Shown here one piece after another: positions 1 through 64,000 of a DNA stretch of 64,000 nucleotides. The stretch lies in the IMG/VR virus record IMGVR_UViG_3300042888_001941, positions 72,435 through 136,434 of that record. One strand, written 5' to 3'. The translations under genes and the position numbers were made by a program. Origin of the DNA: a virus. The first letter of the stretch is position 1, and every line of letters begins with the position of its first letter. The notes beneath the pieces are model-generated. The model did no database searches, was not told where the DNA came from, and saw only the letters and a program-made list of their open reading frames with translations.

Positions 1-40
1 CTTCAATAAGTCGTGCGGCTGTTCCTTGTGCTGCTGCCAT
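1..40 (-). CDS. 5' end of a gene running off the window (MAAAQGTAARLIE...), possibly an endolysin
   Basis: ATG at 40 preceded by an AGAGGAG RBS just after the nuclease stop. Only 13 codons are visible, so the product is a guess. Confidence 0.35.
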   Translation of the reverse strand, partial: MAAAQGTAARLIE

Positions 41-57
41 TTTTTGTTCTCCTCTAG

Positions 58-720
58 TTACTTCATTACGATTACTGATAATTTTACCTTAGGGCACTTG
101 GCGTTGATGTCCTTAAGTACCTTCAGTTCTTTTTCGTCAACGGTCAACGACCAGCGGACCTTTACCTGCACCCACTGCTTAACATATTCGCAGTGATAGC
201 TTGCAAGTGGCGGTAGCCATTCACCTGGGTCCTGGTCTGACTTCGAACGGTTCGAGCCTGCGGTGACAGCGATGAGCGAGATTGTGTCTCCCATATCGTT
301 TGCGTATACCTCACGCTTTGCCGCGTCCCACTTGTTTGCCCCTGAGTCCCATGCCTCGGCAAGAGGCACGAAATGATCTACGTCAAGAGCAGAAAAATTA
401 GTAACGTTTACTCCGTCATAAGGAGAAAACCACTTACCTGTGTCTTTTACAATCTTGCATCCTGCGTCAACCTTTGGCTTTTCTAGCGCCTCTTGAAGAA
501 TAACGTCATTGCGTGTGTTGCAACCGTTCTTGTCGAGATCTGACCAGTGCTTGAAGTTACTACGTGAGTAGTTAGCGCGTACGTCTGGCGCTACCTTAAG
601 GACCTTAATTGCTGCATCTACTGATGCAAATTTTTTAGGCGCGTCTGCTGCTTGAGCATATGTCATTGTAGACATAAGTGCTAAAGCAGTCAGCGCGATT
701 GCTGACTTGCTAATTTTCAT
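58..720 (-). CDS. Secreted DUF1524/HNH-family nuclease
   Basis: Probable start MKISKS at 720. Sec-type signal peptide (basic N-terminus, hydrophobic core, AQA-A). Motifs GCNTRNDVIL, DVDHFVPLAEAWDSGA, ANDMG..LIAV...NRSKSDQDP.EWLP, WVQVKVRW.L. Confidence 0.85.
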   Translation of the reverse strand: MKISKSAIALTALALMSTMTYAQAADAPKKFASVDAAIKVLKVAPDVRANYSRSNFKHWSDLDKNGCNTRNDVILQEALEKPKVDAGCKIVKDTGKWFSPYDGVNVTNFSALDVDHFVPLAEAWDSGANKWDAAKREVYANDMGDTISLIAVTAGSNRSKSDQDPGEWLPPLASYHCEYVKQWVQVKVRWSLTVDEKELKVLKDINAKCPKVKLSVIVMK

Positions 721-727
721 TGTTTTC

Positions 728-3361
728 CTATCGCGCGAATCGAGAAGCAACGTTCCAGTCAACTTCTCCTGACTGAACCGCACGCGGGATCAAAGAGCGA
801 CCATGTATATCAGCTCTTGAACCAAGACCGACGGTCTCAAAACCGCGCTCAGCAATTTTACGCTGGAATGCAATTTGCGTCATCGGACGTTCGCCACGCT
901 CTTCTGACCAAGCGCGATAAATAGAGTACAGATGCTTGACGGGAATTGTTCCGCCTTCCATCTCTTTTGTCTCCTCATTGATGAAAATACCAAAGCGGTC
1001 TTCGTTCTTACGATACATATCCGCGGCTTCCGCAACTGCAGAGCACCAACCCAGCCCATCGCGAGCGCTAGATCCAAGCAGTTTAATTGCGCCCTCAACT
1101 GCCCAAGATAGAACAGCAGGGAGTCCACCTTCAGGGTCAAAGATATATGACTTTAACTCTGGGTCTGGACTTTCAGGAACCTTGTTAAGTGGGATTGGTC
1201 GAATACGACGCCACATTGCATCATCATTGATGATTGGACGGTGGTTTGTAGTAACCCAAAGCTTAGCTCGTGACTGGAATGTAAATGGTTTTTCACCAGG
1301 TGAACGTGCAGAGATTTCAGAAGAGCCTGTAAGCTTCTTAACTGAGTTTTCCTTCATGCGCTCGTTGTCTGGTAATTCGTCAACCCACACCATACGGCGT
1401 CCGCGTAACTCCGCCCAGTGATAAAGATCTGAGCCGTGCGCTTGCCCGTCGCCCTGAGCAAGGATAGAAGAGTCAAGAGGCCACGCGTATTGCTGAGTAC
1501 CCATGCACTTAACAAGAGCTTCAACGAGAGTATTCTTACCAGACCCAGGAGGTCCATATACTAAGAACATTACGTCATACGTGCGTAAACCTGTAAGTGA
1601 GTAACCAGCTGCTTTTTGGATCCACTCTTGTAGTTCTTTATCTCCGCCAGTTGCAAAGTCTAGGAATTGCTCCCACTTAACATTGCGAATTCCTGGAGTG
1701 TAAGCAACAGGTGCGCGGCGAGTAATGTGCAAATCAGGACGGCCTTTAAGAAGCTCTCCAGTGCGCAAGTCAATGACACCATTGAGAACACCCATAAGAG
1801 TCTCATCTGAATCCCATGTGTCAACTGCGACAAGTACTCGTGGATCTGATGTTGCAGATTCAATTGATCCTGCGATGCGGCTGTTAGATTTTGCCTGAAG
1901 AGCCCAACGCATAACATCTGCTTGCTTATCAGCATCCTCGTAGTTAACTACCTCTGACGCAATAATCGGAGCAAGGCGCTTTGAAAGTTCTTGCATTTCA
2001 AGATTTTCTACATCTGGCTTCCAGTATCCGCCATCCCAGTGAAACCAACCAAGACCTGGCGTGTAACGAACCGCAGGACCAAACGAGTCAATAAGACGAC
2101 GGCCATTACCAGTATCTGTAAGTGTACGCTTACCCGGTTCTCCACCGTCCGCCTCAGATAAAGCATCAGCATCTTTTGGAACGTTAATATTCGTAGCGCT
2201 CATTGCAGACGATGCAGAGTCACCGTCGTTGATTGACTGCTCTACCGCACCGCCAATAGTTCCAGGTAAACGATATGAATCGCTACTGTGGTCATAATCT
2301 TTTGATGACTGAGCTTCATCCTTCTTACGAATAGATTTAGCAATAGTATTTTCGTTTGTCTCCTGTTGAGACTTTTGTGCCCATTCATTAAGTCCTGGCC
2401 ACATGCGCTCTGTTTTTGGGTTGTCAATAACAAATTGAATAGCGCGGCGGACGTGCATTAAGAGTCCGCCTTGACCTTCAAGCTCTAGAGGAGGGCGCAC
2501 CTTCTCGGCGTTAAAGCGAATCATCATTGTTTCAACAGCTAGGCGGCCAGCCTCAGTGTTGATAGGAAACTTGTTTGCTAACGCGCATGTCATTGAGTAG
2601 ATATCAACAGCGCGGGATCCTTCTTCAATTCCTTCTTCGAGTAAGCGCTCTACGTCAATGCGCTCTCCACCAAAGTCTAGATCTTCAAGAAACGTCCAAT
2701 CGCCTTCGCCTAATCCTGTAGCAGATTTGCGGCCCTTCTTGCGTAGAGCCTGTAGAAGCTCTTCTGGCGCTTGTGCAATTTCAACTTCCCAAGGAGCTTT
2801 TCCTGGTGCCCACTCGTAACAAACTCCAGAGAAGTGACGTGACGGAGTGATAAGAACATATCCGTTGTGCTTAATATCAACGCCCGGAAGATTTGCCTTT
2901 TTAAGATTTCCAACAAGCGCTTCGTTTTCATCGCACTTATAAAACAAGTGACGGCCACGTAGAACTTTTCCACCAGCAACTGTGTATTCACCAGTGATTG
3001 CTTCTACGGTTGGAGGTAAGAATCCTTCAACTAATGCTTCAAACTTCTCAAAAGAATCAGGACCACCTGAGCGTGGGTCAATATCAATTACAAAGAATCC
3101 ACTGGCTTTGCACATTACGCCAATGTTCATTTGTGCGTCTTTATTCCACCACTGATTTATTGTCTCTGCATCTGTAGTAGCGTACTTGTTCCACTCTGGC
3201 AGCGATGGATGCTTGCCAACATCTTTTGGCTCGACGTGCGCACCACCGCATGTGCACCGCCCACCAACGATTCCATAACACGGAAGTATTGACCAGCCAT
3301 TGCTTGCATACCAGCTTGCCGCAGGACCTAGTCGGCCTTCTGCTGATTCCCACACACTCAT
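728..3361 (-). CDS. Bifunctional primase-polymerase fused to D5-like SF3 helicase
   Basis: N-terminal prim-pol motifs (GKHP, NIG...VIDID, GRHLFY, GYVLITPS). D5_N TDTGNGRR. Walker A GPPGSGKN, Walker B WVDE, motif C TTNHRP. Confidence 0.92.
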   Translation of the reverse strand: MSVWESAEGRLGPAASWYASNGWSILPCYGIVGGRCTCGGAHVEPKDVGKHPSLPEWNKYATTDAETINQWWNKDAQMNIGVMCKASGFFVIDIDPRSGGPDSFEKFEALVEGFLPPTVEAITGEYTVAGGKVLRGRHLFYKCDENEALVGNLKKANLPGVDIKHNGYVLITPSRHFSGVCYEWAPGKAPWEVEIAQAPEELLQALRKKGRKSATGLGEGDWTFLEDLDFGGERIDVERLLEEGIEEGSRAVDIYSMTCALANKFPINTEAGRLAVETMMIRFNAEKVRPPLELEGQGGLLMHVRRAIQFVIDNPKTERMWPGLNEWAQKSQQETNENTIAKSIRKKDEAQSSKDYDHSSDSYRLPGTIGGAVEQSINDGDSASSAMSATNINVPKDADALSEADGGEPGKRTLTDTGNGRRLIDSFGPAVRYTPGLGWFHWDGGYWKPDVENLEMQELSKRLAPIIASEVVNYEDADKQADVMRWALQAKSNSRIAGSIESATSDPRVLVAVDTWDSDETLMGVLNGVIDLRTGELLKGRPDLHITRRAPVAYTPGIRNVKWEQFLDFATGGDKELQEWIQKAAGYSLTGLRTYDVMFLVYGPPGSGKNTLVEALVKCMGTQQYAWPLDSSILAQGDGQAHGSDLYHWAELRGRRMVWVDELPDNERMKENSVKKLTGSSEISARSPGEKPFTFQSRAKLWVTTNHRPIINDDAMWRRIRPIPLNKVPESPDPELKSYIFDPEGGLPAVLSWAVEGAIKLLGSSARDGLGWCSAVAEAADMYRKNEDRFGIFINEETKEMEGGTIPVKHLYSIYRAWSEERGERPMTQIAFQRKIAERGFETVGLGSRADIHGRSLIPRAVQSGEVDWNVASRFAR

Positions 3362-3590
3362 TGGACGTCACCTTCTCGCATCTTTACGTCGTTAGCTCCA
3401 ATCAAAACATTTATAAATACTACAACTTTTAGAGAAGTAACATCATATCATTCTTTTAGGAATCTTGGTATACGGCGACTATAAAGGGTACGTGCCATAG
3501 ATGTAAACAACCAAACCATAGTCGTTTATTAGCCACTAAATATACAATTAGCCCACGCTAGCTCTACCCTTCTTGAAAGGCAATTAACCA

Positions 3591-3974
3591 ATGCAAGGTG
3601 TTTTTATGCAGCTAGGAATGATTGCCGCGGGTATCGCAAGCATAACGGCGGTCTTTGGTTTTGCTTATGCAATGTATAAAATTGCAAAGCGTATCGAAGC
3701 TGCCATCGGCGTCGACGAAGAAGGAAGAACCATCTCTGAGCGTATGGGGAAGGTTGAGTACCAGCTCTGGGAAAACGGCGGATCTTCAATGAAGGACCAG
3801 ATGAACGAAACCGCAGAGCTAGCAAAGAAGACAGCTGTCGAAGTTGGGTTCATAAAGCAGGTAATGCTTCACCTCGTAGAGCTCCCAGACTTATCCTACG
3901 TGAAGGAAAGCGCTCAAGAAGAAAAAGCAGTAGCAAAGCGCGGCAGTAAAAAAGCAAAAAATCCAGCGCAGTAG
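3591..3974 (+). CDS. Small membrane protein (one N-terminal TM helix plus coiled region)
   Basis: Hydrophobic stretch MIAAGIASITAVFGFAYAMY, an ENGGSSMKD motif and a basic tail. GAAAGG RBS upstream. Confidence 0.65.
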   Translation: MQGVFMQLGMIAAGIASITAVFGFAYAMYKIAKRIEAAIGVDEEGRTISERMGKVEYQLWENGGSSMKDQMNETAELAKKTAVEVGFIKQVMLHLVELPDLSYVKESAQEEKAVAKRGSKKAKNPAQ

Positions 3975-4111
3975 AAGCAGTTTTAATCTTGTGCCTAAGT
4001 GTTAATGGCGCAGTAAAGTAGCGCTAACCTTGCCAACAAGGTTGTAATAAAAGATTCTAAAACTCATGCCTAAAGTGTGTACTACTCTGGAAATTCAGGT
4101 TATAGTTTTCC

Positions 4112-4426
4112 TTGTTAACAACTAGTTGCGGGGAGACGGAATTGTCACTAGTCAAAAGACTGGATGAGGCTGCGAGTAAAAGCCGCCCAGGTTTAGCATG
4201 TAGGTTAGGCTCAATCCTTCGTGGCAGTGATATGTCTGACGAAGAAAAGACATATCTACAAAAGGTTTTAGAGACTCCAGCTGATGACCCAGCACGCATT
4301 CCAACAACTGCTATTACTCAAGCTCTTCATCAAGAAGGCTATCAAATCGGAGTTGCCGCAGTAAATCGTCACCGCAGGCGCGAATGTCGCTGCTACGGAA
4401 TGAGTCCAAAGTATCTGGAGGACTAG
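4112..4426 (+). CDS. Small Cys/His protein coupled to the phosphoesterase (probable start TTG 4142)
   Basis: GGGAGA RBS before TTG at 4142. One N-terminal Cys and a C-terminal HRRRECRC. Ends 4 nt before the next gene. Confidence 0.65.
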   Translation: MLTTSCGETELSLVKRLDEAASKSRPGLACRLGSILRGSDMSDEEKTYLQKVLETPADDPARIPTTAITQALHQEGYQIGVAAVNRHRRRECRCYGMSPKYLED

Positions 4427-4430
4427 CCGC

Positions 4431-5648
4431 GTGGCATTCTCCGAAAATCTTGATAAACTGCTTTCAGCTCCAACATCTTCCTTTGCTCGTCGAATACGTC
4501 CCACGTACCCTACAGGATGGGAACCAGGCGTCCTTAGAGACAAAGACGGTGAGATTACCGTCACAACTAATTTAGTCCCTAAGATTGACGATGAAGACTC
4601 CTGGAAGGCGGCTGTAGAGAGCTTAGGCGTATCAGTCCCAGAAGGTTGGGTTATTCGTTTATACGAAGCTCGATACGACCCAGCCGCATGGCACCGCGAT
4701 GAAGAAGGCGGTGAGGCGGTAACTCGCCCAGCGTGGCGCTACAGATTCAAGGTCGAGCCAGCATCAGCATCTGCGATTAACTTTGACGATTTATTAGATT
4801 TAGTATCAAAGCATAAAGCGCACAAAACTTCAAACGAAAATATTGGAACAAAGCAGTGGATCCTAGCAACAGGTGACTGGCAGCTTGGAAAGATAGATGG
4901 CGACGGAGTAGAGGGCACCGTAAAGCGTATCCTAGAGTCTACCGACCGCTCAATTGAACGCATTAAAGAATTAAAACGTCTAAAGAAGTGGCCAGGAAGC
5001 GCAGTACTTATACTTACAGGCGACTGCGTTGAAGGTTTCGTATCTCAAGGTGGCGGAAATACATGGCGCACCAATCTTACGATGACAGAGCAAGTTCGCC
5101 TATATCGCCGTCTAGTCTTTGAGATAGTTACACGCCTTGCGGCTGAAACTGACAACTTAATGGTAGTTGCAGTTCCAGGTAACCACGGCGAGACTGTTCG
5201 CCTTATGGGTAAAATGGCAACTCGCATGGACGACTCATGGGACATCGACGCGGTTATTGCCGTGGCGGAAACTCTTGAGCAAAATAAGGCAGCCTATGGC
5301 CACGTCCGCTTTGTCACACCCGCAAAGGATGAAGGGACAATAGTTCTTGACCTAGGTGGAACTATCACCGCGATTGCTCATGGACATCAAGTCAAGGGCG
5401 GAAATGTTCCCAAGTGGGTAGCAGAGCACGCTAAGAATATGGCACCTGTTGGAGACGCTCACCTCATAGTGACTGGTCACCATCATCATTTGCACATTCA
5501 AGCTATGGGACCTCGCACCTGGATTCAAGTTCCAGCAATGGAATCAGAGTCAACGTGGTGGCGTGAAAAGACTGGAGAGGTATCTCCTCCAGGAATGGTC
5601 AGCGTTCTCGTAGGTGATAAGATATGGTCAGAGCTAGCGGTATTGTAG
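4431..5648 (+). CDS. Calcineurin-like metallophosphoesterase
   Basis: Motifs GDWQLGK, GDCVEG, GNHGE, AHGH, GHHHH. Confidence 0.85.
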   Translation: MAFSENLDKLLSAPTSSFARRIRPTYPTGWEPGVLRDKDGEITVTTNLVPKIDDEDSWKAAVESLGVSVPEGWVIRLYEARYDPAAWHRDEEGGEAVTRPAWRYRFKVEPASASAINFDDLLDLVSKHKAHKTSNENIGTKQWILATGDWQLGKIDGDGVEGTVKRILESTDRSIERIKELKRLKKWPGSAVLILTGDCVEGFVSQGGGNTWRTNLTMTEQVRLYRRLVFEIVTRLAAETDNLMVVAVPGNHGETVRLMGKMATRMDDSWDIDAVIAVAETLEQNKAAYGHVRFVTPAKDEGTIVLDLGGTITAIAHGHQVKGGNVPKWVAEHAKNMAPVGDAHLIVTGHHHHLHIQAMGPRTWIQVPAMESESTWWREKTGEVSPPGMVSVLVGDKIWSELAVL

Positions 5649-5664
5649 GAAAACGCGCTCTATT
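5648..5664 (+). promoter_or_regulatory. Degenerate copy of the GGAAAACGCG-N-TATAAT promoter-like motif
   Basis: GGAAAACGCGCTCTATT upstream of the first fibre gene, resembling the motifs at 17091 and 21219. Confidence 0.4.
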
Positions 5665-5758
5665 TCATTAACGTACATTCAACAAAGGCATAAAATGTAA
5701 CTAGTATTCGCCTGCTTGCTTGCTACCGCTTTATAGAAGTAGACGCGTAGCGTAGTAA

Positions 5759-8950
<3,192 letters not shown>

Positions 8951-9040
8951 TTTAAGCGCAGTTTATACCTCTATCACCTTCTTCTGGTTAATATAGAATA
9001 GCGCTTGGGAATCTCTCCCACTCGAGTGAAATGAGACTAC

Positions 9041-11209
<2,169 letters not shown>

Positions 11210-11224
11210 ACCCCTTCTTAACGG

Positions 11225-11264
11225 GAAACGCCCGCCTTCTTCGGAAGAGCGGGCGTTTTCTTTT
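11225..11264 (+). terminator. Rho-independent terminator
   Basis: AAACGCCCGC-CTTC-TTCG-GAAG-A-GCGGGCGTTT stem with a UUCG loop, followed by a T-rich tract. Confidence 0.85.
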
Positions 11265-11326
11265 AAGATAAAAAGCTGGATTTATAGTATAGTATCCCCT
11301 AGTGTCGCGCTAGATGAGAGAGACCC

Positions 11327-12772
<1,446 letters not shown>

Positions 12773-12808
12773 AATAAAATACATAACAAAGGAAAGGCGT
12801 AGTAACTA

Positions 12809-13126
12809 ATGGCTACAACTTCAAAGGTTCTTTTTCGTGGAGCGGCGACAACTAACACCGCGACTACGTTGTACACTGTCCCTACGACAAGCACAACAAC
12901 GGTCGTCACTAGCATCATTGTGACAAACACCGCAGCGTCCGGCGCAACATACACACTTGCGATTGACGGCGTTGCTATTGCAACAACCGTTTCTATCGCC
13001 GCAAATGATACTGTCATCATGGATCTTAAGCAGGTCATTCCTGCAAACGCAACACCAAAGATTGTCACCGGTGGAGCATCTGCAACAACAGTCAACTTCC
13101 ACATTTCAGGAGTTGAAATAGTCTAA
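12809..13126 (+). CDS. Small beta-rich virion adaptor-like protein
   Basis: LYTVP..TTTVV.SI.V.N...IAANDT motif; paralogue of 17495..17824. Confidence 0.75.
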   Translation: MATTSKVLFRGAATTNTATTLYTVPTTSTTTVVTSIIVTNTAASGATYTLAIDGVAIATTVSIAANDTVIMDLKQVIPANATPKIVTGGASATTVNFHISGVEIV

Positions 13127-14001
13127 TGTCCATTCAACGTCTCTCGAACTCGGGACAGAGTGGATTTCGCTATAAGTCTCTTATAGCTGGGATCACGCCT
13201 GTTGCGTCGGTGCCTACGGTTGGCACTGCCACCGCACTCACCTTCAGCACCGCGTCTGTTACGTTCACAGCGCCTGGTGCCTACGCTGGAGCGACGTACA
13301 CCGCAACATCAAGCCCAGGCGGCCTCACTGGGACAAGCGCGTCTTCACCTATTACCGTTTCAGGACTTTCAGAAAACACCGCGTATACCTTTACTGTCAC
13401 CGCGACGAACGCTACTGGAACTTCAGGAGCAAGCGCTGCATCAAACTCAATTACTACACCTTCTGCATTTACACCTGAGAGTGGATACGACTCGTTGGCT
13501 ACTGTAACGTTGTCTTCGTCAGCGTCATCAGTTACTTTTTCTGGTATTCCTAGTGGGTATAAACATCTTCAAATTCGTGGAATTATCAAAGACGTTACAA
13601 CTGGGGCAGCGGATTACGATGCGCTAAGAATTCAATACAATGGCGATACAGCCACAAACTATTCTTGGCATTATCTTAAAGGCGAAGGCGTAGGTTCTGG
13701 CGGAGTTGGACAAGCATCTAGTTCATCTTACTTATGGAGCGGCACAGTAATACGTTCTGGAACTGGTCAGACTTCTGCATTTTCTACTTCAGTAATTGAT
13801 ATTTTGGATTATGCAAATACATCAAAATACAAAACTCAACGTTGGCTAAATGGTACAGAATTCAATGCTCTTTACCCTTGGGTAGGGCTTGGATCTGGAT
13901 TGTGGCAATCAACCTCCGCAATTACTTCTATTAAAATGTATATGGATACAGGTGTTAATTTTGCTGAGTATTCACAATTTGCACTTTACGGGGTGAAATA
14001 A
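13126..14001 (+). CDS. Cassette 1 gene A: FN3 domain plus conserved beta domain
   Basis: FN3 signature ITVSGL...TAYTFTVTATNA.G. C-terminal SVTFSGIP..YKHLQIR...GLWQSTSAITSI...FALYGVK domain. Confidence 0.8.
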   Translation: MSIQRLSNSGQSGFRYKSLIAGITPVASVPTVGTATALTFSTASVTFTAPGAYAGATYTATSSPGGLTGTSASSPITVSGLSENTAYTFTVTATNATGTSGASAASNSITTPSAFTPESGYDSLATVTLSSSASSVTFSGIPSGYKHLQIRGIIKDVTTGAADYDALRIQYNGDTATNYSWHYLKGEGVGSGGVGQASSSSYLWSGTVIRSGTGQTSAFSTSVIDILDYANTSKYKTQRWLNGTEFNALYPWVGLGSGLWQSTSAITSIKMYMDTGVNFAEYSQFALYGVK

Positions 14002-14002
14002 T

Positions 14003-15355
14003 ATGCCAACAAATACACATGTCGCACTTGATAAAGTAACAGTAGGAAGCGCTACTAACACAATTACTTTTACTTCAATTCCACAGGGATATACAGACCT
14101 TGTAATGGTTGGTAGTGTTATACCTAGTGGAAGTGGATTGTCTCCACAAAGCCGAATAAATTCTGATAGTGGAAATAACTATTCAAGAACGGTTTTGGCT
14201 GGCAATGGTTCATCTGCTAGCAGCTCACGTGGAAGCAATAATTCTAGTTTTTATTGGTATGAAAATAACAGTCCTGCAACTGGTTCACCAACTCCATACA
14301 TTATTCAATTTATGAATTATTCAAACACTTCAACATATAAAACAATTTTAGGTAGATATGGTGGAGCAGGAGTTGAAACAGTAACAAATGTAAACTTATA
14401 TCGTTCTACTTCTGCAATCACTTCTTTTACTTTTTTTACAAGCGCATCAACTTTTGACGTCGGCTCCACCTTCTCGTTGTATGGCATCAAAGCACAGGTA
14501 ACCCCTGGTACTGCTAAAGCAACTGGCGGAACTATTACCTACGACAACTTTGGTAGAGTCATACATACATTTACTTCAACAGGAACATTTACGCCTAGTG
14601 AAGCATTAACTAATGTTGAATATCTTGTTATTGCAGGTGGAGGCGGTGGTGGTTACTCAGGCGCAGGAGGTGGAGGCGCTGGTGGATACCTAACTTCAGC
14701 AAGTGGTGAAATATCAGGTGGTGGACAACCTACTCAAAGTCCTTTGTCGTTATCTGCGGCTGCATATACAGTACAAGTAGGTGCTGGCGGTGCAGGTGCA
14801 AATGGTTCAAATTCAGCCGCTCGCGGTAGTGCTGGAGTCAATTCATTTATATCAGGTACAGGCATTACTACAATTACAGCCACAGGTGGCGGTGGTGGCG
14901 GCTCTCGCAATGGTGATGAACTTAGCGGCGGTGCAGGAGGTTCAAGCGGTGGTGGTACGCGAAGTGGAGGTGCGGCAGGAACTCCTACTTCATCACCAAT
15001 CCAAGGTTATTCAGGTCAAGGCGGTTTAAGCACTCCACCAGGCGGCGGCGGTGGCGGCGCGGGCGAACTTGGTGGTACAGATGGTCAAGGCGATGGCGGT
15101 GATGGACTTACATCATCTATTAGCGGTTCAGCCGTAGTCAGAGGTGGTGGCGGCGGTGGTGGTGGTGGCGATGGTAGCCGCGTAACTGCTGGAGGAACTG
15201 GCGGTGGAGGTGCCGGTGGTTACAGCACAACTTCCGCTTCGGTTGCTGGAACTGCTAATACAGGTGGAGGCGGCGGTGGTGGCTCCAATGAAACTATTTA
15301 CGTAAATGGCGCATCTGGCGGTTCAGGTATTGTCATCATTAGGTATCAAGGTTAA
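14003..15355 (+). CDS. Cassette 1 gene B: beta domain plus glycine-rich domain
   Basis: ITFTSIPQGYTDL...FSLYGIK, then KATGG..IHTFTSTGTF, YLVIAGGGGG...GGSGIVIIRY. Confidence 0.8.
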   Translation: MPTNTHVALDKVTVGSATNTITFTSIPQGYTDLVMVGSVIPSGSGLSPQSRINSDSGNNYSRTVLAGNGSSASSSRGSNNSSFYWYENNSPATGSPTPYIIQFMNYSNTSTYKTILGRYGGAGVETVTNVNLYRSTSAITSFTFFTSASTFDVGSTFSLYGIKAQVTPGTAKATGGTITYDNFGRVIHTFTSTGTFTPSEALTNVEYLVIAGGGGGGYSGAGGGGAGGYLTSASGEISGGGQPTQSPLSLSAAAYTVQVGAGGAGANGSNSAARGSAGVNSFISGTGITTITATGGGGGGSRNGDELSGGAGGSSGGGTRSGGAAGTPTSSPIQGYSGQGGLSTPPGGGGGGAGELGGTDGQGDGGDGLTSSISGSAVVRGGGGGGGGGDGSRVTAGGTGGGGAGGYSTTSASVAGTANTGGGGGGGSNETIYVNGASGGSGIVIIRYQG

Positions 15356-15364
15356 GGAGATCTA

Positions 15365-16690
15365 ATGCCATCCAATTACGTACTTCTTCAACGCATTGAG
15401 TTAAACGCCTCTGCAGCAAGCGTTACATTTTCTAGCATCCCACAAACTGGCTATACCGATTTGAAGGTGGTTTGGTCAGGAAGATTGAGCGATGCTTCTA
15501 CTGCAACTTACTGTAAACTTACATTCAACGGAAGCGCAGCAAACTTTACTGCAAAAAGATTAGCGGGAAGTGGTAGTGCTACGACAAGCGGTGATTTACC
15601 TCAATGGTCAGGTACTGCTCCTGGTACAAATGCTACTTCTAATACATTTTCTAATGTAGAATTTTATATTCCAAACTATACAAGTTCCAATTATAAATCT
15701 TATAGTCTTGACACTGTTACAGAAAATAATGCAACAGAGGCATACGCTGAATTAGGCGCTGGTTTATGGTCTGATACTGCTGCTATCACATCTATTACAT
15801 TGACAGGAAATGCTGGTTCTTTTCTACAATACAGCACCTTCTCGCTATACGGCCTAGCAGACGTAAATACCACGCCTGCTATCGCGCCTAAGGCTAGCGG
15901 TGGAAGCATTACCACAGACGGTACCTATTGGATTCATACGTTTAATTCAACAGGAACATTTACTCCTGCAGTGGCTCTTACTTGTGACTATCTTGTAGTT
16001 GCAGGTGGCGGTGGTGGTGGTGGTTCTGCTGCTGGTGGCGGTGGTGCTGGAGGATTGCGCTCAACAGTTACCGCAACAGGCGGCGGTGGATCTTTAGAAT
16101 CTGCTTTGACTTTAACCGCTAGCACTAATTACACAGTTACAGTTGGTGCTGGTGGTGCTGTAGCTGCTGCGGTTAGCACAAAAGGAACATCTGGTGCTAA
16201 TTCTATATTTTCAACTATAACCGCAACTGGCGGCGGCGGTGGCGGTGCTTTTACTGCGGTGGATGGTCTTACAGGTGGTTCTGGCGGCGGCGGTGGATTT
16301 GCTACTGGTGTTGGTGGTACTGGAACAACCAATCAAGGTTTTGCTGGACAGGCTTTTGTCAGCGGCGATAGTTCAAGTAACTTTATAGCTGGTGCAGGTG
16401 GCGGTGCTGGTGCTACTGGTTCTGGTGGTACAGGTGGTAATGGAGTTGCAACTTCAATAACAGGTTCTTCAGTAACCTACGCCGGCGGTGGCGGCGGTGG
16501 AGTGGGCTTCGATGTAACTGCTAAATTAGGCGGTTCAGGCGGTGGTGGCACAGGTTCTAGGAGAAACACATCTGCTGGAACATCTGGAACAGCAAACACA
16601 GGCGGCGGTGGCGGCGCGGCAGACCTCGCTAGTGTTGGCGGTGGCAACGGCGGTTCAGGCATAGTAATTATCAGATACACGATTGCATAA
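15365..16690 (+). CDS. Cassette 1 gene C: beta domain plus glycine-rich domain
   Basis: Same architecture as gene B. Carries the C-type signature NTFSN.E.YIPNY.S..K..S.D...EN. Confidence 0.8.
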   Translation: MPSNYVLLQRIELNASAASVTFSSIPQTGYTDLKVVWSGRLSDASTATYCKLTFNGSAANFTAKRLAGSGSATTSGDLPQWSGTAPGTNATSNTFSNVEFYIPNYTSSNYKSYSLDTVTENNATEAYAELGAGLWSDTAAITSITLTGNAGSFLQYSTFSLYGLADVNTTPAIAPKASGGSITTDGTYWIHTFNSTGTFTPAVALTCDYLVVAGGGGGGGSAAGGGGAGGLRSTVTATGGGGSLESALTLTASTNYTVTVGAGGAVAAAVSTKGTSGANSIFSTITATGGGGGGAFTAVDGLTGGSGGGGGFATGVGGTGTTNQGFAGQAFVSGDSSSNFIAGAGGGAGATGSGGTGGNGVATSITGSSVTYAGGGGGGVGFDVTAKLGGSGGGGTGSRRNTSAGTSGTANTGGGGGAADLASVGGGNGGSGIVIIRYTIA

Positions 16691-16702
16691 AGGAGCACAA
16701 CA

Positions 16703-17071
16703 ATGGCACACTACGCTTTCCTAGACGATAACAATATCGTCACCGAGGTTATCGTTGGCAAGAACGAAGGCGAAGACGGTATTGACTGGGAGCAGCACTA
16801 CGGTGACTTCCGCGGTCAGGTGTGTAAGCGCACCTCCTACAACACACAGGGCGGAGTCCACAACAATGGCGGAACTCCATACCGTAAAAATTACGCGGGA
16901 ATAGGGTACTCTTATGATGCATCTCGGGACGCCTTTGTTCCACCCAAGCCCTTTGCGAGCTGGTCTCTAAATGAAACCTCGTGTATCTGGGAGCCGCCTG
17001 TGGCGTACCCAACAGATGACAAGGCGTACTCATGGAATGAGTCAACAACTTCTTGGGAAGAAATAGCGTAG
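16703..17071 (+). CDS. Conserved phage protein that follows Gly-rich fibre genes (possible fibre chaperone)
   Basis: MAHYAFLD.NNIVTEVIVG...TSYNT...RKNYAGIGY.YD..RDAF.PPKP; strong AAGGAG RBS. Confidence 0.7.
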   Translation: MAHYAFLDDNNIVTEVIVGKNEGEDGIDWEQHYGDFRGQVCKRTSYNTQGGVHNNGGTPYRKNYAGIGYSYDASRDAFVPPKPFASWSLNETSCIWEPPVAYPTDDKAYSWNESTTSWEEIA

Positions 17072-17090
17072 AAATCTCAATCATTATGGC

Positions 17091-17107
17091 GGGAAACGCG
17101 CTATAAT
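17091..17107 (+). promoter_or_regulatory. Promoter-like motif GGGAAACGCGCTATAAT
   Basis: Perfect TATAAT with a conserved upstream AAACGC, at the start of cassette 2. Confidence 0.7.
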
Positions 17108-17122
17108 ATGCACATCACATAA

Positions 17123-17491
<369 letters not shown>

Positions 17492-17494
17492 CGC

Positions 17495-17824
17495 ATGCCA
17501 ACAGTTTATAAAACCCTCGGGCAGTCAAATCCTTCTGCTACAACAAATGCCTCACTGTACACGGTGCCTGCAACAACATCAACTGTTGTCTCAACAGTGA
17601 CAGTATGCAACCAGGCGTCTACTGCAGGAACCTTCCGTATCGCGATTCGTCCTGCAGGCGCATCTATTGCTGCTCAGCATTACATCGCGTACGACACTCC
17701 AATTGCGGCGAATGACACCATTGCATTGACTTTAGGCATTACCCTTGCGACGACAGACGTAGTTACGGTTTACGCCTCCAGCGCAACAATGTCATTTTCA
17801 GCATTCGGTTCTGAAATTTCGTAA
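17495..17824 (+). CDS. Small beta-rich adaptor-like protein (cassette 2)
   Basis: LYTVPA.TSTVVSTVTVCN...IAANDT; paralogue of 12809..13126. Confidence 0.75.
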   Translation: MPTVYKTLGQSNPSATTNASLYTVPATTSTVVSTVTVCNQASTAGTFRIAIRPAGASIAAQHYIAYDTPIAANDTIALTLGITLATTDVVTVYASSATMSFSAFGSEIS

Positions 17825-17836
17825 GGAGACTAACTC

Positions 17837-18451
17837 ATGGCAGTTAGTCGTCTCTCTCAACAGAGTATTCAACAGTCTTTTCCTAAAGGGAACACCTTAT
17901 GGGACGGCACTACTGCTACGTCTGCGTTTGATAGTTTAGGGACTGTCTATGTTTCTTCTTCTGGCAGTGTAGGCATCGCGTCATTCACAAACGTGCCTCA
18001 GACGTACACTCACCTTCAACTGCGTCTTTGCGTTGTTGAATCAACTGCAGATTCATATTTTTTAGCTACGTACAACAGTGACACTGCTCAAGCAAACTAT
18101 CCTCGTCATCGCCTTTGGGGTAATGGCGCTTCTGTCGGATCTAACTCGGCAGTCAACGTTGATGCTTCTACTAGAAGCGCTATGCTTGGATCACCATTGT
18201 ACAGTACTACGCACCCTGGGGTAGTTATTGCCGACATACTAGACTACGCCAATACAAGCAAGAACAAGACTACCATGTCATTTTTTGGACAGGACGCTAA
18301 TGGAAGCGGTATAGTCGAGCTTCATTCAAGCGTCTGGCTTAACACCGCCGCAATAACAAGAGTCGATGTTCGTTGTAACCTGGCTGGCGGCGGCTCTGGT
18401 TCATCTACATTTAACGCTGGCTCGACAATTTCTCTGTACGGAGTTAAATAA
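17837..18451 (+). CDS. Cassette 2 gene A: beta domain only
   Basis: MAVSRLS N-terminus; FTNVPQTYTHLQLR...DILDYANTSKNKT...ISLYGVK. Confidence 0.78.
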   Translation: MAVSRLSQQSIQQSFPKGNTLWDGTTATSAFDSLGTVYVSSSGSVGIASFTNVPQTYTHLQLRLCVVESTADSYFLATYNSDTAQANYPRHRLWGNGASVGSNSAVNVDASTRSAMLGSPLYSTTHPGVVIADILDYANTSKNKTTMSFFGQDANGSGIVELHSSVWLNTAAITRVDVRCNLAGGGSGSSTFNAGSTISLYGVK

Positions 18452-18453
18452 AA

Positions 18454-19821
18454 GTGGCTACCTACAAACCTCTGCAGTCAATCACTTTAACGTCAAACGC
18501 GTCAAGCGTTACTTTTTCTGGCATTTCGCAAGACTATACTGATTTAGTACTAGTTTCACAGACCCAGCAAGTAACATCAGGTGAAGATTTGGCAATTAGA
18601 TTCAATAATGATTCTACTTCTATATACTCAAGAACGTACATCTGCGGCGATGGGTCAACCGCGCACAGTGGAAGAAGCACAAGTCAGACTTATATAATTC
18701 TTGACCACCATGGGACACCGCCAACCTCAACAAGTTTTGGTAGTTCAATAGTTAATATACCGAACTATTCAAACACTACTTTAAATAAAACGGTGCTCAA
18801 CAGAAATGGTTCTATTGATTCATCACCAGCAGTGGCTACTGTTTCAAACGTAGGGCTATGGCGCTCAACGTCAGCAATTACTTCAATTACAGTTCTTTGC
18901 ACGAATTCAAGTAATCTAAAAGCAGGCTCTACCTTTGACTTGTATGGAATTAAGTCAGGTACTCCAAAAGCTATTGGCGGAGATATCACTACTACTGATG
19001 GAACATATTGGTACCACGCATTTAAAAGCACCGGAGCATTTACAGTTCAACAAGGAGCTTCTTTATCTGTTGACTACCTAGTTATCGCTGGTGGCGGTGG
19101 TGGCGGCAGCGTTGGAACACAAGGTGGCGGTGGTGGAGCTGGAGGATTGCGCTCAACAGTAACTGCAACTGGCGGAGGCGGATCATTAGAATCTGCTATC
19201 ACTCTTGCTGGAGGAAGTGTTACAACTGTAGTTGTTGGCGCTGGCGGAGAAGTTGATAGCCAAGGAAGCAACTCATCATTTTCTACTATTACATCAACAG
19301 GTGGCGGTAGAGGCGGACATTACTCTTCAACAACTGGTGGAGATGGCGGTTCAGGTGGTGGCGCAGGAGCTGGCGCTGGTGGAACATACGTAGGCGGAGC
19401 AGCTTCTCCAAGTGGACAAGGTTACGCAGGCGGTGGTTCACCTGGCTCTAGTGGAAATCATCGTGGAGGTGGCGGCGGCGGAGCAGGCGCTGTTGGCGCA
19501 ACAGCATCTACTAACGCTGGTGCAGGTGGCGCAGGCGTAGCTATTTCAGCTTTCGCGTCTGCAACTGGAACTGGTGTAAGTAACTTCTACGCTGGTGGCG
19601 GAGGAGGAGGCTCTCAATCAAACACTGCAACTGCTGGAGCTGGTGGCTCAGGTGGCGGCGGCTCAGGAGCTAAAGATGACCCAGGTGGAAACGTAACTGC
19701 GCATGCGACAGCAGGAACTGCAAATACTGGTGGAGGCGGTGGTGGCAGAGCTGGAAGTGGCACTGTAAGCACAGTTGGAAGAGGCGGTTCAGGTATTGTA
19801 ATTGTGAGGTATGCAGTATGA
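18454..19821 (+). CDS. Cassette 2 gene B: beta domain plus glycine-rich domain
   Basis: GTG start; SVTFSGISQDYTDL...FDLYGIK, then a Gly-rich domain ending GSGIVIVRYAV. Confidence 0.8.
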   Translation: MATYKPLQSITLTSNASSVTFSGISQDYTDLVLVSQTQQVTSGEDLAIRFNNDSTSIYSRTYICGDGSTAHSGRSTSQTYIILDHHGTPPTSTSFGSSIVNIPNYSNTTLNKTVLNRNGSIDSSPAVATVSNVGLWRSTSAITSITVLCTNSSNLKAGSTFDLYGIKSGTPKAIGGDITTTDGTYWYHAFKSTGAFTVQQGASLSVDYLVIAGGGGGGSVGTQGGGGGAGGLRSTVTATGGGGSLESAITLAGGSVTTVVVGAGGEVDSQGSNSSFSTITSTGGGRGGHYSSTTGGDGGSGGGAGAGAGGTYVGGAASPSGQGYAGGGSPGSSGNHRGGGGGGAGAVGATASTNAGAGGAGVAISAFASATGTGVSNFYAGGGGGGSQSNTATAGAGGSGGGGSGAKDDPGGNVTAHATAGTANTGGGGGGRAGSGTVSTVGRGGSGIVIVRYAV

Positions 19822-21200
19822 GTCTAGAAACTATGACAAAGATCTCTACTATAACTGTAGGTGCAGGAGGCTCTGCTTCTATTTCTTTTTCTAATATTCC
19901 TCAAGGTTACACCGATCTTGTACTAAAACTTTCAACAAGAACAGATGCGTCTGGCTGGACAACTACAGGCTTGGTTTTGACTTTTAACGGGAGCAGCGCA
20001 TCTACGTACAGCAGACGCACTCTTTACAACACATCAGCTGGCTCTGCTGGCAGCGATAGCACCTCATCTACTACTTCATTTACTGGAGGAATTGTTTCTT
20101 GTGGTGCAAGCGCAACTTCTAATACCTTTGGCACGGCAAATATCTACATACCTAATTATTCTGATTTTAATAGTAAAAATATATCTGTAGAATCTGTAAG
20201 TGAAAATAACGGAACAGACACTGCTCAAACGTACACTTTCGGCTTGTTTGCAAATCCTGCTCCTATTACGTCATTAACTCTTATAGACGCAAATGGCGGA
20301 TCTTTTGTTCAACACTCTATAGCAACTCTTTACGGGGTTAAAGACACTATAAAAACCGCAGGCAACTCAATCAAAGCAACTGGTGGAAACATATTCTACG
20401 ATGGCACCTACGTCTACCATGCTTTCATGTCGACTGGTTCTTTTGCCCCCACTCAACGACTAACCGCAGACATTCTTCAAATAGCTGGTGGAGGTGGCGG
20501 TGGCGGTAACAATGGTGGCGGTGGTGGCGGTGCAGGCGGTCTTCTGTACTATGCAGCGCAAACACTCGCTCCAAACACATCTTACACTTGCACGGTAGGC
20601 GGTGGCGGAAGCGCTGGAGCTACTAATGCTCGAGGCGGACAAGGTAGCTCGTCTCAGTTCTATAACCTTACGTCTTCTAATGGCGGAGGCGGTGGTGGTT
20701 CAGAAGGTGGAACTACTGCGGGTGGCTCTGGCGGCTCAGGCGGCGGCGCTGCTTCGTCTGGTGGCTCTACTGCTTCTGGTGGATCTGCAACTCCTTCAGG
20801 CCAAGGTAACGCTGGTGGTAACTCTGCAACAGATGGCTCAGGTCGCGCAGGTGGCGGTGGCGGTGGAGCAGGTGCTGCAGGACAATCAGGTTACCAGTCA
20901 GGCGGACCAAACTACTCCGGTGGTGACGGAGGAGACGGCTCATCTGCTTACTCATCTTGGGGAGCAGCTACTGGTTTAGGCGCATTGTCTGGTGGAACTT
21001 ATTGGTTTGCTGGTGGAGGAGCTGGCCAGTCTGCATTCTATGTTAGCGGTCGTGCTGGCCGTGGTGGTGGCGGAGGAAGACTAGAAAATGGTCAACCAAA
21101 TACTGGCGGCGGCGGTGGCGGAGACAACTATCGCGGCGGTGGAACTTTCACCTCTTCAACTGGAGGCTCAGGAATTATCATTGTGAGATACAAAGGCTAA
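19818..21200 (+). CDS. Cassette 2 gene C: beta domain plus glycine-rich domain
   Basis: ATGA overlap with gene B; NTFG...IYIPNYS...SVSENN signature; Gly-rich domain. Confidence 0.8.
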   Translation: MSLETMTKISTITVGAGGSASISFSNIPQGYTDLVLKLSTRTDASGWTTTGLVLTFNGSSASTYSRRTLYNTSAGSAGSDSTSSTTSFTGGIVSCGASATSNTFGTANIYIPNYSDFNSKNISVESVSENNGTDTAQTYTFGLFANPAPITSLTLIDANGGSFVQHSIATLYGVKDTIKTAGNSIKATGGNIFYDGTYVYHAFMSTGSFAPTQRLTADILQIAGGGGGGGNNGGGGGGAGGLLYYAAQTLAPNTSYTCTVGGGGSAGATNARGGQGSSSQFYNLTSSNGGGGGGSEGGTTAGGSGGSGGGAASSGGSTASGGSATPSGQGNAGGNSATDGSGRAGGGGGGAGAAGQSGYQSGGPNYSGGDGGDGSSAYSSWGAATGLGALSGGTYWFAGGGAGQSAFYVSGRAGRGGGGGRLENGQPNTGGGGGGDNYRGGGTFTSSTGGSGIIIVRYKG

Positions 21201-21218
21201 CGCAAAACTAACACCGCA

Positions 21219-21235
21219 GGAAAACGCAGTATAAT
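21219..21235 (+). promoter_or_regulatory. Promoter-like motif GGAAAACGCAGTATAAT
   Basis: 14/17 identical to 17091-17107; precedes cassette 3. Confidence 0.7.
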
Positions 21236-21260
21236 TTTTAACTGAGCAAAGGATACAGAG

Positions 21261-21821
21261 ATGGCGATTAGAAGGTTTAGCACTGCAAGCATCAGTGCAG
21301 GCACTAATAAGTCGACTAAACTCTGGGATCAAGAGACCTTTCAAAGTGGAATGTTTGCGCTTGCTACTGTGAGTTTAAGCACGTCTGCTTCTAGCATTTC
21401 TTTTACTGGCATTCCAACAGATTACACACACTTACAAGTACGTGGACTTCATAAGCACTCTGGGAGCGGCGCGTGGGCAACCATTGAACTTAATTCAGAC
21501 ACGACTGCCTCGAACTATACTTACCACAGATTATCTGGTGATGGTTCTACTGCATTTGCAGAAGCGAACGCTAGTTTGAATCGTTGTTTCACCTCTTACC
21601 CACACTGGGGTTCTGCCATAATTGATGTATTGGATTACGCCAACACAAGTAAGAACACTACAATTCGCACGCTTGGCAGCTGGGATGGTAATGGGTCAGG
21701 TGAAGTCAATTATGTTTCTAACCTATGGAAGAACACAGCAGCGGTTACAACTTTGACCATTAACCTATCCTCTTTTGTGCAGTACAGCCACTTTGCACTT
21801 TATGGAATTAAGGCGGCCTAA
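21261..21821 (+). CDS. Cassette 3 gene A: beta domain only
   Basis: MAIRRFS N-terminus; ISFTGIPTDYTHLQVR...DVLDYANTSKNTT...FALYGIK. Confidence 0.78.
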   Translation: MAIRRFSTASISAGTNKSTKLWDQETFQSGMFALATVSLSTSASSISFTGIPTDYTHLQVRGLHKHSGSGAWATIELNSDTTASNYTYHRLSGDGSTAFAEANASLNRCFTSYPHWGSAIIDVLDYANTSKNTTIRTLGSWDGNGSGEVNYVSNLWKNTAAVTTLTINLSSFVQYSHFALYGIKAA

Positions 21822-23204
21822 ATGCCAATAACAACTACGCCAAACGGCGGTCCTCAAGGGGAGTTTAGCACTTACACTCCTATTTACGCGCAGACTTTAT
21901 CTAGTGCTGCTGCCACAGTAACACTCTCAAATATTCCTACTACATACACAGATCTTAGAATCGTTGTTTCACCGGCAAGCAGCGACAATCTGTACGGAAT
22001 GGATATGGTATTTAATGCAGACACCGCTTCTAATTACTCAATGACGGAGTTAAGAGGAAACGGAACTTCTGCCCTTTCGAGCAGATTGTCCAATCAAACA
22101 AAAGCGTGGATTTATTACAACATCAACCCAGGAACTACTCTAGGCGATAACACAGTTCTTATTGACGTGGTTAACTACGCCAACACCACAACCTTTAAGA
22201 CTGCATTTTCTAGGTTTAATTCAATGGGTGGGTCATATCAAGGAACAGGCGGAATCGTAAACTTATGGCGCAAGACCCCTGAAGCTATTACAAGCATTAA
22301 ACTATCTATGACTGGCGCTAATTTTAAGATTGGCTCAACATTTACACTTTACGGAATCAAAGCAGCCGCCCCTGCTCCTAAGGCAACTGGTGGAGATGGA
22401 GTCTACACAGACGGTACTTATTGGTATCATGTATTTAACAGCTCTGGAATTCTTGATGTGCGACAAGATCTTACTTGCGATTACCTTGTAGTTGCAGGTG
22501 GCGCAGGCGCGGGCTACTTGTCTGGTGGTGGCGGAGCTGGGGGTTACAGGCACTTCACCTCTCAGTCTCTAACAGCAAAACAGTATCCAGTAGTAATAGG
22601 AGCGGGTGGCGCTAAAGCAAGCGTTACACGTACTTCAGGAGCAAACGGCAGTAATACGTCTTTTAATTCTGTATCTTCAACTGGTGGTGGACACGGTTCT
22701 TTTGAAGACGGTAACGCTAATGCTGGCCTTGCAGCTAGTGCGGGTGGTTCTGGTGGTGGAGCACCAGTAGCAGAGCCGAGCAACGCGTACGGCGCAGGTA
22801 ACGCGGGAGGTTACACTCCAGTTGAAGGTTACCGTGGTGGCGGTGGAACAGGAGACCGTAATTACAACAATGGAGCTGGCGGCGGTGGTGGTTCTTCTGC
22901 AGTTGGTGGAAATGGTACAACGTCTTCCGGCGGTGCAGGTGGCGCTGGAACTTTAAATTCAATCTCGGGAACTGCAGTCTACTATGCAACAGGTGGCGGT
23001 GGAGCTTTTAACTTTAATGGGTCTCATGGAAGTGGCCTAGCAAACCTTCAAAGCGGCTCTGGAGGCAGCAGTAGCAGTGGAACTACTGCAGGAACTGGTA
23101 ATCCAAACACTGGAAATGGCGCTGGCGGCAGATATAATGGCGGAACTGCTAGTGATTCTGCATCTGGTGGCTCAGGAGTTGTAATTGTGAGGTACGCGGT
23201 CTAA
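21822..23204 (+). CDS. Cassette 3 gene B: beta domain plus glycine-rich domain
   Basis: LSNIPTTYTDL...FTLYGIK, KATGG, Gly-rich domain ending GSGVVIVRYAV. Confidence 0.8.
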   Translation: MPITTTPNGGPQGEFSTYTPIYAQTLSSAAATVTLSNIPTTYTDLRIVVSPASSDNLYGMDMVFNADTASNYSMTELRGNGTSALSSRLSNQTKAWIYYNINPGTTLGDNTVLIDVVNYANTTTFKTAFSRFNSMGGSYQGTGGIVNLWRKTPEAITSIKLSMTGANFKIGSTFTLYGIKAAAPAPKATGGDGVYTDGTYWYHVFNSSGILDVRQDLTCDYLVVAGGAGAGYLSGGGGAGGYRHFTSQSLTAKQYPVVIGAGGAKASVTRTSGANGSNTSFNSVSSTGGGHGSFEDGNANAGLAASAGGSGGGAPVAEPSNAYGAGNAGGYTPVEGYRGGGGTGDRNYNNGAGGGGGSSAVGGNGTTSSGGAGGAGTLNSISGTAVYYATGGGGAFNFNGSHGSGLANLQSGSGGSSSSGTTAGTGNPNTGNGAGGRYNGGTASDSASGGSGVVIVRYAV

Positions 23205-24526
23205 TGGCTAATACACTTATTCCTATTCAGACTTATACACTTAGTTCAACTACTAACTCAGTGACATTTTCCAATATCCCGCAAAATTATACTGACTTAA
23301 AGTTAGTTGTTAGTGGGCGTACTTCGCGTGCGGATAACGGCGACTATGCTCTATTGAGTCTTAATGGCGCTGAAGGCAACTCTGCAAGAGGTATCTGGGG
23401 TTATGGAACAACGATACTTTCAGACGACACAACTAACAATGCGTTAATTGTTCCTGGTAATACTGCAACGGCATCCACATTCAGCAATTTAGAAGTTCAC
23501 TGCCCAAACTACACAAGTACTACAAGTAAGTCTGTGTCTATAGACGCTTCAGCAGAAGATAATGCGTCTGCCTCAAATGGAAATAAACTAAGCGCTATTT
23601 TATGGTCCAGTGGTTCTGCTTCAACTTCTGCTGTTACAACAATTACTTTAGCAGCGCGTTTTGGTAACTTTTTATCAGGTTCTACTTTCACTCTTTACGG
23701 AATCTCAAACGGCGTAAAAGCAGTCGGTGGAACACTTACCGTTGCAGGCGGATACGCATACCATACCTTTACTTCAACAGGTTCTTTCTTGCCTAATCAA
23801 AGAATCAAAGGCGCAGAAGTTCTAGTAGTTGCTGGTGGTGGTGGCGGCTGCGGGTACGGAGCAGGCGGCGCGGGAGGACTTTCTTACAAGTCTTCATCTA
23901 CTTTTGACGTTGGTTTTTACACAGCAATAATTGGTTCTGGCGGAGCAAGCGGAATTTCTGCTGGCGGAGCGGTCGGTGGTTCTGGCACCAATTCAGTATT
24001 TGCAGGAATCACTTCTAATGGTGGCGGTGGCGGTCGTACTAATAACACTGGTCTTTCTGGCGGCTCTGGCGCTGGCGGATCCTACTCAAATCAAGCAGGT
24101 GGAGCAGCAACACAAGGAAACACTGGCGGAGCAATCGGATACGGAAATGCTGGCGGCACCGGGTACTCAAACAACACTACTATCTTTAACGCGGGTGGCG
24201 GCGGCGGAGCGGGAGCTGCAGGTATTGCCGGGACAGTCACGCCGAATGATGGCGGAGACGGTTTGCAGACGTGGGCGTTGTGGGCAACTGTCACAGGCAC
24301 AGGTGAAAGTGGCTACTACGCTGGTGGCGGAGGCGGTTGTAGCCGACAGACAAACAATATGGGTCGTGGAGGACGCGGCGGTGGTGGCGCTGGTGGAAAC
24401 AGAAACACTTCTGCTGTTGCTGGCGCTGCTGTAGCTAATACAGGCGGCGGTGGTGGAGCTGGCGATGATGACGCAGGTGGTGCAGGAGCTTCAGGTATCA
24501 TAATTGTTCGTTATCCTTTAAGTTAG
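23204..24526 (+). CDS. Cassette 3 gene C: beta domain plus glycine-rich domain
   Basis: SVTFSNIPQNYTDL, STFSNLEVHCPNY..S.D...EDN signature, Gly-rich domain. Confidence 0.8.
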   Translation: MANTLIPIQTYTLSSTTNSVTFSNIPQNYTDLKLVVSGRTSRADNGDYALLSLNGAEGNSARGIWGYGTTILSDDTTNNALIVPGNTATASTFSNLEVHCPNYTSTTSKSVSIDASAEDNASASNGNKLSAILWSSGSASTSAVTTITLAARFGNFLSGSTFTLYGISNGVKAVGGTLTVAGGYAYHTFTSTGSFLPNQRIKGAEVLVVAGGGGGCGYGAGGAGGLSYKSSSTFDVGFYTAIIGSGGASGISAGGAVGGSGTNSVFAGITSNGGGGGRTNNTGLSGGSGAGGSYSNQAGGAATQGNTGGAIGYGNAGGTGYSNNTTIFNAGGGGGAGAAGIAGTVTPNDGGDGLQTWALWATVTGTGESGYYAGGGGGCSRQTNNMGRGGRGGGGAGGNRNTSAVAGAAVANTGGGGGAGDDDAGGAGASGIIIVRYPLS

Positions 24527-24573
24527 CGCGTGTAAATACAACATTCTTTAGTAAAATAGTGTAAGGTAGTACC

Positions 24574-25614
24574 ATGAAAGTAGCTGCCTACGCCATCGCG
24601 TTGAATGAAGAAAAGCATGCTGCCCGCTGGGCTGAAACCACAAAGGGCGCAGACTTCCGCCTTGTGTGTGATACTGGATCCACTGATAGAACCGTTGAGA
24701 TCCTTCGTGAGCATGGCGTAATCGTTCATGAAATATCTGTAAAGCCTTGGCGCTTTGACGTTGCTCGTAACACCGCACAGAGTTTACTTCCTAATGACGT
24801 AGACGTATGCTTGTCACTTGACATGGACGAGCTTGTAGATGAAAACTTTTTTGATGAGGTTCGCAAGCAGTGGATTCCAGATGCTAACAAAGGCTGGTGC
24901 GATTTTGACACAGGTCACGTTTGGTTAGGTTGTCGTTTACACGCGCGTCATGGTATGTATTGGAAGTATCCAATTCACGAGGTATTCGTTCCGTCGCTTG
25001 ATACACCGATTAGAAGCATAACAATTACTGGAACTAAGATGTATCACAAGCCGGATGACACAAAATCACGCGGACAGTACCTACCTATGCTTGTTGCCGC
25101 GTCAAAAGAATTTGGAGAAGATCACCGCATCTGGGTCTATCTTACTCGCGAATACATGTTCTATAAGATGTGGGACCTAGTTCTATCAAGTGCTGAAAAA
25201 GTTCATGCGTTTAGTAAGGACTGGTATGTTGAGAGAGCTGCGGTGTGTCGTTGGGCAAGCGAGGCTTGCCGTATCCTTGGTCAACCTGAGACTGCAATGG
25301 TGTGGGCAGATCGCGCAATTGAGATTGATCCTTGCGGTGAAAATTACTTTGAGAAGGTTCGTTGCTACTATGAGCGCGGCGACTGGTCAGGCATTTGGGA
25401 AACATCCAAGATAGTTGCTCGCTGCGAAAAAACAAGTCACTATCTTTCAAGTAAAGATCTGTGGGAATGGCGACTCTACGATATGCAGGCTCTTGCAGCG
25501 CACAATCTGGGAGATAAGCCTAAGGCAATTAAGTACGGAGAACTTGCAATAGAAGGTAATCCAGTAGATCTACGATTAAGAAACAACCTAGTATTCTACA
25601 AACAAGGGATCTAA
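24574..25614 (+). CDS. GT-A (GT2-like) glycosyltransferase with C-terminal TPR repeats
   Basis: YAIALNEE, CDTGSTDRT, WRFDVARN, LDMDE (DxD), W.YPIHE; helical TPR-like C-terminus. Confidence 0.88.
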   Translation: MKVAAYAIALNEEKHAARWAETTKGADFRLVCDTGSTDRTVEILREHGVIVHEISVKPWRFDVARNTAQSLLPNDVDVCLSLDMDELVDENFFDEVRKQWIPDANKGWCDFDTGHVWLGCRLHARHGMYWKYPIHEVFVPSLDTPIRSITITGTKMYHKPDDTKSRGQYLPMLVAASKEFGEDHRIWVYLTREYMFYKMWDLVLSSAEKVHAFSKDWYVERAAVCRWASEACRILGQPETAMVWADRAIEIDPCGENYFEKVRCYYERGDWSGIWETSKIVARCEKTSHYLSSKDLWEWRLYDMQALAAHNLGDKPKAIKYGELAIEGNPVDLRLRNNLVFYKQGI

Positions 25615-26477
25615 TGGAGCAGCCAATTGTATTCGTTGCTCTACTTGCAAAACAAAAAGCGCAGGTATTAAACTTCTTCCTAGAAACACTTGACGCGTGG
25701 GATTACCCTAAGGACAGAATTCATATCTACATCCGCACGAATAACAATACGGATAACACCGAGGATATTCTTGCTGACTGGATTGGTCGCAACGTACAGT
25801 CATACCGCAGCGTTGCGTTCGAGACACAGGACGTAGCAGAGCGAGTGCAGGATCTTGAGGTTCATCAGTGGACAGGTGAAAGATTTAGAGTTCTTGCAAA
25901 GATTCGTCAAGAAAGCTTACGCCAATGCTTACTCACAGACGCGGACTATTACTTCGTAGTAGATCTAGATAACTTCTTATACCCAGACACTCTTAAGGAA
26001 ATGGTTAAACTTCAACTTCCAATTGTAGCTCCGCTTCTTAGATACGCTATTGCTGGAGGAGATCATGCGGATATTCCGACTGAGGCAGCAAAGATAGAAG
26101 GACACCAAGGACAGTTCTATGCAAACTATCATCACCTTGTAGATGACTACGGCTCGATTGTAGCAAACGACACATACTATAAAATTCTTGACCAAGCAAT
26201 TAAAGGTCTTATTGAGTGTGACTGCGTGCATTGCACGTACTTAATTAAGCGCGAGTACATTGAACGCCTTAACTACACCGAGGAATCTGATCGTTGGGAG
26301 TACATGGTATTCTCAGAGTCTGCACGCAAGCAGGGTATTCCTCAGTACCTAGATAATCGACGCATCTGGGGAGTACTTACACTTACAGAGAACGAGAAGG
26401 CGTGTCGCTGGTGGATGGATCGCCTTAAGGATCCAGCAACTCAAACTGACCTATATCTTAACCGAGCGCTAGACTAG
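25614..26477 (+). CDS. GT-A glycosyltransferase resembling the N-terminal domain of procollagen galactosyltransferase (COLGALT1) and PLOD
   Basis: PIVFVALLAK, DYPKDRI, NNTDNT..IL..W, W...R..LAKIRQ.SL, ADYYFVVDLDN, DTL, IVAPLL, YANY, VHCTYLI occur in the same order as the COLGALT1 N-domain motifs (recalled from memory). Confidence 0.75.
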   Translation: MEQPIVFVALLAKQKAQVLNFFLETLDAWDYPKDRIHIYIRTNNNTDNTEDILADWIGRNVQSYRSVAFETQDVAERVQDLEVHQWTGERFRVLAKIRQESLRQCLLTDADYYFVVDLDNFLYPDTLKEMVKLQLPIVAPLLRYAIAGGDHADIPTEAAKIEGHQGQFYANYHHLVDDYGSIVANDTYYKILDQAIKGLIECDCVHCTYLIKREYIERLNYTEESDRWEYMVFSESARKQGIPQYLDNRRIWGVLTLTENEKACRWWMDRLKDPATQTDLYLNRALD

Positions 26478-26984
26478 CTTTTCTTTTTTCTTCTTAGTCT
26501 TTTTCTTTTTGGTTGAAGCCTTCAGTAGCTTCTCTTCCCGTTGTGAATGATACGCATCTACAGCATTTGCGCTTGTTCGTGAGCGCCAGGTAAAGTCGCA
26601 AGCCTCGCATTGAACAAGACGCATGGTTGCCCAGCGTCCGCCATTAGGTGTGTTAACAACAAGTGTTTTAAGACGATTTGGTCGTGCGTTGCAATAAGGG
26701 CATTGCGGGAAACGTTGGCGACGTGATTCTTGTCCGTTCCAGGATACTGAAAGAGTACGACGAATCTCTCCTTCATCCTTTCCACCCCAGATACCCCAGA
26801 TTTGTTTGTGCTCAAGCGCCCACTTTAAGCAGTCTTTACGAACAGGACATACGAAGCACAAGTTCTTTGCTTGATACTTTTCTGCAGGCTCTGTTGAAAA
26901 GAAGAAATCTTTTACCTTGTCGTTCTCTGGCAGCGAGCATGTAGACTCTTTTTGCCAGTTAAGCTCTCCTGGATTTAAGCTCAT
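26469..26984 (-). CDS. whiB: WhiB-family transcription factor with C-terminal Zn ribbon and Lys-rich tail
   Basis: W...C...FF...AKNLCFVCPVRKDCLKWAL...GIWGG, then CPYC...CEAC. Confidence 0.9.
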   Translation of the reverse strand: MSLNPGELNWQKESTCSLPENDKVKDFFFSTEPAEKYQAKNLCFVCPVRKDCLKWALEHKQIWGIWGGKDEGEIRRTLSVSWNGQESRRQRFPQCPYCNARPNRLKTLVVNTPNGGRWATMRLVQCEACDFTWRSRTSANAVDAYHSQREEKLLKASTKKKKTKKKKEKLV

Positions 26985-27340
26985 TGAAGCACCTCAACCC
27001 AGGTGATCTCTGACATATTGTCAACAGCGTCTCCGTACTGAGTTTCACCGTCTTCATCACAAACGGTAAGATCAATATCGCCGTCTACTTCACCAGCATA
27101 TCCATAAGATACATGAGCAGATTCAATAGCTTGAAAACCGTTGCCTAGTGTAACGGATATACCATCACGTTGAAGTGCAGACGCGAGCGCGCGGCGGATA
27201 AGCTCGTTCTCTACGTCAACTCTCTCGTCGGTAAAAAAGACAAGTGAGTTATCGTGGATAGACTCATATCCAGAGCCTGTCCATTCCTTCCAAAGCAGCT
27301 CGCCTTTACGCGAATCCTTCACAGTGAACCCTTCCGTCAT
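26981..27340 (-). CDS. Hypothetical acidic protein
   Basis: 119-aa ORF with an ATGA overlap to whiB. Confidence 0.6.
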   Translation of the reverse strand: MTEGFTVKDSRKGELLWKEWTGSGYESIHDNSLVFFTDERVDVENELIRRALASALQRDGISVTLGNGFQAIESAHVSYGYAGEVDGDIDLTVCDEDGETQYGDAVDNMSEITWVEVLQ

Positions 27341-27418
27341 AAAGGATAATACACTGAATGGACGGAAAAGGTACGGTAAAACACCGACTATTTTTTAGTC
27401 AATAATTACCTTGGAGGT

Positions 27419-27454
27419 CGTATGAAAGTGTCTCTAAGAGTCACTGAGCGGCCA
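27419..27454. repeat. 36-bp bipartite intergenic motif, copy 1
   Basis: CGTATGAAAGTGTCT-N10-CTGAGCGGCCA; second copy at 56813-56848. Confidence 0.75.
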
Positions 27455-27982
27455 CTACATATTGTTGTAGGTGCCTAACACAAGCTCGCCAGAATGATCT
27501 GGCCATAGGTACTGGTAATACGCAGGGCGAAAGCCTTTATCCTCTGGCCAGCCAAACTGTGAGTACCACTCGTAATCTTTGCGCAGTAGAGCAACGCGGT
27601 GAGTAGATGCGATCTGTTCGTACTTGTCCGTGTCCTTCAGCCAGTCTGGGAAGGTAAGCTCGTTGCTGATACGGTCAAGCTCAAGCGCGCGAGTAAGCGT
27701 GCCCTGGATCTTAGGAATCATAGTTGAGTTGTAACCGCGACGCAGCCACTCGTCACACATTGTAGTCGCATATAAGGCAAGACCTTTTTCATGGCCTTCC
27801 CACATCTTTGCTGCCGGATGATTGCGCCAGCCTTTAGGGTCACGATGTTCACCGCGAGGATCTAGTGACGTAAGTACAAGCATGAGTTGCCATGCCTCAA
27901 GTACCTGCTTGTTAAGGCGCTTGTTGTCGAGCTCCTGAGCAATATGCTCAAAGGAGTCAGTGTGAGGTAAGAATGTTTGCAT
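27455..27982 (-). CDS. Pyrimidine-dimer DNA glycosylase/endonuclease V-like protein (MSMEG_6728 family)
   Basis: MQTFLP...LDNKRLNKQVLE..Q...GWRNHPA.KMW.G...CDEW..RG...SH/THR..LLRKD..WY. Confidence 0.82.
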   Translation of the reverse strand: MQTFLPHTDSFEHIAQELDNKRLNKQVLEAWQLMLVLTSLDPRGEHRDPKGWRNHPAAKMWEGHEKGLALYATTMCDEWLRRGYNSTMIPKIQGTLTRALELDRISNELTFPDWLKDTDKYEQIASTHRVALLRKDYEWYSQFGWPEDKGFRPAYYQYLWPDHSGELVLGTYNNM

Positions 27983-28022
27983 GTATGCGTCCGTTCGTCA
28001 TTATGGAAATTATATCACATGT

Positions 28023-28304
28023 TTAGCGCTCGTCGGGGTTTGATTCCTCGATTGACATATCCTCGTCTTCATTATCCCGCTCATATGGCTCTATAGGCAC
28101 GTATATGCCTACTACGGTAACTTTCCCGCAGGAAATACATTCACATACCGCGCCAGGGACTAGGTTAAGAGGAACGGTCACGCTTACCAACCGCGTGATG
28201 ATATTTCCATTTTCATCAACGCTATCTGGTTCCCACGTGCTATTCTCACGAATCCAGCACAACTCGCACTGAGGTGCTAGGTCTTCGTCGTAGTCTCGTA
28301 TCAT
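28023..28304 (-). CDS. Hypothetical Zn-finger protein
   Basis: CELC and CECISC, acidic tail, coupled to the MTase stop. Confidence 0.6.
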   Translation of the reverse strand: MIRDYDEDLAPQCELCWIRENSTWEPDSVDENGNIITRLVSVTVPLNLVPGAVCECISCGKVTVVGIYVPIEPYERDNEDEDMSIEESNPDER

Positions 28305-29563
28305 TACGCGCGTGCTTCCATAGGCTTAGAGTACCACTTCTTCTTTGCGGCGTGTCGAGAAAAGTCCTTATCACCGTTGATTAAGTACTCACGGTCACCA
28401 ATCTTTTCAGCATTGCCTTCTTGTGGATTTCCTTCTAGTGAATCCTTAATTGCCTTCGCAATAAAGTTTCCAGCCTGCACCGCGACTGCCTTGCCCCAGA
28501 CTGCAGGAAGTGCTGAGTAATCCTTAACGCTTTCAATATCCCAGTCATCGGGAAGTCCCTGCATGCGTGCAGCCTCGCGGTGAGTAATCAAGCGAGGTTC
28601 AGTTGGGTGAACAACGTGATCTAGTGCAGAGCCAGTAAGTACGTTGCACCAGTGATCTTCTTTCCAGCGATATGGTTGTGAAAACCCAAGCTTAAATTCT
28701 TTACGAATAACACGCGGAGAAATATCCATCCACTTTTGCGGGAACTCACCATTGTTCTTTTCAACGGCCTTCTTTAGCGCACCGCCAGTGTCGCCATTGC
28801 CTTCCCAGGCGTCATTTCCAATAATGCTAAAGATCTCTTCAATGCGTTGAGCATGAATATTAGTCTTGCCGATGTGACCGTTAACCATTCCATTTTTTGA
28901 GCGCAGGTGCTTATTCCACTTAGTTGCTGGAGCTGCGTACGGTTGGCTATTCCATGTCAAAGGAAGTTTAGCAAGATCTCCAATAACGTCCATAATGCGT
29001 GGAAGCTCTGTCGGCTCAATATGCGTAACATCAAACTTAATGCCACTGCGAACAGCAATCCAGAAGTAACGAGGACGATACGAGAATCCACCAACTTGTA
29101 AGTTATTGTGTTTCACGTGGTACAGGTCGTACTTCTTGCCAGACAATTCTTCTAGCATATTGCGGTACTTAACCATTACCTCACGCCCTTGCGTGTAAGC
29201 CTGCTGCACACTCTCGTAAACAACAAACTTAGGCGCAACCTTTGCAGCGTATCTAACAAATGCGCGTGTATGCTCGTGCGCCTTAGCGTCAGGACCGCGA
29301 TTAGCTTCACCAGACCACACTGACCAACCGGAGCAGGGAGGGCAACCCATAACAATGTCAGCCTTCATTACTGGCCATTCACTCGGGTCATCTGAGAACT
29401 GAGATACCCAGTTATTTCCTAGGTGATGACGGTTAGCCTCTGCAACTGGGTTACCAAAATCAAGTGTTCCAGTGCGCAGTTTCATTTCCATACCTTGTTG
29501 AATAAAACCAAGGCTCATGAAACCAGCAAGGCCGTTGCAGTCAATAAATTGTGGGTTAGACAT
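28304..29563 (-). CDS. Divergent C5-cytosine DNA methyltransferase-fold enzyme
   Basis: Motif IV GCPPCSGWS intact; motif I IDCNGLAGF; VI YESV; VIII SYRPR; IX REAARMQGLPD; X WGKAV. Confidence 0.82.
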   Translation of the reverse strand: MSNPQFIDCNGLAGFMSLGFIQQGMEMKLRTGTLDFGNPVAEANRHHLGNNWVSQFSDDPSEWPVMKADIVMGCPPCSGWSVWSGEANRGPDAKAHEHTRAFVRYAAKVAPKFVVYESVQQAYTQGREVMVKYRNMLEELSGKKYDLYHVKHNNLQVGGFSYRPRYFWIAVRSGIKFDVTHIEPTELPRIMDVIGDLAKLPLTWNSQPYAAPATKWNKHLRSKNGMVNGHIGKTNIHAQRIEEIFSIIGNDAWEGNGDTGGALKKAVEKNNGEFPQKWMDISPRVIRKEFKLGFSQPYRWKEDHWCNVLTGSALDHVVHPTEPRLITHREAARMQGLPDDWDIESVKDYSALPAVWGKAVAVQAGNFIAKAIKDSLEGNPQEGNAEKIGDREYLINGDKDFSRHAAKKKWYSKPMEARA

Positions 29564-29623
29564 GGGAATCCCTCCGTAATGTGTACGGAAGGACTGTATA
29601 CCGCATTCGCAGTAAATGTCCTG

Positions 29624-29917
29624 CTATTCCGCGGTGTTTTCTAGCAAACCTACCTCGTAGCCACAACCTGCGTATCCAGCAATATCAACCCAAGTGTCAG
29701 GCTGATACCCAGATTTTGACGCGTATCGCGCAACCTTCAACCCAACCATCATCATTGCAACATCTTCACGAGTGATAGGCACGCTGAGAATTATAGACCA
29801 GACCTTTGCTATACGTTCAAAGTTTTCTTCTGGTCCGCCGTACTGCGCATCTCTGTCACCAGTAATAATAGATGCCGCGGTGCGTAAAGCCTCTACTCTA
29901 GGAAGATTTTCGCTCAT
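29624..29917 (-). CDS. DUF6378-like small helical protein
   Basis: A..IITGDRDAQYGGPEENFERIA..W...DVAMMM..LKVAR...DTWVDIAGYA. Confidence 0.78.
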   Translation of the reverse strand: MSENLPRVEALRTAASIITGDRDAQYGGPEENFERIAKVWSIILSVPITREDVAMMMVGLKVARYASKSGYQPDTWVDIAGYAGCGYEVGLLENTAE

Positions 29918-30108
29918 TCTTGACCTACCTTTGTGCGAACAGTTACCCTAGCGTTTAGCAAAGCGTCAAGCTCAGTGATGTTCATTTCTGCTGATATAGG
30001 AAGAGTTGCCTCAGTGTCGTTTGCAAGTTTCTTCCACTTAAACTCCGCTTGCTCACGCAGTTCTTGAAAGTCATTCCCGCTAACTGTAAACTCAACCGTA
30101 GCTCTCAT
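29914..30108 (-). CDS. Hypothetical protein
   Basis: 64-aa ORF overlapping both neighbours. Confidence 0.55.
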   Translation of the reverse strand: MRATVEFTVSGNDFQELREQAEFKWKKLANDTEATLPISAEMNITELDALLNARVTVRTKVGQE

Positions 30109-30527
30109 TAGCGTATTCTTTTCTGCAGAAGATGCGGCGTGTAGTGCGCGCCATCAAGAACTGGCGTCTTATCGTCCATAGACTTAAAGATAATGTCGCC
30201 ATAACGAACTCCAACAACTTTTCCGCGGCGTCCGTTATGCATAGCACCAGTAGATCCGTCATACGCGTCAGCCTTAACGCGGACCTCATCGCCTACCAGT
30301 ATAGACCCTGGTTGCGCATCAACCCATAACTCGTCAGGCTTCTCAGGCACGATAGAGTGACCAAGAGCTAGCCTGCTGAACAGATCTATTACATCTTTAG
30401 TCTGATTGTCGGAAAGCTTCATGCCTCCCCATTCTTCAAGTAGTTTAAGGATAGCGTTACCTACGCCAACCTTAACCTTTGCTTCTTCCATTTGGGCTCT
30501 AACCCACTCAATGTTTACCTCAGGCAT
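30108..30527 (-). CDS. Hypothetical protein with C-terminal KOW/SH3-like domain
   Basis: ILVGDEVRVK...HNGRRGKVVGVRYG. Confidence 0.6.
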   Translation of the reverse strand: MPEVNIEWVRAQMEEAKVKVGVGNAILKLLEEWGGMKLSDNQTKDVIDLFSRLALGHSIVPEKPDELWVDAQPGSILVGDEVRVKADAYDGSTGAMHNGRRGKVVGVRYGDIIFKSMDDKTPVLDGAHYTPHLLQKRIR

Positions 30528-30528
30528 G

Positions 30529-31014
30529 TTAGTTGTCCCCTCCTATTTCGTCTGGTAAGCACTTTACACATATACCAAGATTTCTGCTGCGCCCAACGTC
30601 ATCAATTGCGCGCTTGCATAGTTCACATTTTACGCCTTCATCTTTAACTTTGTACCCATTAAGCTGGCGTTCCTTATTGCGTTCCATTTTTTCAATATAG
30701 AACTTATCCAGCATTTCGTCTGTTCCACCCGCCGCAACGATGATATTTGCAACAAAGTGAAGAACATCCACAGCTTCCTTAACAATTTCCTCGCGGTCCG
30801 CGTAAGGAGCATCGTGCTGCCAAGGCTTCCATGAGATAGCCTGGCGCATCTCTGCAAGTTCATCGTCAATGGCTAGCATGTTCCAGCGCATGTACTCAAT
30901 CAACTTGCGAATATTCTGTGGCTTATCGCCTGTCATCTCTTCGTAGTTAATGAAGTATACGTTTTCCTGTAGATCACGTGTGCGACGCAACCAGTTATTA
31001 AACAACATTCCCAT
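30529..31014 (-). CDS. All-alpha NTP pyrophosphatase (dimeric dUTPase / T4 gp56 dCTPase-like)
   Basis: DELAE...SWKPW...EAVDVLHF...K...N..RQ..GY, plus a C-terminal CxxC..CxxC. Confidence 0.8.
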   Translation of the reverse strand: MGMLFNNWLRRTRDLQENVYFINYEEMTGDKPQNIRKLIEYMRWNMLAIDDELAEMRQAISWKPWQHDAPYADREEIVKEAVDVLHFVANIIVAAGGTDEMLDKFYIEKMERNKERQLNGYKVKDEGVKCELCKRAIDDVGRSRNLGICVKCLPDEIGGDN

Positions 31015-31016
31015 CG

Positions 31017-32036
31017 TTATACCTTTCCACTGTATAGCTTTAATGATTCAGTCAATGTAATTGCTGCATCTCGTTTGGTTGGGATTGCGTTTAAGTACGC
31101 GCTCCTTTGATCTTTTGCTAGTTGCATTCTTTCTTCTTGCGACATATGCTCAATTGCAGATGCAAGCTGCATCCATGAACTTCCAATGAAGCCACTTTCA
31201 CGCCAGTCAGTAGCAACTGGAGTTAGAGCATTGAGACACTGAACTATGCGGTATGTCCACCATGTTCCGTTCTGGTGAGGGCTAATCAAAGCTCCTGTGC
31301 CACGAGCAATTTGATCTGCTACCTTATCGTCTGCCCAACCTTTATTCCACTTCATAGGAACTGTAGGATTGGCAAGCATGGCAATGGTTGATTTAGTCCA
31401 TGGAGAAGAAAAGTTTTCTACTACCCATTTATCAGTTCGTTCAGAGTCAGAAGGTTCTGGCTCTGTGATTAAGTACCTATCAAGGTTAATTCCTTTAAGA
31501 CTATTTCGCGCTGGTTCATGCAGTTGCTCTTGAATGTTTTCCTGCGCGGTCCACGGTAGCGTTGGGTACAACGTAGTAGCCCACTCGTTCGTAAGAAGCG
31601 CGTCTACAGTCTCTAGGAGACTCTTTAAGACATCAGGAGCGTTAGCTTGCGTATAACCTTTGCGATATGAGTAAAAAGGCTTCACAAGGTTGTCTGGGTT
31701 CTTTTTAATGGCGCGTAGACTAGACACGATGCGCGTAGGCTCTGGCGCGTCAATATAGAAAGATAGACGACTGTCACCGCGAAGTAAACCTATAACCTTA
31801 AGAGCTCCATAGGTTCTATTTGCACTAAGACTAGTGATAGGGCTTAATCCAACAAGAATTTTGTTAAAACTCTTTAGGTCATCAAGCGTCCAGGACATTT
31901 CAGGATCTGATTGAGTGACCTCGTGCCCTTGTTGAGTAAGCACGTGTACTAGCAAACTTGCAAACGATAACGTGCGTTTGTTTGCGTCTGCTGATACGTG
32001 TGGAGCAGACATGCCAGTTATAAGAATTTTGCTCAT
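31017..32036 (-). CDS. GT-B protein, paralogue of the upstream gene (T4 beta-glucosyltransferase-like)
   Basis: KILITGM...L...GHEV...F.KILVGLSPITSL...YGAL...FYID...GALISP...WW..R matches 32033..33244 motif for motif. Confidence 0.6.
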   Translation of the reverse strand: MSKILITGMSAPHVSADANKRTLSFASLLVHVLTQQGHEVTQSDPEMSWTLDDLKSFNKILVGLSPITSLSANRTYGALKVIGLLRGDSRLSFYIDAPEPTRIVSSLRAIKKNPDNLVKPFYSYRKGYTQANAPDVLKSLLETVDALLTNEWATTLYPTLPWTAQENIQEQLHEPARNSLKGINLDRYLITEPEPSDSERTDKWVVENFSSPWTKSTIAMLANPTVPMKWNKGWADDKVADQIARGTGALISPHQNGTWWTYRIVQCLNALTPVATDWRESGFIGSSWMQLASAIEHMSQEERMQLAKDQRSAYLNAIPTKRDAAITLTESLKLYSGKV

Positions 32037-33244
32037 GCACGAGTCCCATCTGCGTTTAACGCAATACCTTTGTCCTCACGAACGGCACGCTCAATGATGC
32101 GATTACAGTGCTCAACAAACGCTGAGTACTCAGGGATGTAAGGCTTAAGTGCTTCCTGTTGCGCAATTGCCGCCGCAGCTAATTCAGCATCACTCATCTT
32201 CTCAACATCAGCAATTGTAAGCTTATAGGCGTCACCTAATGGATCACCTTCGCCCTTATCAGTAACAAGAATAGACCCCACGTGCGCTGCGTATAGGAAA
32301 CGACTACGCCACCAGCCAGAACCAGCGTGTGGGTAAGGTGGTGAAAGAATACCCCAGTGATTATTGTAGAACTCAAGTACGTCCTGCTCTGTGTCAAAGC
32401 GTTGGCCGCCAAGCTTCTTAATAAGTTTACGACTGCCTACAATTTCAACGGGCCACTCTAATGATTTACGTTCTAGCCAATTATCGTGCGGCATGAGAGC
32501 GCCAAGTACCCATGCACGCTTTTTATCAGCCGCAGGTTTTGCAATCACGGGCTGTAACGTAGGAATGATAGTTGCTGTTGGGTCAAGAGCTTCAATAGGA
32601 CCTAATTCATCAGGCATACGCTTGCGAACAATTGACCTATCACCAAATCCATACATAGGGCATACTGGAACCATGCCAGCTTCCCATCGCTTATCTACAA
32701 GATCAGTTGCTGCTTGAACAAGACGCTTTTCCCATGGTTTAATGTTTTCATCGTTGTCCATCATGTAATAACGTTCGATGTAGCACTTTTTCGCCGCCGC
32801 AGGGTTAACCTCACGGATTCTTTCAAGTGCAGCTTCAATGTCTGCGCGACTAAAGTAAGTTGCGCCTTCTTCACCGCGATGTTCAGTTCCTACAAGCAGA
32901 TGCTTATACAACATCGCAGGTTTACGAATTAGCGCACGTGCTCCGTTGAATACAGTATTAAACTGCCAATCATCAAAGAAACCAACACAAGGAATGCCAG
33001 ATGACAAAGCGTAGAGTGCACCCATCGCACCTTGGCGACCATTTAATGAGTTAAGGGGTGCAAGATTGATCCACAGTACGTCATAAGATGACAGGTCTTC
33101 GCCAGGTGTAATCTTGCGCCAGTCAACATCGTGACCAGACTCACGCAATGCCCGAGCAATAGACGCAGGTACGTCAATCTTTTGAATAGTTCTTTTTTCT
33201 GTGTTTATCTGCAAAGCAGTAAACCCACTCATTAGAACTTTCAT
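32033..33244 (-). CDS. Putative DNA glycosyltransferase (T4 beta-glucosyltransferase-like GT-B)
   Basis: MKVLMSG...L.ESGHDVD...YDVLWINLAPLNSLNG...VGFFDDWQ resembles T4 BGT YDRLIVVNSSINFFGG...YLFTD (from memory). Located in a nucleotide-modification neighbourhood. Confidence 0.65.
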   Translation of the reverse strand: MKVLMSGFTALQINTEKRTIQKIDVPASIARALRESGHDVDWRKITPGEDLSSYDVLWINLAPLNSLNGRQGAMGALYALSSGIPCVGFFDDWQFNTVFNGARALIRKPAMLYKHLLVGTEHRGEEGATYFSRADIEAALERIREVNPAAAKKCYIERYYMMDNDENIKPWEKRLVQAATDLVDKRWEAGMVPVCPMYGFGDRSIVRKRMPDELGPIEALDPTATIIPTLQPVIAKPAADKKRAWVLGALMPHDNWLERKSLEWPVEIVGSRKLIKKLGGQRFDTEQDVLEFYNNHWGILSPPYPHAGSGWWRSRFLYAAHVGSILVTDKGEGDPLGDAYKLTIADVEKMSDAELAAAAIAQQEALKPYIPEYSAFVEHCNRIIERAVREDKGIALNADGTRA

Positions 33245-33277
33245 ACTACCTCCTTGTGGTTAAGTACATTTGGAACA

Positions 33278-33304
33278 CCGTCTGAACTTTACCAGGACAG
33301 ACGG
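33278..33304 (-). terminator. Hairpin after the SSB gene
   Basis: CCGTCTG...CAGACGG inverted repeat with a weak U tail. Confidence 0.45.
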
Positions 33305-33323
33305 CGAACCAGACGCACTTAAA

Positions 33324-33890
33324 TTAGAACGGTGCTGCCGGTGGAGCCGCTGCTACAGCAGGTGCTGCTTCAGGGGCTGGTGCGGGTACTGCCTCAGCAA
33401 CAGGTGCAGGTGCTGGAGCTGGTGCAGGTGCTGGTGCAGGTGCTGGTGCAGCAGCTGCAACTGGTGCACCTGGTGCAGGTATTGCAGATGTGTAGTAGTT
33501 CTTGATTTCGTTCTTCTTCTGACCCTGCCAGGTGCGAGAAGTAACAGCCGCACGGAATGCACGACCACGAATCGCTTGCTCAATCTGAGCGTTTGATGGG
33601 TTAGTTGCGAAGAACTCGCGACCAAGACCAAGTGCCATCATCTTACGGAAGAACATTCCGAGAGCTGCGTTGTTGTCTGGTGTAACTACGAGGTTGTCCC
33701 AGATAAGTCGCTTTGCGTGCGCGCCATTTTGAACCTGTGCCTTAATAGCGAACATTGTTTTGCCAGACTGTGAAGTCTTAGCAGTTGCTTCCACGATGAC
33801 TAAATCATAGTCACCGTCTGGAAGTGGATCGTAGCCAGTTGATACTTCACCAGCTTCTTTGACGAGATCTCCCCAATTGAGTGTACTCAT
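33324..33890 (-). CDS. DUF669-like ssDNA-binding protein
   Basis: YDPLPDGDY...SQSGKTM...IWDNL...WQG..KNEIK, PA-rich tail ending PF. Confidence 0.8.
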   Translation of the reverse strand: MSTLNWGDLVKEAGEVSTGYDPLPDGDYDLVIVEATAKTSQSGKTMFAIKAQVQNGAHAKRLIWDNLVVTPDNNAALGMFFRKMMALGLGREFFATNPSNAQIEQAIRGRAFRAAVTSRTWQGQKKNEIKNYYTSAIPAPGAPVAAAAPAPAPAPAPAPAPAPVAEAVPAPAPEAAPAVAAAPPAAPF

Positions 33891-33896
33891 AGCGGG

Positions 33897-34667
33897 TTAG
33901 TTTCCTTTCGTAGTTGGAGTTGCTTGTGCTTTTGGTCCGAAAATCATGTCGAGCATGCGTTCGATTCCAAGGTCTTGCTGTTCAACGATCTTTCCAAGTC
34001 GACCTTGTACTCGCTCGCCTGCTTCGTACTCGTCTGTACGTTCTACATACATACGTCTTGCCTTGAACGGTGGTTGCAGTGGATCTGGATTTGGATGTGT
34101 CTCCACTGTAATTGCGCCAAGAATGTCGTAGAAGTATGGTGCTTGAATTGCAAGCTGACCCTGTAGGTACGGACGTGAACGACCGTCTGCTCCAGGACGA
34201 GCCATAGCAGTTAGCACAACAGCTTCTAGAGGTTGTGTAGGGTGCATTGTAAGGTCACGTAGGTCACGCAATAGCGCACCCATATGACGAAGCAATTCGC
34301 CCCATTGTTGCATCTTCATTTGTTCAGTACCTGCAATTGAATCCATGCACTTCACTTGAAGTTCAGAGATAGAGTCAATGATGAGTGACTTGAACTGATG
34401 CTTTCCAGTTTGTAACCACTGGAATGTTTTAAGAACAACATCGTAGTCGCGAACGTTCACGACAACTGTGTCCCAGGTGCCATCGGCAACTGGAGGTTCT
34501 TCTCGAATTGGATCCCAATACTTTACGGTGATAGGTAGGAAACGATGCCCACCTTCAACGTCAAGCATGAGACGTGGATATGGTGCTGTCACCGCAAAGG
34601 TTGATTTTCCAACCTTTGACTCGCCATACACCATGATAGTGACCGAACGTTGTACTTCAGACATCAC
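33897..34667 (-). CDS. AAA_24/Sak4-like ATPase (recombinase)
   Basis: YGESKVGKST, LDVEGG, IIDSISE. Confidence 0.85.
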   Translation of the reverse strand: MMSEVQRSVTIMVYGESKVGKSTFAVTAPYPRLMLDVEGGHRFLPITVKYWDPIREEPPVADGTWDTVVVNVRDYDVVLKTFQWLQTGKHQFKSLIIDSISELQVKCMDSIAGTEQMKMQQWGELLRHMGALLRDLRDLTMHPTQPLEAVVLTAMARPGADGRSRPYLQGQLAIQAPYFYDILGAITVETHPNPDPLQPPFKARRMYVERTDEYEAGERVQGRLGKIVEQQDLGIERMLDMIFGPKAQATPTTKGN

Positions 34668-34706
34668 TGCTTCCTTTCATCTTTTTGTTTGTTTGCTTTT
34701 GTAACA

Positions 34707-35639
34707 TTATGCATTTCCTTTTTTCTCTTCCGTAGACTTGTAATAGTCGTACGGATCAGCGGACTGGAAGGCGTCTTCAATTGCAGCCTCAGCGGCAGAC
34801 CCATCATCAAACATAGGACAGATGCTGAAGAATGAGCATTTCCACTTGCAATCACGCGTTGCGTGTGGGTAGGCAATAAATCTATGATCTCCGCCTTCGT
34901 CAAGGTACTTGCGAGTATTCATCATGTCGGTAAGTACTCCGTGAATACGCTGCCAGAATGAGCGCAAGGCAAACACGTTGTGACGTACTTCCATCTGCTC
35001 ATAGAAGGGAGGACGCGCATTTGCAGAGCGCTTTACCTTCTTGAGCATAGTAAAGATTCCACCCTCAGAGCGTTCACCTTCTTTGTTCTGCGCTGTCTCG
35101 AGCATCATATAGGTAAGAATCTGTTCGTTCATGTGCGCCATAGACGCAAAGTCAGTAAACGAACCACCGACTGTCTTGAAGTCGCGGAACATACGCACAC
35201 CGTCAGCCTTACGACGAACACGCATATCAATCTTGCCTTGCAGAATAACACTGTCGTCCATAAGAGGCATTTCAATAATTTCTTCAGTAGAAATCATTTC
35301 TAATTCAGCATCAATGCCGTTCTCTTCAACCCACTGTATGTACCCATCAAGCATGATGCGCCCAAGTTCAGCCTCGGACTCAAGGTCATAGGTATCACGG
35401 TAGCTTTCAATAAGCTTTTGCTTATCAATTTCAACAAGTTGTGAGTGCGCCTCAAGCAAAGGTATGTTCTTTGAGTAGTACATATCTAGAGCTTCGTGAA
35501 CGCGTGAACCAAGCGCAAGTGCGCCTGTCATCTGTTGCGTCTTAGGTTGTAAGCGACGGTAATAACTCAACCACCATCTCCTACGACAATCTTTGAAGGT
35601 TTGGATCTCTGAGTTAGAGATTCGTATAGGTTGGGTCAT
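34707..35639 (-). CDS. Cas4-like PD-(D/E)xK exonuclease
   Basis: ISNSEIQTFKDCRRRW, G..VHEAL, GKID...DFKT, Q...Y, C.W.C.F..IC. Confidence 0.87.
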   Translation of the reverse strand: MTQPIRISNSEIQTFKDCRRRWWLSYYRRLQPKTQQMTGALALGSRVHEALDMYYSKNIPLLEAHSQLVEIDKQKLIESYRDTYDLESEAELGRIMLDGYIQWVEENGIDAELEMISTEEIIEMPLMDDSVILQGKIDMRVRRKADGVRMFRDFKTVGGSFTDFASMAHMNEQILTYMMLETAQNKEGERSEGGIFTMLKKVKRSANARPPFYEQMEVRHNVFALRSFWQRIHGVLTDMMNTRKYLDEGGDHRFIAYPHATRDCKWKCSFFSICPMFDDGSAAEAAIEDAFQSADPYDYYKSTEEKKGNA

Positions 35640-37441
35640 AGTTTTCCTGCCTTATCGTCCTTGAGTAGTGATAGAAGCTTTTCTTTATCGCGAACAATTT
35701 GTTCAAAGTTATCAGCCTTAGTTTCGAGAACCTGAATAACACGTTCCTCAATAGTTCCATCAGTTACATAGTCTGTAACGATAATTGAGTCGTGAATTTC
35801 AGATCCAATTCTATGAACACGGTCAAGTGCTTGGCGATGATCAACTAGTGACCAAGGACGCTGCAGCATGATAAGACGACGAGCTGCAGTCAGTGTAATG
35901 CCAACACCGCCAGCCTGTGCTGTAAATAGAATCCATTTAATCTTGCCAGATTGAAAGTCGTCAACCGCTTGTTGGCGCTCATCTTCATCCTGCATTCCAG
36001 TGATGAGACCGTGCTCAATCTTTTCCTTAGTAAGCTCAGCGCTTAGCAAGTAAATTAGTTGACGTGATACTGCGCAAACGGCAACGGAGTCATCACCAAA
36101 GTCTCCAGCCTTCATGTCGTCAATAACTGCATCTACCTTTGCAGATGGCGCAATAAGTGATGTTGTGATTTCGCCCGTCTCTTCATCTACAGCCATTTCA
36201 GCGTATGAACTAGCGAACTGCAGTAGTCGAATAGTCTGAGTTAGCGGACTTGGAGCTGTTATAGCGTCGCCGTCTTCTAACTCGGCAATCATAAGATCGC
36301 GCATCTGGTTGTAAGCCTTTTGCTGTTTAGTGCTCATCTCAACATCGCGACGTTCAAACATCATTTCTGGGAGCCAAGGAAGTACCTTTGCCTTTAGCAT
36401 ACGACGCATTCTTGGGTTAAGTCCTTGATAGAACTCTTGTTCCATATGAGGCTTGATGCCTAGAACCATCATGCCGCCAAAGGCATTCAGCATAGTGTTA
36501 ACCATGCGTTCAATCCAACGTGTCTTGCTTGGCCACTCTTCAGGGCTAATCCAGTGAAGGATTGCCCATAGGTCAAGCACATTGTTTGCAATAGGTGTAC
36601 CAGTTAGCGCGTAACGAATATCAGCATTTCCAGTTGCAGCCCATAGCGCACGTGTCTGCTTAGATTTTGGCTCCTTAGAGCGGTGAATTTCATCTGCAAT
36701 TACTGCCCTAAAGTCGATCTTGTTAAGTTCTCGTATGTGAACCTCGCAACGATTCTCTGTAACCTTCTCATCGTGGCCGCCGCAGTCCTTGCAACGAGCA
36801 AGCGCAACTGACCCATAGGACGCTAATCGTGAGTGAGTGCGCAGTGATTCCCAGTTGATAACATAGATATCTGCATCTTCCTCGAACTGTTTACGGCGTT
36901 GAGCAGTAGATCCTTTGATAACCACCACCTTGCGACCTGGCCACCATCTGTCAAACTCACGCTTCCAGTTTTTCTTTAATGTATTAGGGCACACAATAAG
37001 CGCTGGGAAGATTTCTTCACCGCCATCTTGTAACCATTTAAGCGCACGAATTGCTTGAGCTGTTTTACCTAAACCAGGTTCATCTGCAAGTAAAGCTCTA
37101 CGGGCTGTTGCTAGAAACTTGACGCCCGCGCGTTGATGAGGGAACAGGTCCTCGTTGCCCTCTTCCAGGGCCTCGAGTTCACGAAGTTCGTTCGCTGGGG
37201 TAATACGTGTCGCCAATTCATTGGCCGCCCAGGACCCTAATCTAGGTCCTATAGTAAGGTCAGTTTTGAAGGTAGAACGTAGCGCTAGGCATGTTGCCCA
37301 ACTTGTAGGCACGGACCACAACTGCGCACCTGGGTCCCATTTAGCTCCAGGTATAGATTTGCAAAGTTCCTTAAAGCGCCACTCTGCATTTATAACTATG
37401 CGCTTGTTTGATTCGTCAAGCTCTACGGCTACTGCCACCAA
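35636..37441 (-). CDS. SNF2-family DNA helicase
   Basis: LLADEPGLGKT, DEIH, LTGTP, QAGGVGITL, QALDRVHRIG. Confidence 0.92.
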   Translation of the reverse strand: MVAVAVELDESNKRIVINAEWRFKELCKSIPGAKWDPGAQLWSVPTSWATCLALRSTFKTDLTIGPRLGSWAANELATRITPANELRELEALEEGNEDLFPHQRAGVKFLATARRALLADEPGLGKTAQAIRALKWLQDGGEEIFPALIVCPNTLKKNWKREFDRWWPGRKVVVIKGSTAQRRKQFEEDADIYVINWESLRTHSRLASYGSVALARCKDCGGHDEKVTENRCEVHIRELNKIDFRAVIADEIHRSKEPKSKQTRALWAATGNADIRYALTGTPIANNVLDLWAILHWISPEEWPSKTRWIERMVNTMLNAFGGMMVLGIKPHMEQEFYQGLNPRMRRMLKAKVLPWLPEMMFERRDVEMSTKQQKAYNQMRDLMIAELEDGDAITAPSPLTQTIRLLQFASSYAEMAVDEETGEITTSLIAPSAKVDAVIDDMKAGDFGDDSVAVCAVSRQLIYLLSAELTKEKIEHGLITGMQDEDERQQAVDDFQSGKIKWILFTAQAGGVGITLTAARRLIMLQRPWSLVDHRQALDRVHRIGSEIHDSIIVTDYVTDGTIEERVIQVLETKADNFEQIVRDKEKLLSLLKDDKAGKL

Positions 37442-37466
37442 TCAATCCTTTCGTCGTTATGTATAC

Positions 37467-37483
37467 ATACTAACACGCTTTTA
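37467..37483 (-). promoter_or_regulatory. Promoter-like motif TAAAAGCGTGTTAGTAT
   Basis: Resembles the AAACG(C/T)G-N-TA(T/G)AAT family; sits upstream of the helicase gene. Confidence 0.5.
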
Positions 37484-37520
37484 CAAAAAAGAAACTACAT
37501 TTTGACCTAGTAAGTGGTTT

Positions 37521-37973
37521 TTATTGAAGTAGGCGTAATGGCTTCCAACCTACCTTTACACAGCGGAGTAGCCCATGGCGTATCGCATCAAGTGCGTGGC
37601 CTTCGCCACCACGGTGCCAATACTCTAGTTTCTTTAGTTTTGGATTATCAAACATTGCCTTAGCGTCTGCAGGAGATTGAAAGTAGATGTCATCTGCCTT
37701 TCTCCCTGCGTCCATAAGACACTGCTTGAGAATACCAATCTGCTCCAGTGAGTAAGGCGCCTGTGAGTTTTTTACCGTCTGCATGTTGATGGTAAATCTT
37801 TCACAGACAACCTCAGCCTCAGGATAAAGACTTAGTGTTTCACGAATAGGTTTGGCGTACTCGTCTTGCTGGTATTCTCCAGACCAAAGCATCACTGGCT
37901 CTTGCCCTTGCTCAAGCGAGAACAAAGCCATTCCTGTCGCCTTACCTGGGTCTACTGATAGTACGTATTTCAT
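37521..37973 (-). CDS. RuvC-like Holliday junction resolvase
   Basis: VLSVDPGKATG, VVCERF, HALDAIRH. Confidence 0.75.
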   Translation of the reverse strand: MKYVLSVDPGKATGMALFSLEQGQEPVMLWSGEYQQDEYAKPIRETLSLYPEAEVVCERFTINMQTVKNSQAPYSLEQIGILKQCLMDAGRKADDIYFQSPADAKAMFDNPKLKKLEYWHRGGEGHALDAIRHGLLRCVKVGWKPLRLLQ

Positions 37974-39796
37974 CGGTATTTTTCGCCCCAGTTCTCCATA
38001 GGTCCGTCGATTCCAGATGTAAGTGGGACTTCCCAGCCTTCTCTAGTAGTCATGCATTCTTGCACAACCTTCATAATCTCTTGCGCGTCCTTACGCGGAG
38101 CATTCAACACAATTTCGTCGTGTACAGGAACGATAAGAAGTTCGGTTAAATCTGCCTGGTCGAGTTTAATCAAATTAGACTTAAAGACTTCAGCCGCGCC
38201 TCCTTGAATTAAGTAATTCACAAGCGTGTAAGCTCTATCTTCATCGCAAGGAAGCCTACGGCCTGTCCATGTGTAGACGTATCCTTGTCCTTCTTGCCTA
38301 AAACGTCTAACGCCTGCGTCTTCAATTTGCTTTTGGAAGAACGCCATTCCAGGGAATCTCATATCAAACGCATCTGATACCGTGCGCATCTGAGGCTCAG
38401 CAACGCCTGCAGTTAACGCTTGCTTTGCAACGCCTGCGCCATAGAGTCGTCCGTAGACAGTTCCTTTAATAAGATTACGGCGCTTATCTGAGCGCTGCAT
38501 CGTTGGGTCATTGTAGATCTCGCGTCCAATCTCGGTAAACGGATCTGAGCCTGTAGCATCTGCGCGATTAAACAACGTGATGAGATTCTGGTCACCAGAC
38601 AGAGATGCGAACATACGGAACTCAACCTGGTCAAGGTCCGAGGTAATAATGACGTGGTCTTCATCCTTAGGTATAAACGCTGTGCGAACAGTGTCATCAC
38701 CCTTAGGCAGTGTCTGCAGCGCTGGGTTTTGTATAGACATACGTGACGTACGAGCGCCAAGAGTCTTGACAGATGGGTGAACAAACCCATTCACATTGTC
38801 GTTAATAAAGTTAGCAAAGTAGGTATTGGCAAGTTTATCTGCCTTACGCTGCTTAAGAACAACCTCGGCTAGAGCCTTTACCTCATCATTTCCTGTAATT
38901 GAAAGTAACTTAAGTTGATCCTTAGATGCAGACTTCTGTCCTGAAGGTGTAAATTCAAAGATCTCTCCGCCAAGAGATTCAAACAACCGCACCAATTGAA
39001 TGTTACTTGAGATTGATACGCCGTTATACTTTTCCTTTGCCCAGCCTTTAACAGACTCAGCATAGGCGGTTAGCTCATCAAACTTACGCTTAGAGTAATC
39101 TAGGTCAATACGAGCGCCATTGATTTCCATACGAGTAACAATGCGGCGTGCTGCCATTTCCAATTCATACGCCTTGTTGTACGGTCCTCCTGGGCCACAC
39201 TTTTCCCAGAACATTTCCCACAGACGCATTGTAAGAACGCAGTCGAGTGCGCCGTACGCCCAGTACGGTTGGAAGTTAGTAGGAACAGTTCCCCACGTCC
39301 AGCCATTTTCAATAAGTGAAATATCAAGTGATTCCTGCAATGCAACTGCACGACCATCAACGTGTAATGCAGCAAGACGTTTTAGCGCCCCAGACCCAAG
39401 CGGATCAATGATGTGCGCCATAATCATAGTGTCATGCGCACGGTGCCAAGGCAGTTTCCAATCTGACTGAATATCAAACCAGCGAGCTTCAAACGCAATG
39501 TTGTGGCAGACTATAGGTCCATCAAAGCGCTCCATTGCCTCATAGAACACGCCTTTCCACTGGTCCCATGGAATCGACCAACCTTGCTCTGCATCGCCCA
39601 CCTGGACCAAACGTAGGCGTCCATGCCATGGTGATAGCGCATGGTCACGTGGGTTACCAGGCAACTCACCAGTTTCAGTGTCGATTGCGATAGCGTTATG
39701 TGGACGGCGTTGGCCAATCCACTCAAGAAACGCTTGAGCTTTTTCAACGCTGTCAACAAGGTGAAGTTGAACGTCCTGCATGCCTTTAGTTGTCAT
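37970..39796 (-). CDS. polA: DNA polymerase, family A (3'-5' exonuclease plus polymerase)
   Basis: Exo DTET, HNIAFE, YGALD; motif A DLDQVEFR; motif B R..IKGTVYGRLYG; motif C VHDE. Confidence 0.95.
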   Translation of the reverse strand: MTTKGMQDVQLHLVDSVEKAQAFLEWIGQRRPHNAIAIDTETGELPGNPRDHALSPWHGRLRLVQVGDAEQGWSIPWDQWKGVFYEAMERFDGPIVCHNIAFEARWFDIQSDWKLPWHRAHDTMIMAHIIDPLGSGALKRLAALHVDGRAVALQESLDISLIENGWTWGTVPTNFQPYWAYGALDCVLTMRLWEMFWEKCGPGGPYNKAYELEMAARRIVTRMEINGARIDLDYSKRKFDELTAYAESVKGWAKEKYNGVSISSNIQLVRLFESLGGEIFEFTPSGQKSASKDQLKLLSITGNDEVKALAEVVLKQRKADKLANTYFANFINDNVNGFVHPSVKTLGARTSRMSIQNPALQTLPKGDDTVRTAFIPKDEDHVIITSDLDQVEFRMFASLSGDQNLITLFNRADATGSDPFTEIGREIYNDPTMQRSDKRRNLIKGTVYGRLYGAGVAKQALTAGVAEPQMRTVSDAFDMRFPGMAFFQKQIEDAGVRRFRQEGQGYVYTWTGRRLPCDEDRAYTLVNYLIQGGAAEVFKSNLIKLDQADLTELLIVPVHDEIVLNAPRKDAQEIMKVVQECMTTREGWEVPLTSGIDGPMENWGEKYR

Positions 39797-40265
39797 TCAA
39801 GTCCTTAAATATCGTTACATCAATTTCACATTTGGCGAAATACTCAACTGTGGCCTCTGGGTTTCTATGAGCTGCAATCGTGCTAACACGCATAACAACT
39901 TTAGATACTCCAGAGTTAGAAATCAGCTTTGCGCATTGAATGCACGCTGCGTCGGTAATATACACTGTCCCGCCCTCAACTCGTGAGCGATCTACGTAGA
40001 GAAGCGCATTTGCCTCTGCATGAATAGATGGGCAAGAATCGTAAACGTTATCCAGAGGAGTTTCACCGCGAGCACGAGCGCACCAGTTCATGCACTCGCC
40101 TTCCGCAGGAAACGTAGCAGCAGGACCGTTGTATCCCGTTGAGCTAATACGTTGATCCTTTGAGACTACAACCGCACCTATTTGAGCGCGGCTACAACGA
40201 GATCTAAGAGCTACTGTATCTGCGACAGTCATCCACACCTCGTCCCATGATGGACGATTACTCAT
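39786..40265 (-). CDS. dCMP deaminase
   Basis: RPSWDE...RSRC....GAV...GYNG...HAEANAL...CIQC. Confidence 0.92.
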   Translation of the reverse strand: MSNRPSWDEVWMTVADTVALRSRCSRAQIGAVVVSKDQRISSTGYNGPAATFPAEGECMNWCARARGETPLDNVYDSCPSIHAEANALLYVDRSRVEGGTVYITDAACIQCAKLISNSGVSKVVMRVSTIAAHRNPEATVEYFAKCEIDVTIFKDLNDN

Positions 40266-40440
40266 TCATACCTCGAAACAGCGAGTGCTTCATTGCCTCG
40301 GAGACAAGAAACATAGCTTCCCTACGAGAAAATCCAGCAGTCTTTAACTCTTCATACATAACGTGAAGAGTAATGGAAGCCTCACGTAAAGGAGAAAGAT
40401 AGAGTTCTTCTGCCTTTTCATGTTCTTCCTTACTTGCCAT
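40258..40440 (-). CDS. Small hypothetical protein
   Basis: ATG at 40440 after a GGAG RBS; LHVMYEELKTAGFSRREA. Confidence 0.6.
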   Translation of the reverse strand: MASKEEHEKAEELYLSPLREASITLHVMYEELKTAGFSRREAMFLVSEAMKHSLFRGMNE

Positions 40441-41302
40441 TTTCTTTCTCCTCGTTCTTTTCAATAGCACGAATCATTGCGTTTGCGTACCACTGCTCAA
40501 ACGGATGTAGATTAAAGAGTAGAGTCTTTTCCTGCTTGTGAATAGCAGCTGTAAGAGCTCCTTCAGCACGTCGTTGTACCTGTTCCCAGCTAAGTCCAGT
40601 AATAGGTGGAATGTCCTCATACGGCTCAGTTGTATGCTTTAGGTTTTCAGCCGCGTCGTAATGCTGTTCATAGATATGAAGAGATCCAACGTGATGAGCG
40701 TACGTGCCTGCTTGAATTCCTAGAACAGATGCCATAGCAATCTGAACACGCGTAAACTGGAAGAAGTCGTATGCAGCTCCTAGCCATACATCGTTTGAGC
40801 GCATGTAAACACTCATGTTAAGTTTATTGTCACGGATACGGAACTGATGCAAGATTGTACACGGGTAATCGCGCTTACTTGGCAAAAGATCAAGTACTGG
40901 ATCCCAGATGGTAACAACCGCTTGTCGTGTATCTGGGTCTGCTTTTAATCGCTCAATAACAGGACCGTACTGGTCAATAGTACGTGAACCGTACGCACCA
41001 TGGAATAGTCCATTGTCCTCTGCGTAGTTCTTAAACATTGGACCTACTGCCATAACAAGCTTAGGCGTTGTTGCGCCTGCAAGTAGCTGACATGCTTCAA
41101 CCGCACCAATACCAGGAACAGTTCCGCGGTTAACACCTAGTGGTAGTGTGTCATGCACATTCTCAATGCGAATTATTGCGTCCTCAATCTCACGGGTCTT
41201 CATACCGCGAGGAGCAGCCTCTTTACCGTGCTTAAGAACGTGCTGAACAAGGTCAACATAGCCGTTAACTCCGTCAGGAATGTTAATTATTGCAGTATCC
41301 AT
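40430..41302 (-). CDS. Thymidylate synthase homologue, predicted dCMP (hydroxy)methylase
   Basis: PRG..TRE, GAYG.R, DTRQA, catalytic PC (C148), MRSND..LG..YD with Asp179 where ThyA has Asn, SLHIY. Confidence 0.8.
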   Translation of the reverse strand: MDTAIINIPDGVNGYVDLVQHVLKHGKEAAPRGMKTREIEDAIIRIENVHDTLPLGVNRGTVPGIGAVEACQLLAGATTPKLVMAVGPMFKNYAEDNGLFHGAYGSRTIDQYGPVIERLKADPDTRQAVVTIWDPVLDLLPSKRDYPCTILHQFRIRDNKLNMSVYMRSNDVWLGAAYDFFQFTRVQIAMASVLGIQAGTYAHHVGSLHIYEQHYDAAENLKHTTEPYEDIPPITGLSWEQVQRRAEGALTAAIHKQEKTLLFNLHPFEQWYANAMIRAIEKNEEKENGK

Positions 41303-42309
41303 GGATCATCCTCTTTCAGTTTGTTATCGGCGCTTTGTTGTATTGCTTGTCCATACTCTAGACTGTTCTTGTAATTAAATCGTCGTACGTGTTGCGGGTG
41401 CGGCAGTACATCATACTCGCTTGCAGGAATTCCAGCCGCCATGATTCCTTTTTCGGCGTTTCGTCCTAAGGCAACAACACGTGGTGACCCAAGGTCTTCC
41501 CAGAGATCATACAGATCATCAATGTCAATATCTGCTACGTTAACAATTCCACACTTGGGCCATAGCTCTGTAGGAAGAGCGCTGAGTAGAAAATCACCGG
41601 AGTTATTATCAACAGGCATGAATGGAAGCTTAGTTTCCTCGCCGTACTCCTCAAGGATATTGCGCTTATCTCCAACAAGCAAAACCTTAGGTGTAGGGCT
41701 TCCAATATACGTAGGATACTTTGTAAGAATAGGTTGAACTAGCCCAGACATTGCCTCAGCAACGTCAACAATATGTTTGGCAAGCTCTGGAACACTATCA
41801 AGGCTGTCGGCTGGAGGAGTAAGACGCTCGGTTAAACTTACTGACACGGCTGACGCAATAGAGTAGTTCTCAAGGATTTCCTTAAGGTCACTTACCTTTA
41901 CGAACTCGTCACCGCGAGATTCTAGACGACGCTGAATAACATCAAGAGGTTGATACAACCAAAAGGAGGCAACTCCACGAGACATGAGAAAGAGTTCAAC
42001 CCAACGCCAACCAGCTTTACCTAGTAGACCAAAGCCGTCGGTGTTTGTGAGAGGACGGTACTTAGGAGCGTACGTTATTTCGCCCCAGTGCCAGCGGTCT
42101 GACAGACCATTGCAATCTTGTGAAAAGTTAATGTGCTCTACACTATTAACGTAATCCTTAAGGACCCAACGGCGTGTCTCTTCAAGCGGACGACCTTTGT
42201 GAAACTGCATGAAGTGCTTATCGGGGTGACGCCGTTTGATTTCATTGGCAACTGCCTCAATAAGCGAGGTTTTACCAGATGCGTCGGTTCCTTCTATAAC
42301 TATAAACAT
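41287..42309 (-). CDS. dNMP (thymidylate-like) kinase fused to a UDG-like domain
   Basis: IEGTDASGKT P-loop, DRWHWGE..Y, RLESRGD. C-terminal VLLVGD..N...PF...SG..L...N...VVALG..A...LPHPQ. Confidence 0.75.
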   Translation of the reverse strand: MFIVIEGTDASGKTSLIEAVANEIKRRHPDKHFMQFHKGRPLEETRRWVLKDYVNSVEHINFSQDCNGLSDRWHWGEITYAPKYRPLTNTDGFGLLGKAGWRWVELFLMSRGVASFWLYQPLDVIQRRLESRGDEFVKVSDLKEILENYSIASAVSVSLTERLTPPADSLDSVPELAKHIVDVAEAMSGLVQPILTKYPTYIGSPTPKVLLVGDKRNILEEYGEETKLPFMPVDNNSGDFLLSALPTELWPKCGIVNVADIDIDDLYDLWEDLGSPRVVALGRNAEKGIMAAGIPASEYDVLPHPQHVRRFNYKNSLEYGQAIQQSADNKLKEDDPWILQ

Positions 42310-42357
42310 TTGCGTCCTTTGTCATGTGTCGTGAAATTATATTACGTAAAGTGCGAT

Positions 42358-42828
42358 TTAGGGTATAAGCTCTACCTTATAAATAGACTCAATTCCTTTA
42401 TCAAGTTCTGCCGCATCTTGTAGAAGACGCTCGGCAACCTTAGTTAGATAGCGTGCGCCACCTTGGTCGTACTTGTACAGAGCCTCAAGCACTGCATTTG
42501 GATCTTCACTTACTTGCGCCCAGTAACGATACTTCTCAGGGAAAACCATCACCGCACTTTTTGAAGCATTGCATTCTTCACAAGGAACAGCGTCATCTGT
42601 AAGCTCAGTTGCATTTACCTCGCTAAGACCATAGCGCTTTACGAGAGGGCAGGCAGCTCCGTGGAAGATAACTGATACACCTACGCGAGAAAGAATGTAT
42701 GAACCATTCTCTGTCTTGTAAAGTTCAAACTCAATCCAGCGTGTTGATCCACGACGCCATGATGAAGATTCACTTAGGAGACGCCCGTTGAACTGCAGAG
42801 TCCTGGCGCTATCCTTAACTTCAAACAC
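42358..42828 (-). CDS. Hypothetical protein
   Basis: GTG start coupled to the upstream stop; RW.E.ELYKTENG.Y; His/Cys cluster. Confidence 0.65.
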   Translation of the reverse strand: MFEVKDSARTLQFNGRLLSESSSWRRGSTRWIEFELYKTENGSYILSRVGVSVIFHGAACPLVKRYGLSEVNATELTDDAVPCEECNASKSAVMVFPEKYRYWAQVSEDPNAVLEALYKYDQGGARYLTKVAERLLQDAAELDKGIESIYKVELIP

Positions 42829-43004
42829 TATTTTGTCTCTCCCTGTCGAACGTCCTGGTTGACTATATCGTTTACTTCCATGAGCTGAGTTAGATCCGCG
42901 CGGAGAGACGCGATGGTAGCCTCGTACTGCATAACAAGCTCACCAATGCGCTGTTGAAGGGCAATGATGACAAGTTCGTTCTTCGTCTTTGGGGCTTCAA
43001 ACAT
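42828..43004 (-). CDS. 58-aa coiled-coil protein missing from the ORF track
   Basis: Translated by hand as MFEAPKTKNELVIIALQQRIGELVMQYEATIASLRADLTQLMEVNDIVNQDVRQGETK*; fills the gap exactly and its TAG overlaps the next GTG. Confidence 0.7.
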   Translation of the reverse strand: MFEAPKTKNELVIIALQQRIGELVMQYEATIASLRADLTQLMEVNDIVNQDVRQGETK

Positions 43005-43006
43005 GG

Positions 43007-43231
43007 CTATTCCGTTAGGGCAGCGCGTTGAGCCTCTAGGGCAGCAATCTGAGCTTCAGCCGTGGCAATAGTGTCATTGGCTCTTTCAATGTTATACGCA
43101 CTTGGAGACGCGGATGCATTTTCTTCAATAATAGTCAGCTCAGCGTTGTACTTATTGAACATCGCATTCTTGATGTGGGACTCAATAACGCCGATCTTTT
43201 CTTCGTTGCTTAAGCCAATCTCAGTCATCAT
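43007..43231 (-). CDS. Small coiled-coil protein
   Basis: AAGGAG RBS; LSNEEK..VI..HI.....YN.EL...EE. Confidence 0.7.
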   Translation of the reverse strand: MMTEIGLSNEEKIGVIESHIKNAMFNKYNAELTIIEENASASPSAYNIERANDTIATAEAQIAALEAQRAALTE

Positions 43232-43299
43232 TTCTCCTTGCGTCTATTTAACGTCCTTGTAACGCTAAATTGTATCTTACATCTTGACTATTTGTATGT

Positions 43300-43316
43300 A
43301 TTCTAACACGTTTCTT
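43300..43316 (-). promoter_or_regulatory. Promoter-like motif AAGAAACGTGTTAGAAT
   Basis: Same family as 17091 and 21219, on the minus strand, upstream of the modification/replication genes. Confidence 0.55.
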
Positions 43317-43369
43317 TTTGCCAATAAAGTGTCTTTGGCTCCTGTGTGCCGCAGGCTTTATCCCTGTAA

Positions 43370-43960
43370 TTATGCTACTGTATTAAATGCACTATTCCAG
43401 TTTTCTTCTGTCATCTCGTTTCTAATCACTGACAGGTACGACGGGCCTTTAGTAAAGTACCAGTGCTCAGGCTCGGCAAAATGAAAAAATATCATTGCAA
43501 CGTGATTTTCTTTAGGATTGGGAAAGTCTTCTCTCCAGTGCATTTGGTCGTTTCCATAGTAGGCAAGAGCCTGATTTGGATGAAGAGTATACGCTTTATT
43601 TTCTACCCATAGGTCCCACGGGTTCTTTTGATAGACGCACATGTCGATAGTGTAGGTACACGCGTTATCGTCCTTGTGCTTGTACAGACTTGCGCTTTCC
43701 CCCTCGTAGTGAGAAAAAAGAGTGTAAGTAGGCATGAGGTTTTCACTACCAAAAGTGGATCTAGCTAAAGGAATAAGCTTTGTAGTGTACTCCTTTAGTT
43801 CTTCCATCGTGTTGTCTGCAACAACATATCTAGAAAATCCTTGCTGATACTCAAAAGATTTATAGTCTGAGAACAGTGACTTTAGACTGTTAAAGTCGTC
43901 TTGATTAAAGACGTCATTTAAGACAGCAGGTTCTTTTACAAAAGTCACTATTCCCACCAA
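43370..43960 (-). CDS. 2OG-Fe(II) oxygenase-like protein (probable start GTG 43948)
   Basis: LYKHKD (HxD), HWRE, MIFFHF. Confidence 0.7.
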   Translation of the reverse strand: MVGIVTFVKEPAVLNDVFNQDDFNSLKSLFSDYKSFEYQQGFSRYVVADNTMEELKEYTTKLIPLARSTFGSENLMPTYTLFSHYEGESASLYKHKDDNACTYTIDMCVYQKNPWDLWVENKAYTLHPNQALAYYGNDQMHWREDFPNPKENHVAMIFFHFAEPEHWYFTKGPSYLSVIRNEMTEENWNSAFNTVA

Positions 43961-44547
43961 CCAACAATTGCGTACCTTGTCCCGCTAACAACTGGATGAA
44001 CTGTATGAGTATACACGTAGTTAGAAGGGAACATAATCATTTGATCCGCAACTGGTTTTATCTTTAGATTAAAGTTAACAAATTCTATTTCGCCACCTTC
44101 GTAATCTTCATTTAGATAGTAGCTCATGGATAAAGTTCTAGGGTACTGTTTCGAGTCATCATAGTGCTTTACGAAGTGATTATCTTTTCCATACTTTAAA
44201 AGTTGCCAACCTTCGTTTATCGTCCAGTGATGCGCCGAGTACAGAGACCTGTAGTCATCTACAGTTGGCAGTAGTTTTTCATCTATTTTTGCAGAAAGTT
44301 CTGTAAACACGCTCGGATTATTTTTGAACTCTGGGTGCTTATCGTACGATGGCAATGATATTGCAAAGCAGTCTCTGGCGCTTTTATTCACCATGCTGTC
44401 ACCGTCAGCGCCGTCCGACTGTGAGGCTTGATACCAGCTAAGTTTCTTTTCAGCTACAAGATTTTCAATGTACGCAATTAGCCCTAAGGAGTCTCCCGTC
44501 ACATTCGTATAAGAAATTATTCCTGGAGCTAGTTCTTCTCTACTCAT
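43948..44547 (-). CDS. Prolyl-4-hydroxylase-like 2OG-Fe(II) oxygenase
   Basis: LLKY...F..HYD, YLNEDYEGGE..F, FPSN..Y.H.V.PV.SGTRY. Confidence 0.88.
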   Translation of the reverse strand: MSREELAPGIISYTNVTGDSLGLIAYIENLVAEKKLSWYQASQSDGADGDSMVNKSARDCFAISLPSYDKHPEFKNNPSVFTELSAKIDEKLLPTVDDYRSLYSAHHWTINEGWQLLKYGKDNHFVKHYDDSKQYPRTLSMSYYLNEDYEGGEIEFVNFNLKIKPVADQMIMFPSNYVYTHTVHPVVSGTRYAIVGWWE

Positions 44548-44550
44548 AAC

Positions 44551-44781
44551 CTACCACTTACCTAAAGGGCACTTAGAGACTTCAATTTTTGTTTTTGCCG
44601 TCATGAAGCAACCGCACTGCTTGCATTGGTTAGTAATACTTATAATTTCTGGGCACGCCACGCATATGCTCATTCTTTCTTCTTGCAACTCTTTACTAGC
44701 GTATCTTGTTTGCGGGTTTAGAAAATCTAATGGTGTTGATCCGTTTTTTTCTTTGTACTGCTGCCATCTACTTTTTTCCAT
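44551..44781 (-). CDS. Small Cys-rich metal-binding protein
   Basis: RMSICVACP...QCKQCGCFM.AKTK....CPLGKW. Confidence 0.75.
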   Translation of the reverse strand: MEKSRWQQYKEKNGSTPLDFLNPQTRYASKELQEERMSICVACPEIISITNQCKQCGCFMTAKTKIEVSKCPLGKW

Positions 44782-45183
44782 TTAGTCCCACCCTAATGTA
44801 GGTGATAGCTGAGACATGTCTCTTCCATCAGTCAATATAAACTTTTCTCCGTCAAACTTTGATTGCAAGGCAAATGCGTATTTTCCGTATGGGTATTTAT
44901 CCATGTCTACTACCTGAGGATTACTCAGTAGAACAGAGCCAAAATACTCAGAGGTGCGCAGCTCTTCTAGAATCTCTCCGTCTTTCATAAAGCGTACAGT
45001 TATGCCATCGTGCTCTGGGTACTGGTCAGAAATGTCAATAACTTCATCAGCTTCTAAAAATATCTTTGAGTGTTCAACTGTGAGGCCAGCATCATAGAGC
45101 ACATCGCCGTCAATCACCCAACAAAGGGCGACGCCTTTTACGCCTTTGTACACAAATTCTATTTGTTCGTCCGTTAGCATCAT
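44782..45183 (-). CDS. Hypothetical protein
   Basis: 133-aa ORF with a GGGAG RBS, directly abutting the next gene. Confidence 0.65.
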   Translation of the reverse strand: MMLTDEQIEFVYKGVKGVALCWVIDGDVLYDAGLTVEHSKIFLEADEVIDISDQYPEHDGITVRFMKDGEILEELRTSEYFGSVLLSNPQVVDMDKYPYGKYAFALQSKFDGEKFILTDGRDMSQLSPTLGWD

Positions 45184-45235
45184 TTCTCCCTACGTATTAC
45201 TTTACTACTATAACACATATTGAAGATTTATTTCA

Positions 45236-46867
45236 TTAGCATGTAGCAGGTGAGCATGCTGTTCCAGCTCCGCCAGACCAGCAATCAAATGATCCACCAA
45301 AGCCGCTTGGGCAACAGAAGCCGCCAGTAACCTGTGACCTACTGCATGTAAATAAGGTAGGCGTTGGCGTTGGTGTAGGTGTAGGCGTTGGCGTTGGTGT
45401 AGGTGTAGGTGTAGGTGTAGGTGTAGGTGTAGGTGTAGGTGTAGGTGTAGGTGTAGGTGTAGGTGTAGGTGTAGACGGCGCACTAACTGTTACGTAGCTA
45501 GATCTCGCAGTTGTAGAGCCTTTGCTGTTCGTTGCAGTAATTGCAATACGTAACAGGCTTCCATAGGTACCTACATAGAATGAAGGAGGTGAATAGGTAG
45601 CTCCAGAAGCGCCACCAATAGCTCCACCCACTGCCTCCCATTGGTACGCGTAGGTTCCGTCTGGATCCCACGTGCCCACAGCAGCTGCGTACGTTGTTGT
45701 TCCAGCAGTGCCTGATGTAGGAGTAACTGATGGAGCAACAGTATTGACTGGTGCTGTAAGAACCTTAGAAAGAACTACGTTTGACTCTGCCTCAGCTGAT
45801 GTTCCTCCGGAGTTTGATGCTGTCGCAAACGCCTTAAAGTAGTAGGCAGGAGGAGCCGCGTCACCATCTGTAATCGTGTACGTAAGTGACGTTGAAGTAG
45901 TACTTGCTTTTAAGATGGTGCCGATAGCTCCTGGCACAGGAGGATTTGAGGTAGCTGCGTAAAGACGCAAACTGTATGACGTTGGTGAGTCACTCCACCC
46001 TGAAGTCGATGCTGTCAAAGTAGTACCAGCATACTGTGTCCCAGAAGGAGACAAGGTTACAGTTCCACCAGAAGGCGCACTTACTGGAGCATTAACTGTT
46101 ACATAGCTAGATCTAGCGTCCGTGGACCCCGACCCGTTTGTTGCAGTAACCTTACACCGCAGCTGAGTTCCATAGTTGGTTACATAGTCAGAAGGAGGAG
46201 AATACGTGCTTGACGTAGCTCCAGATATACTTCCAGAGATTGCCTCCCACTGGTACGCGTAAACACCGTCTGCGTCATCTGGGTCCCATGAACCATTTGT
46301 TGTAGAGTACGTTGTAGTTCCTGCAGTTCCGCTTGAAGGCGTTACTGACGGCGCGGTTGTGTTGATAGGCGCTGGCTTATTAACACTTACAGACGTACTT
46401 GTTGACGTTGTAGTTGTTGAAAACGTAGAGTTTGTTGCGGTCACAACGAAGCGATAATAAGACGTAAACGCTGGCATATCTGCGAGCGTAAGCGCGTAAG
46501 TAACGGTGTTTGATCCGCCAATAGAAGGGTTAGCTATTGAAGTTGCTGACCCTATATTTGACCACGAAGAGTTGTCAGCTGACTTCTGAAATACGTAGGT
46601 AAGAGAAGTTGAGTTAGTCCAACGGTAGTTTGTTCCAGTAAGAGTTGAAGGGTATGTCGCGTTGTTGCGAGAAATTTCTACTCTTTGAGCAATTGAAGGC
46701 GAGATTGTGCCAGGAAAGAACTTTTTCCAGACTTGTACGCCTCCAGAAGATACCGAGACATATCCACTGTTAATCTTTTTCCAGACTTGAACTCCGCCTG
46801 ATGAAACAGAGACATAGGCGCTAGTTATCTTCTTCCAAACATCGCCAGACGAGACGTAGATATCCAT
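45236..46867 (-). CDS. Tail-tip/fibre protein with Ig-like repeats, a (TP)n linker and a Cys-rich tip
   Basis: Triple YVS.SSG..VWKK N-terminus; repeated P.NT.APSV...YAYQW...Y.P...LR..VTATN..G; about 19 TP repeats; 6-Cys C-terminus. Confidence 0.75.
   Translation of the reverse strand: MDIYVSSGDVWKKITSAYVSVSSGGVQVWKKINSGYVSVSSGGVQVWKKFFPGTISPSIAQRVEISRNNATYPSTLTGTNYRWTNSTSLTYVFQKSADNSSWSNIGSATSIANPSIGGSNTVTYALTLADMPAFTSYYRFVVTATNSTFSTTTTSTSTSVSVNKPAPINTTAPSVTPSSGTAGTTTYSTTNGSWDPDDADGVYAYQWEAISGSISGATSSTYSPPSDYVTNYGTQLRCKVTATNGSGSTDARSSYVTVNAPVSAPSGGTVTLSPSGTQYAGTTLTASTSGWSDSPTSYSLRLYAATSNPPVPGAIGTILKASTTSTSLTYTITDGDAAPPAYYFKAFATASNSGGTSAEAESNVVLSKVLTAPVNTVAPSVTPTSGTAGTTTYAAAVGTWDPDGTYAYQWEAVGGAIGGASGATYSPPSFYVGTYGSLLRIAITATNSKGSTTARSSYVTVSAPSTPTPTPTPTPTPTPTPTPTPTPTPTPTPTPTPTPTPTPTLFTCSRSQVTGGFCCPSGFGGSFDCWSGGAGTACSPATC
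45357..45472. repeat. Hexamer tandem repeat (GGTGTA/GGCGTT) encoding Thr-Pro
   Basis: Directly visible microsatellite-like run. Confidence 0.9.
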
Positions 46868-46880
46868 TTATATCTGTACT

Positions 46881-48131
46881 TTACGCTTCTCTTACAAGTA
46901 ATACCGTGCCATTAGTTGTTCCCGAGCTTGCGCCTGAAGTGGGTTCAGTCTGTGTAATTCTTATGTTACGAGCAGCTTCTTGGCTTTCACCAGCGGCTCC
47001 ATCAATGATAACGCCATTAGCGTTAATTCTTACTCCGTGAGTGCCTTGATTGAGCGCAATAGTAGTACTACTCATTGAAAAAGTAAGCGCTGTAGACGTT
47101 CCTCCTTGTAGAAAAATGCCATTTGGAGTGACACTTGACTCATTTCCGTAAATCTGCATATTTGCTCCAGCGCCGATTGAAGAACCAGGAGCGTAAAAAA
47201 ATATGGTGTGTGAACTGACAGAAATTACTCCTGGAGCAGTGCCACTTCCGTAAAAAAGCATATTATTAGCTGAAGTAGAATTTAGCTCAATGCGCGGAGT
47301 AGTTGATTCATTCGCTGTTCGTATAATTCCACCAGTGATAGTTGCACCGCTAATAGTACTTCCGCTTTGAATACTGCCCTTAAACACAGCAGCCCCTGTA
47401 GATGCGCTAATAGAAAATGTTGCACCAGTACTAGAATTAGTACTTGTCGCATCAAAACCAGCAATTCCTGCAGAGTTCATAACAATACGTGCGCCAGTTG
47501 TTGCTGACGCCCCTGAGTAGACAGTTATACCGTTAGTGTTTACAGCAGTTATTTGATTACTAGCATTTACAATCGTGTCCGCGCTTGGCTGAAGCGACGC
47601 TATTGCCGCATTGTACGCAGACTGCGCCGCAGCTGAAGCAGCCGCAGAGTCCTGGGTTAAAGACCAAGCTGTGCCATCCCAAGTATAAAGTTTATCATTA
47701 TCATTAGTGTCAATCCACATATCACCTACTTCGTAGGTTCCACCTGTCGGTTGAGCGTCTTGATAATACGTAGAATTTTTTTCGTCTGCTGTTGCTTGAG
47801 CTACAGGATCCGTGATGAAGACGTAATCTTCAAGGTTTTCGCTGTATACTTTCTGTCCGCCTGTATCAGGGTCAACAACGGTTGTTCCTTCTTTTAAGAT
47901 ATCTGGGTCAGTGCCAGAAACTACAGTCGTGCCAAAGGACACTTCAGTAGGCGTCACACCATCAACAACAATATTCTTTGCTACAACAGTGCGGTACTTA
48001 ATTTTTTCAGCGGTAACAACGTTTCTTTTTAGTCGCTTAGCGCCTGGGCGCTTTTCGACAACGCGAATCCGACGCTCTACGTCTGATACAACCTTACCAA
48101 TCGTCTTACGACGTCTGCGTCTGCTAGCCAA
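46881..48131 (-). CDS. Minor tail protein
   Basis: Probable TTG start at 48131 overlapping the upstream stop. Arg-rich N-terminus, GDMWIDT...YTWDG module and beta-rich repeats. Confidence 0.7.
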   Translation of the reverse strand: MASRRRRRKTIGKVVSDVERRIRVVEKRPGAKRLKRNVVTAEKIKYRTVVAKNIVVDGVTPTEVSFGTTVVSGTDPDILKEGTTVVDPDTGGQKVYSENLEDYVFITDPVAQATADEKNSTYYQDAQPTGGTYEVGDMWIDTNDNDKLYTWDGTAWSLTQDSAAASAAAQSAYNAAIASLQPSADTIVNASNQITAVNTNGITVYSGASATTGARIVMNSAGIAGFDATSTNSSTGATFSISASTGAAVFKGSIQSGSTISGATITGGIIRTANESTTPRIELNSTSANNMLFYGSGTAPGVISVSSHTIFFYAPGSSIGAGANMQIYGNESSVTPNGIFLQGGTSTALTFSMSSTTIALNQGTHGVRINANGVIIDGAAGESQEAARNIRITQTEPTSGASSGTTNGTVLLVREA

Positions 48132-50328
48132 TCTTGTCAACCTCCGGCTCTGTTACAAGAAGGAGCTGTACCGTTTCAGGAAAGCTTGGAACATCTGGAA
48201 CTGACACCTTATATCCATCAATTTTTCTTACAAGAACTGTATCGCGTGGCTCGAGGTCGCTGCCAAGACGCATTCTTACAAACTCGTCTTCAACTACGAT
48301 AGAGCACCAGTCTCCAGGTGCGTACTCACCAATCTTAGGAGATAAAGAGCCATTTACGCTAACTGAAATATCAGAGATAGGCGTGCGCATCTCTGCAAGA
48401 TATCTTTGCGCGTGGTCGTATAGCGCTTCTTCATCACTTTCATCGTTACGTGATTCTTCTTGGTCAATAAGAGGCCAGCCATCAGCCAAAAGATCCGTCG
48501 CGCTAGCGACAGCGTACGGTTGACTTGCGTCTTCTCCAAGATCTGAGTCATTTCCAACAACAAAGAAGCGTGTTGCAGAGTCTTCTGCGTTCTCTTCCAT
48601 CGTCATGCTAATAATACTGCCTGGGTACTCGAACACAAGCTTGTCTGCACCAAAACGACTAATAGGCGATACTTCTCCTTCTGTAGGAGGGTCTGGAAAG
48701 TCAATAGCCATTAGCACAAACTCACGAGCGAACACGGGAATGTTTCCAACGTACTCTAGGTGGCAGTCAATACGATACTCAAAACCTTTAACAGTGTCTG
48801 AGTACTCGTCAAGTGCTTCTCCAACATTCTTAAGCTCAAAGCCACGGTAAGAAGTATTAGGAACGTTTTCTCCGCTATACTCATCGGTAGAATAATAAAT
48901 GTCAATATCAGAGTTACCAGGGAACGGGCCATACGTCCCAACGGATACAGTAGGAGTTACAGTTGCTGTAGCTCCAGTGACTGCAGTCTGTGGCATGTCA
49001 GTATCAGCAAGATCAAAGGTAAATGTGGTTGATGTAGGGGTCTCAACAATTACATGAGATGTGTCAAACACGGTAACTGGCACCTGTACAACAAGAGATC
49101 CTGTAGGCGAGACTGCAGTTGAAGGGACATTAGATGCTTGTTTAGCGTACGTCAACGTAGTAGTAGAAGGAACGTTGTCGATGTAGTAAACACCGTTGAA
49201 TGTAGAATCAACTCCGGATATGGTAATGGTGTCGCCTATGTTTGCCCCATGAGCAGTAGACGTAGTTATTGTTGCAATATTAGCAGTTAATTGCTTATTA
49301 CTGATTGCCACAGCCGACCCGTCTACGCCAGAGATGACAACAGTGTCTCCAATGCTAAAACCGTGCGCAGCTGACGTTGTAATTTTTCCAATAAAGTCAG
49401 TAATACTTTTAAAGGTAACTGTCTTTGTTGACGCACTAAGCGCTGTAGAGGAGACGTTGCTAGCGGTAATGTTTGTAGTAAACGTGGTAGCAGTAGGCGT
49501 AGCTACAACGTCATGAACTCCATTGAATGTAGAGTCAACGTTAAACATGGTCACAGTCTGCGTAGGTATTAGACCGTGAGGAGATGCAGTAGTTAGTGTA
49601 GCAATGTTGCTCGTAAGAGCTTTATTTGTAATAGCGATATCAGTTCTTAGCGCAGGCTCTATCTCTGTGTTAGGAAAGGTGATGCCGCTAAAGTCGCTAA
49701 GTATCTCGTCAATGAGCTGGCGTACGTAGTCGTATGTATCTACACGAACGTAGACAGTTACATCGATGTACTCGCCATTAGGAATTCCAGACGAGGCAAT
49801 TGTGAACTGATCTGTCCCGTTAGCAGTGGACACAGTGTAGTAGTCATTATGCTCGTACATGTCTGTTGTAGAAAAAACAAGGCGCACAGGAGATCCTACA
49901 GGAAAGTCATACTCTAAGTTCTGTAATGTTACAGTTGCGGTTCCGCTTGATACGACAACGTCAGCTCCAAAGTCGTGAGTCCAAGTCTTCCATATGTTGC
50001 GGTGGTGAAGATAGCTTGTAAACTCTGAGCCGTTTACACTCAATGTTCTTTCAAGAACATCGTATGAGCGACTCCATATGATGCCACCCCAGATGCACAC
50101 TTGGTCACGCACAATGTAGAGACCAGTCTTACCTGGCATTGTGCTATTATAAAGATCCATATGAGCAGTCTCCGGGATAACTGGGATAGTCCCACTAAAT
50201 GAGCCAGCAGCCTTAATAGATCTCTCAAAGCTAACGCTGCGGAATGGAATTTCAGCAAGCACTGTATTGCTGAGCAGGTCAGTAGTAAAGTACCTGTACT
50301 CTGCGGACGTGCCGTCTGTCGCTGCCAT
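48124..50328 (-). CDS. Minor tail / baseplate hub protein
   Basis: Second gene after the tape measure. Y...DL....LAE.P...F.R....G.FSG, WGG.IW, GDWC motifs, with inserted beta modules. Confidence 0.75.
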   Translation of the reverse strand: MAATDGTSAEYRYFTTDLLSNTVLAEIPFRSVSFERSIKAAGSFSGTIPVIPETAHMDLYNSTMPGKTGLYIVRDQVCIWGGIIWSRSYDVLERTLSVNGSEFTSYLHHRNIWKTWTHDFGADVVVSSGTATVTLQNLEYDFPVGSPVRLVFSTTDMYEHNDYYTVSTANGTDQFTIASSGIPNGEYIDVTVYVRVDTYDYVRQLIDEILSDFSGITFPNTEIEPALRTDIAITNKALTSNIATLTTASPHGLIPTQTVTMFNVDSTFNGVHDVVATPTATTFTTNITASNVSSTALSASTKTVTFKSITDFIGKITTSAAHGFSIGDTVVISGVDGSAVAISNKQLTANIATITTSTAHGANIGDTITISGVDSTFNGVYYIDNVPSTTTLTYAKQASNVPSTAVSPTGSLVVQVPVTVFDTSHVIVETPTSTTFTFDLADTDMPQTAVTGATATVTPTVSVGTYGPFPGNSDIDIYYSTDEYSGENVPNTSYRGFELKNVGEALDEYSDTVKGFEYRIDCHLEYVGNIPVFAREFVLMAIDFPDPPTEGEVSPISRFGADKLVFEYPGSIISMTMEENAEDSATRFFVVGNDSDLGEDASQPYAVASATDLLADGWPLIDQEESRNDESDEEALYDHAQRYLAEMRTPISDISVSVNGSLSPKIGEYAPGDWCSIVVEDEFVRMRLGSDLEPRDTVLVRKIDGYKVSVPDVPSFPETVQLLLVTEPEVDKIG

Positions 50329-50369
50329 TATTTATCCTTCGTCGTAAAAGTCGTTGAAACTATTGTATT

Positions 50370-52007
50370 CTATCCGAGCCAAGCTGAGCGGTAAAAAACT
50401 TCAAGAACTGCTGTCGAATTTGCGTTGCCATCATCATAGAAGCTAAACACATTGTCGCCTGGCGCAAGAAGAATCCACTCTGAAAGTACGTCAATTAACC
50501 CGCGCTTTCCAATCGCATCTCCGTTAAGTGCAACCTCGTGCTCTCGTGTGTCAACTTCAAGAATGTCAGGGCCAAACGTAACTGTGCCAGAAGCTCCAGT
50601 TGATGAAACGTTATTTGCTGTCTTAGCGTACGTTAGGGTTGTTGTAGTTGGAACTGTAAGAATTGTGAACGTGCCATTGAACGTAGAGTCCACACCTGAA
50701 ACAACGATTTGATCTCCAGCAAGAAGCCCGTGCGCAGAAGATGTAGTCAACGTCGCAATATTGCTTGCAAGAGCTTTGTTAGAAACCGTAGGCGTAAGAA
50801 CTCCGCGAAGGGATCCAATAATAGTGACTAACTCATCGGTGGTTCTATTGAATATAGAAGCGGGTCCAGTCAGTGGGCCAGTAACTTGAAGAACTACTGA
50901 CGCATACGCTGTGCCAGTGTTTGTCACCGTGCCAGCCCCGCTTGCAGCAGGAGACACGCTTTCTCCAGGAATAGTCACTGAACGATAGCCTAACTCATGC
51001 GCCTCGTACCATTCGTACTTTAGAGGGTCTGGAGCCTTTAGTCCAATAGAGAACTCTGTGCGCCCACGTGCATTTACGGTCCTAATCTCCGGGCGCCCTG
51101 AGAGACGAACGTAGGACGCCTTGGTAGGGTTTTCATTGGTGCGTAGCCAATCGCCAACGTATACTAAATCTGTGTTCTTAATGAGCTTGTCACGAGCTGC
51201 GGCAACCTGCGAGGCACTAGGGGTGATAAACACTCCGTTAAGTGTAATTACGCGTGCGTTATAACGTCCACGTACATCGTACGAGCCATCACCGTATCCG
51301 CGAGGAATATCACGAACCTCTGGCTCGGGGTGCGTCCACCAACCTTCAATATCTGTGCAAACCCAGACAACACCGTCTTCATCAATTGTGTTAAGAACAA
51401 GGCTACCAAGAGAGATGTCAGCGTTAAGCTGCATACCTGTAATCTTAGGAAACGGAACTGGGCTAAGACCCTTATTAACTGCTGTTGTTTCATACGCCTG
51501 CGTTACATCGTCAAAGTATTCTTCAACGTAAGAATTAGCCTCGAAAAGAATGGCGTCAAGCAAAAACTTCTTAGATACTGTCCCTGCTGTAGGCTGAACT
51601 ACTGAGATAAGTGCAGCCACAGCGTTAGCAGGAGACGTAAACACACCGCCAAGGCGAGTCCAGTCTATTCCGTTAACAATTTCAATGGAGGTAGTGTTTG
51701 AAGTAGATATAAGTGATCCGCCGCTGACAGCGGTGTACCAGGCAACATTGATTCTAAGTGTGCCAGTCTCTGAGTCTGCTGGAACTTTCACGTACGCAGA
51801 TACTGCGTACGAGGTTGAAGCTGACACCGCGATTCGTGATGCAGTAACCGCACCTGAGTCTGACGCTGCAGCCTTTGTTACCTCAAGGCAGGAGGAGCCA
51901 AAGAAAGCGTCATAGGTAACACGCGCAATAGTACTTGAGCCAGTTAGTGACCAGCCTGTTGTATTTGTCTTAAAGGATGGATTAACAATTAGGTTAGTTC
52001 TAGCCAT
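50370..52007 (-). CDS. Distal tail (Dit)-like protein with N-terminal carbohydrate-binding module
   Basis: Start MARTNLIVNPSF (CBM_4_9-like). IEGWW..P, G....RVITL.G, APDPLKY, W..LAPG.N, RSAWL. Follows the tape measure. Confidence 0.8.
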   Translation of the reverse strand: MARTNLIVNPSFKTNTTGWSLTGSSTIARVTYDAFFGSSCLEVTKAAASDSGAVTASRIAVSASTSYAVSAYVKVPADSETGTLRINVAWYTAVSGGSLISTSNTTSIEIVNGIDWTRLGGVFTSPANAVAALISVVQPTAGTVSKKFLLDAILFEANSYVEEYFDDVTQAYETTAVNKGLSPVPFPKITGMQLNADISLGSLVLNTIDEDGVVWVCTDIEGWWTHPEPEVRDIPRGYGDGSYDVRGRYNARVITLNGVFITPSASQVAAARDKLIKNTDLVYVGDWLRTNENPTKASYVRLSGRPEIRTVNARGRTEFSIGLKAPDPLKYEWYEAHELGYRSVTIPGESVSPAASGAGTVTNTGTAYASVVLQVTGPLTGPASIFNRTTDELVTIIGSLRGVLTPTVSNKALASNIATLTTSSAHGLLAGDQIVVSGVDSTFNGTFTILTVPTTTTLTYAKTANNVSSTGASGTVTFGPDILEVDTREHEVALNGDAIGKRGLIDVLSEWILLAPGDNVFSFYDDGNANSTAVLEVFYRSAWLG

Positions 52008-52008
52008 G

Positions 52009-54936
52009 CTATGCACCTCCACGGCGTAGTTGGAATGCGATCTGGCGTGAAACCATATTAGCAAGCTCTGATTCGTTCATACCTTGCGATGGGTATACGT
52101 TAATTGTCATTCCTCCTCCGCCACCAGAAAGCATCTGAATCATTGCCTTATCACGCTTTGATAATCCGTCTGGGTCAAGAGGCTCTACACGCTCTGCACG
52201 ACCAGCTTCTCCGATACGTGCAAGAGTTCCACCAACAGAAGGAGAAATAATTCCGCCTTCTGCAAGCGCTGGGAATCCTAATGTAAAACTTGGAAGAGTC
52301 TTACCAAGTATAGTTGCTCCACCAATTTTTAGTTTTTTAGGCGCTACGTTTAGATTCCACCACTGCTTGGCGTTGTTCCATGCATTTTTTAGTCCGTCAA
52401 TTAGCCCGTTCCAGACGTTGCCTAGTATCGCTTTCATGCTCGCGACAAAGTTTCTAGCTGATGTTTTAATATTTTCCCAGTTTTGCGCAATAGAAATAAC
52501 TGCTCTTCCAATAGGGCCGGTAAGCGCTCCTATTACTGCAACCCAGTTTGCTTTTACCCAACCAATAAAACCTGTAATAATTTCTTTTACCTTTGCAAAT
52601 GCTGCATCTACCGCTGTTCTAAACGCTTCGCTATTCTTATAAAGAAGAGCAAATCCCGCTATAAGGAGTCCAATTGCAAGAAGAATAGCTCCAACAGGGT
52701 TAGCGGCCAAGGCAAGACCGAACACTCGTAAAGCAGCAGCTCCGCCTTTTACTGCCGTAACAAACGCTCCACCAAGAGCCTTTGCAAGAGCAAGTAGCCC
52801 TCCGCCTACCGCTTTAAAGGCGGCAGCGCTCATGGCGTAAAGTTTTGCAGTGAATCCACCAGTTGTTAAAGTTGCTAATCTCTGAATACCAGTAAGTTTT
52901 CCTATGGTGCTTGCTAAGAAAATAATGTTTCCAGCAACAACCTTAAATCCAAACGCGGCAGCGCCAAATGCCAAGCCAAGTGCGCTAAATGTTCCAAATA
53001 TTTTTGCTAAAAAGTCAAAAGCTGCTTTTACTGCTGGAATTGCTAAAAAGGTATTTAATGAGCTCAGCAAAGCGTTTAGAGTATTAAAGAAAGCAGTTAT
53101 GCCGCCAGAAGAAGTAGTAAGCTCTGCAAAACGAATAAACGAAACTATAAAGGTTGCAAGAGCTGGGCCACCAGCATTAAGCTCCTTAAGAAGACCGCCA
53201 AATGAAGGAGCTGCTGTTTTAAGTATGTCAAAGAACTTTTTAACATTAGGATCTGCACCAGCCTTAAGAATCTCTTTTATAAACGCGCCAATGGACCCTA
53301 AGACTGCCTTAGAGTTTTCAGCCGTGCCTTTAAAGTAATCAGATAGCGCAGTTTGTCCTTCAATACTCCCAGAAAACTTTTCAAACTCTGCTGTGACGTC
53401 CTTAAAGTACTCGATGAGGATGTACCCGCCACCGCCAGGTGTAAAGTTTGCCCTGACAATATTGACAATTCCACTAATAGCATTTCCAAAAACTTCACCA
53501 ATTTTTGCTGCTATATCTCCAGCCTTGTTGAAAAACTTTTCTAGCTCTCCATTTGCCTCAGCGGTGTCAAGGTACTTAGCCCACCCTGCAGTCTTGTCTT
53601 CTAAGAACTTATTAAACTTATTTGCAAGAGGTTGAGCTGAAACAAGAGTCGATAAGAATCCATCGTAAAGGTTAGCTGCTGATCTTGAGTAGCTTTCAAT
53701 ATTGATGCCAGCATTTCTAATAACTTGCTCTAGATCACCTATATTTTCGATATCGGTGATAGCATCAATGATAGTTCCAAAAGATTTTCCAATGCTATCG
53801 CCAAGCTCTTTGAGAACTGGTTTTAGTCCAGGAAAAAGTTTTGTACGAAGGTTTTCTAGGCCAGTCTCTAACTGAGGGAATAGGTCTCTTCCTAAGGCGT
53901 CACGCAATTCTCTAAGGGAAGGCATAAAGGTGCCGACCATATATCTAACAAAACTTTGTGCTTCTTTAGAGAGCCCAGCTAGTGCGTCTGCATACGCAGT
54001 ATCGCCAGCGCCACCAGCTTTTGCTTTAACAAGAGCGTCTTCTGCTTCCTTCTGGTCACGAAGAGCTTCTATCTGACTTTTCTTAGCGTCAAGATACGTG
54101 TCTGTCTGCTTATAGACTTCTGTACCAGCTGCTGCTGCAGAGTCTCCAAGACGTTCTTGCTCTTTGCGAAGATCTGCGTTGCGGTCCTTAGCCTTACGCA
54201 AGTTGAGCTCTGCTTCTTGAAATGCAAGATTTGCTTCTCGGCGAGCACGAGAGTTAGGCGGTAGGTCTGACACACGAGCAAGAGTTTCGCGAGCTTTTTC
54301 TAGCTCAATGGCAGCTTTCTTTTCTGCAATAGCCGCGTCTTCTGCATCAAAGCCAAGTTGCTGTATTTCTTCCTTGGCGGCCTCAGTAGCTTTTGCAAAC
54401 TCGTACTGTGCTTCTGTTACTCGCTCTGTTGCTCTAAGCAGCCTAATCTTAGCAGCTTGTTCAGCGTCTGCATCTTTGGCAGAGCCTTTTTGCGCTTTAC
54501 TTCCTGCAGATATCGCTGCCCCAACACCTTTTAAGGCTGACATAAGCCCAATGGCAGCGATACCAACAGAGGTGAGTGCAGTGGCAAACACGATGCCAGC
54601 AGGAGCTGCTGCCAATAAAGCAGAAACAACTGTAGTTAATCCCCCAGCCAATGCGCCAAGACCAGATACTAGTTGCGAAATGATAGGTCCAAGCGTAAAG
54701 CCAGTTCTTACGAGACTTTGGAATTGCTTCCGTGCCGCAAGAGCTTGCCTGTCGAAGTCACTTAAAGAGCGCCCCATAGAGCTGCTCATTCCTTTGCCGA
54801 ACCCTCGAGAAAAAGTTTCTCCTACGGACTTTCCATCTTTGTTAAGATCTATCCCGCTTGCTGCTTTACGAACGTCATTCTCAAAACCTGCTGTTATAGC
54901 TTTAACAACTATATAGGCATCACCGACTATTGCCAT
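52009..54936 (-). CDS. Tape measure protein
   Basis: 975 aa, Ala-rich helical/coiled-coil. MAIVGDAYI N-terminus, ANP.G, LAEGG...IGEAG..E.V.PL C-terminus. Confidence 0.92.
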   Translation of the reverse strand: MAIVGDAYIVVKAITAGFENDVRKAASGIDLNKDGKSVGETFSRGFGKGMSSSMGRSLSDFDRQALAARKQFQSLVRTGFTLGPIISQLVSGLGALAGGLTTVVSALLAAAPAGIVFATALTSVGIAAIGLMSALKGVGAAISAGSKAQKGSAKDADAEQAAKIRLLRATERVTEAQYEFAKATEAAKEEIQQLGFDAEDAAIAEKKAAIELEKARETLARVSDLPPNSRARREANLAFQEAELNLRKAKDRNADLRKEQERLGDSAAAAGTEVYKQTDTYLDAKKSQIEALRDQKEAEDALVKAKAGGAGDTAYADALAGLSKEAQSFVRYMVGTFMPSLRELRDALGRDLFPQLETGLENLRTKLFPGLKPVLKELGDSIGKSFGTIIDAITDIENIGDLEQVIRNAGINIESYSRSAANLYDGFLSTLVSAQPLANKFNKFLEDKTAGWAKYLDTAEANGELEKFFNKAGDIAAKIGEVFGNAISGIVNIVRANFTPGGGGYILIEYFKDVTAEFEKFSGSIEGQTALSDYFKGTAENSKAVLGSIGAFIKEILKAGADPNVKKFFDILKTAAPSFGGLLKELNAGGPALATFIVSFIRFAELTTSSGGITAFFNTLNALLSSLNTFLAIPAVKAAFDFLAKIFGTFSALGLAFGAAAFGFKVVAGNIIFLASTIGKLTGIQRLATLTTGGFTAKLYAMSAAAFKAVGGGLLALAKALGGAFVTAVKGGAAALRVFGLALAANPVGAILLAIGLLIAGFALLYKNSEAFRTAVDAAFAKVKEIITGFIGWVKANWVAVIGALTGPIGRAVISIAQNWENIKTSARNFVASMKAILGNVWNGLIDGLKNAWNNAKQWWNLNVAPKKLKIGGATILGKTLPSFTLGFPALAEGGIISPSVGGTLARIGEAGRAERVEPLDPDGLSKRDKAMIQMLSGGGGGMTINVYPSQGMNESELANMVSRQIAFQLRRGGA

Positions 54937-54974
54937 TTACTCACCTCCTTTCTTAATAGTTTAGTTTACTTATT

Positions 54975-55331
54975 TTACCTAGACAAAGGCTCGTCTAAGA
55001 CTGCACCAAATGGTTTTGACATTGAAGCATCTACTGGCGTTGCGGGAACAAACGCCTTAGTTGGCCCCTTCAGTGGATTAAATGGGACTATAGCGTCATC
55101 ATCTATAGGCTCATCAATATAGTAGTCTCCTCGAGCAGCCGTGTTCGTTGCGTTTCCAGAGGTGCCATACTTGTATGGGTACCCGTAAAAGTCTTGGTAG
55201 ATAATCTCACGAGAAGCGCTACGTGCATCAGCTTCTTCTTTAGAACCGTAGCTTACATCTTCTTCCATAAAGAAATGAATAACGTCTAACATATCAGATG
55301 CTTCCATTTCTTTTAGATTAAGTCCGTTCAC
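54975..55331 (-). CDS. Tail assembly chaperone, frameshifted (GT) extension
   Basis: The -1 frame is open from 55400 (GARTLLTWGIDLWPYINGKALVNGLNLKEM...). Confidence 0.75.
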   Translation of the reverse strand: MNGLNLKEMEASDMLDVIHFFMEEDVSYGSKEEADARSASREIIYQDFYGYPYKYGTSGNATNTAARGDYYIDEPIDDDAIVPFNPLKGPTKAFVPATPVDASMSKPFGAVLDEPLSR

Positions 55332-55375
55332 GAGAGCTTTTCCATTAATGTATGGCCAGAGATCAATCCCCCAAG

Positions 55376-55714
55376 TTAGGAGAGTTCTGGCTCCTTTTCC
55401 GGGCGTCCTGCGTACACCTCAACAAGCCAACCTGAAATTTCGCCAAGTGTTTCTACTGTTACAATCTTGTCTTCGCTCTCAAGAAGAGCCGAGAAACGAG
55501 TATAGCTCTCTGGCAAAAGAACTTGCTCAAAGAACATGTTGATTGTCTTTGCAGACTCGGCTGGATCTTCTCCACCTGAGCGAGAAACAAGATCAAGAAG
55601 TGTCTTGCCTTGAAGTTGTTCGCGGCAAGAAAAATCCTCACCGTGAAGCGTAAAAGTTACTGGCTCTTTTTCGCCAGCGTTTTTGCCAGAGCCAAAGTCT
55701 CTGTGTTTAGTCAT
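55376..55714 (-). CDS. Tail assembly chaperone (G)
   Basis: Upstream of the tape measure; F.L.GE.F...W.VE.Y.GRP. Confidence 0.8.
   Translation of the reverse strand: MTKHRDFGSGKNAGEKEPVTFTLHGEDFSCREQLQGKTLLDLVSRSGGEDPAESAKTINMFFEQVLLPESYTRFSALLESEDKIVTVETLGEISGWLVEVYAGRPEKEPELS
55394..55400 (-). other. Programmed -1 frameshift site GGAAAAG
   Basis: CCG GAA AAG GAG read as GGA AAA GGA GCC joins the two chaperone ORFs. Confidence 0.7.
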
Positions 55715-55768
55715 TTTTTCTTCCTCCGTTTTGCGTTTGTGTCTTTATTAAGACGTTTGTCTTAATAG

Positions 55769-56290
55769 TTATCTTATCAAATAAAGGTTGTCCGCGAGGA
55801 ACTTATTAGGCTTAGTTCCAGGGTGTCTCACCAGACGTGAATACACTATGCGACCTCTAGAACTAAATCTAAGCATCTGCGCTCTATCAGGAGTAATAAT
55901 ATGAGGTTTGGTTCCTTCATGGTGGGCGAGCGCGTAACTAAGCGGAGATCCTATAGTCATACTTTGGCCGTAGGGCGCTCTTGACTGACTCATAGATATA
56001 GAATTTTTTAGTCGCCCAGTGTCTACGCCAACTTGCGCTTTAGCAGCAGCTACGATAATTCGTCCACGAGAGTAAAGATGACGCCCGACAGGACCATAAG
56101 GGCTGTTTAAGGTAAAGTCTAACGTAGCTTTGCGAAATACTATCTTAGTTTGTCCAAAGCTTACGCCTACGCCACCGCCTCTAGGAGATAGGCCGCCACT
56201 TCCAACTCTCCCTGCACGTTGTATACCTCTACCAATACGCTGCCCAATGTATATAAGCGGGCTGTCACGTATAATTCCAAAAAGTGGCAT
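55769..56290 (-). CDS. HK97 gp10-like neck/tail completion protein
   Basis: VDTGRLKNSI, YA..HHEGT.PH.I, V.HPGT.PN.FL. Confidence 0.8.
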   Translation of the reverse strand: MPLFGIIRDSPLIYIGQRIGRGIQRAGRVGSGGLSPRGGGVGVSFGQTKIVFRKATLDFTLNSPYGPVGRHLYSRGRIIVAAAKAQVGVDTGRLKNSISMSQSRAPYGQSMTIGSPLSYALAHHEGTKPHIITPDRAQMLRFSSRGRIVYSRLVRHPGTKPNKFLADNLYLIR

Positions 56291-56793
56291 TATGGCACGA
56301 CCATAGTCACTTGCATAGCTGTTGTTTGAAAACCACCATCAAAACCTGAGCTATCAGCCGTAGCAATGACGCCCATTCCAAACTCGTCTGGCTCCCACTG
56401 GTCTAGTCTGTTAAGTAGACGCATGAACACCCACGCATCAACAACGGCTGCTTCAGAACCTTCTTGAATTTTATCTGCTGAAGGAGCTTTTCCATTTACG
56501 CCAACAACCGGGATCTCACGAGAAATAGAAATAGTAAGTACAGCGCTTCTCGGCATCGTGCAACGCTGAGGAGTGCCCGCTTGGTCGCCAGGGGTACCTA
56601 GGTAGACCTGCATGAAAGAAACAACAAGTTGCTCGCAATCAATGGCAGGCTCGCCTACGGTCCAAAACCTGCGAGAAGGTAAAGGAACATTGTTTTCTTC
56701 AAATACTTTAATGGTCTTATCGAGCACTCTGTCAAGAAAGACCTTTATGCTTAATGCGTCCTGTGACACCATAGAGACATCTGTTATTGGCAT
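56290..56793 (-). CDS. Tail terminator / neck protein
   Basis: Position in the neck module; DCEQL.V, C. Confidence 0.6.
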   Translation of the reverse strand: MPITDVSMVSQDALSIKVFLDRVLDKTIKVFEENNVPLPSRRFWTVGEPAIDCEQLVVSFMQVYLGTPGDQAGTPQRCTMPRSAVLTISISREIPVVGVNGKAPSADKIQEGSEAAVVDAWVFMRLLNRLDQWEPDEFGMGVIATADSSGFDGGFQTTAMQVTMVVP

Positions 56794-56812
56794 GATGTAA
56801 TCCCGTCTATCG

Positions 56813-56848
56813 CGTATGAAAGTGTCTTATATGTCGTCTGAGCGCCCA
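56813..56848. repeat. 36-bp bipartite intergenic motif, copy 2
   Basis: CGTATGAAAGTGTCT-N10-CTGAGCGCCCA. Confidence 0.75.
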
Positions 56849-56851
56849 TAA

Positions 56852-58252
56852 CTAGCCGCCTAGAGTGTACGTAGGGGTAGGGTCAGACGCTAGACGAAGT
56901 TTAAGGTTTCCAGAGGCAATATACACGGTTTCTATCTCATCAGGGTCAGATACGTCAGGCCGACTTGCGTATAAGTCCCAGGTTCCAGGGTCAGAGAAGC
57001 CTACGTAGTTGTAAGCCTCATCGTAGCTAACGGTAAGGGTCAAAGTATCACGTGATTCATTAGTAACAACGGCTGTTCCGGTGTCTGCAGTTAGCGTGAC
57101 GTCGTCTACACGGTCAGCCTCAGCACGAGCGTACACGAACGTTGTAGTTGTAGGCACCTCAGTGATGTAGTAGCTTCCATTGAAGGTCGCGTTGATTCCA
57201 GAGACGGTCACAAGGTCACCAACAAGGAACCCGTGTGAGGTAGACGTTGTAAGAGTTGCAACGTTGTCGGTGAGTTTCTTAAAGGTTATACTTTTAGTGA
57301 TGTCGGTAGTGATGGTGTTGATAGAAACTGACGTGGATTCAAGGTCCTTTGACGCAAGGCCAGACCAGTTACTAATTTTTAGGTATGGCACCCATGCGTT
57401 ATTTGTTACAAGGAAGCTAGCGTTAAGCGAGTCAATGTTTACCTCAAGAGTAGCGCCTTCTTCTCCTGTAACGTACATGTCAAGGCTGCTTGCCGCAAGC
57501 TTAAGAGGCTTTGGAATATGACGACGTGCGCGTGGAACGTCTACAGAGAATACACGTGACTTAGTGCGTGCCTTGTCTGGGTTTGAAGACTTAAGGAATA
57601 GGTCAACAACGTACAAACCTGTGCGCATATCATCAATGAAGTCTTGGTTATCAAGGATAGTGTACGAAACGCCCTGGCGTGATACCGAGGTAATACGCTG
57701 TGGCAGCGCGCAATCATCAGCGCCTGACCAAAGCTTAATAAACTCCATAGCAAGAACACGAGCAGCGGCTCTTCCTGCTGCTGGAGCAGGAGATCCGTAT
57801 GAGTATGTTACCTCGATGTTGCAAGGTGTCCATGGGACGCCAGAGCGCGCTTGTAAAGTTGAATGATCAACAAGGTAATAGCGACTAGGGTTAACAATCT
57901 TGCCAGTTCTATCACGAACTGAGTGGACCTGTGTTACTGGGCGACCGCGAAGTCGTAAGCGCGATGATGGAGACATTCCGTCTGTTGTCATTTCAGCATA
58001 GTCGTCAAATTCATCAAAAGGAATGTTATAGACCTGGCCATCTACAAGCTCGGCGGTATAATTTTTAGAAGATTGGCCTAGGCGGTATGCTCTAGAGGCG
58101 CAAATGTATCTCTCTGTGACGGTAACGACTCCGCCGTATTTTCTTCCAGACAAAGACCATAGAATCTGAGATGCAGTCTTGACCGCTTCATACGCATATT
58201 CATTATCTGCGTAGTCGTCAAGCTCGTCAGTGGTGACCCAAAGATTCGACAC
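56852..58252 (-). CDS. Head-to-tail adaptor with C-terminal extension
   Basis: AS.ILW.LSGRKY, EVTY.YG..P..G..AA..LA.E, C.LP.R.TSVSRQGVS, TG...VD.FL...NP. Confidence 0.82.
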   Translation of the reverse strand: MSNLWVTTDELDDYADNEYAYEAVKTASQILWSLSGRKYGGVVTVTERYICASRAYRLGQSSKNYTAELVDGQVYNIPFDEFDDYAEMTTDGMSPSSRLRLRGRPVTQVHSVRDRTGKIVNPSRYYLVDHSTLQARSGVPWTPCNIEVTYSYGSPAPAAGRAAARVLAMEFIKLWSGADDCALPQRITSVSRQGVSYTILDNQDFIDDMRTGLYVVDLFLKSSNPDKARTKSRVFSVDVPRARRHIPKPLKLAASSLDMYVTGEEGATLEVNIDSLNASFLVTNNAWVPYLKISNWSGLASKDLESTSVSINTITTDITKSITFKKLTDNVATLTTSTSHGFLVGDLVTVSGINATFNGSYYITEVPTTTTFVYARAEADRVDDVTLTADTGTAVVTNESRDTLTLTVSYDEAYNYVGFSDPGTWDLYASRPDVSDPDEIETVYIASGNLKLRLASDPTPTYTLGG

Positions 58253-58296
58253 GTGTTTGTCCTCGTCTACTCGTCGTTAGTTTATTCTAATAGGGA

Positions 58297-58341
58297 AGCG
58301 GCATGCCTGTGTATACATGTATTACACATCGGCATGCCGCT
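58297..58341 (-). terminator. Long hairpin after the major tail gene
   Basis: AGCGGCATGCC...GGCATGCCGCT outer stem with an inner TGTGTA/TACACA stem. Confidence 0.65.
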
Positions 58342-58354
58342 CCACACTTGCTAA

Positions 58355-59401
58355 TTAGGAGGTTGGATCCTCTGTTGACGCGATAATGAAGTCAGTAGGA
58401 AGATCAGCGTTGTAAACTTCATTTCCAGGAACGTTATACGCTGTTGTTGATCCCTGTGAAGTGAAGTCAGTCACCGCGCGAGCATCTGCAGTTACTAGAG
58501 CAGTACCTGCGTCTGAAGCAGAAGCAATTGTTCCGCTTGTTGTTGTTGTGTAGGTGAATGTTGTCGATGTTGGAACAGTTGCAATGGTGTATGTACCATT
58601 AAGCGCTGTGTTTGTTAGACCAGACACGACCACAGTATCTCCTGCCACTAAAGTGTGATCTGTTGAAGTTGTAATAGTTGCAGTGGCGCTAGTACGAGCA
58701 ACGTTTGAGATAGTCTTTGAGATATCTCCGTGCCATGTGTAGAAGCCCTTGCGTCCTGTTGGAGCCCATGATGAACGAGCGTATGAGTATGGGCGCTCTG
58801 CAGCAACTGGGAATTCCCAGCGCTCATCGAGGCCTGAGCCAAACTCAGCGTTTCCAAGGCCGTAACCTTCAAAAGTGTTTGCAAGCATGCCATTTTCAAT
58901 TACGCGATCTCCTGAAAGGCGAAGCTTGACATATGGGAATACCCAGTGGAAGTAAGGAAGTGTTGCTGCCTTCTTTCCATCAATGATTGCGAATGACCAT
59001 GTCTCAATAGCAACACCGTTACCTGCAGGATCATCACCTGTTGAAGGAGATGACCAACCGATTGACTTACGGTCTGGTGAAGCATATGTGCCAAGGTTCT
59101 TACGAAGCAAGAGGCCACCAGATAGAAGCTGTGTTAGCTCTGTGTCTGGCTCGCAGATTGCAAGTTCCATTGTGATGCGCTTGAGAGTGTCAGGCGCCTT
59201 GTAAGTAACGCAGACGGTTCCGTCCGCGCTCTTCTCTGTCATTTCATCGCCTTCTTCGTATTCAGGTGTGAATGAAAGGCGCATAAAACCAGAGGTTGTA
59301 TAGCTGTCACCTTCGCCGTTAAGGAGATTTCCAGATGCGTCAAGACGAGTTACTCGAATTGACACACCTTGAATACTCGCGGCGTATTCTTGAGTTGCCA
59401 T
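58355..59401 (-). CDS. Major tail protein
   Basis: IRVTRLD..G, EEGDE..EK.ADG..C, C.PD.EL, Y..W.FP; strong AAGGAG RBS; followed by a hairpin. Confidence 0.85.
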   Translation of the reverse strand: MATQEYAASIQGVSIRVTRLDASGNLLNGEGDSYTTSGFMRLSFTPEYEEGDEMTEKSADGTVCVTYKAPDTLKRITMELAICEPDTELTQLLSGGLLLRKNLGTYASPDRKSIGWSSPSTGDDPAGNGVAIETWSFAIIDGKKAATLPYFHWVFPYVKLRLSGDRVIENGMLANTFEGYGLGNAEFGSGLDERWEFPVAAERPYSYARSSWAPTGRKGFYTWHGDISKTISNVARTSATATITTSTDHTLVAGDTVVVSGLTNTALNGTYTIATVPTSTTFTYTTTTSGTIASASDAGTALVTADARAVTDFTSQGSTTAYNVPGNEVYNADLPTDFIIASTEDPTS

Positions 59402-59444
59402 TGTTTATTTTTCTCCTTATTACTATCGGCGGCTAGAGACTATT

Positions 59445-60308
59445 CTATGCCGTTAGATCTAATCTGACTGCGAGATGGATAGACGGATCAAAGTAAACCG
59501 CGGCTGGGCGGATTGCCTTAATACGCATATCGTTTTGATTTCCTGCCACATCGTAGCTCTGAGCTAGACTGTCAGCTACGACATCAACGTCGCCAAGAAC
59601 TGTCTTGACTGTGCCAGTGCCGTACATCCATTTGTTTGTCGCTGACGCTGTTGCGCCTGTCACACCGTCTGGGCCTGCTCCAGTATAGCCTGAACCAACA
59701 ATAATCTTGGTTCCGCTGATTGTCTGAAGGTGACCTGCTTCATTGTGAAAAATCATGTAGTTAGCTGCAAGAAGACCTGCAGTATCTTTTGTCATGTGAA
59801 TGATACCGTTTTCTCCGGCTGGTGATGTATCTGCTAGCTCGAAGTCAAGAAGAGCAAGCGCGCGCTGAACAGATAGCGCAGTCGTGCTATTAACAAGAGT
59901 TGCGGTTGAAGCACTAAGTGCTTTGTTAGCGTGGCTTTCACCTTTTCTAATCTCGCCGCTCCAAAGCTCGCGCTCCATTGCCTTTTGAGTTCCACCTTCA
60001 AGTTGGCGCTTGACTCTTGCAACATAGTCAAGACCAGGGAAACCTAATGTTGAGCGAAAATCTTCTACTTCAATAAAAAATGGTTTAACTTCTATGTAGC
60101 GCTCAGGATCAGCGTTAGATACCAAAGATTGTGATGTATCATCAGTGTCGTCATAGTTGACAAGACTACGGATAGTTGTGTCCCACTCTTGTGAGAATCC
60201 GCGGACCCACTGATCTTCTTTTGACCGAGTATCAGGCTTAGCTACCGTGAATAGACCGAACTCCGAAGGTGTAATCTTCGGGGCTTCAAAAATTCCTGTG
60301 AAAGCCAT
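59445..60308 (-). CDS. Second (pentamer-type) major capsid protein
   Basis: 287 aa directly after the main capsid gene; PF.IE, E.ELW.G, G.IH, G.GY, W.YGTG.V, N. Confidence 0.7.
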   Translation of the reverse strand: MAFTGIFEAPKITPSEFGLFTVAKPDTRSKEDQWVRGFSQEWDTTIRSLVNYDDTDDTSQSLVSNADPERYIEVKPFFIEVEDFRSTLGFPGLDYVARVKRQLEGGTQKAMERELWSGEIRKGESHANKALSASTATLVNSTTALSVQRALALLDFELADTSPAGENGIIHMTKDTAGLLAANYMIFHNEAGHLQTISGTKIIVGSGYTGAGPDGVTGATASATNKWMYGTGTVKTVLGDVDVVADSLAQSYDVAGNQNDMRIKAIRPAAVYFDPSIHLAVRLDLTA

Positions 60309-60351
60309 GTTCTCTCTTCCTAATCTAAAATTTGTTTGTTTTGTGCGTATC

Positions 60352-60377
60352 GGGGGAGCCTGTTGCCAGACTCCCCC
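60352..60377 (-). terminator. GC-rich hairpin with GNRA loop between the two capsid genes
   Basis: GGGGGAGTCTG-GCAA-CAGGCTCCCCC, with no U tract. Confidence 0.65.
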
Positions 60378-60398
60378 TCAACGACTATCGAATAACTA

Positions 60399-62369
60399 TT
60401 AGTATTCGATTACTGCTGCTGTAACGCCACCTAGTGTGTCACGGAGAGCAGCTGCTGCACCGTTTACAGAGATGGTTGATGTTACCTTGAGTGATTCAAC
60501 GCCAACCTTGGCAACGCCTTCAAATGTTTCAACGAACATCTTGTAGTCGTTTGTGCCAACGAGTGTTGAGTCACGGATGATACCGAGATCAAGTGTACCG
60601 CCATCAAGGAACAAGAATGTTCCTTCTGCGAAGAGGTACCAGACGAATGTGTCTGTGAACTCGTTCATTGCGTTTGCGCCTTGTGAGCCTGTAAGTGCTG
60701 AACCGTCGATTGTGTAGCATACGTTAATACCGCGTGCTGCCAATAGGCCTTCGATTTCGCCATACGCATTTAGGAGGTTATCTCCAGGTGCTGATAGAGC
60801 GAGGTCTGCTGCCATTGCGTCCTTGATCCATGCAGGAATAATTGCACGAAGTGGGAAGTCAGCTGGTAGACGGTGACGTGAGCGGTACGCTGCTGAAGCG
60901 CGGCCGATCTGCACTAGGAAGTCACGAGCAAGACCAATGATTGATGTTGATGTGACTGCTGTTGAAAGAGAATTCAAACGAGTAAGAATCTGGCCTTCAG
61001 CTTCGCGTGCGTGCTGAATAAGACCAAGCTCGTTGTGGCGAGCGATCAATTCAGGATAAGCACGTGACATAAGGTTACCAAACTGGAGCTGCAATGTTAC
61101 AGCGTCTGTAGCAACAGTTTCTTCTGATGCAGCTGTGACTGTAAGTGAAGCCTTTACGTCAGTACCTGGGTTTGTATCAACAACGTTTGTCCATACACCG
61201 ACTGCGTTGTCGTAGCTTGAAAGGACAGGAGGTGTGATGAAACGGATACCACCGCGGTCTGCCTGAAAACGTGGTAGGCAGTCACGGACTGGACGTACTG
61301 TTGTGCCGATACCAAAGATATCGTACTTAACAGCGAATGGTGCTGAGTGACCACCAGATGCAACAATTGCTTCTGGTGATGATACTGCCTGGATCTTGTT
61401 CCAGTTTGATTCTGCATCCTGTGTAAGAGTACGTGACTCATCATAAGATGTTGTGATAGACGCAACAATGTGCTGCTCTCCATCACCACCGTTTACACGG
61501 CGTAGGCCATGCAAACGCTTTGCCATTGCTTCTGCAACAGCATTCATGCTTGACAATTCGCTGCCAGCTGTGTAGCCAGGGATATCAGCGCCTGCAGTGA
61601 TTGCCACTGGAGCTACTGAAGCCTGTGCTACTGGACGGCGATCTGCCGGTGCTTCAATTACTGCATCCGGTTCATTTACGGCGGCGGTCACTGGTGCCTC
61701 CTGATCTTCCTGCACGATAGGTGCTTCGGTTGTTGGTTCTGTTGATGTTACTTCTTCAGCTGATGCGGCGACTGCCTCAACGACTGGTGCTTCTGCAACT
61801 GCAGCTTCTGCTGCAGGCTCGGCTGGTGCTTCTGCTACAGCTTCTTCAGCTACAGCTTCTGCAGGAGCTTCTGTTGCTTCAGCAGCAGGAGCCTCTTCTG
61901 TTGAAAGCTCTGCAGCAGGAGTTGCTTCCGCAACTGCCTCAGCTACTGGAGCTTCTGGTGTTTCTGTTGAAAGTTCTGATGCTGTGTCCACAGCAGTTGA
62001 TGCTTCTGTCATAGGCTTTTCTTCTTCCTTTTCTTCAGCTGGTTCAGACTTAGGCTTTTCAGCTTCGTCTTCCATAGCTGGGGTTTCTGTTTCGCCTTCT
62101 ACAGGCATCTCTTCTTCTGTACCTTTAACGCGCATCGCGGCTTCTGCGGCGCGTGTTGCAAGCTCTTGAGCCTGTGCCTCGCGACGAGTTACTTCACCAC
62201 GAACGGTGTCAAGCATGTCAGCTAGAGATGTCATTGCATCTACTGTCTGCGGAGTAGGATCTTCTTTTTCAACCGTCTCGAATTCGCTTACGATGGTTGT
62301 TTGAAGCTCGGTGACTTGTTCGTCGCTAAGCTCAGACAACATATCGAGCTGTTGTTTGATTTGGTCCAC
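60399..62369 (-). CDS. Major capsid (hexamer) protein with N-terminal acidic scaffold-like region
   Basis: Coiled/EA-rich N-terminal ~230 aa; ASGG..AP....Y, RPVRD.LP.F.A.RGG, FG N....YPE, GT..LDLGI.RDS.L...NDY..F.E.FE. Confidence 0.88.
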   Translation of the reverse strand: MDQIKQQLDMLSELSDEQVTELQTTIVSEFETVEKEDPTPQTVDAMTSLADMLDTVRGEVTRREAQAQELATRAAEAAMRVKGTEEEMPVEGETETPAMEDEAEKPKSEPAEEKEEEKPMTEASTAVDTASELSTETPEAPVAEAVAEATPAAELSTEEAPAAEATEAPAEAVAEEAVAEAPAEPAAEAAVAEAPVVEAVAASAEEVTSTEPTTEAPIVQEDQEAPVTAAVNEPDAVIEAPADRRPVAQASVAPVAITAGADIPGYTAGSELSSMNAVAEAMAKRLHGLRRVNGGDGEQHIVASITTSYDESRTLTQDAESNWNKIQAVSSPEAIVASGGHSAPFAVKYDIFGIGTTVRPVRDCLPRFQADRGGIRFITPPVLSSYDNAVGVWTNVVDTNPGTDVKASLTVTAASEETVATDAVTLQLQFGNLMSRAYPELIARHNELGLIQHAREAEGQILTRLNSLSTAVTSTSIIGLARDFLVQIGRASAAYRSRHRLPADFPLRAIIPAWIKDAMAADLALSAPGDNLLNAYGEIEGLLAARGINVCYTIDGSALTGSQGANAMNEFTDTFVWYLFAEGTFLFLDGGTLDLGIIRDSTLVGTNDYKMFVETFEGVAKVGVESLKVTSTISVNGAAAALRDTLGGVTAAVIEY

Positions 62370-62490
62370 TCTGTCCCTCCTCCGGGCCAGTCATGATGAA
62401 CAAGATTAGTTAGTTCATCTCGCTTATCAGTCCAAGGCCGAGGGACTCCGGACGCACATTGTATGCGTGGAGGCACTCCACCCGAATTGA
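62370..62490 (-). promoter_or_regulatory. Structured 5' leader of the major capsid gene
   Basis: Several complementary pairs, including GTCCCTC/GAGGGAC overlapping the RBS. Confidence 0.55.
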
Positions 62491-62505
62491 ATAATATATT
62501 AGTTC

Positions 62506-64000
62506 TTAAGTTAGGAGTCGGAGAAGCTTACTCATCTGAGATGAAACCTCAGACTGAGAGTAATAGTCTCCACCTGACATGAACGACTTGAGATCTGTAG
62601 TCGCCTCATCAGCATCCTTCTTTCCGATCTTGTTTTCCACTCGTGAAATCATGTCTTTCATGAGTCCTTTAAGTGCCGGAGGAAGATCGCTGTAGCGAAC
62701 CTTCTCCGTATCGCTACCGAAAGGCAGTGGAAGGTTAGCAATAACTCTTCCAAGTTCTCCTGCCGAGGAGCGAACATTTTCTAGTGAGTCTTTGTTAAGA
62801 GAGCCCGCATCGAGTCTATCAATAATTGAGATAAGGTCTCCGGCCGAGCGAGCAGCTTCCATATAGTTTCCTGCATCGTCAAGGTTCTCCGTTTCTTCTA
62901 TCTTCTTGATAGCATCGTCAAGACCAGAGTCTCCTAGGTCTTGCTTAATACGTGCTAAAACTGTGCGAAACTTACCTTTTGCATCGCGCGGTTGAGTGTC
63001 AGGGTTATATTTACCCTGCTCTTTGACCTCAACCGCTGGTGCTTTTCCCGCTTCGTTGGTATCCTCAGGCATGATAGGTGCAAATGAGGCTAAGCGTGAA
63101 CGAAGATCGTTGAGATCTTCTTCAATAAGTGATGCAGATGCCTTCTTCCATTTATCTGGAATTAGGTCCGCTCGGTCAAGAGAACGTGCGCGCTTCATAA
63201 TGTGGCGGCGAACTGCTGCTCGCTTGCCTGGCTTTGAGCGGCCGTACGCTTGAATTGAATCCTTAAGAGAATCAACATTTGTGATTGGGTAGGAGCCATC
63301 AGGAAGAGCCTTACCTTCCTTGGCAAGCTTCTGACGCTTCTCACGGGAGATGTATCCAAAGTTGTCGTCGTAGCGAGGCTCGCCATGGATACGCTCGTAT
63401 GCGGCGTCAGCAGCTGCTGAAAGCTCAGCGGCCTTTGCCTCACGAATAGGCGCGAATTTTGCGCGAGCCTCATCAGCCTTGGCTGAAAGCTCTGCATTTT
63501 CTAACTGCTCAAGTTTGTGTACACGAGCAGACAGTTCTGCGACAGGATCTGATTTCATGCGTGCAAGTACATTTGCACCAGCGGCAACAAGCGCCATAAC
63601 GGCTCCTGAAGCGACGCGTGCTCGGGCAATTGGGAACCCTGGCACGTTTACCTGGCAAACCGCAACAAGTTCAAGCTGACCCTTAATTGGGCGCCAGTCA
63701 CCAGATGGTGCTGATGCGCGAAGGGCGCGAACTTGCTCGGGGGTTGTACCTGGGCGTAGTGCTCCAGCAACCCAGATGCCGTAGGCATCTTCTCCTGCAT
63801 GAACGTCTGCGATTGCTGATGCTGTGTCGTCATAGTGACGTACAGCTTCTGCGGCTGATGCTTCTAGTGAAGCGTGGCCACCAGCGAGTGTTAGCTGACC
63901 GACAGGAACATCAGTTCCGTCCTCAGCACGAACAACACCTGTGTGGAAATATGCGTACTTGCTGCGGCTGCGTGGTGGCTTGGTTCCAAAGCTCATTCCG
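62506..64000 (-). CDS. Capsid maturation protease, 5'-truncated by the window edge, with C-terminal accessory domains
   Basis: YAYFHTG, GGHA, HYD, GED..GIW.AG, SGDWR, VN.PGFP, followed by ALPDGSYPI and QPRD..GKF modules. The frame is open to the window end. Confidence 0.75.
   Translation of the reverse strand, partial: GMSFGTKPPRSRSKYAYFHTGVVRAEDGTDVPVGQLTLAGGHASLEASAAEAVRHYDDTASAIADVHAGEDAYGIWVAGALRPGTTPEQVRALRASAPSGDWRPIKGQLELVAVCQVNVPGFPIARARVASGAVMALVAAGANVLARMKSDPVAELSARVHKLEQLENAELSAKADEARAKFAPIREAKAAELSAAADAAYERIHGEPRYDDNFGYISREKRQKLAKEGKALPDGSYPITNVDSLKDSIQAYGRSKPGKRAAVRRHIMKRARSLDRADLIPDKWKKASASLIEEDLNDLRSRLASFAPIMPEDTNEAGKAPAVEVKEQGKYNPDTQPRDAKGKFRTVLARIKQDLGDSGLDDAIKKIEETENLDDAGNYMEAARSAGDLISIIDRLDAGSLNKDSLENVRSSAGELGRVIANLPLPFGSDTEKVRYSDLPPALKGLMKDMISRVENKIGKKDADEATTDLKSFMSGGDYYSQSEVSSQMSKLLRLLT

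Follow-up and report, generated by a model that had tools for sequence, protein, structure and literature searches.

What does an enzyme with the fold of the C5-cytosine methyltransferases (C5-MTases) do, when its motif X carries a lysine in the place of asparagine and its other cofactor motifs are altered as well? The question is raised by a gene in the window, i.e., the 64,000-nucleotide stretch of viral DNA analyzed here, which belongs to a genome of 136,434 bp (CheckV 100% complete). The source virus is an actinobacteria-infecting lake phage. An earlier note on this DNA proposed that the encoded protein may transfer an anionic or non-methyl group, such as that of carboxy-SAM, or act on pre-modified cytosine.

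The enzyme and its motif X

The gene and its motifs are located as follows:
28304..29563, minus strand: Lys-type C5-cytosine-MTase-fold enzyme, 419 aa, ATG start (ORF, PF00145, AF2 model)
29519..29545, minus strand: remodelled motif I, IDCNGLAGF, residues 7-15
29333..29347, minus strand: motif IV, GCPPC, residues 73-77, with catalytic Cys77, followed by Ser instead of Gln
29207..29215, minus strand: motif VI, ESV, residues 117-119, replacing ENV
28490..28492, minus strand: codon AAG of Lys358, at the motif-X Asn site (sequence and HMMER alignments)

The 419-aa enzyme matches PF00145 with E 1e-23 (84.8 bits vs. the Pfam cut-off of 22), and because only profile positions 36-323 align to it, motif I falls outside the match. 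Its AF2 model (pLDDT 95.7, pTM 0.93) gives VIA Z scores in the range of 26-30 against M.HaeIII, M.HhaI and DNMT1, including 29.1 for M.HaeIII (1DCT; rmsd 2.5, 288 residues) and 30.1 for DNMT1. The dcm model of NCBIfam (TIGR00675) scores 40.3 bits, below its cut-off of 100.65, and megablast of positions 27000-31000 against named phages returned no near-identical DNA. The catalytic Pro-Cys (GCPPC77), Glu117 of motif VI and the RxR of motif VIII (R163/R165) are all present; with the Cys of PPC, Glu117 and Arg163/Arg165 in place, the enzyme is predicted to retain everything that is needed for cytosine flipping and for addition of Cys77 to C6. The canonical cofactor motifs FxGxG, ENV and GN, compared with M.HaeIII, read NGLAG, ESV and GK.

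The minus strand from 28510 to 28475, LPAVWGKAVAVQ, contains the Lys358 codon AAG at 28490-28492. When the single sequence was aligned by HMMER, WGKAV paired with IGNAV of M.HaeIII and with IGNSV of 3G7U, and a 90-sequence profile repeated both pairings; therefore Lys358 stands at the motif-X Asn site, as the earlier note had claimed. The downstream AGNF, which had been named as a possible real motif X, was rejected: the Asn366 column holds R71/K21/E16/Q13 in the relatives.

A Lys-type family with a rebuilt pocket

Relatives that combine PPCS, ESV, GK and a motif I of the form D-[CV]-[QNH]-G-[FL]-A-G are termed here the Lys-type family (an unpublished grouping); each of the four features is present in the query. 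The family comprises 140 clusters (50% identity) scoring E<=1e-30 and, as judged from sequence searches, is mostly viral. Its members occur in cultured Gordonia phages, GodonK among them, and in cultured Micrococcus phages. A search of 185,579 species genomes gave 55 confirmed loci, of which a single one, on a MAG contig of 17.5 kb, is Lys-type. The literature searched contained no published work on the Lys-type family or on 5-hydroxymethylcytosine (hmC) in actinophages, and no biochemistry or mass spectrometry for any family member, the accessible part of the GMA2 paper included.

Conservation was assessed in an alignment of the query with 150 representatives clustered at 50% identity (151 sequences). 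Lys makes up 140 of the 146 aligned residues in the Lys358 column; it is found at motif X in 65/65 family loci, and Asn in 49/65 outgroup loci aligning there, so that a check proposed in the earlier note, on conservation of the Lys in homologues, came out in its favour and the Lys is more than chance. In the Cys77 column 126 of the 128 aligned residues are Cys, the motif VI columns are Glu (E117) in 141/142 and Ser in 135/142, and the two Arg columns are almost uniform (R163, 145/147; R165, 147/147). PPCS and ESV are found in family loci, PPCQ and ENV in outgroup loci, and in a profile alignment to M.HaeIII the Phe of motif I is changed to Asn/Gln and its first Gly to Leu/Phe across the family. 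The intact PC motif, the ESV for ENV and the remodelled motif I, all read earlier in the one sequence, are therefore traits of the whole family, in which four pocket positions are rebuilt while the residues of covalent catalysis are near-invariant. Conservation is lower at the adenosine-binding positions than at Lys358. The ribose-binding Glu of motif II is present in 86/127 relatives (68%) and is replaced by Gly34 in the query, a change found in the query clade and the Gordonia clade; the Asp column of motif III holds Q/E in 92/125 members.

These data bear first on the possibility of an ordinary SAM-dependent 5mC writer with a lineage-specific pocket, which would protect unreplaced cytosines or act at specific sites. 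We regard it as a serious rival, yet on balance a rather unlikely one. The PF00145 fold is present with all catalytic residues, and the Glu of motif II together with the Q/E of motif III would still allow adenosine binding. DNMT3A has an Arg at the motif-X Asn site and is nevertheless a SAM user. According to the accessible text of one study, with SAM as donor M.MedI-N377K still methylates fully and M.MpeI-N374K at 28% (PMC12015181), and because of the former the Lys alone does not exclude plain methylation. On the other hand, all four pocket positions are altered and fixed family-wide, the dcm score lies far under its cut-off, Gly34 takes the place of the ribose-binding Glu in two clades, and several relatives have a second, intact MTase domain. 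The rebuilt pocket and the low dcm score lend support to the statement of the earlier note that this is probably not an ordinary methylase.

Some relatives are longer. In one the enzyme is joined to a 5-hmdU DNA kinase domain, 8 of 20 long relatives have a separate class-I MTase domain, and fusions to an HTH domain occur as well. The fused class-I MTase domains were considered as CmoA-like and rejected, NCBIfam giving UbiG-like or FkbM-type and none TIGR00740. A search for longer fused forms of the enzyme found none, which is weak evidence. The kinase, class-I MTase and HTH fusions, together with the eroded cofactor motifs, would suit a protein without turnover, which would bind or regulate hmC DNA by base flipping or serve to target partner enzymes. 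We consider this decidedly improbable, since Cys, Glu and both Arg are near-invariant across relatives of 30-40% identity, which argues for covalent catalysis.

The carboxy-SAM question

A natural carboxymethyltransferase has already been published, namely CmoX, with Arg at the motif-X site (Nat Commun 2025; PMC12783734). Among the engineered precedents cited in the earlier note, M.MpeI N374K is documented in the accessible parts of two papers (PMC12783734; PMC12015181), and no mention of E. coli Dcm N436K turned up in the literature searched. The enzyme could then be a Lys-type CmoX, i.e., a natural carboxy-SAM-dependent writer of 5-carboxymethylcytosine: its Lys is placed where, as far as these texts report, N374K and N377K create carboxymethyl transfer and Arg350 of CmoX contacts the carboxylate, and the polar residues that surround the pocket (Asn/Gln, Ser) could aid carboxylate binding. 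Several findings tell against such a function. CmoA (TIGR00740) was found at E<=1 in none of 35 family-bearing phage records, 7 of which are at least 90% complete, and the lack of a visible CmoA, noted earlier for the window, extends to all 136,434 bp of the genome, in which TIGR00740 is unmatched at E<=1. Above the cut-off it was found in 0/301 Actinomycetes genomes, four of them having weaker matches of 94-163 bits, and host supply of carboxy-SAM seems unlikely from these searches. As controls, E. coli itself passed the cut-off and a search with its CmoA found 83 phage records; among the ten organism names listed, which account for 80 of these, there is no Gordonia, Micrococcus or 'Actinomycetia' phage. 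There is also no Asn-synthase-like ligase (CmoY), PF00733 being unmatched at E<=1 in this genome, whereas in the accessible part of the CmoX paper most CmoX contigs have CmoA (4257 CmoA per 5615 CmoX; PMC12783734). Finally, the CmoX structure 8YF3 comes after M.HaeIII and M.HhaI both in the profile search (E 4.6e-16 vs. 5e-25) and in the structural comparison (Z 23.6 vs. 29.1). The carboxy-SAM reading, which the earlier note had put forward, is disfavoured and stands very little chance.

The gene neighbourhood

The genes that surround the enzyme and those further upstream in the window include the following:
29624..29917, minus strand: DUF6378 protein, directly upstream of the enzyme (PF19905, E 4.9e-30)
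30529..31014, minus strand: MazG-like/dUTPase_2 all-alpha dNTP pyrophosphatase (PF08761, E 4.3e-11)
31017..32036, minus strand: BGT-like GT-B glycosyltransferase candidate, 339 aa (AF2 fold match)
32033..33244, minus strand: weak paralogue of the BGT-like protein, 403 aa (BLASTP)
39786..40265, minus strand: dCMP deaminase (PF00383, E 1.6e-18)
40430..41302, minus strand: Asp-type (cytosine-specific) TS-family enzyme, dCMP hydroxymethylase candidate (PF00303)
41287..42309, minus strand: dNMP (thymidylate) kinase-like protein, 340 aa (phrog_761 'thymidylate kinase', E 2.8e-13; no Pfam match)

The enzyme gene belongs to a T4-like cytosine-replacement module. The TS homologue, in which AAYD replaces the PFN of TS and PCT replaces PCH, has the CMP 5-hydroxymethylase MilA as its best PDB match (5b6d, E 5e-23). 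An Asp-type TS homologue, present in this window, is found in 14/14 near-complete family-bearing records; these include Gordonia phages Sixama, GMA2 and Phendrix, Micrococcus phage Kurnik, and DSL-LC01. A MazG-like homologue, which may act as dCTPase, is also present in the window; in 49 of 56 loci such a gene lies upstream, no more than 2.5 kb from the enzyme, and the gene order GT, MazG-like, enzyme, WhiB recurs across cultured phages. The linkage to TS and GT genes, another check proposed in the earlier note, was borne out. Among the closer relatives, too, a DUF6378 gene adjoins that of the enzyme, as it does in the loci L060 and L061.

The BGT-like fold was revealed by fold search only and not by sequence searches. 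The AF2 model of the 339-aa protein (pLDDT 92.4) has T4 beta-glucosyltransferase as its best PDB fold match (1nzd/1j39; E 1.6e-6, TM 0.61/0.59), and its sequence has no match in Pfam or PHROG. The 403-aa protein resembles it in the N-terminal, Rossmann-like part (BLASTP E 2e-5), has no Pfam match and hits one unnamed family only in PHROGs (phrog_14998). PDB sequence searches with both proteins gave nothing useful (E>0.08), and an Atlas search of the BGT-like neighbours returned unnamed viral clusters only, in one of which 12% of the members carry PF13524.

A different possibility is that another non-methyl group is transferred from some donor onto C5 of unmodified cytosine, with Lys358 binding an anionic part of the donor. 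The rebuilt pocket and the partly conserved adenosine-binding positions would agree with it, but no donor-synthase candidate is conserved beside the gene, the neighbours being MazG-like, GT and replication genes. The class-I MTase neighbour in DSL-LC01, tried as a core partner, is without homologue in this genome and recurs in only one other (L045) of the 65 family loci searched, and for this reason it was rejected. As free C5 should, moreover, be scarce in an hmC phage, transfer from another donor is improbable. The same strict linkage to cytosine replacement would leave scant free C5 for a 5mC writer to methylate.

A proposed covalent reaction on hydroxymethylcytosine DNA

Our preferred reading, held tentatively and at somewhat less than an even chance, is that the protein is a covalent C5 enzyme that acts on the phage's own, predicted 5-hydroxymethylcytosine-type DNA, and that its reaction is not methyl transfer. 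Cys77 would add at C6 of hmC and thereby activate the 5-substituent; Lys358, probably situated at the location of the SAM methyl, would contact the 5-CH2-OH or the leaving group, and the hydroxymethyl group would then be exchanged or derivatised further. Canonical M.MpeI, in the accessible part of a published study, becomes covalently bound to 5hmC DNA, from which it is able to release the hydroxymethyl group (PMC11347137). This reading is supported by the near-invariant catalytic residues, the family-wide pocket changes and the mostly viral family; by the linkage to TS and MazG-like genes, the BGT-like neighbour and the recurring gene order; and by the adenosine positions, less conserved than Lys358, and the kinase and class-I MTase fusions. 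Accordingly, action on pre-modified cytosine is the part of the earlier proposal that the gene context favours, and that proposal as a whole is partly supported. Against the preferred reading, the Asp-type TS homologue could be a dCMP methylase instead, a nucleoside cofactor may still bind, as the motif II and motif III counts indicate, and the engineered Asn-to-Lys enzymes retain SAM methylation.

An unlikely, donor-free variant of the covalent hmC reading may also be envisaged, in which Cys77 attacks C6 of 5-hydroxymethylcytosine or of its glycoside, and departure of the 5-CH2-O group, aided by Lys358, would give an exocyclic methylene intermediate, to which a nucleophile adds to produce a new hypermodified cytosine. 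If true, the family would be the cytosine counterpart of kinase-driven thymidine hypermodification, which would explain the relative fused to a 5-hmdU DNA kinase domain. The genome itself gave no match to a 5-hmdU DNA kinase or a Methyltransf_25 class-I MTase, and the lack of such genes for the leaving group or a follow-up step counts against the covalent hmC reading.

If the enzyme does work on hydroxymethylcytosine DNA, it would represent a new post-replicative cytosine chemistry on the best-studied DNA-modifying fold and a possible tool for 5hmC labelling; if only 5mC is made, the enzyme would illustrate the extent to which a C5-MTase cofactor pocket can drift. The question is testable, as relatives from Gordonia and Micrococcus phages are in culture. 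In either case, a Lys at motif X is an unreliable marker of carboxymethyl transfer where a source of carboxy-SAM is absent.

Comparison with known systems

SpCmoX of Synechococcus phage S-B43 (8YF3) is likewise a phage protein of C5-MTase fold in which a basic residue takes the place of Asn304 of M.HhaI, and in the accessible text of its description it installs a handle for DNA hypermodification (PMC12783734), a role that by analogy may be predicted for the present enzyme. The differences are nevertheless considerable. CmoX has Arg350 and SPPC, the enzyme Lys358 and CPPC, so that neither of the CmoX paper's own search criteria, Arg at the Asn304 site and SPPC (PMC12783734), is found in it (Lys358, GCPPC). 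CmoX is reported there to keep the ribose-binding Glu47 and the adenine-binding Asp69, whereas the enzyme has Gly34 at the Glu position, and to be accompanied by CmoA and an Asn-synthase-like ligase, neither of which is in this genome. The engineered M.MpeI N374K and M.MedI N377K share the Lys at the motif-X Asn site, but in the accessible parts of the papers (PMC12015181; PMC12783734) they are otherwise canonical, act on unmodified CpG and still use SAM; in the phage enzyme the Lys is accompanied by alterations of motifs I, IV and VI that are fixed as well, and its setting lacks a carboxy-SAM synthase.

M.HaeIII (1DCT), M.HhaI and 3G7U of prophage CP-933R match the enzyme best in both sequence and fold (profile E 5e-25) and are closer to it than 8YF3. 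The catalytic Cys, Glu, RxR and motif IX are shared with these canonical C5-MTases, whose FxGxG, PCQ, ENV and GN are all altered in the enzyme.

In phage T4 cytosine is replaced by means of dCMP hydroxymethylase, dCTPase, dNMP kinase and beta-glucosyltransferase, and the present phage resembles it in the Asp-type TS homologue, the MazG-like dNTPase, the kinase-like gene, the dCMP deaminase and the BGT-like fold. To our knowledge, T4 has no gene of C5-MTase fold in its cytosine-replacement pathway; in this phage module, unlike in T4, such a gene is a fixed member.

The C5 enzyme and its motif-X lysine

The window covers 64 kb at the right-hand end of a 136,434-bp IMG/VR virus record (completeness 100%, CheckV). 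This actinophage-type siphovirus carries PolA, SNF2 helicase, PD-(D/E)XK nuclease and Prim-Pol/D5 genes together with tail genes and numerous collagen-like fibre genes. After three large collagen-repeat genes (5774-12772) come six paralogues, each encoding 440-460 aa with a Gly_rich_2 domain at the C terminus and interleaved with small genes (14003-24526, +). Judged by the C5 enzyme, DSL-LC01, an uncultured Actinomycetia phage, comes nearest among named phages (64% protein identity); Micrococcus phage Kurnik and the Gordonia phages Sixama, Forza, Boopy, BlueNGold, Mareelih, GMA2, Phendrix and GodonK follow at 35-40% identity.

26469-26984, WhiB
27455-27982 (-), pyrimidine-dimer DNA glycosylase (PF03013, E 3e-20), two genes downstream of the C5 enzyme, as in DSL-LC01
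28304-29563 (-), C5 enzyme, ORF of 419 aa
30529-31014 (-), MazG-like/dUTPase_2 homologue
31017-32036, 339-aa neighbour
40430-41302 (-), thymidylate synthase (TS) homologue
43370-43960 (-), 196-aa gene matching PHROG families labelled 'ferrochelatase', overlapping the next
43948-44547 (-), 2OG-Fe(II) oxygenase (PF13640), resembling prolyl-hydroxylase, not TET/JBP

The C5 enzyme matches Pfam PF00145 (E 1e-23), with the alignment starting only at profile position 36, so that motif I stays unaligned. Lys358 (codon AAG, 28490-28492) lies inside LPAVWGKAVAVQ, and its motif WGKAV aligns with IGNAV of M.HaeIII and IGNSV of 3G7U, the enzyme of CP-933R prophage, by HMMER with the single sequence as well as with a 90-sequence profile, which confirms the earlier note's placement of this lysine at the motif-X Asn site. 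The downstream AGNF was rejected as the true motif X, since relatives have R/K/E/Q in the column of its Asn. The AlphaFold2 model (90-sequence alignment; pLDDT 95.7, pTM 0.93) agrees with a C5-methyltransferase fold, its structural matches including DNMT1 (Z 30.1), M.HaeIII (Z 29.1, rmsd 2.5 over 288 residues), 3G7U (Z 29.1) and M.HhaI (Z 26.3).

A Lys-type family

In a HMMER search against 1.84 billion representatives, 140 clusters reached E<=1e-30. The lysine, the remodelled motif I and ESV in place of ENV, all remarked on previously in the single enzyme, proved to be family-wide.

Conserved positions in the family alignment (best 150 representatives plus the query, 151 sequences; counts among aligned residues)
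Motif X Lys: 140/146 (2 Arg)
Catalytic Cys: 126/128
Motif VI Glu: 141/142
Ser following motif VI Glu (ESV): 135/142
Arg163: 145/147
Arg165: 147/147
Motif I Phe position: Q64 / H16 / N11
First Gly of GxG: F, L or Y in 122/124

Every one of the 65 family loci retrieved from named phages and viral contigs likewise has motif-X Lys. Among 75 outgroup loci, ten were unaligned at this column and the other 65 showed N 49, K 6, P 4, E 2, R 2, Y 1 and A 1; those alignable at the remaining motifs have mostly ENV and PPCQ. These counts and the outgroup contrast therefore define, at the level of sequence, a signature of PPCS, ESV, GK and remodelled motif I. Short partial alignments place G-K at motif X in a few outgroup homologues (L067, an IMG/VR contig; L102 and L123, MAG contigs); L067 at the same time keeps ENV. 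When 185,579 species were scanned with one genome each, at least 55 loci were confirmed, and one Lys-type enzyme was among the matches listed (L083, a 17.5-kb MAG contig); that the family is mostly viral is thus a strong tendency, not proof. Our literature search found no description of it, and the available part of the GMA2 paper has the enzyme only as 'putative methylase' in a list.

The residues of covalent attack are conserved more than those holding the SAM adenosine. Of 127 members, 86 keep the motif II Glu; the query's clade has Gly34 instead, the Gordonia clade likewise has Gly there, and the motif III Asp column reads Q49/E43. Most members may still bind a nucleoside cofactor.

A probable cytosine-replacement module

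The TS homologue best matches the CMP 5-hydroxymethylase MilA (5b6d, E 5e-23), has Asp (AAYD) in place of the uracil-specifying Asn (PFN) of thymidylate synthases, and reads PCT where these show PCH. All 14 near-complete records that bear the family (the query genome, DSL-LC01, Sixama, GMA2, Kurnik, Phendrix and eight IMG/VR records) have exactly one PF00303 gene, always with the Asp and a Cys-Thr. In 49 of the 56 loci with at least 2.5 kb of upstream flank, a homologue of the MazG-like gene precedes the C5 enzyme by no more than that distance; in distant relatives the two genes are immediate neighbours. The order glycosyltransferase(s), MazG-like, enzyme, WhiB occurs in four of five cultured or named phages inspected; Kurnik has the same order but without annotated WhiB, and the corresponding upstream genes of GMA2 carry no annotation. 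In DSL-LC01 (23836-25407) a gene annotated 'tryptophan halogenase' adjoins a glycosyltransferase.

The 339-aa neighbour has no match in Pfam or PHROG; the best fold match of its AlphaFold2 model (pLDDT 92.4) is T4 beta-glucosyltransferase (1nzd/1j39, E 1.6e-6, TM 0.61/0.59), an enzyme that glucosylates 5-hydroxymethylcytosine (hmC) in DNA. An adjoining 403-aa gene is its weak paralogue, and the module further includes a dCMP deaminase and a kinase-like gene. Taken together, these genes look like a T4-style route to glycosylated hmC, and we infer that hmC is present in the phage DNA; no report of hmC in actinophages was found in our literature search.

Domain fusions were surveyed in 20 of the 28 relatives of at least 480 aa. 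Eight carry a separate C-terminal class-I methyltransferase domain (Methyltransf_23 in three, FkbM-type in five), none CmoA-like by NCBIfam; one (P0232, 919 aa) includes the helical domain of a 5-hmdU DNA kinase as a fusion partner (PF18723, E 5e-40); one (P0231, 752 aa) contains an intein, with Hint_2, LAGLIDADG_3 and intein-splicing domains within the N-terminal half of the enzyme; one has a MarR-type HTH and nine no further domain. Partner domains that target hydroxyl groups are in keeping with an enzyme working on a 5-hydroxymethyl pyrimidine. As a caveat, the query genome was found to have neither 5-hmdU DNA kinase nor class-I methyltransferase.

What the enzyme may do

If hmC replaces cytosine, C5 would already be occupied in the phage's own DNA, which would leave a methyl- or carboxymethyltransferase little substrate there; despite this, the enzyme is a fixed member of the module. 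Canonical C5 enzymes were reported to accommodate 5hmC in the active site, to bind it covalently and to be able to split off its hydroxymethyl group (PMC11347137). We tentatively prefer a predicted covalent C5 enzyme acting on hmC-type DNA, where Lys358 would adjoin the 5-substituent and the reaction would be a non-methyl one. An ordinary 5mC writer, to which the scarcity of substrate is an objection, is less likely but still a serious rival; Lys at motif X is by itself compatible with methylation, since with SAM M.MedI-N377K still protects >99% of sites and M.MpeI-N374K gives 28% protection (PMC12015181). Transfer from another donor seems improbable, and a non-catalytic binder quite improbable.

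Comparison with CmoX

The earlier note had proposed carboxy-SAM as a possible donor. One DNA C5-carboxymethyltransferase has been described from nature, CmoX of Synechococcus phage S-B43. It has Arg350 at the position of M.HhaI Asn304 and draws on carboxy-SAM from a phage-encoded CmoA, after which the ligase CmoY attaches glycine (PMC12783734). The survey described there required SPPC plus Arg and counted 5615 CmoX genes, with 4257 CmoA genes on their contigs (PMC12783734). For the C5 enzyme such a role is very improbable. CmoA (TIGR00740, E<=1) has no match in the full 136,434-bp genome, which extends what had been noted for the window, nor in DSL-LC01, Sixama or 32 further family-bearing viral records (six at least 90% complete). 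None scored above the 193-bit cut-off in 301 genomes sampled evenly from Actinomycetes, the class of a Microbacterium genome, E. coli being above it as positive control; four (G042, G193, G204, G323) have full-length CmoA-like genes at 94-163 bits, under the cut-off, which may encode relatives of carboxy-SAM synthase that serve secondary metabolism. With E. coli CmoA as tblastn query, 83 of 50,697 phage records matched (Erwinia 48, Pseudomonas 14, Synechococcus 6, others), with no Gordonia, Micrococcus or 'Actinomycetia' phage among the ten organism names listed (80 of the 83). An Asn-synthase-like ligase was searched for in the genome and none was found. SpCmoX (8YF3) is also a more distant relative than M.HaeIII and M.HhaI, both by profile (E 4.6e-16 against 5e-25 and 3e-19) and by structure (Z 23.6, rank 39), and the carboxy-SAM proposal is thus disfavoured.

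Follow-up and report, generated by a model that had tools for sequence, protein, structure and literature searches.

Does the phage DNA analysed here encode a T4-type pathway in which cytosine is replaced before replication and then glycosylated, and how does a C5-cytosine-methyltransferase-fold gene fit into it? The window (64,000 nucleotides; positions 72,435 to 136,434 of IMG/VR record IMGVR_UViG_3300042888_001941) belongs to a 136 kb freshwater (lake) actinophage and contains, at 28304-42309, a compact run of 17 minus-strand genes, with 13 of 17 junctions overlapping or at most 6 bases apart. All genes named there by a first-pass annotation were recovered on the minus strand from the ORF list, Pfam and PHROG (Table 1), together with a RuvC-like gene, an SNF2 helicase, a PD-(D/E)XK nuclease, AAA_24, DUF669 and small ORFs of 70, 139 and 64 aa that it had not listed. 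Its assignment to an actinobacterial siphovirus is backed by a WhiB gene, an SPP1_Dit domain (siphovirus-type Dit) and the fact that its closest GenBank relatives are without exception actinophages.

What the analysis shows is the gene content, the active-site signatures, the folds, the synteny and the co-occurrence of genes. On this computational support, we read the run as encoding a T4-type pathway that replaces cytosine before replication and glycosylates the DNA afterwards, with a probability of roughly 0.7. Three independent computational lines support this core claim, already made in the first-pass annotation: the residues of the thymidylate synthase (TS) homologue, glycosyltransferase (GT) models that match T4 beta-glucosyltransferase (BGT) best, and the linkage of the GT family to N177D-type TS.

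Table 1. Features of the gene run and of neighbouring regions in the window.
Feature	Coordinates	Strand	Evidence or remark
P-loop nucleotide kinase, proposed 5hm-dCMP kinase	41287..42309	-	phrog_761 'thymidylate kinase', E 2.8e-13
Thymidylat_synt homologue, predicted dCMP hydroxymethylase (5hm-dCMP synthase)	40430..41302	-	PF00303, E 5.5e-29
Conserved 70-aa ORF	40258..40470	-	between TS homologue and deaminase
dCMP deaminase (putative role of T4 cd)	39786..40265	-	PF00383, E 1.6e-18
DNA_pol_A, family A with 3'-5' exonuclease domain	37970..39796	-	PF00476, E 2.3e-52; PF01612, E 9.5e-5
Recombination/replication block	33324..37973	-	Pfam; phrog_1981; annotation of syntenic DSL-LC01 genes
RuvC-like	37521-37973	-	part of recombination/replication block
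SNF2 helicase	35636-37441	-	part of recombination/replication block
PD-(D/E)XK nuclease	34707-35639	-	part of recombination/replication block
AAA_24 ATPase	33897-34667	-	part of recombination/replication block
DUF669	33324-33890	-	part of recombination/replication block
GT-B glycosyltransferase, 403 aa, conserved paralogue	32033..33244	-	no Pfam match; GT-B fold in AF2 model
GT-B glycosyltransferase, 339 aa, fast-evolving paralogue	31017..32036	-	no Pfam match; GT-B fold in AF2 model
All-alpha dNTP pyrophosphatase (dUTPase_2/MazG-like), proposed dCTPase/dUTPase	30529..31014	-	PF08761, E 4.3e-11; phrog_18650
139-aa gene	30108-30527	-	conserved small gene
64-aa ORF	29914-30108	-	small gene, block 29624..30527
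DUF6378 gene	29624-29917	-	PF19905, E 4.9e-30
C5-cytosine-methyltransferase-fold enzyme (DNA_methylase)	28304..29563	-	PF00145, E 1e-23
WhiB gene	26469-26984
GT2 pair beside fibre genes	24574-26477
SPP1_Dit domain	50370-52064

The TS homologue, the only one in the genome, has CMP hydroxymethylase MilA as its best PDB sequence match (E 5.2e-23). At ThyA positions 143/146/147/165/168/169/177 it reads DCTMNDD (L143D and N177D, with C146 and D169 kept), identical to T4 gp42 at 7/7 and different from SPO1 gp29 and the 5-hydroxy-dCMP synthases. According to the available text of Lee et al. (NAR 2026, PMC13326640), N177D denotes dCMP use, L143D/E a hydroxymethyl rather than a methyl product, and D169N, present in all tested 5hodCMP synthases, 5-hydroxylation; these rules derive from a limited number of tested enzymes. 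The homologue carries the published dCMP-hydroxymethylase signature, and its predicted product is hydroxymethyl rather than hydroxyl because the diagnostic D169N is absent and D169 is kept. Searches of the phage genome found neither ThyX nor a canonical TS or DHFR of its own.

The kinase gene overlaps that of the TS homologue by 16 nt. Its N-terminal half is Tmk/YorR-like, with the P-loop GTDASGKT at residues 7-14, and the C-terminal ~190 aa are without family assignment. YorR (2axp, E 1.5e-4) is its only PDB sequence match, and it scored under the TIGR00041 cut-off. Of the T4-like kinase proposed previously, the nucleotide kinase stands, whereas the gp1 type does not (no similarity to T4 gp1 by BLASTP, E 1.1). 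The deaminase motifs are intact (HAE at residue 82, CIQC, a CxxC, at 108-111). The pyrophosphatase, with visible motifs WKPW and EAVDVLHF, is homologous to T4 gp56 (BLASTP E 2e-11, 30% over 115 aa); its PDB sequence matches are dimeric dUTPases (E 7e-4). The 70-aa ORF, without Pfam or PHROG matches, is kept in related loci at 36-52% identity and at 100% in locus L008.

The two GT models (pLDDT 95.2 for the 403-aa and 93.4 for the 339-aa protein) represent paralogues, as indicated by BLASTP (E 2e-5) and by hhalign of the 339-aa protein against the 403-aa family (probability 100%, E 1.5e-42). By Foldseek against the PDB, T4 BGT ranked first for both (1qkj, E 3.6e-7, and 1j39, E 2e-6, respectively). 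These values lie inside the range of 1e-5 to 1e-7 given for proven phage DNA GT-B enzymes in the available text of bioRxiv 10.1101/2023.12.21.572611. Comparison of both models with 48,161 chains by VIA-align gave 1c3j as the best match of the 403-aa protein (Z 18.2, rmsd 3.6, 291 aligned; next match 16.5) and of the 339-aa protein (Z 16.8, rmsd 3.7, 285 aligned), although for the latter T4 BGT is tied by Z-score with other GT-B enzymes (16.8 vs 16.0). The first-pass annotation had made its proposal depend on GT-B proteins that resemble DNA glycosyltransferases; since T4 BGT is the best match of both models, that resemblance holds at the level of the fold. The 403-aa family comprises 611 representatives. 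Among clade relatives the 403-aa protein is 78-90% identical (98% in L008) and the 339-aa protein 43-62% (78% in L008).

Co-occurrence was explored in 41 distant IMG/VR viral loci that encode a member of this GT family. A TS homologue was present in 37, with N177D in 37/37 and the exact T4 signature in 34; none of the 41 paired the GT with an N177-type TS. In three AT-rich loci (L128, L099, L110), 0.9-2.0 kb separate the GT from a TS gene with 53-60% identity to T4 gp42; the T4 annotation itself places gene 42 next to beta-gt. Closer to the phage, the module is syntenic wherever contigs reach (25/25 clade loci of at least 12 kb), the 64-aa ORF excepted. Family searches, including Pfam and PHROG, gave no family for the 139-aa and 64-aa genes, and an Atlas search of the small-gene block returned nothing at ≥0.9. 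The 139-aa and DUF6378 genes are kept throughout the clade, the lineage lacking the methyltransferase included.

From these data we infer substrates, products, extent of replacement, sugar identity and the order of the two GTs as follows. The pyrophosphatase would return dCTP (and dUTP) to the monophosphate, and the TS homologue would hydroxymethylate dCMP to 5hm-dCMP. The translationally coupled Tmk-like kinase would then form 5hm-dCDP, and a host NDP kinase the triphosphate. The phage PolA would incorporate the modified dNTP and hence would have to accept it, while the deaminase, like T4 cd, would supply dUMP to the host thymidylate synthase. After replication, the two BGT-fold paralogues would glycosylate 5hmC with sugars drawn from host NDP-sugars: the 403-aa GT most likely acts on the base, adding the first sugar in DNA, and the fast-evolving 339-aa GT may extend that sugar or serve other sites (second or alternative transfer). 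A search of the genome found no NDP-sugar synthesis genes, which fits the use of a host sugar pool, as in T4.

The pathway shares the logic of T4 glucosyl-5hmC synthesis (gp42, gp1, gp56, cd, alpha- and beta-glucosyltransferases) and has mostly homologous parts: a TS equal to gp42 at the seven active-site positions, a gp56-homologous pyrophosphatase, a dCMP deaminase and two GT-B enzymes with BGT as their closest structural match. In contrast to T4, the kinase is Tmk/YorR-like, the GTs are mutual paralogues from a separate sequence family (no significant homology to BGT by hhalign, probability 19%), and the polymerase belongs to family A instead of family B. Furthermore, the host is actinobacterial and the tail of siphovirus type, no TS or DHFR of the phage's own was found, and a C5-methyltransferase-fold gene is attached. 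Cytosine-DNA-excluding functions of the T4 nuclease or Alc type were not identified. This weighs against the glycosyl-5hmC reading, as do the kinase type, the dUTPase matches of the pyrophosphatase, the lack of GT sequence homology to BGT and the palindrome depletion described below.

The presence of this last gene in most lineages is left unexplained by the glycosyl-5hmC model. Its PF00145 match begins only at profile position 36. The motifs PPCSGWS, ESV, RxR and GKAV are present, NGLAGF replaces FxGxG in motif I, and motif X has Lys for Asn (GKAV) in 120/120 homologues; the cofactor pocket is thus non-canonical. The gene is accessory and dispensable for the module, because sister lineage G001 (~90% complete) keeps all other module genes and shows no DNA_methylase match. 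The first-pass annotation had posed three ways out for a methyltransferase in hmC DNA, namely partial substitution, action on hmC, or a modified thymine with ordinary C as the substrate. Neither this dispensability nor the non-canonical pocket singles out one of the three.

It is possible, if doubtful, that the enzyme is an ordinary SAM-dependent C5-methyltransferase shielding leftover cytosines at one motif under partial replacement. Its Pfam match exceeds the threshold, and it retains the catalytic Cys, the ENV-type Glu and RxR. Among the 4-mer palindromes of the phage genome, depletion is strongest for GGCC and CCGG (observed/expected 0.60 and 0.55, compared with 1.13 and 1.12 in the first 50 kb of T4), so cytosines may not be fully shielded. 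Motifs I and X argue against such an enzyme, as does the distribution of the family in GenBank phages (15 records, 15/15 actinophages with the hydroxymethylase module), which would be odd for a generic protective methylase. Within the glycosyl-5hmC pathway, the enzyme would rather be a dispensable extra whose cofactor pocket is altered. CmoX, the DNA cytosine C5-carboxymethyltransferase of Synechococcus phage S-B43 (Nat Commun 2025, PMC12783734), likewise has a C5-methyltransferase fold with the motif X Asn (HhaI N304) changed to a basic residue. CmoX has Arg, SPPC and a phage CmoA, whereas the enzyme here has Lys and CPPC, and no CmoA match was found in the phage genome. The CmoX structure 8YF3 was absent from the PDB sequence matches at E ≤0.01. 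The metavirome clusters in the available text of bioRxiv 10.1101/2023.12.21.572611 (ThyS-associated GT-B and MT-5mYOX-GT) also contain GT-B enzymes Foldseek-similar to T4 BGT, and ThyS is a more frequent partner of their GT-B contigs than 5mYOX. There, C5-methyltransferases act with TET-like oxygenases after replication, whereas here the methyltransferase accompanies the pre-replicative ThyS route; a search without a positive control found no Tet_JBP match in the phage.

That the GT-B pair modifies virion proteins or the host envelope, leaving bare 5hmC or nothing unusual in the DNA, appears improbable. A shared fold does not equal a shared function, and many GT-B specificities lie within 1-2 Z of T4 BGT. 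Actinophages are known to glycosylate virion proteins. Given a separate pair of GT2 genes next to the fibre genes, this phage probably glycosylates proteins as well. The GT-B pair, however, sits within the replication/nucleotide module and not the structural module, and its family accompanies an N177D-type TS in 37 of the 41 unrelated loci, at the short distances from gp42 orthologues given above for three of them.

We consider it very unlikely that thymine is replaced, the deaminase converting 5hm-dCMP to 5hm-dUMP, a glycosylated hmU (base-J-like) standing in for T and the methyltransferase acting on ordinary C. The deaminase gene follows 165 bases downstream of that for the TS homologue, within one run of overlapping genes, and in 32 of the 41 distant loci its homologues adjoin genes of gp42 type. 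Both observations are compatible with this route, which would also give the methyltransferase a substrate. T4, however, has this deaminase too while producing hmC DNA, and the gene is therefore not diagnostic. A dTTP-excluding function or second pyrophosphatase was not found, host dTTP would compete in a phage without its own TS, and a dispensable methyltransferase need not be accommodated. The option is thus disfavoured. SPO1, which makes hydroxymethyluracil, has the same enzyme set (deaminase, kinase, pyrophosphatase) and a comparable overall TS similarity (32.5% identity to gp29), but gp29 keeps the dUMP-specifying N177 where the enzyme here has Asp.

The phages RB69, DLP3 and RL38JI, with glycosylated 5-hydroxycytosine (available text of PMC13326640), share with this phage N177D, an acidic residue 143, a Tmk/YorR-like 'nucleotide kinase' adjoining the TS, and several GT-B enzymes; they differ by D169N, absent here. 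Sugar-nucleotide synthesis genes were not found in this genome. That the TS homologue forms 5-methyl-dCMP (as in Xp12) or 5-hydroxy-dCMP (as in RB69), and that the final base is not glycosyl-5hmC, is scarcely to be expected: the tested enzymes are few, and relative DSL-LC01 carries a UDP-galactopyranose mutase like that described for RL38JI in the same text, but D169 is kept and position 143 is Asp instead of the bulky hydrophobic residue of methyl-forming enzymes.

The module proposed here for glycosyl-5hmC is present but unrecognised in GenBank actinophages, recurring in DSL-LC01, Gordonia phages Forza/GodonK/GMA2 and Micrococcus phage Kurnik. Checks of the TS homologues of DSL-LC01, Phendrix, Kurnik and Mareelih confirmed the T4-type signature, and the mutase gene of DSL-LC01 lies between its GTs.

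The minus-strand gene run is best explained as a T4-style pathway to glycosylated 5-hydroxymethylcytosine (5hmC), a reading to which we assign a probability of about 0.7 and whose chemistry is predicted throughout. Every gene that the first-pass annotation had placed in the run was recovered at its assigned position on the minus strand by an ORF list and by Pfam, PHROG, and NCBIfam scans. Neighboring genes mostly overlap or lie a few bases apart. An overview of the features is given in the table.

The window makes up the final 64 kb of a 136,434-bp IMG/VR virus record (GC 47.8%), which is rated 100% complete by CheckV. A search for near-identical DNA among GenBank phages returned no match, and no nanopore run containing the stretch was listed. 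The genome was assigned to an actinophage of the siphovirus type because it carries a WhiB gene and a siphovirus-type Dit domain, and because its nearest GenBank relatives are all actinophages. The first 30 bases of the record (G000:C1 1-30) recur at 136281-136310, 155 bases before its end; this repeat gives the record a terminally redundant or circular appearance, though it is classed as linear by IMG/VR.

Features of the gene run and its surroundings (window positions unless a locus is named)
Feature	Position	Strand	Remarks
Dit domain, siphovirus type	50370-52064
2OG-Fe(II) oxygenase	43948-44547	-	PF13640, E 1.9e-17; phrog_61
Oxygenase and 'ferrochelatase' pair	43370-44547	-	'ferrochelatase' by PHROG label
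Kinase	41287-42309	-	P-loop present
TS homologue	40430-41302	-	PF00303, E 5.5e-29
70-aa ORF		-	between TS homologue and dCMP deaminase
dCMP deaminase	39786-40265	-
PolA	37970-39796	-
RuvC-like, SNF2 helicase, PD-(D/E)XK nuclease, AAA_24, DUF669		-	after PolA, in this order
403-aa GT	32033-33244	-
339-aa GT	31017-32036	-	after the 403-aa GT
dUTPase_2/MazG-like pyrophosphatase	30529-31014	-	PF08761, E 4.3e-11
139-aa and 64-aa ORFs		-	between pyrophosphatase and DUF6378
DUF6378 protein	29624-29917	-
C5-MTase-fold gene	28304-29563	-	PF00145
93-aa ORF	28023-28304		overlaps the end of the MTase gene
Pyrimidine-dimer DNA glycosylase	27455-27982		PF03013, E 3e-20; after the MTase-fold gene
WhiB gene	26469-26984		after the MTase-fold gene
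TPR protein and GT2-like glycosyltransferase	24574-26477	+	PF13704, E 3.7e-6 (GT2-like); close the structural block
UDP-galactopyranose mutase of DSL-LC01	L001 10031-11128
171-aa gene of DSL-LC01	L001 13515-14027
Sister-lineage stretch without the MTase gene and the 93-aa ORF	L137 13138-14053

The thymidylate synthase (TS) homologue is the only one in the genome, and ThyX, which was also sought there, is absent. The protein belongs to the TS fold family, its catalytic cysteine aligns with C146 of E. coli ThyA, and its best sequence match in the PDB is the CMP hydroxymethylase MilA. In an alignment with E. coli ThyA, T4 gp42, and SPO1 gp29, its signature (L143D, C146, H147T, Q165M, C168N, D169, and N177D in ThyA numbering) agrees with T4 gp42 at 7/7 positions. 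According to Lee et al. (PMC13326640), N177D confers specificity for dCMP, that is, for a cytosine over a uracil substrate, an acidic residue at position 143 (L143D/E) admits water and thereby yields a hydroxymethyl instead of a methyl product, and D169N marks the 5-hydroxy-dCMP synthases. Based on the signature residues and these published rules, the TS homologue is a predicted 5hm-dCMP synthase. D169 is retained in the alignment, and the D169N exchange of RB69 gp48-type enzymes is thus not present. The same T4-type signature was found in DSL-LC01, in the Gordonia phages Phendrix and Mareelih, in Micrococcus phage Kurnik, and in a Manatee Spring siphovirus.

The first-pass annotation had also considered that the deaminase diverts hm-dCMP to hm-dUMP, with a glycosylated, base-J-like hydroxymethyluracil replacing thymine. 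A dCMP deaminase with intact HAE and CxxC motifs is indeed encoded in the run. At position 177, the aspartate is common to the TS homologue, T4 gp42, and MilA, whereas the dUMP hydroxymethylase SPO1 gp29 has retained the asparagine. The hydroxymethyluracil route is possible, if unnecessary. A different, post-replicative route (MT-5mYOX(TET)-GT) would call for a TET/JBP-family dioxygenase. Tet_JBP (PF12851) gave no match in the genome, in a search whose control also gave nothing, and the 2OG-Fe(II) oxygenase of the genome matches PF13640, not Tet_JBP.

Sequence searches with both glycosyltransferases (GTs) against Pfam, NCBIfam, and the PDB returned nothing useful, and a comparison of folds was therefore needed. 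The predicted models, built from deep alignments, were confident, with a pLDDT of 93.4 for the 339-aa GT (82 sequences) and 95.2 for the 403-aa GT (131 sequences). Both have the GT-B fold of two Rossmann-like domains and matched many solved GT-B chains along their full length, at Z of at least 15 over 258-292 aligned residues. The first-pass annotation had called for a Foldseek comparison of each gene; for both predicted models, T4 beta-glucosyltransferase (BGT) ranked first (E 2e-6 for the 339-aa and 3.6e-7 for the 403-aa protein). With VIA-align (48,161 chains), BGT was again the top match of the 403-aa model (Z 18.2, runner-up 16.5); for the 339-aa model it also ranked first, though tied with the next chain (Z 16.8 vs. 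16.0). T4 alpha-GT and the GT of phage HY126 were also among the structural matches. Sequence homology between the profile of the GT family and BGT was not detected by hhalign (probability 18.9%, 51 columns). That the two GTs are true paralogues, as the first-pass annotation had proposed, was confirmed by hhalign (probability 100%, E 1.5e-42). A near-invariant aspartate in the N-terminal domain (D92 in the 403-aa and D96 in the 339-aa GT) is a candidate counterpart of BGT D100. The family comprises 611 representatives at E ≤1e-3 in a library clustered at 50%. Genes for a UDP-galactopyranose mutase, a nucleotidyltransferase, or an epimerase were sought in the genome and not found, which implies that NDP-sugars of the host are used. 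DSL-LC01 differs in this respect, as a UDP-galactopyranose mutase gene is inserted between its two GT paralogues.

Of the remaining enzymes of nucleotide metabolism, the pyrophosphatase is a homologue of T4 gp56 (BLASTP E 2e-11), and its sequence matches in the PDB are dimeric dUTPases. The kinase is Tmk/YorR-like. It showed no homology to T4 gp1 (BLASTP E 1.1), and a search of the genome, run without a positive control, gave no gp1-like match at E ≤1. A 'nucleotide kinase' of the Tmk/YorR type adjoins the TS homologue in DLP3, RB69, and RL38JI, as listed in Table 1 of PMC13326640. Across the clade, the identity of the kinase is only 51-61%. Its C-terminal half (residues ~150-340) has no family match and is variable in relatives, with protein lengths of 332 aa (DSL-LC01) and 260 aa (Phendrix). 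In the ESM Atlas, the best scores for this half (0.83) and for the 139-aa protein (0.80) were below the meaningful level, and a hint of a UDG in the kinase tail was dropped for this reason.

A total of 41 distant IMG/VR loci with a GT of this family were collected, 39 from one scan and 2 from another; a third scan with a single-protein query found none. These loci were searched by tblastn for the TS and other module genes within the stretch fetched. A TS homologue was present in 37/41, and all 37 carry aspartate at position 177. The exact T4 signature was read in 34 of them. The remaining three (L101, L102, and L135) read HCNSSDD, with His 143 and Asp 177, and are paired with a GT closer to the 339-aa paralogue. 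Of the four loci that lack a TS gene, two are short contigs (6.0 and 6.9 kb). The other two are 11.6-12.4-kb stretches from window-type relatives; their MTase is 59-69% identical, and they gave no match to the kinase, TS, deaminase, or PolA. Three AT-rich loci were examined (L128, L099, and L110). Their TS genes share 53-60% identity with T4 gp42 and are placed 0.9-2.0 kb upstream of the GT, reminiscent of T4, where gene 42 adjoins beta-gt. Within the clade itself, 114 IMG/VR relatives of the GT were found and 80 kept. The gene order of the module is conserved in 25/25 clade loci of at least 12 kb as far as the contigs extend, with the exception of the 64-aa ORF. In the nearest relative, L008, the 403-aa and 339-aa GTs are 98% and 78% identical; in the others, the identities are 78-90% for the 403-aa and only 43-62% for the 339-aa GT.

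The logic of the pathway is textbook knowledge, and GT-B clusters linked to ThyS have been described in metaviromes (bioRxiv 10.1101/2023.12.21.572611). Our literature search, which covered the texts of papers, found none that recognizes the module in actinophages. The combination of 'Gordonia phage' and 'dCMP hydroxymethylase' gave no paper, 'actinophage' with 'hydroxymethylcytosine' only unrelated ones, and 'actinobacteriophage' with hydroxymethylcytosine none among the matches listed. In passages of the DSL-LC01 and GMA2 papers (PMC10611076 and PMC4524720), the module genes are handled as generic AMGs or methylases. The family described here might already figure in the contig lists of the bioRxiv study or of the CmoX paper (PMC12783734).

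If the predicted chemistry holds, glycosyl-5hmC DNA would reach from the T-even myoviruses that infect Proteobacteria to PolA-type siphoviruses that infect Actinobacteria, including an abundant freshwater clade (the 114 relatives found by the GT alone). The GT-B family would then be a marker for pre-replicative cytosine hypermodification, since its linkage to N177D-type TS genes is near-exclusive. Cultivable carriers exist in teaching collections, namely the Gordonia phages Forza, GodonK, and GMA2 and Micrococcus phage Kurnik, in which the module genes go by generic names like 'thymidylate synthase' or 'methyltransferase'. The chemistry is therefore cheap to test and, if true, matters for the cloning and restriction mapping of these phages and for their nanopore basecalling. 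We expect specialists to respond with interest rather than astonishment.

The analysis also singled out an MTase-fold family with a remodeled cofactor pocket. The protein matches PF00145 with 84.8 bits (cut-off 22), although the match does not begin before profile position 36. An alignment with M.HaeIII and 3g7u shows that it retains the catalytic Pro-Cys as PPCS (motif IV), the Glu as ESV (VI), and RxR as RPR (VIII). Canonical C5-MTases have FxGxG as motif I and GN(A/S)V as motif X. This SAM pocket was not found; the N-terminus reads NGLAGF instead, and motif X has Lys for Asn (GKAV, where M.HaeIII has GNAV). Among the homologues listed, GKAV occurs in 120/120 and PPCSGWS in 118/120; the orthologue of Gordonia phage Mareelih reads GKGV. 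In GenBank phages the family is confined to 15 records, all of them module-carrying actinophages, including Kurnik, which has GTs of a different type; of the records checked, 5/5 contained a TS homologue.

The MTase-fold enzyme is an accessory outside the pathway steps, because a sister lineage (G001, 121 kb, ~90% complete) keeps the entire module in unchanged order without it. There, DUF6378 is directly followed by the pyrimidine-dimer glycosylase, and no DNA_methylase match was found anywhere in the genome, while two other genomes of the clade gave such a match. The 93-aa ORF is likewise missing from this lineage, and it may form a two-gene cassette with the MTase. In DSL-LC01, a gene for a 171-aa class I SAM-methyltransferase-like protein, which the window genome does not have, lies just before the MTase.

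Whether all cytosines are shielded was considered through palindrome counts. Genome-wide, 24/80 palindromes were avoided at z < -3, these z-values being inflated ~1.4-fold by double-strand counting. In the whole genome, CCGG was observed 121 times against 220 expected (0.55), GGCC 186 against 310 (0.60), ATTAAT once against 23.7, and TTTAAA 9 times against 29. As a proxy for modification, this avoidance was rejected as non-discriminating, because the first 50 kb of T4 avoid several palindromes too. GGCC and CCGG are not avoided there (observed/expected 1.13 and 1.12), a contrast that counts weakly against full cytosine shielding, and the MTase of unexplained role is a further point against it.

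It is unlikely, though worth stating, that the Lys-type enzyme is not a methyltransferase at all. Speaking for this are the retained residues of covalent catalysis, the loss of the canonical SAM loop, the invariant lysine, and the occurrence in GenBank phages only beside gp42-type modules. The enzyme may use a SAM analogue to place an anionic group on residual cytosines; alternatively, it may attack C6 of 5hmC with exchange of the hydroxyl. By either route, actinophage DNA would contain a second, undescribed cytosine derivative besides glycosyl-5hmC. Engineered and natural carboxymethyl-transferases have Lys or Arg at the motif X position. The window enzyme combines this Lys with CPPC. Natural CmoX enzymes (PMC12783734) carry Arg in place of HhaI N304, have an SPPC motif, and need CmoA. 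No match to CmoA (TIGR00740) was found in the genome at E ≤0.1, with the positive control detected. Identity as a carboxymethyl-transferase was therefore set aside as a reading in its own right and kept only within the unlikely one above: the lysine is real and invariant, but the Arg, SPPC, and CmoA of CmoX are all missing here.

Some further observations concern the flanks of the run. The order MTase, glycosylase, WhiB is kept in DSL-LC01, and in Gordonia phages it is kept for WhiB. The 2OG-Fe(II) oxygenase and its upstream neighbor, the 'ferrochelatase', share the strand of the kinase and precede it by 1-2 kb on the upstream side. The TPR protein and GT2-like glycosyltransferase at the end of the plus-strand structural block are probably a separate, protein-directed glycosylation system.
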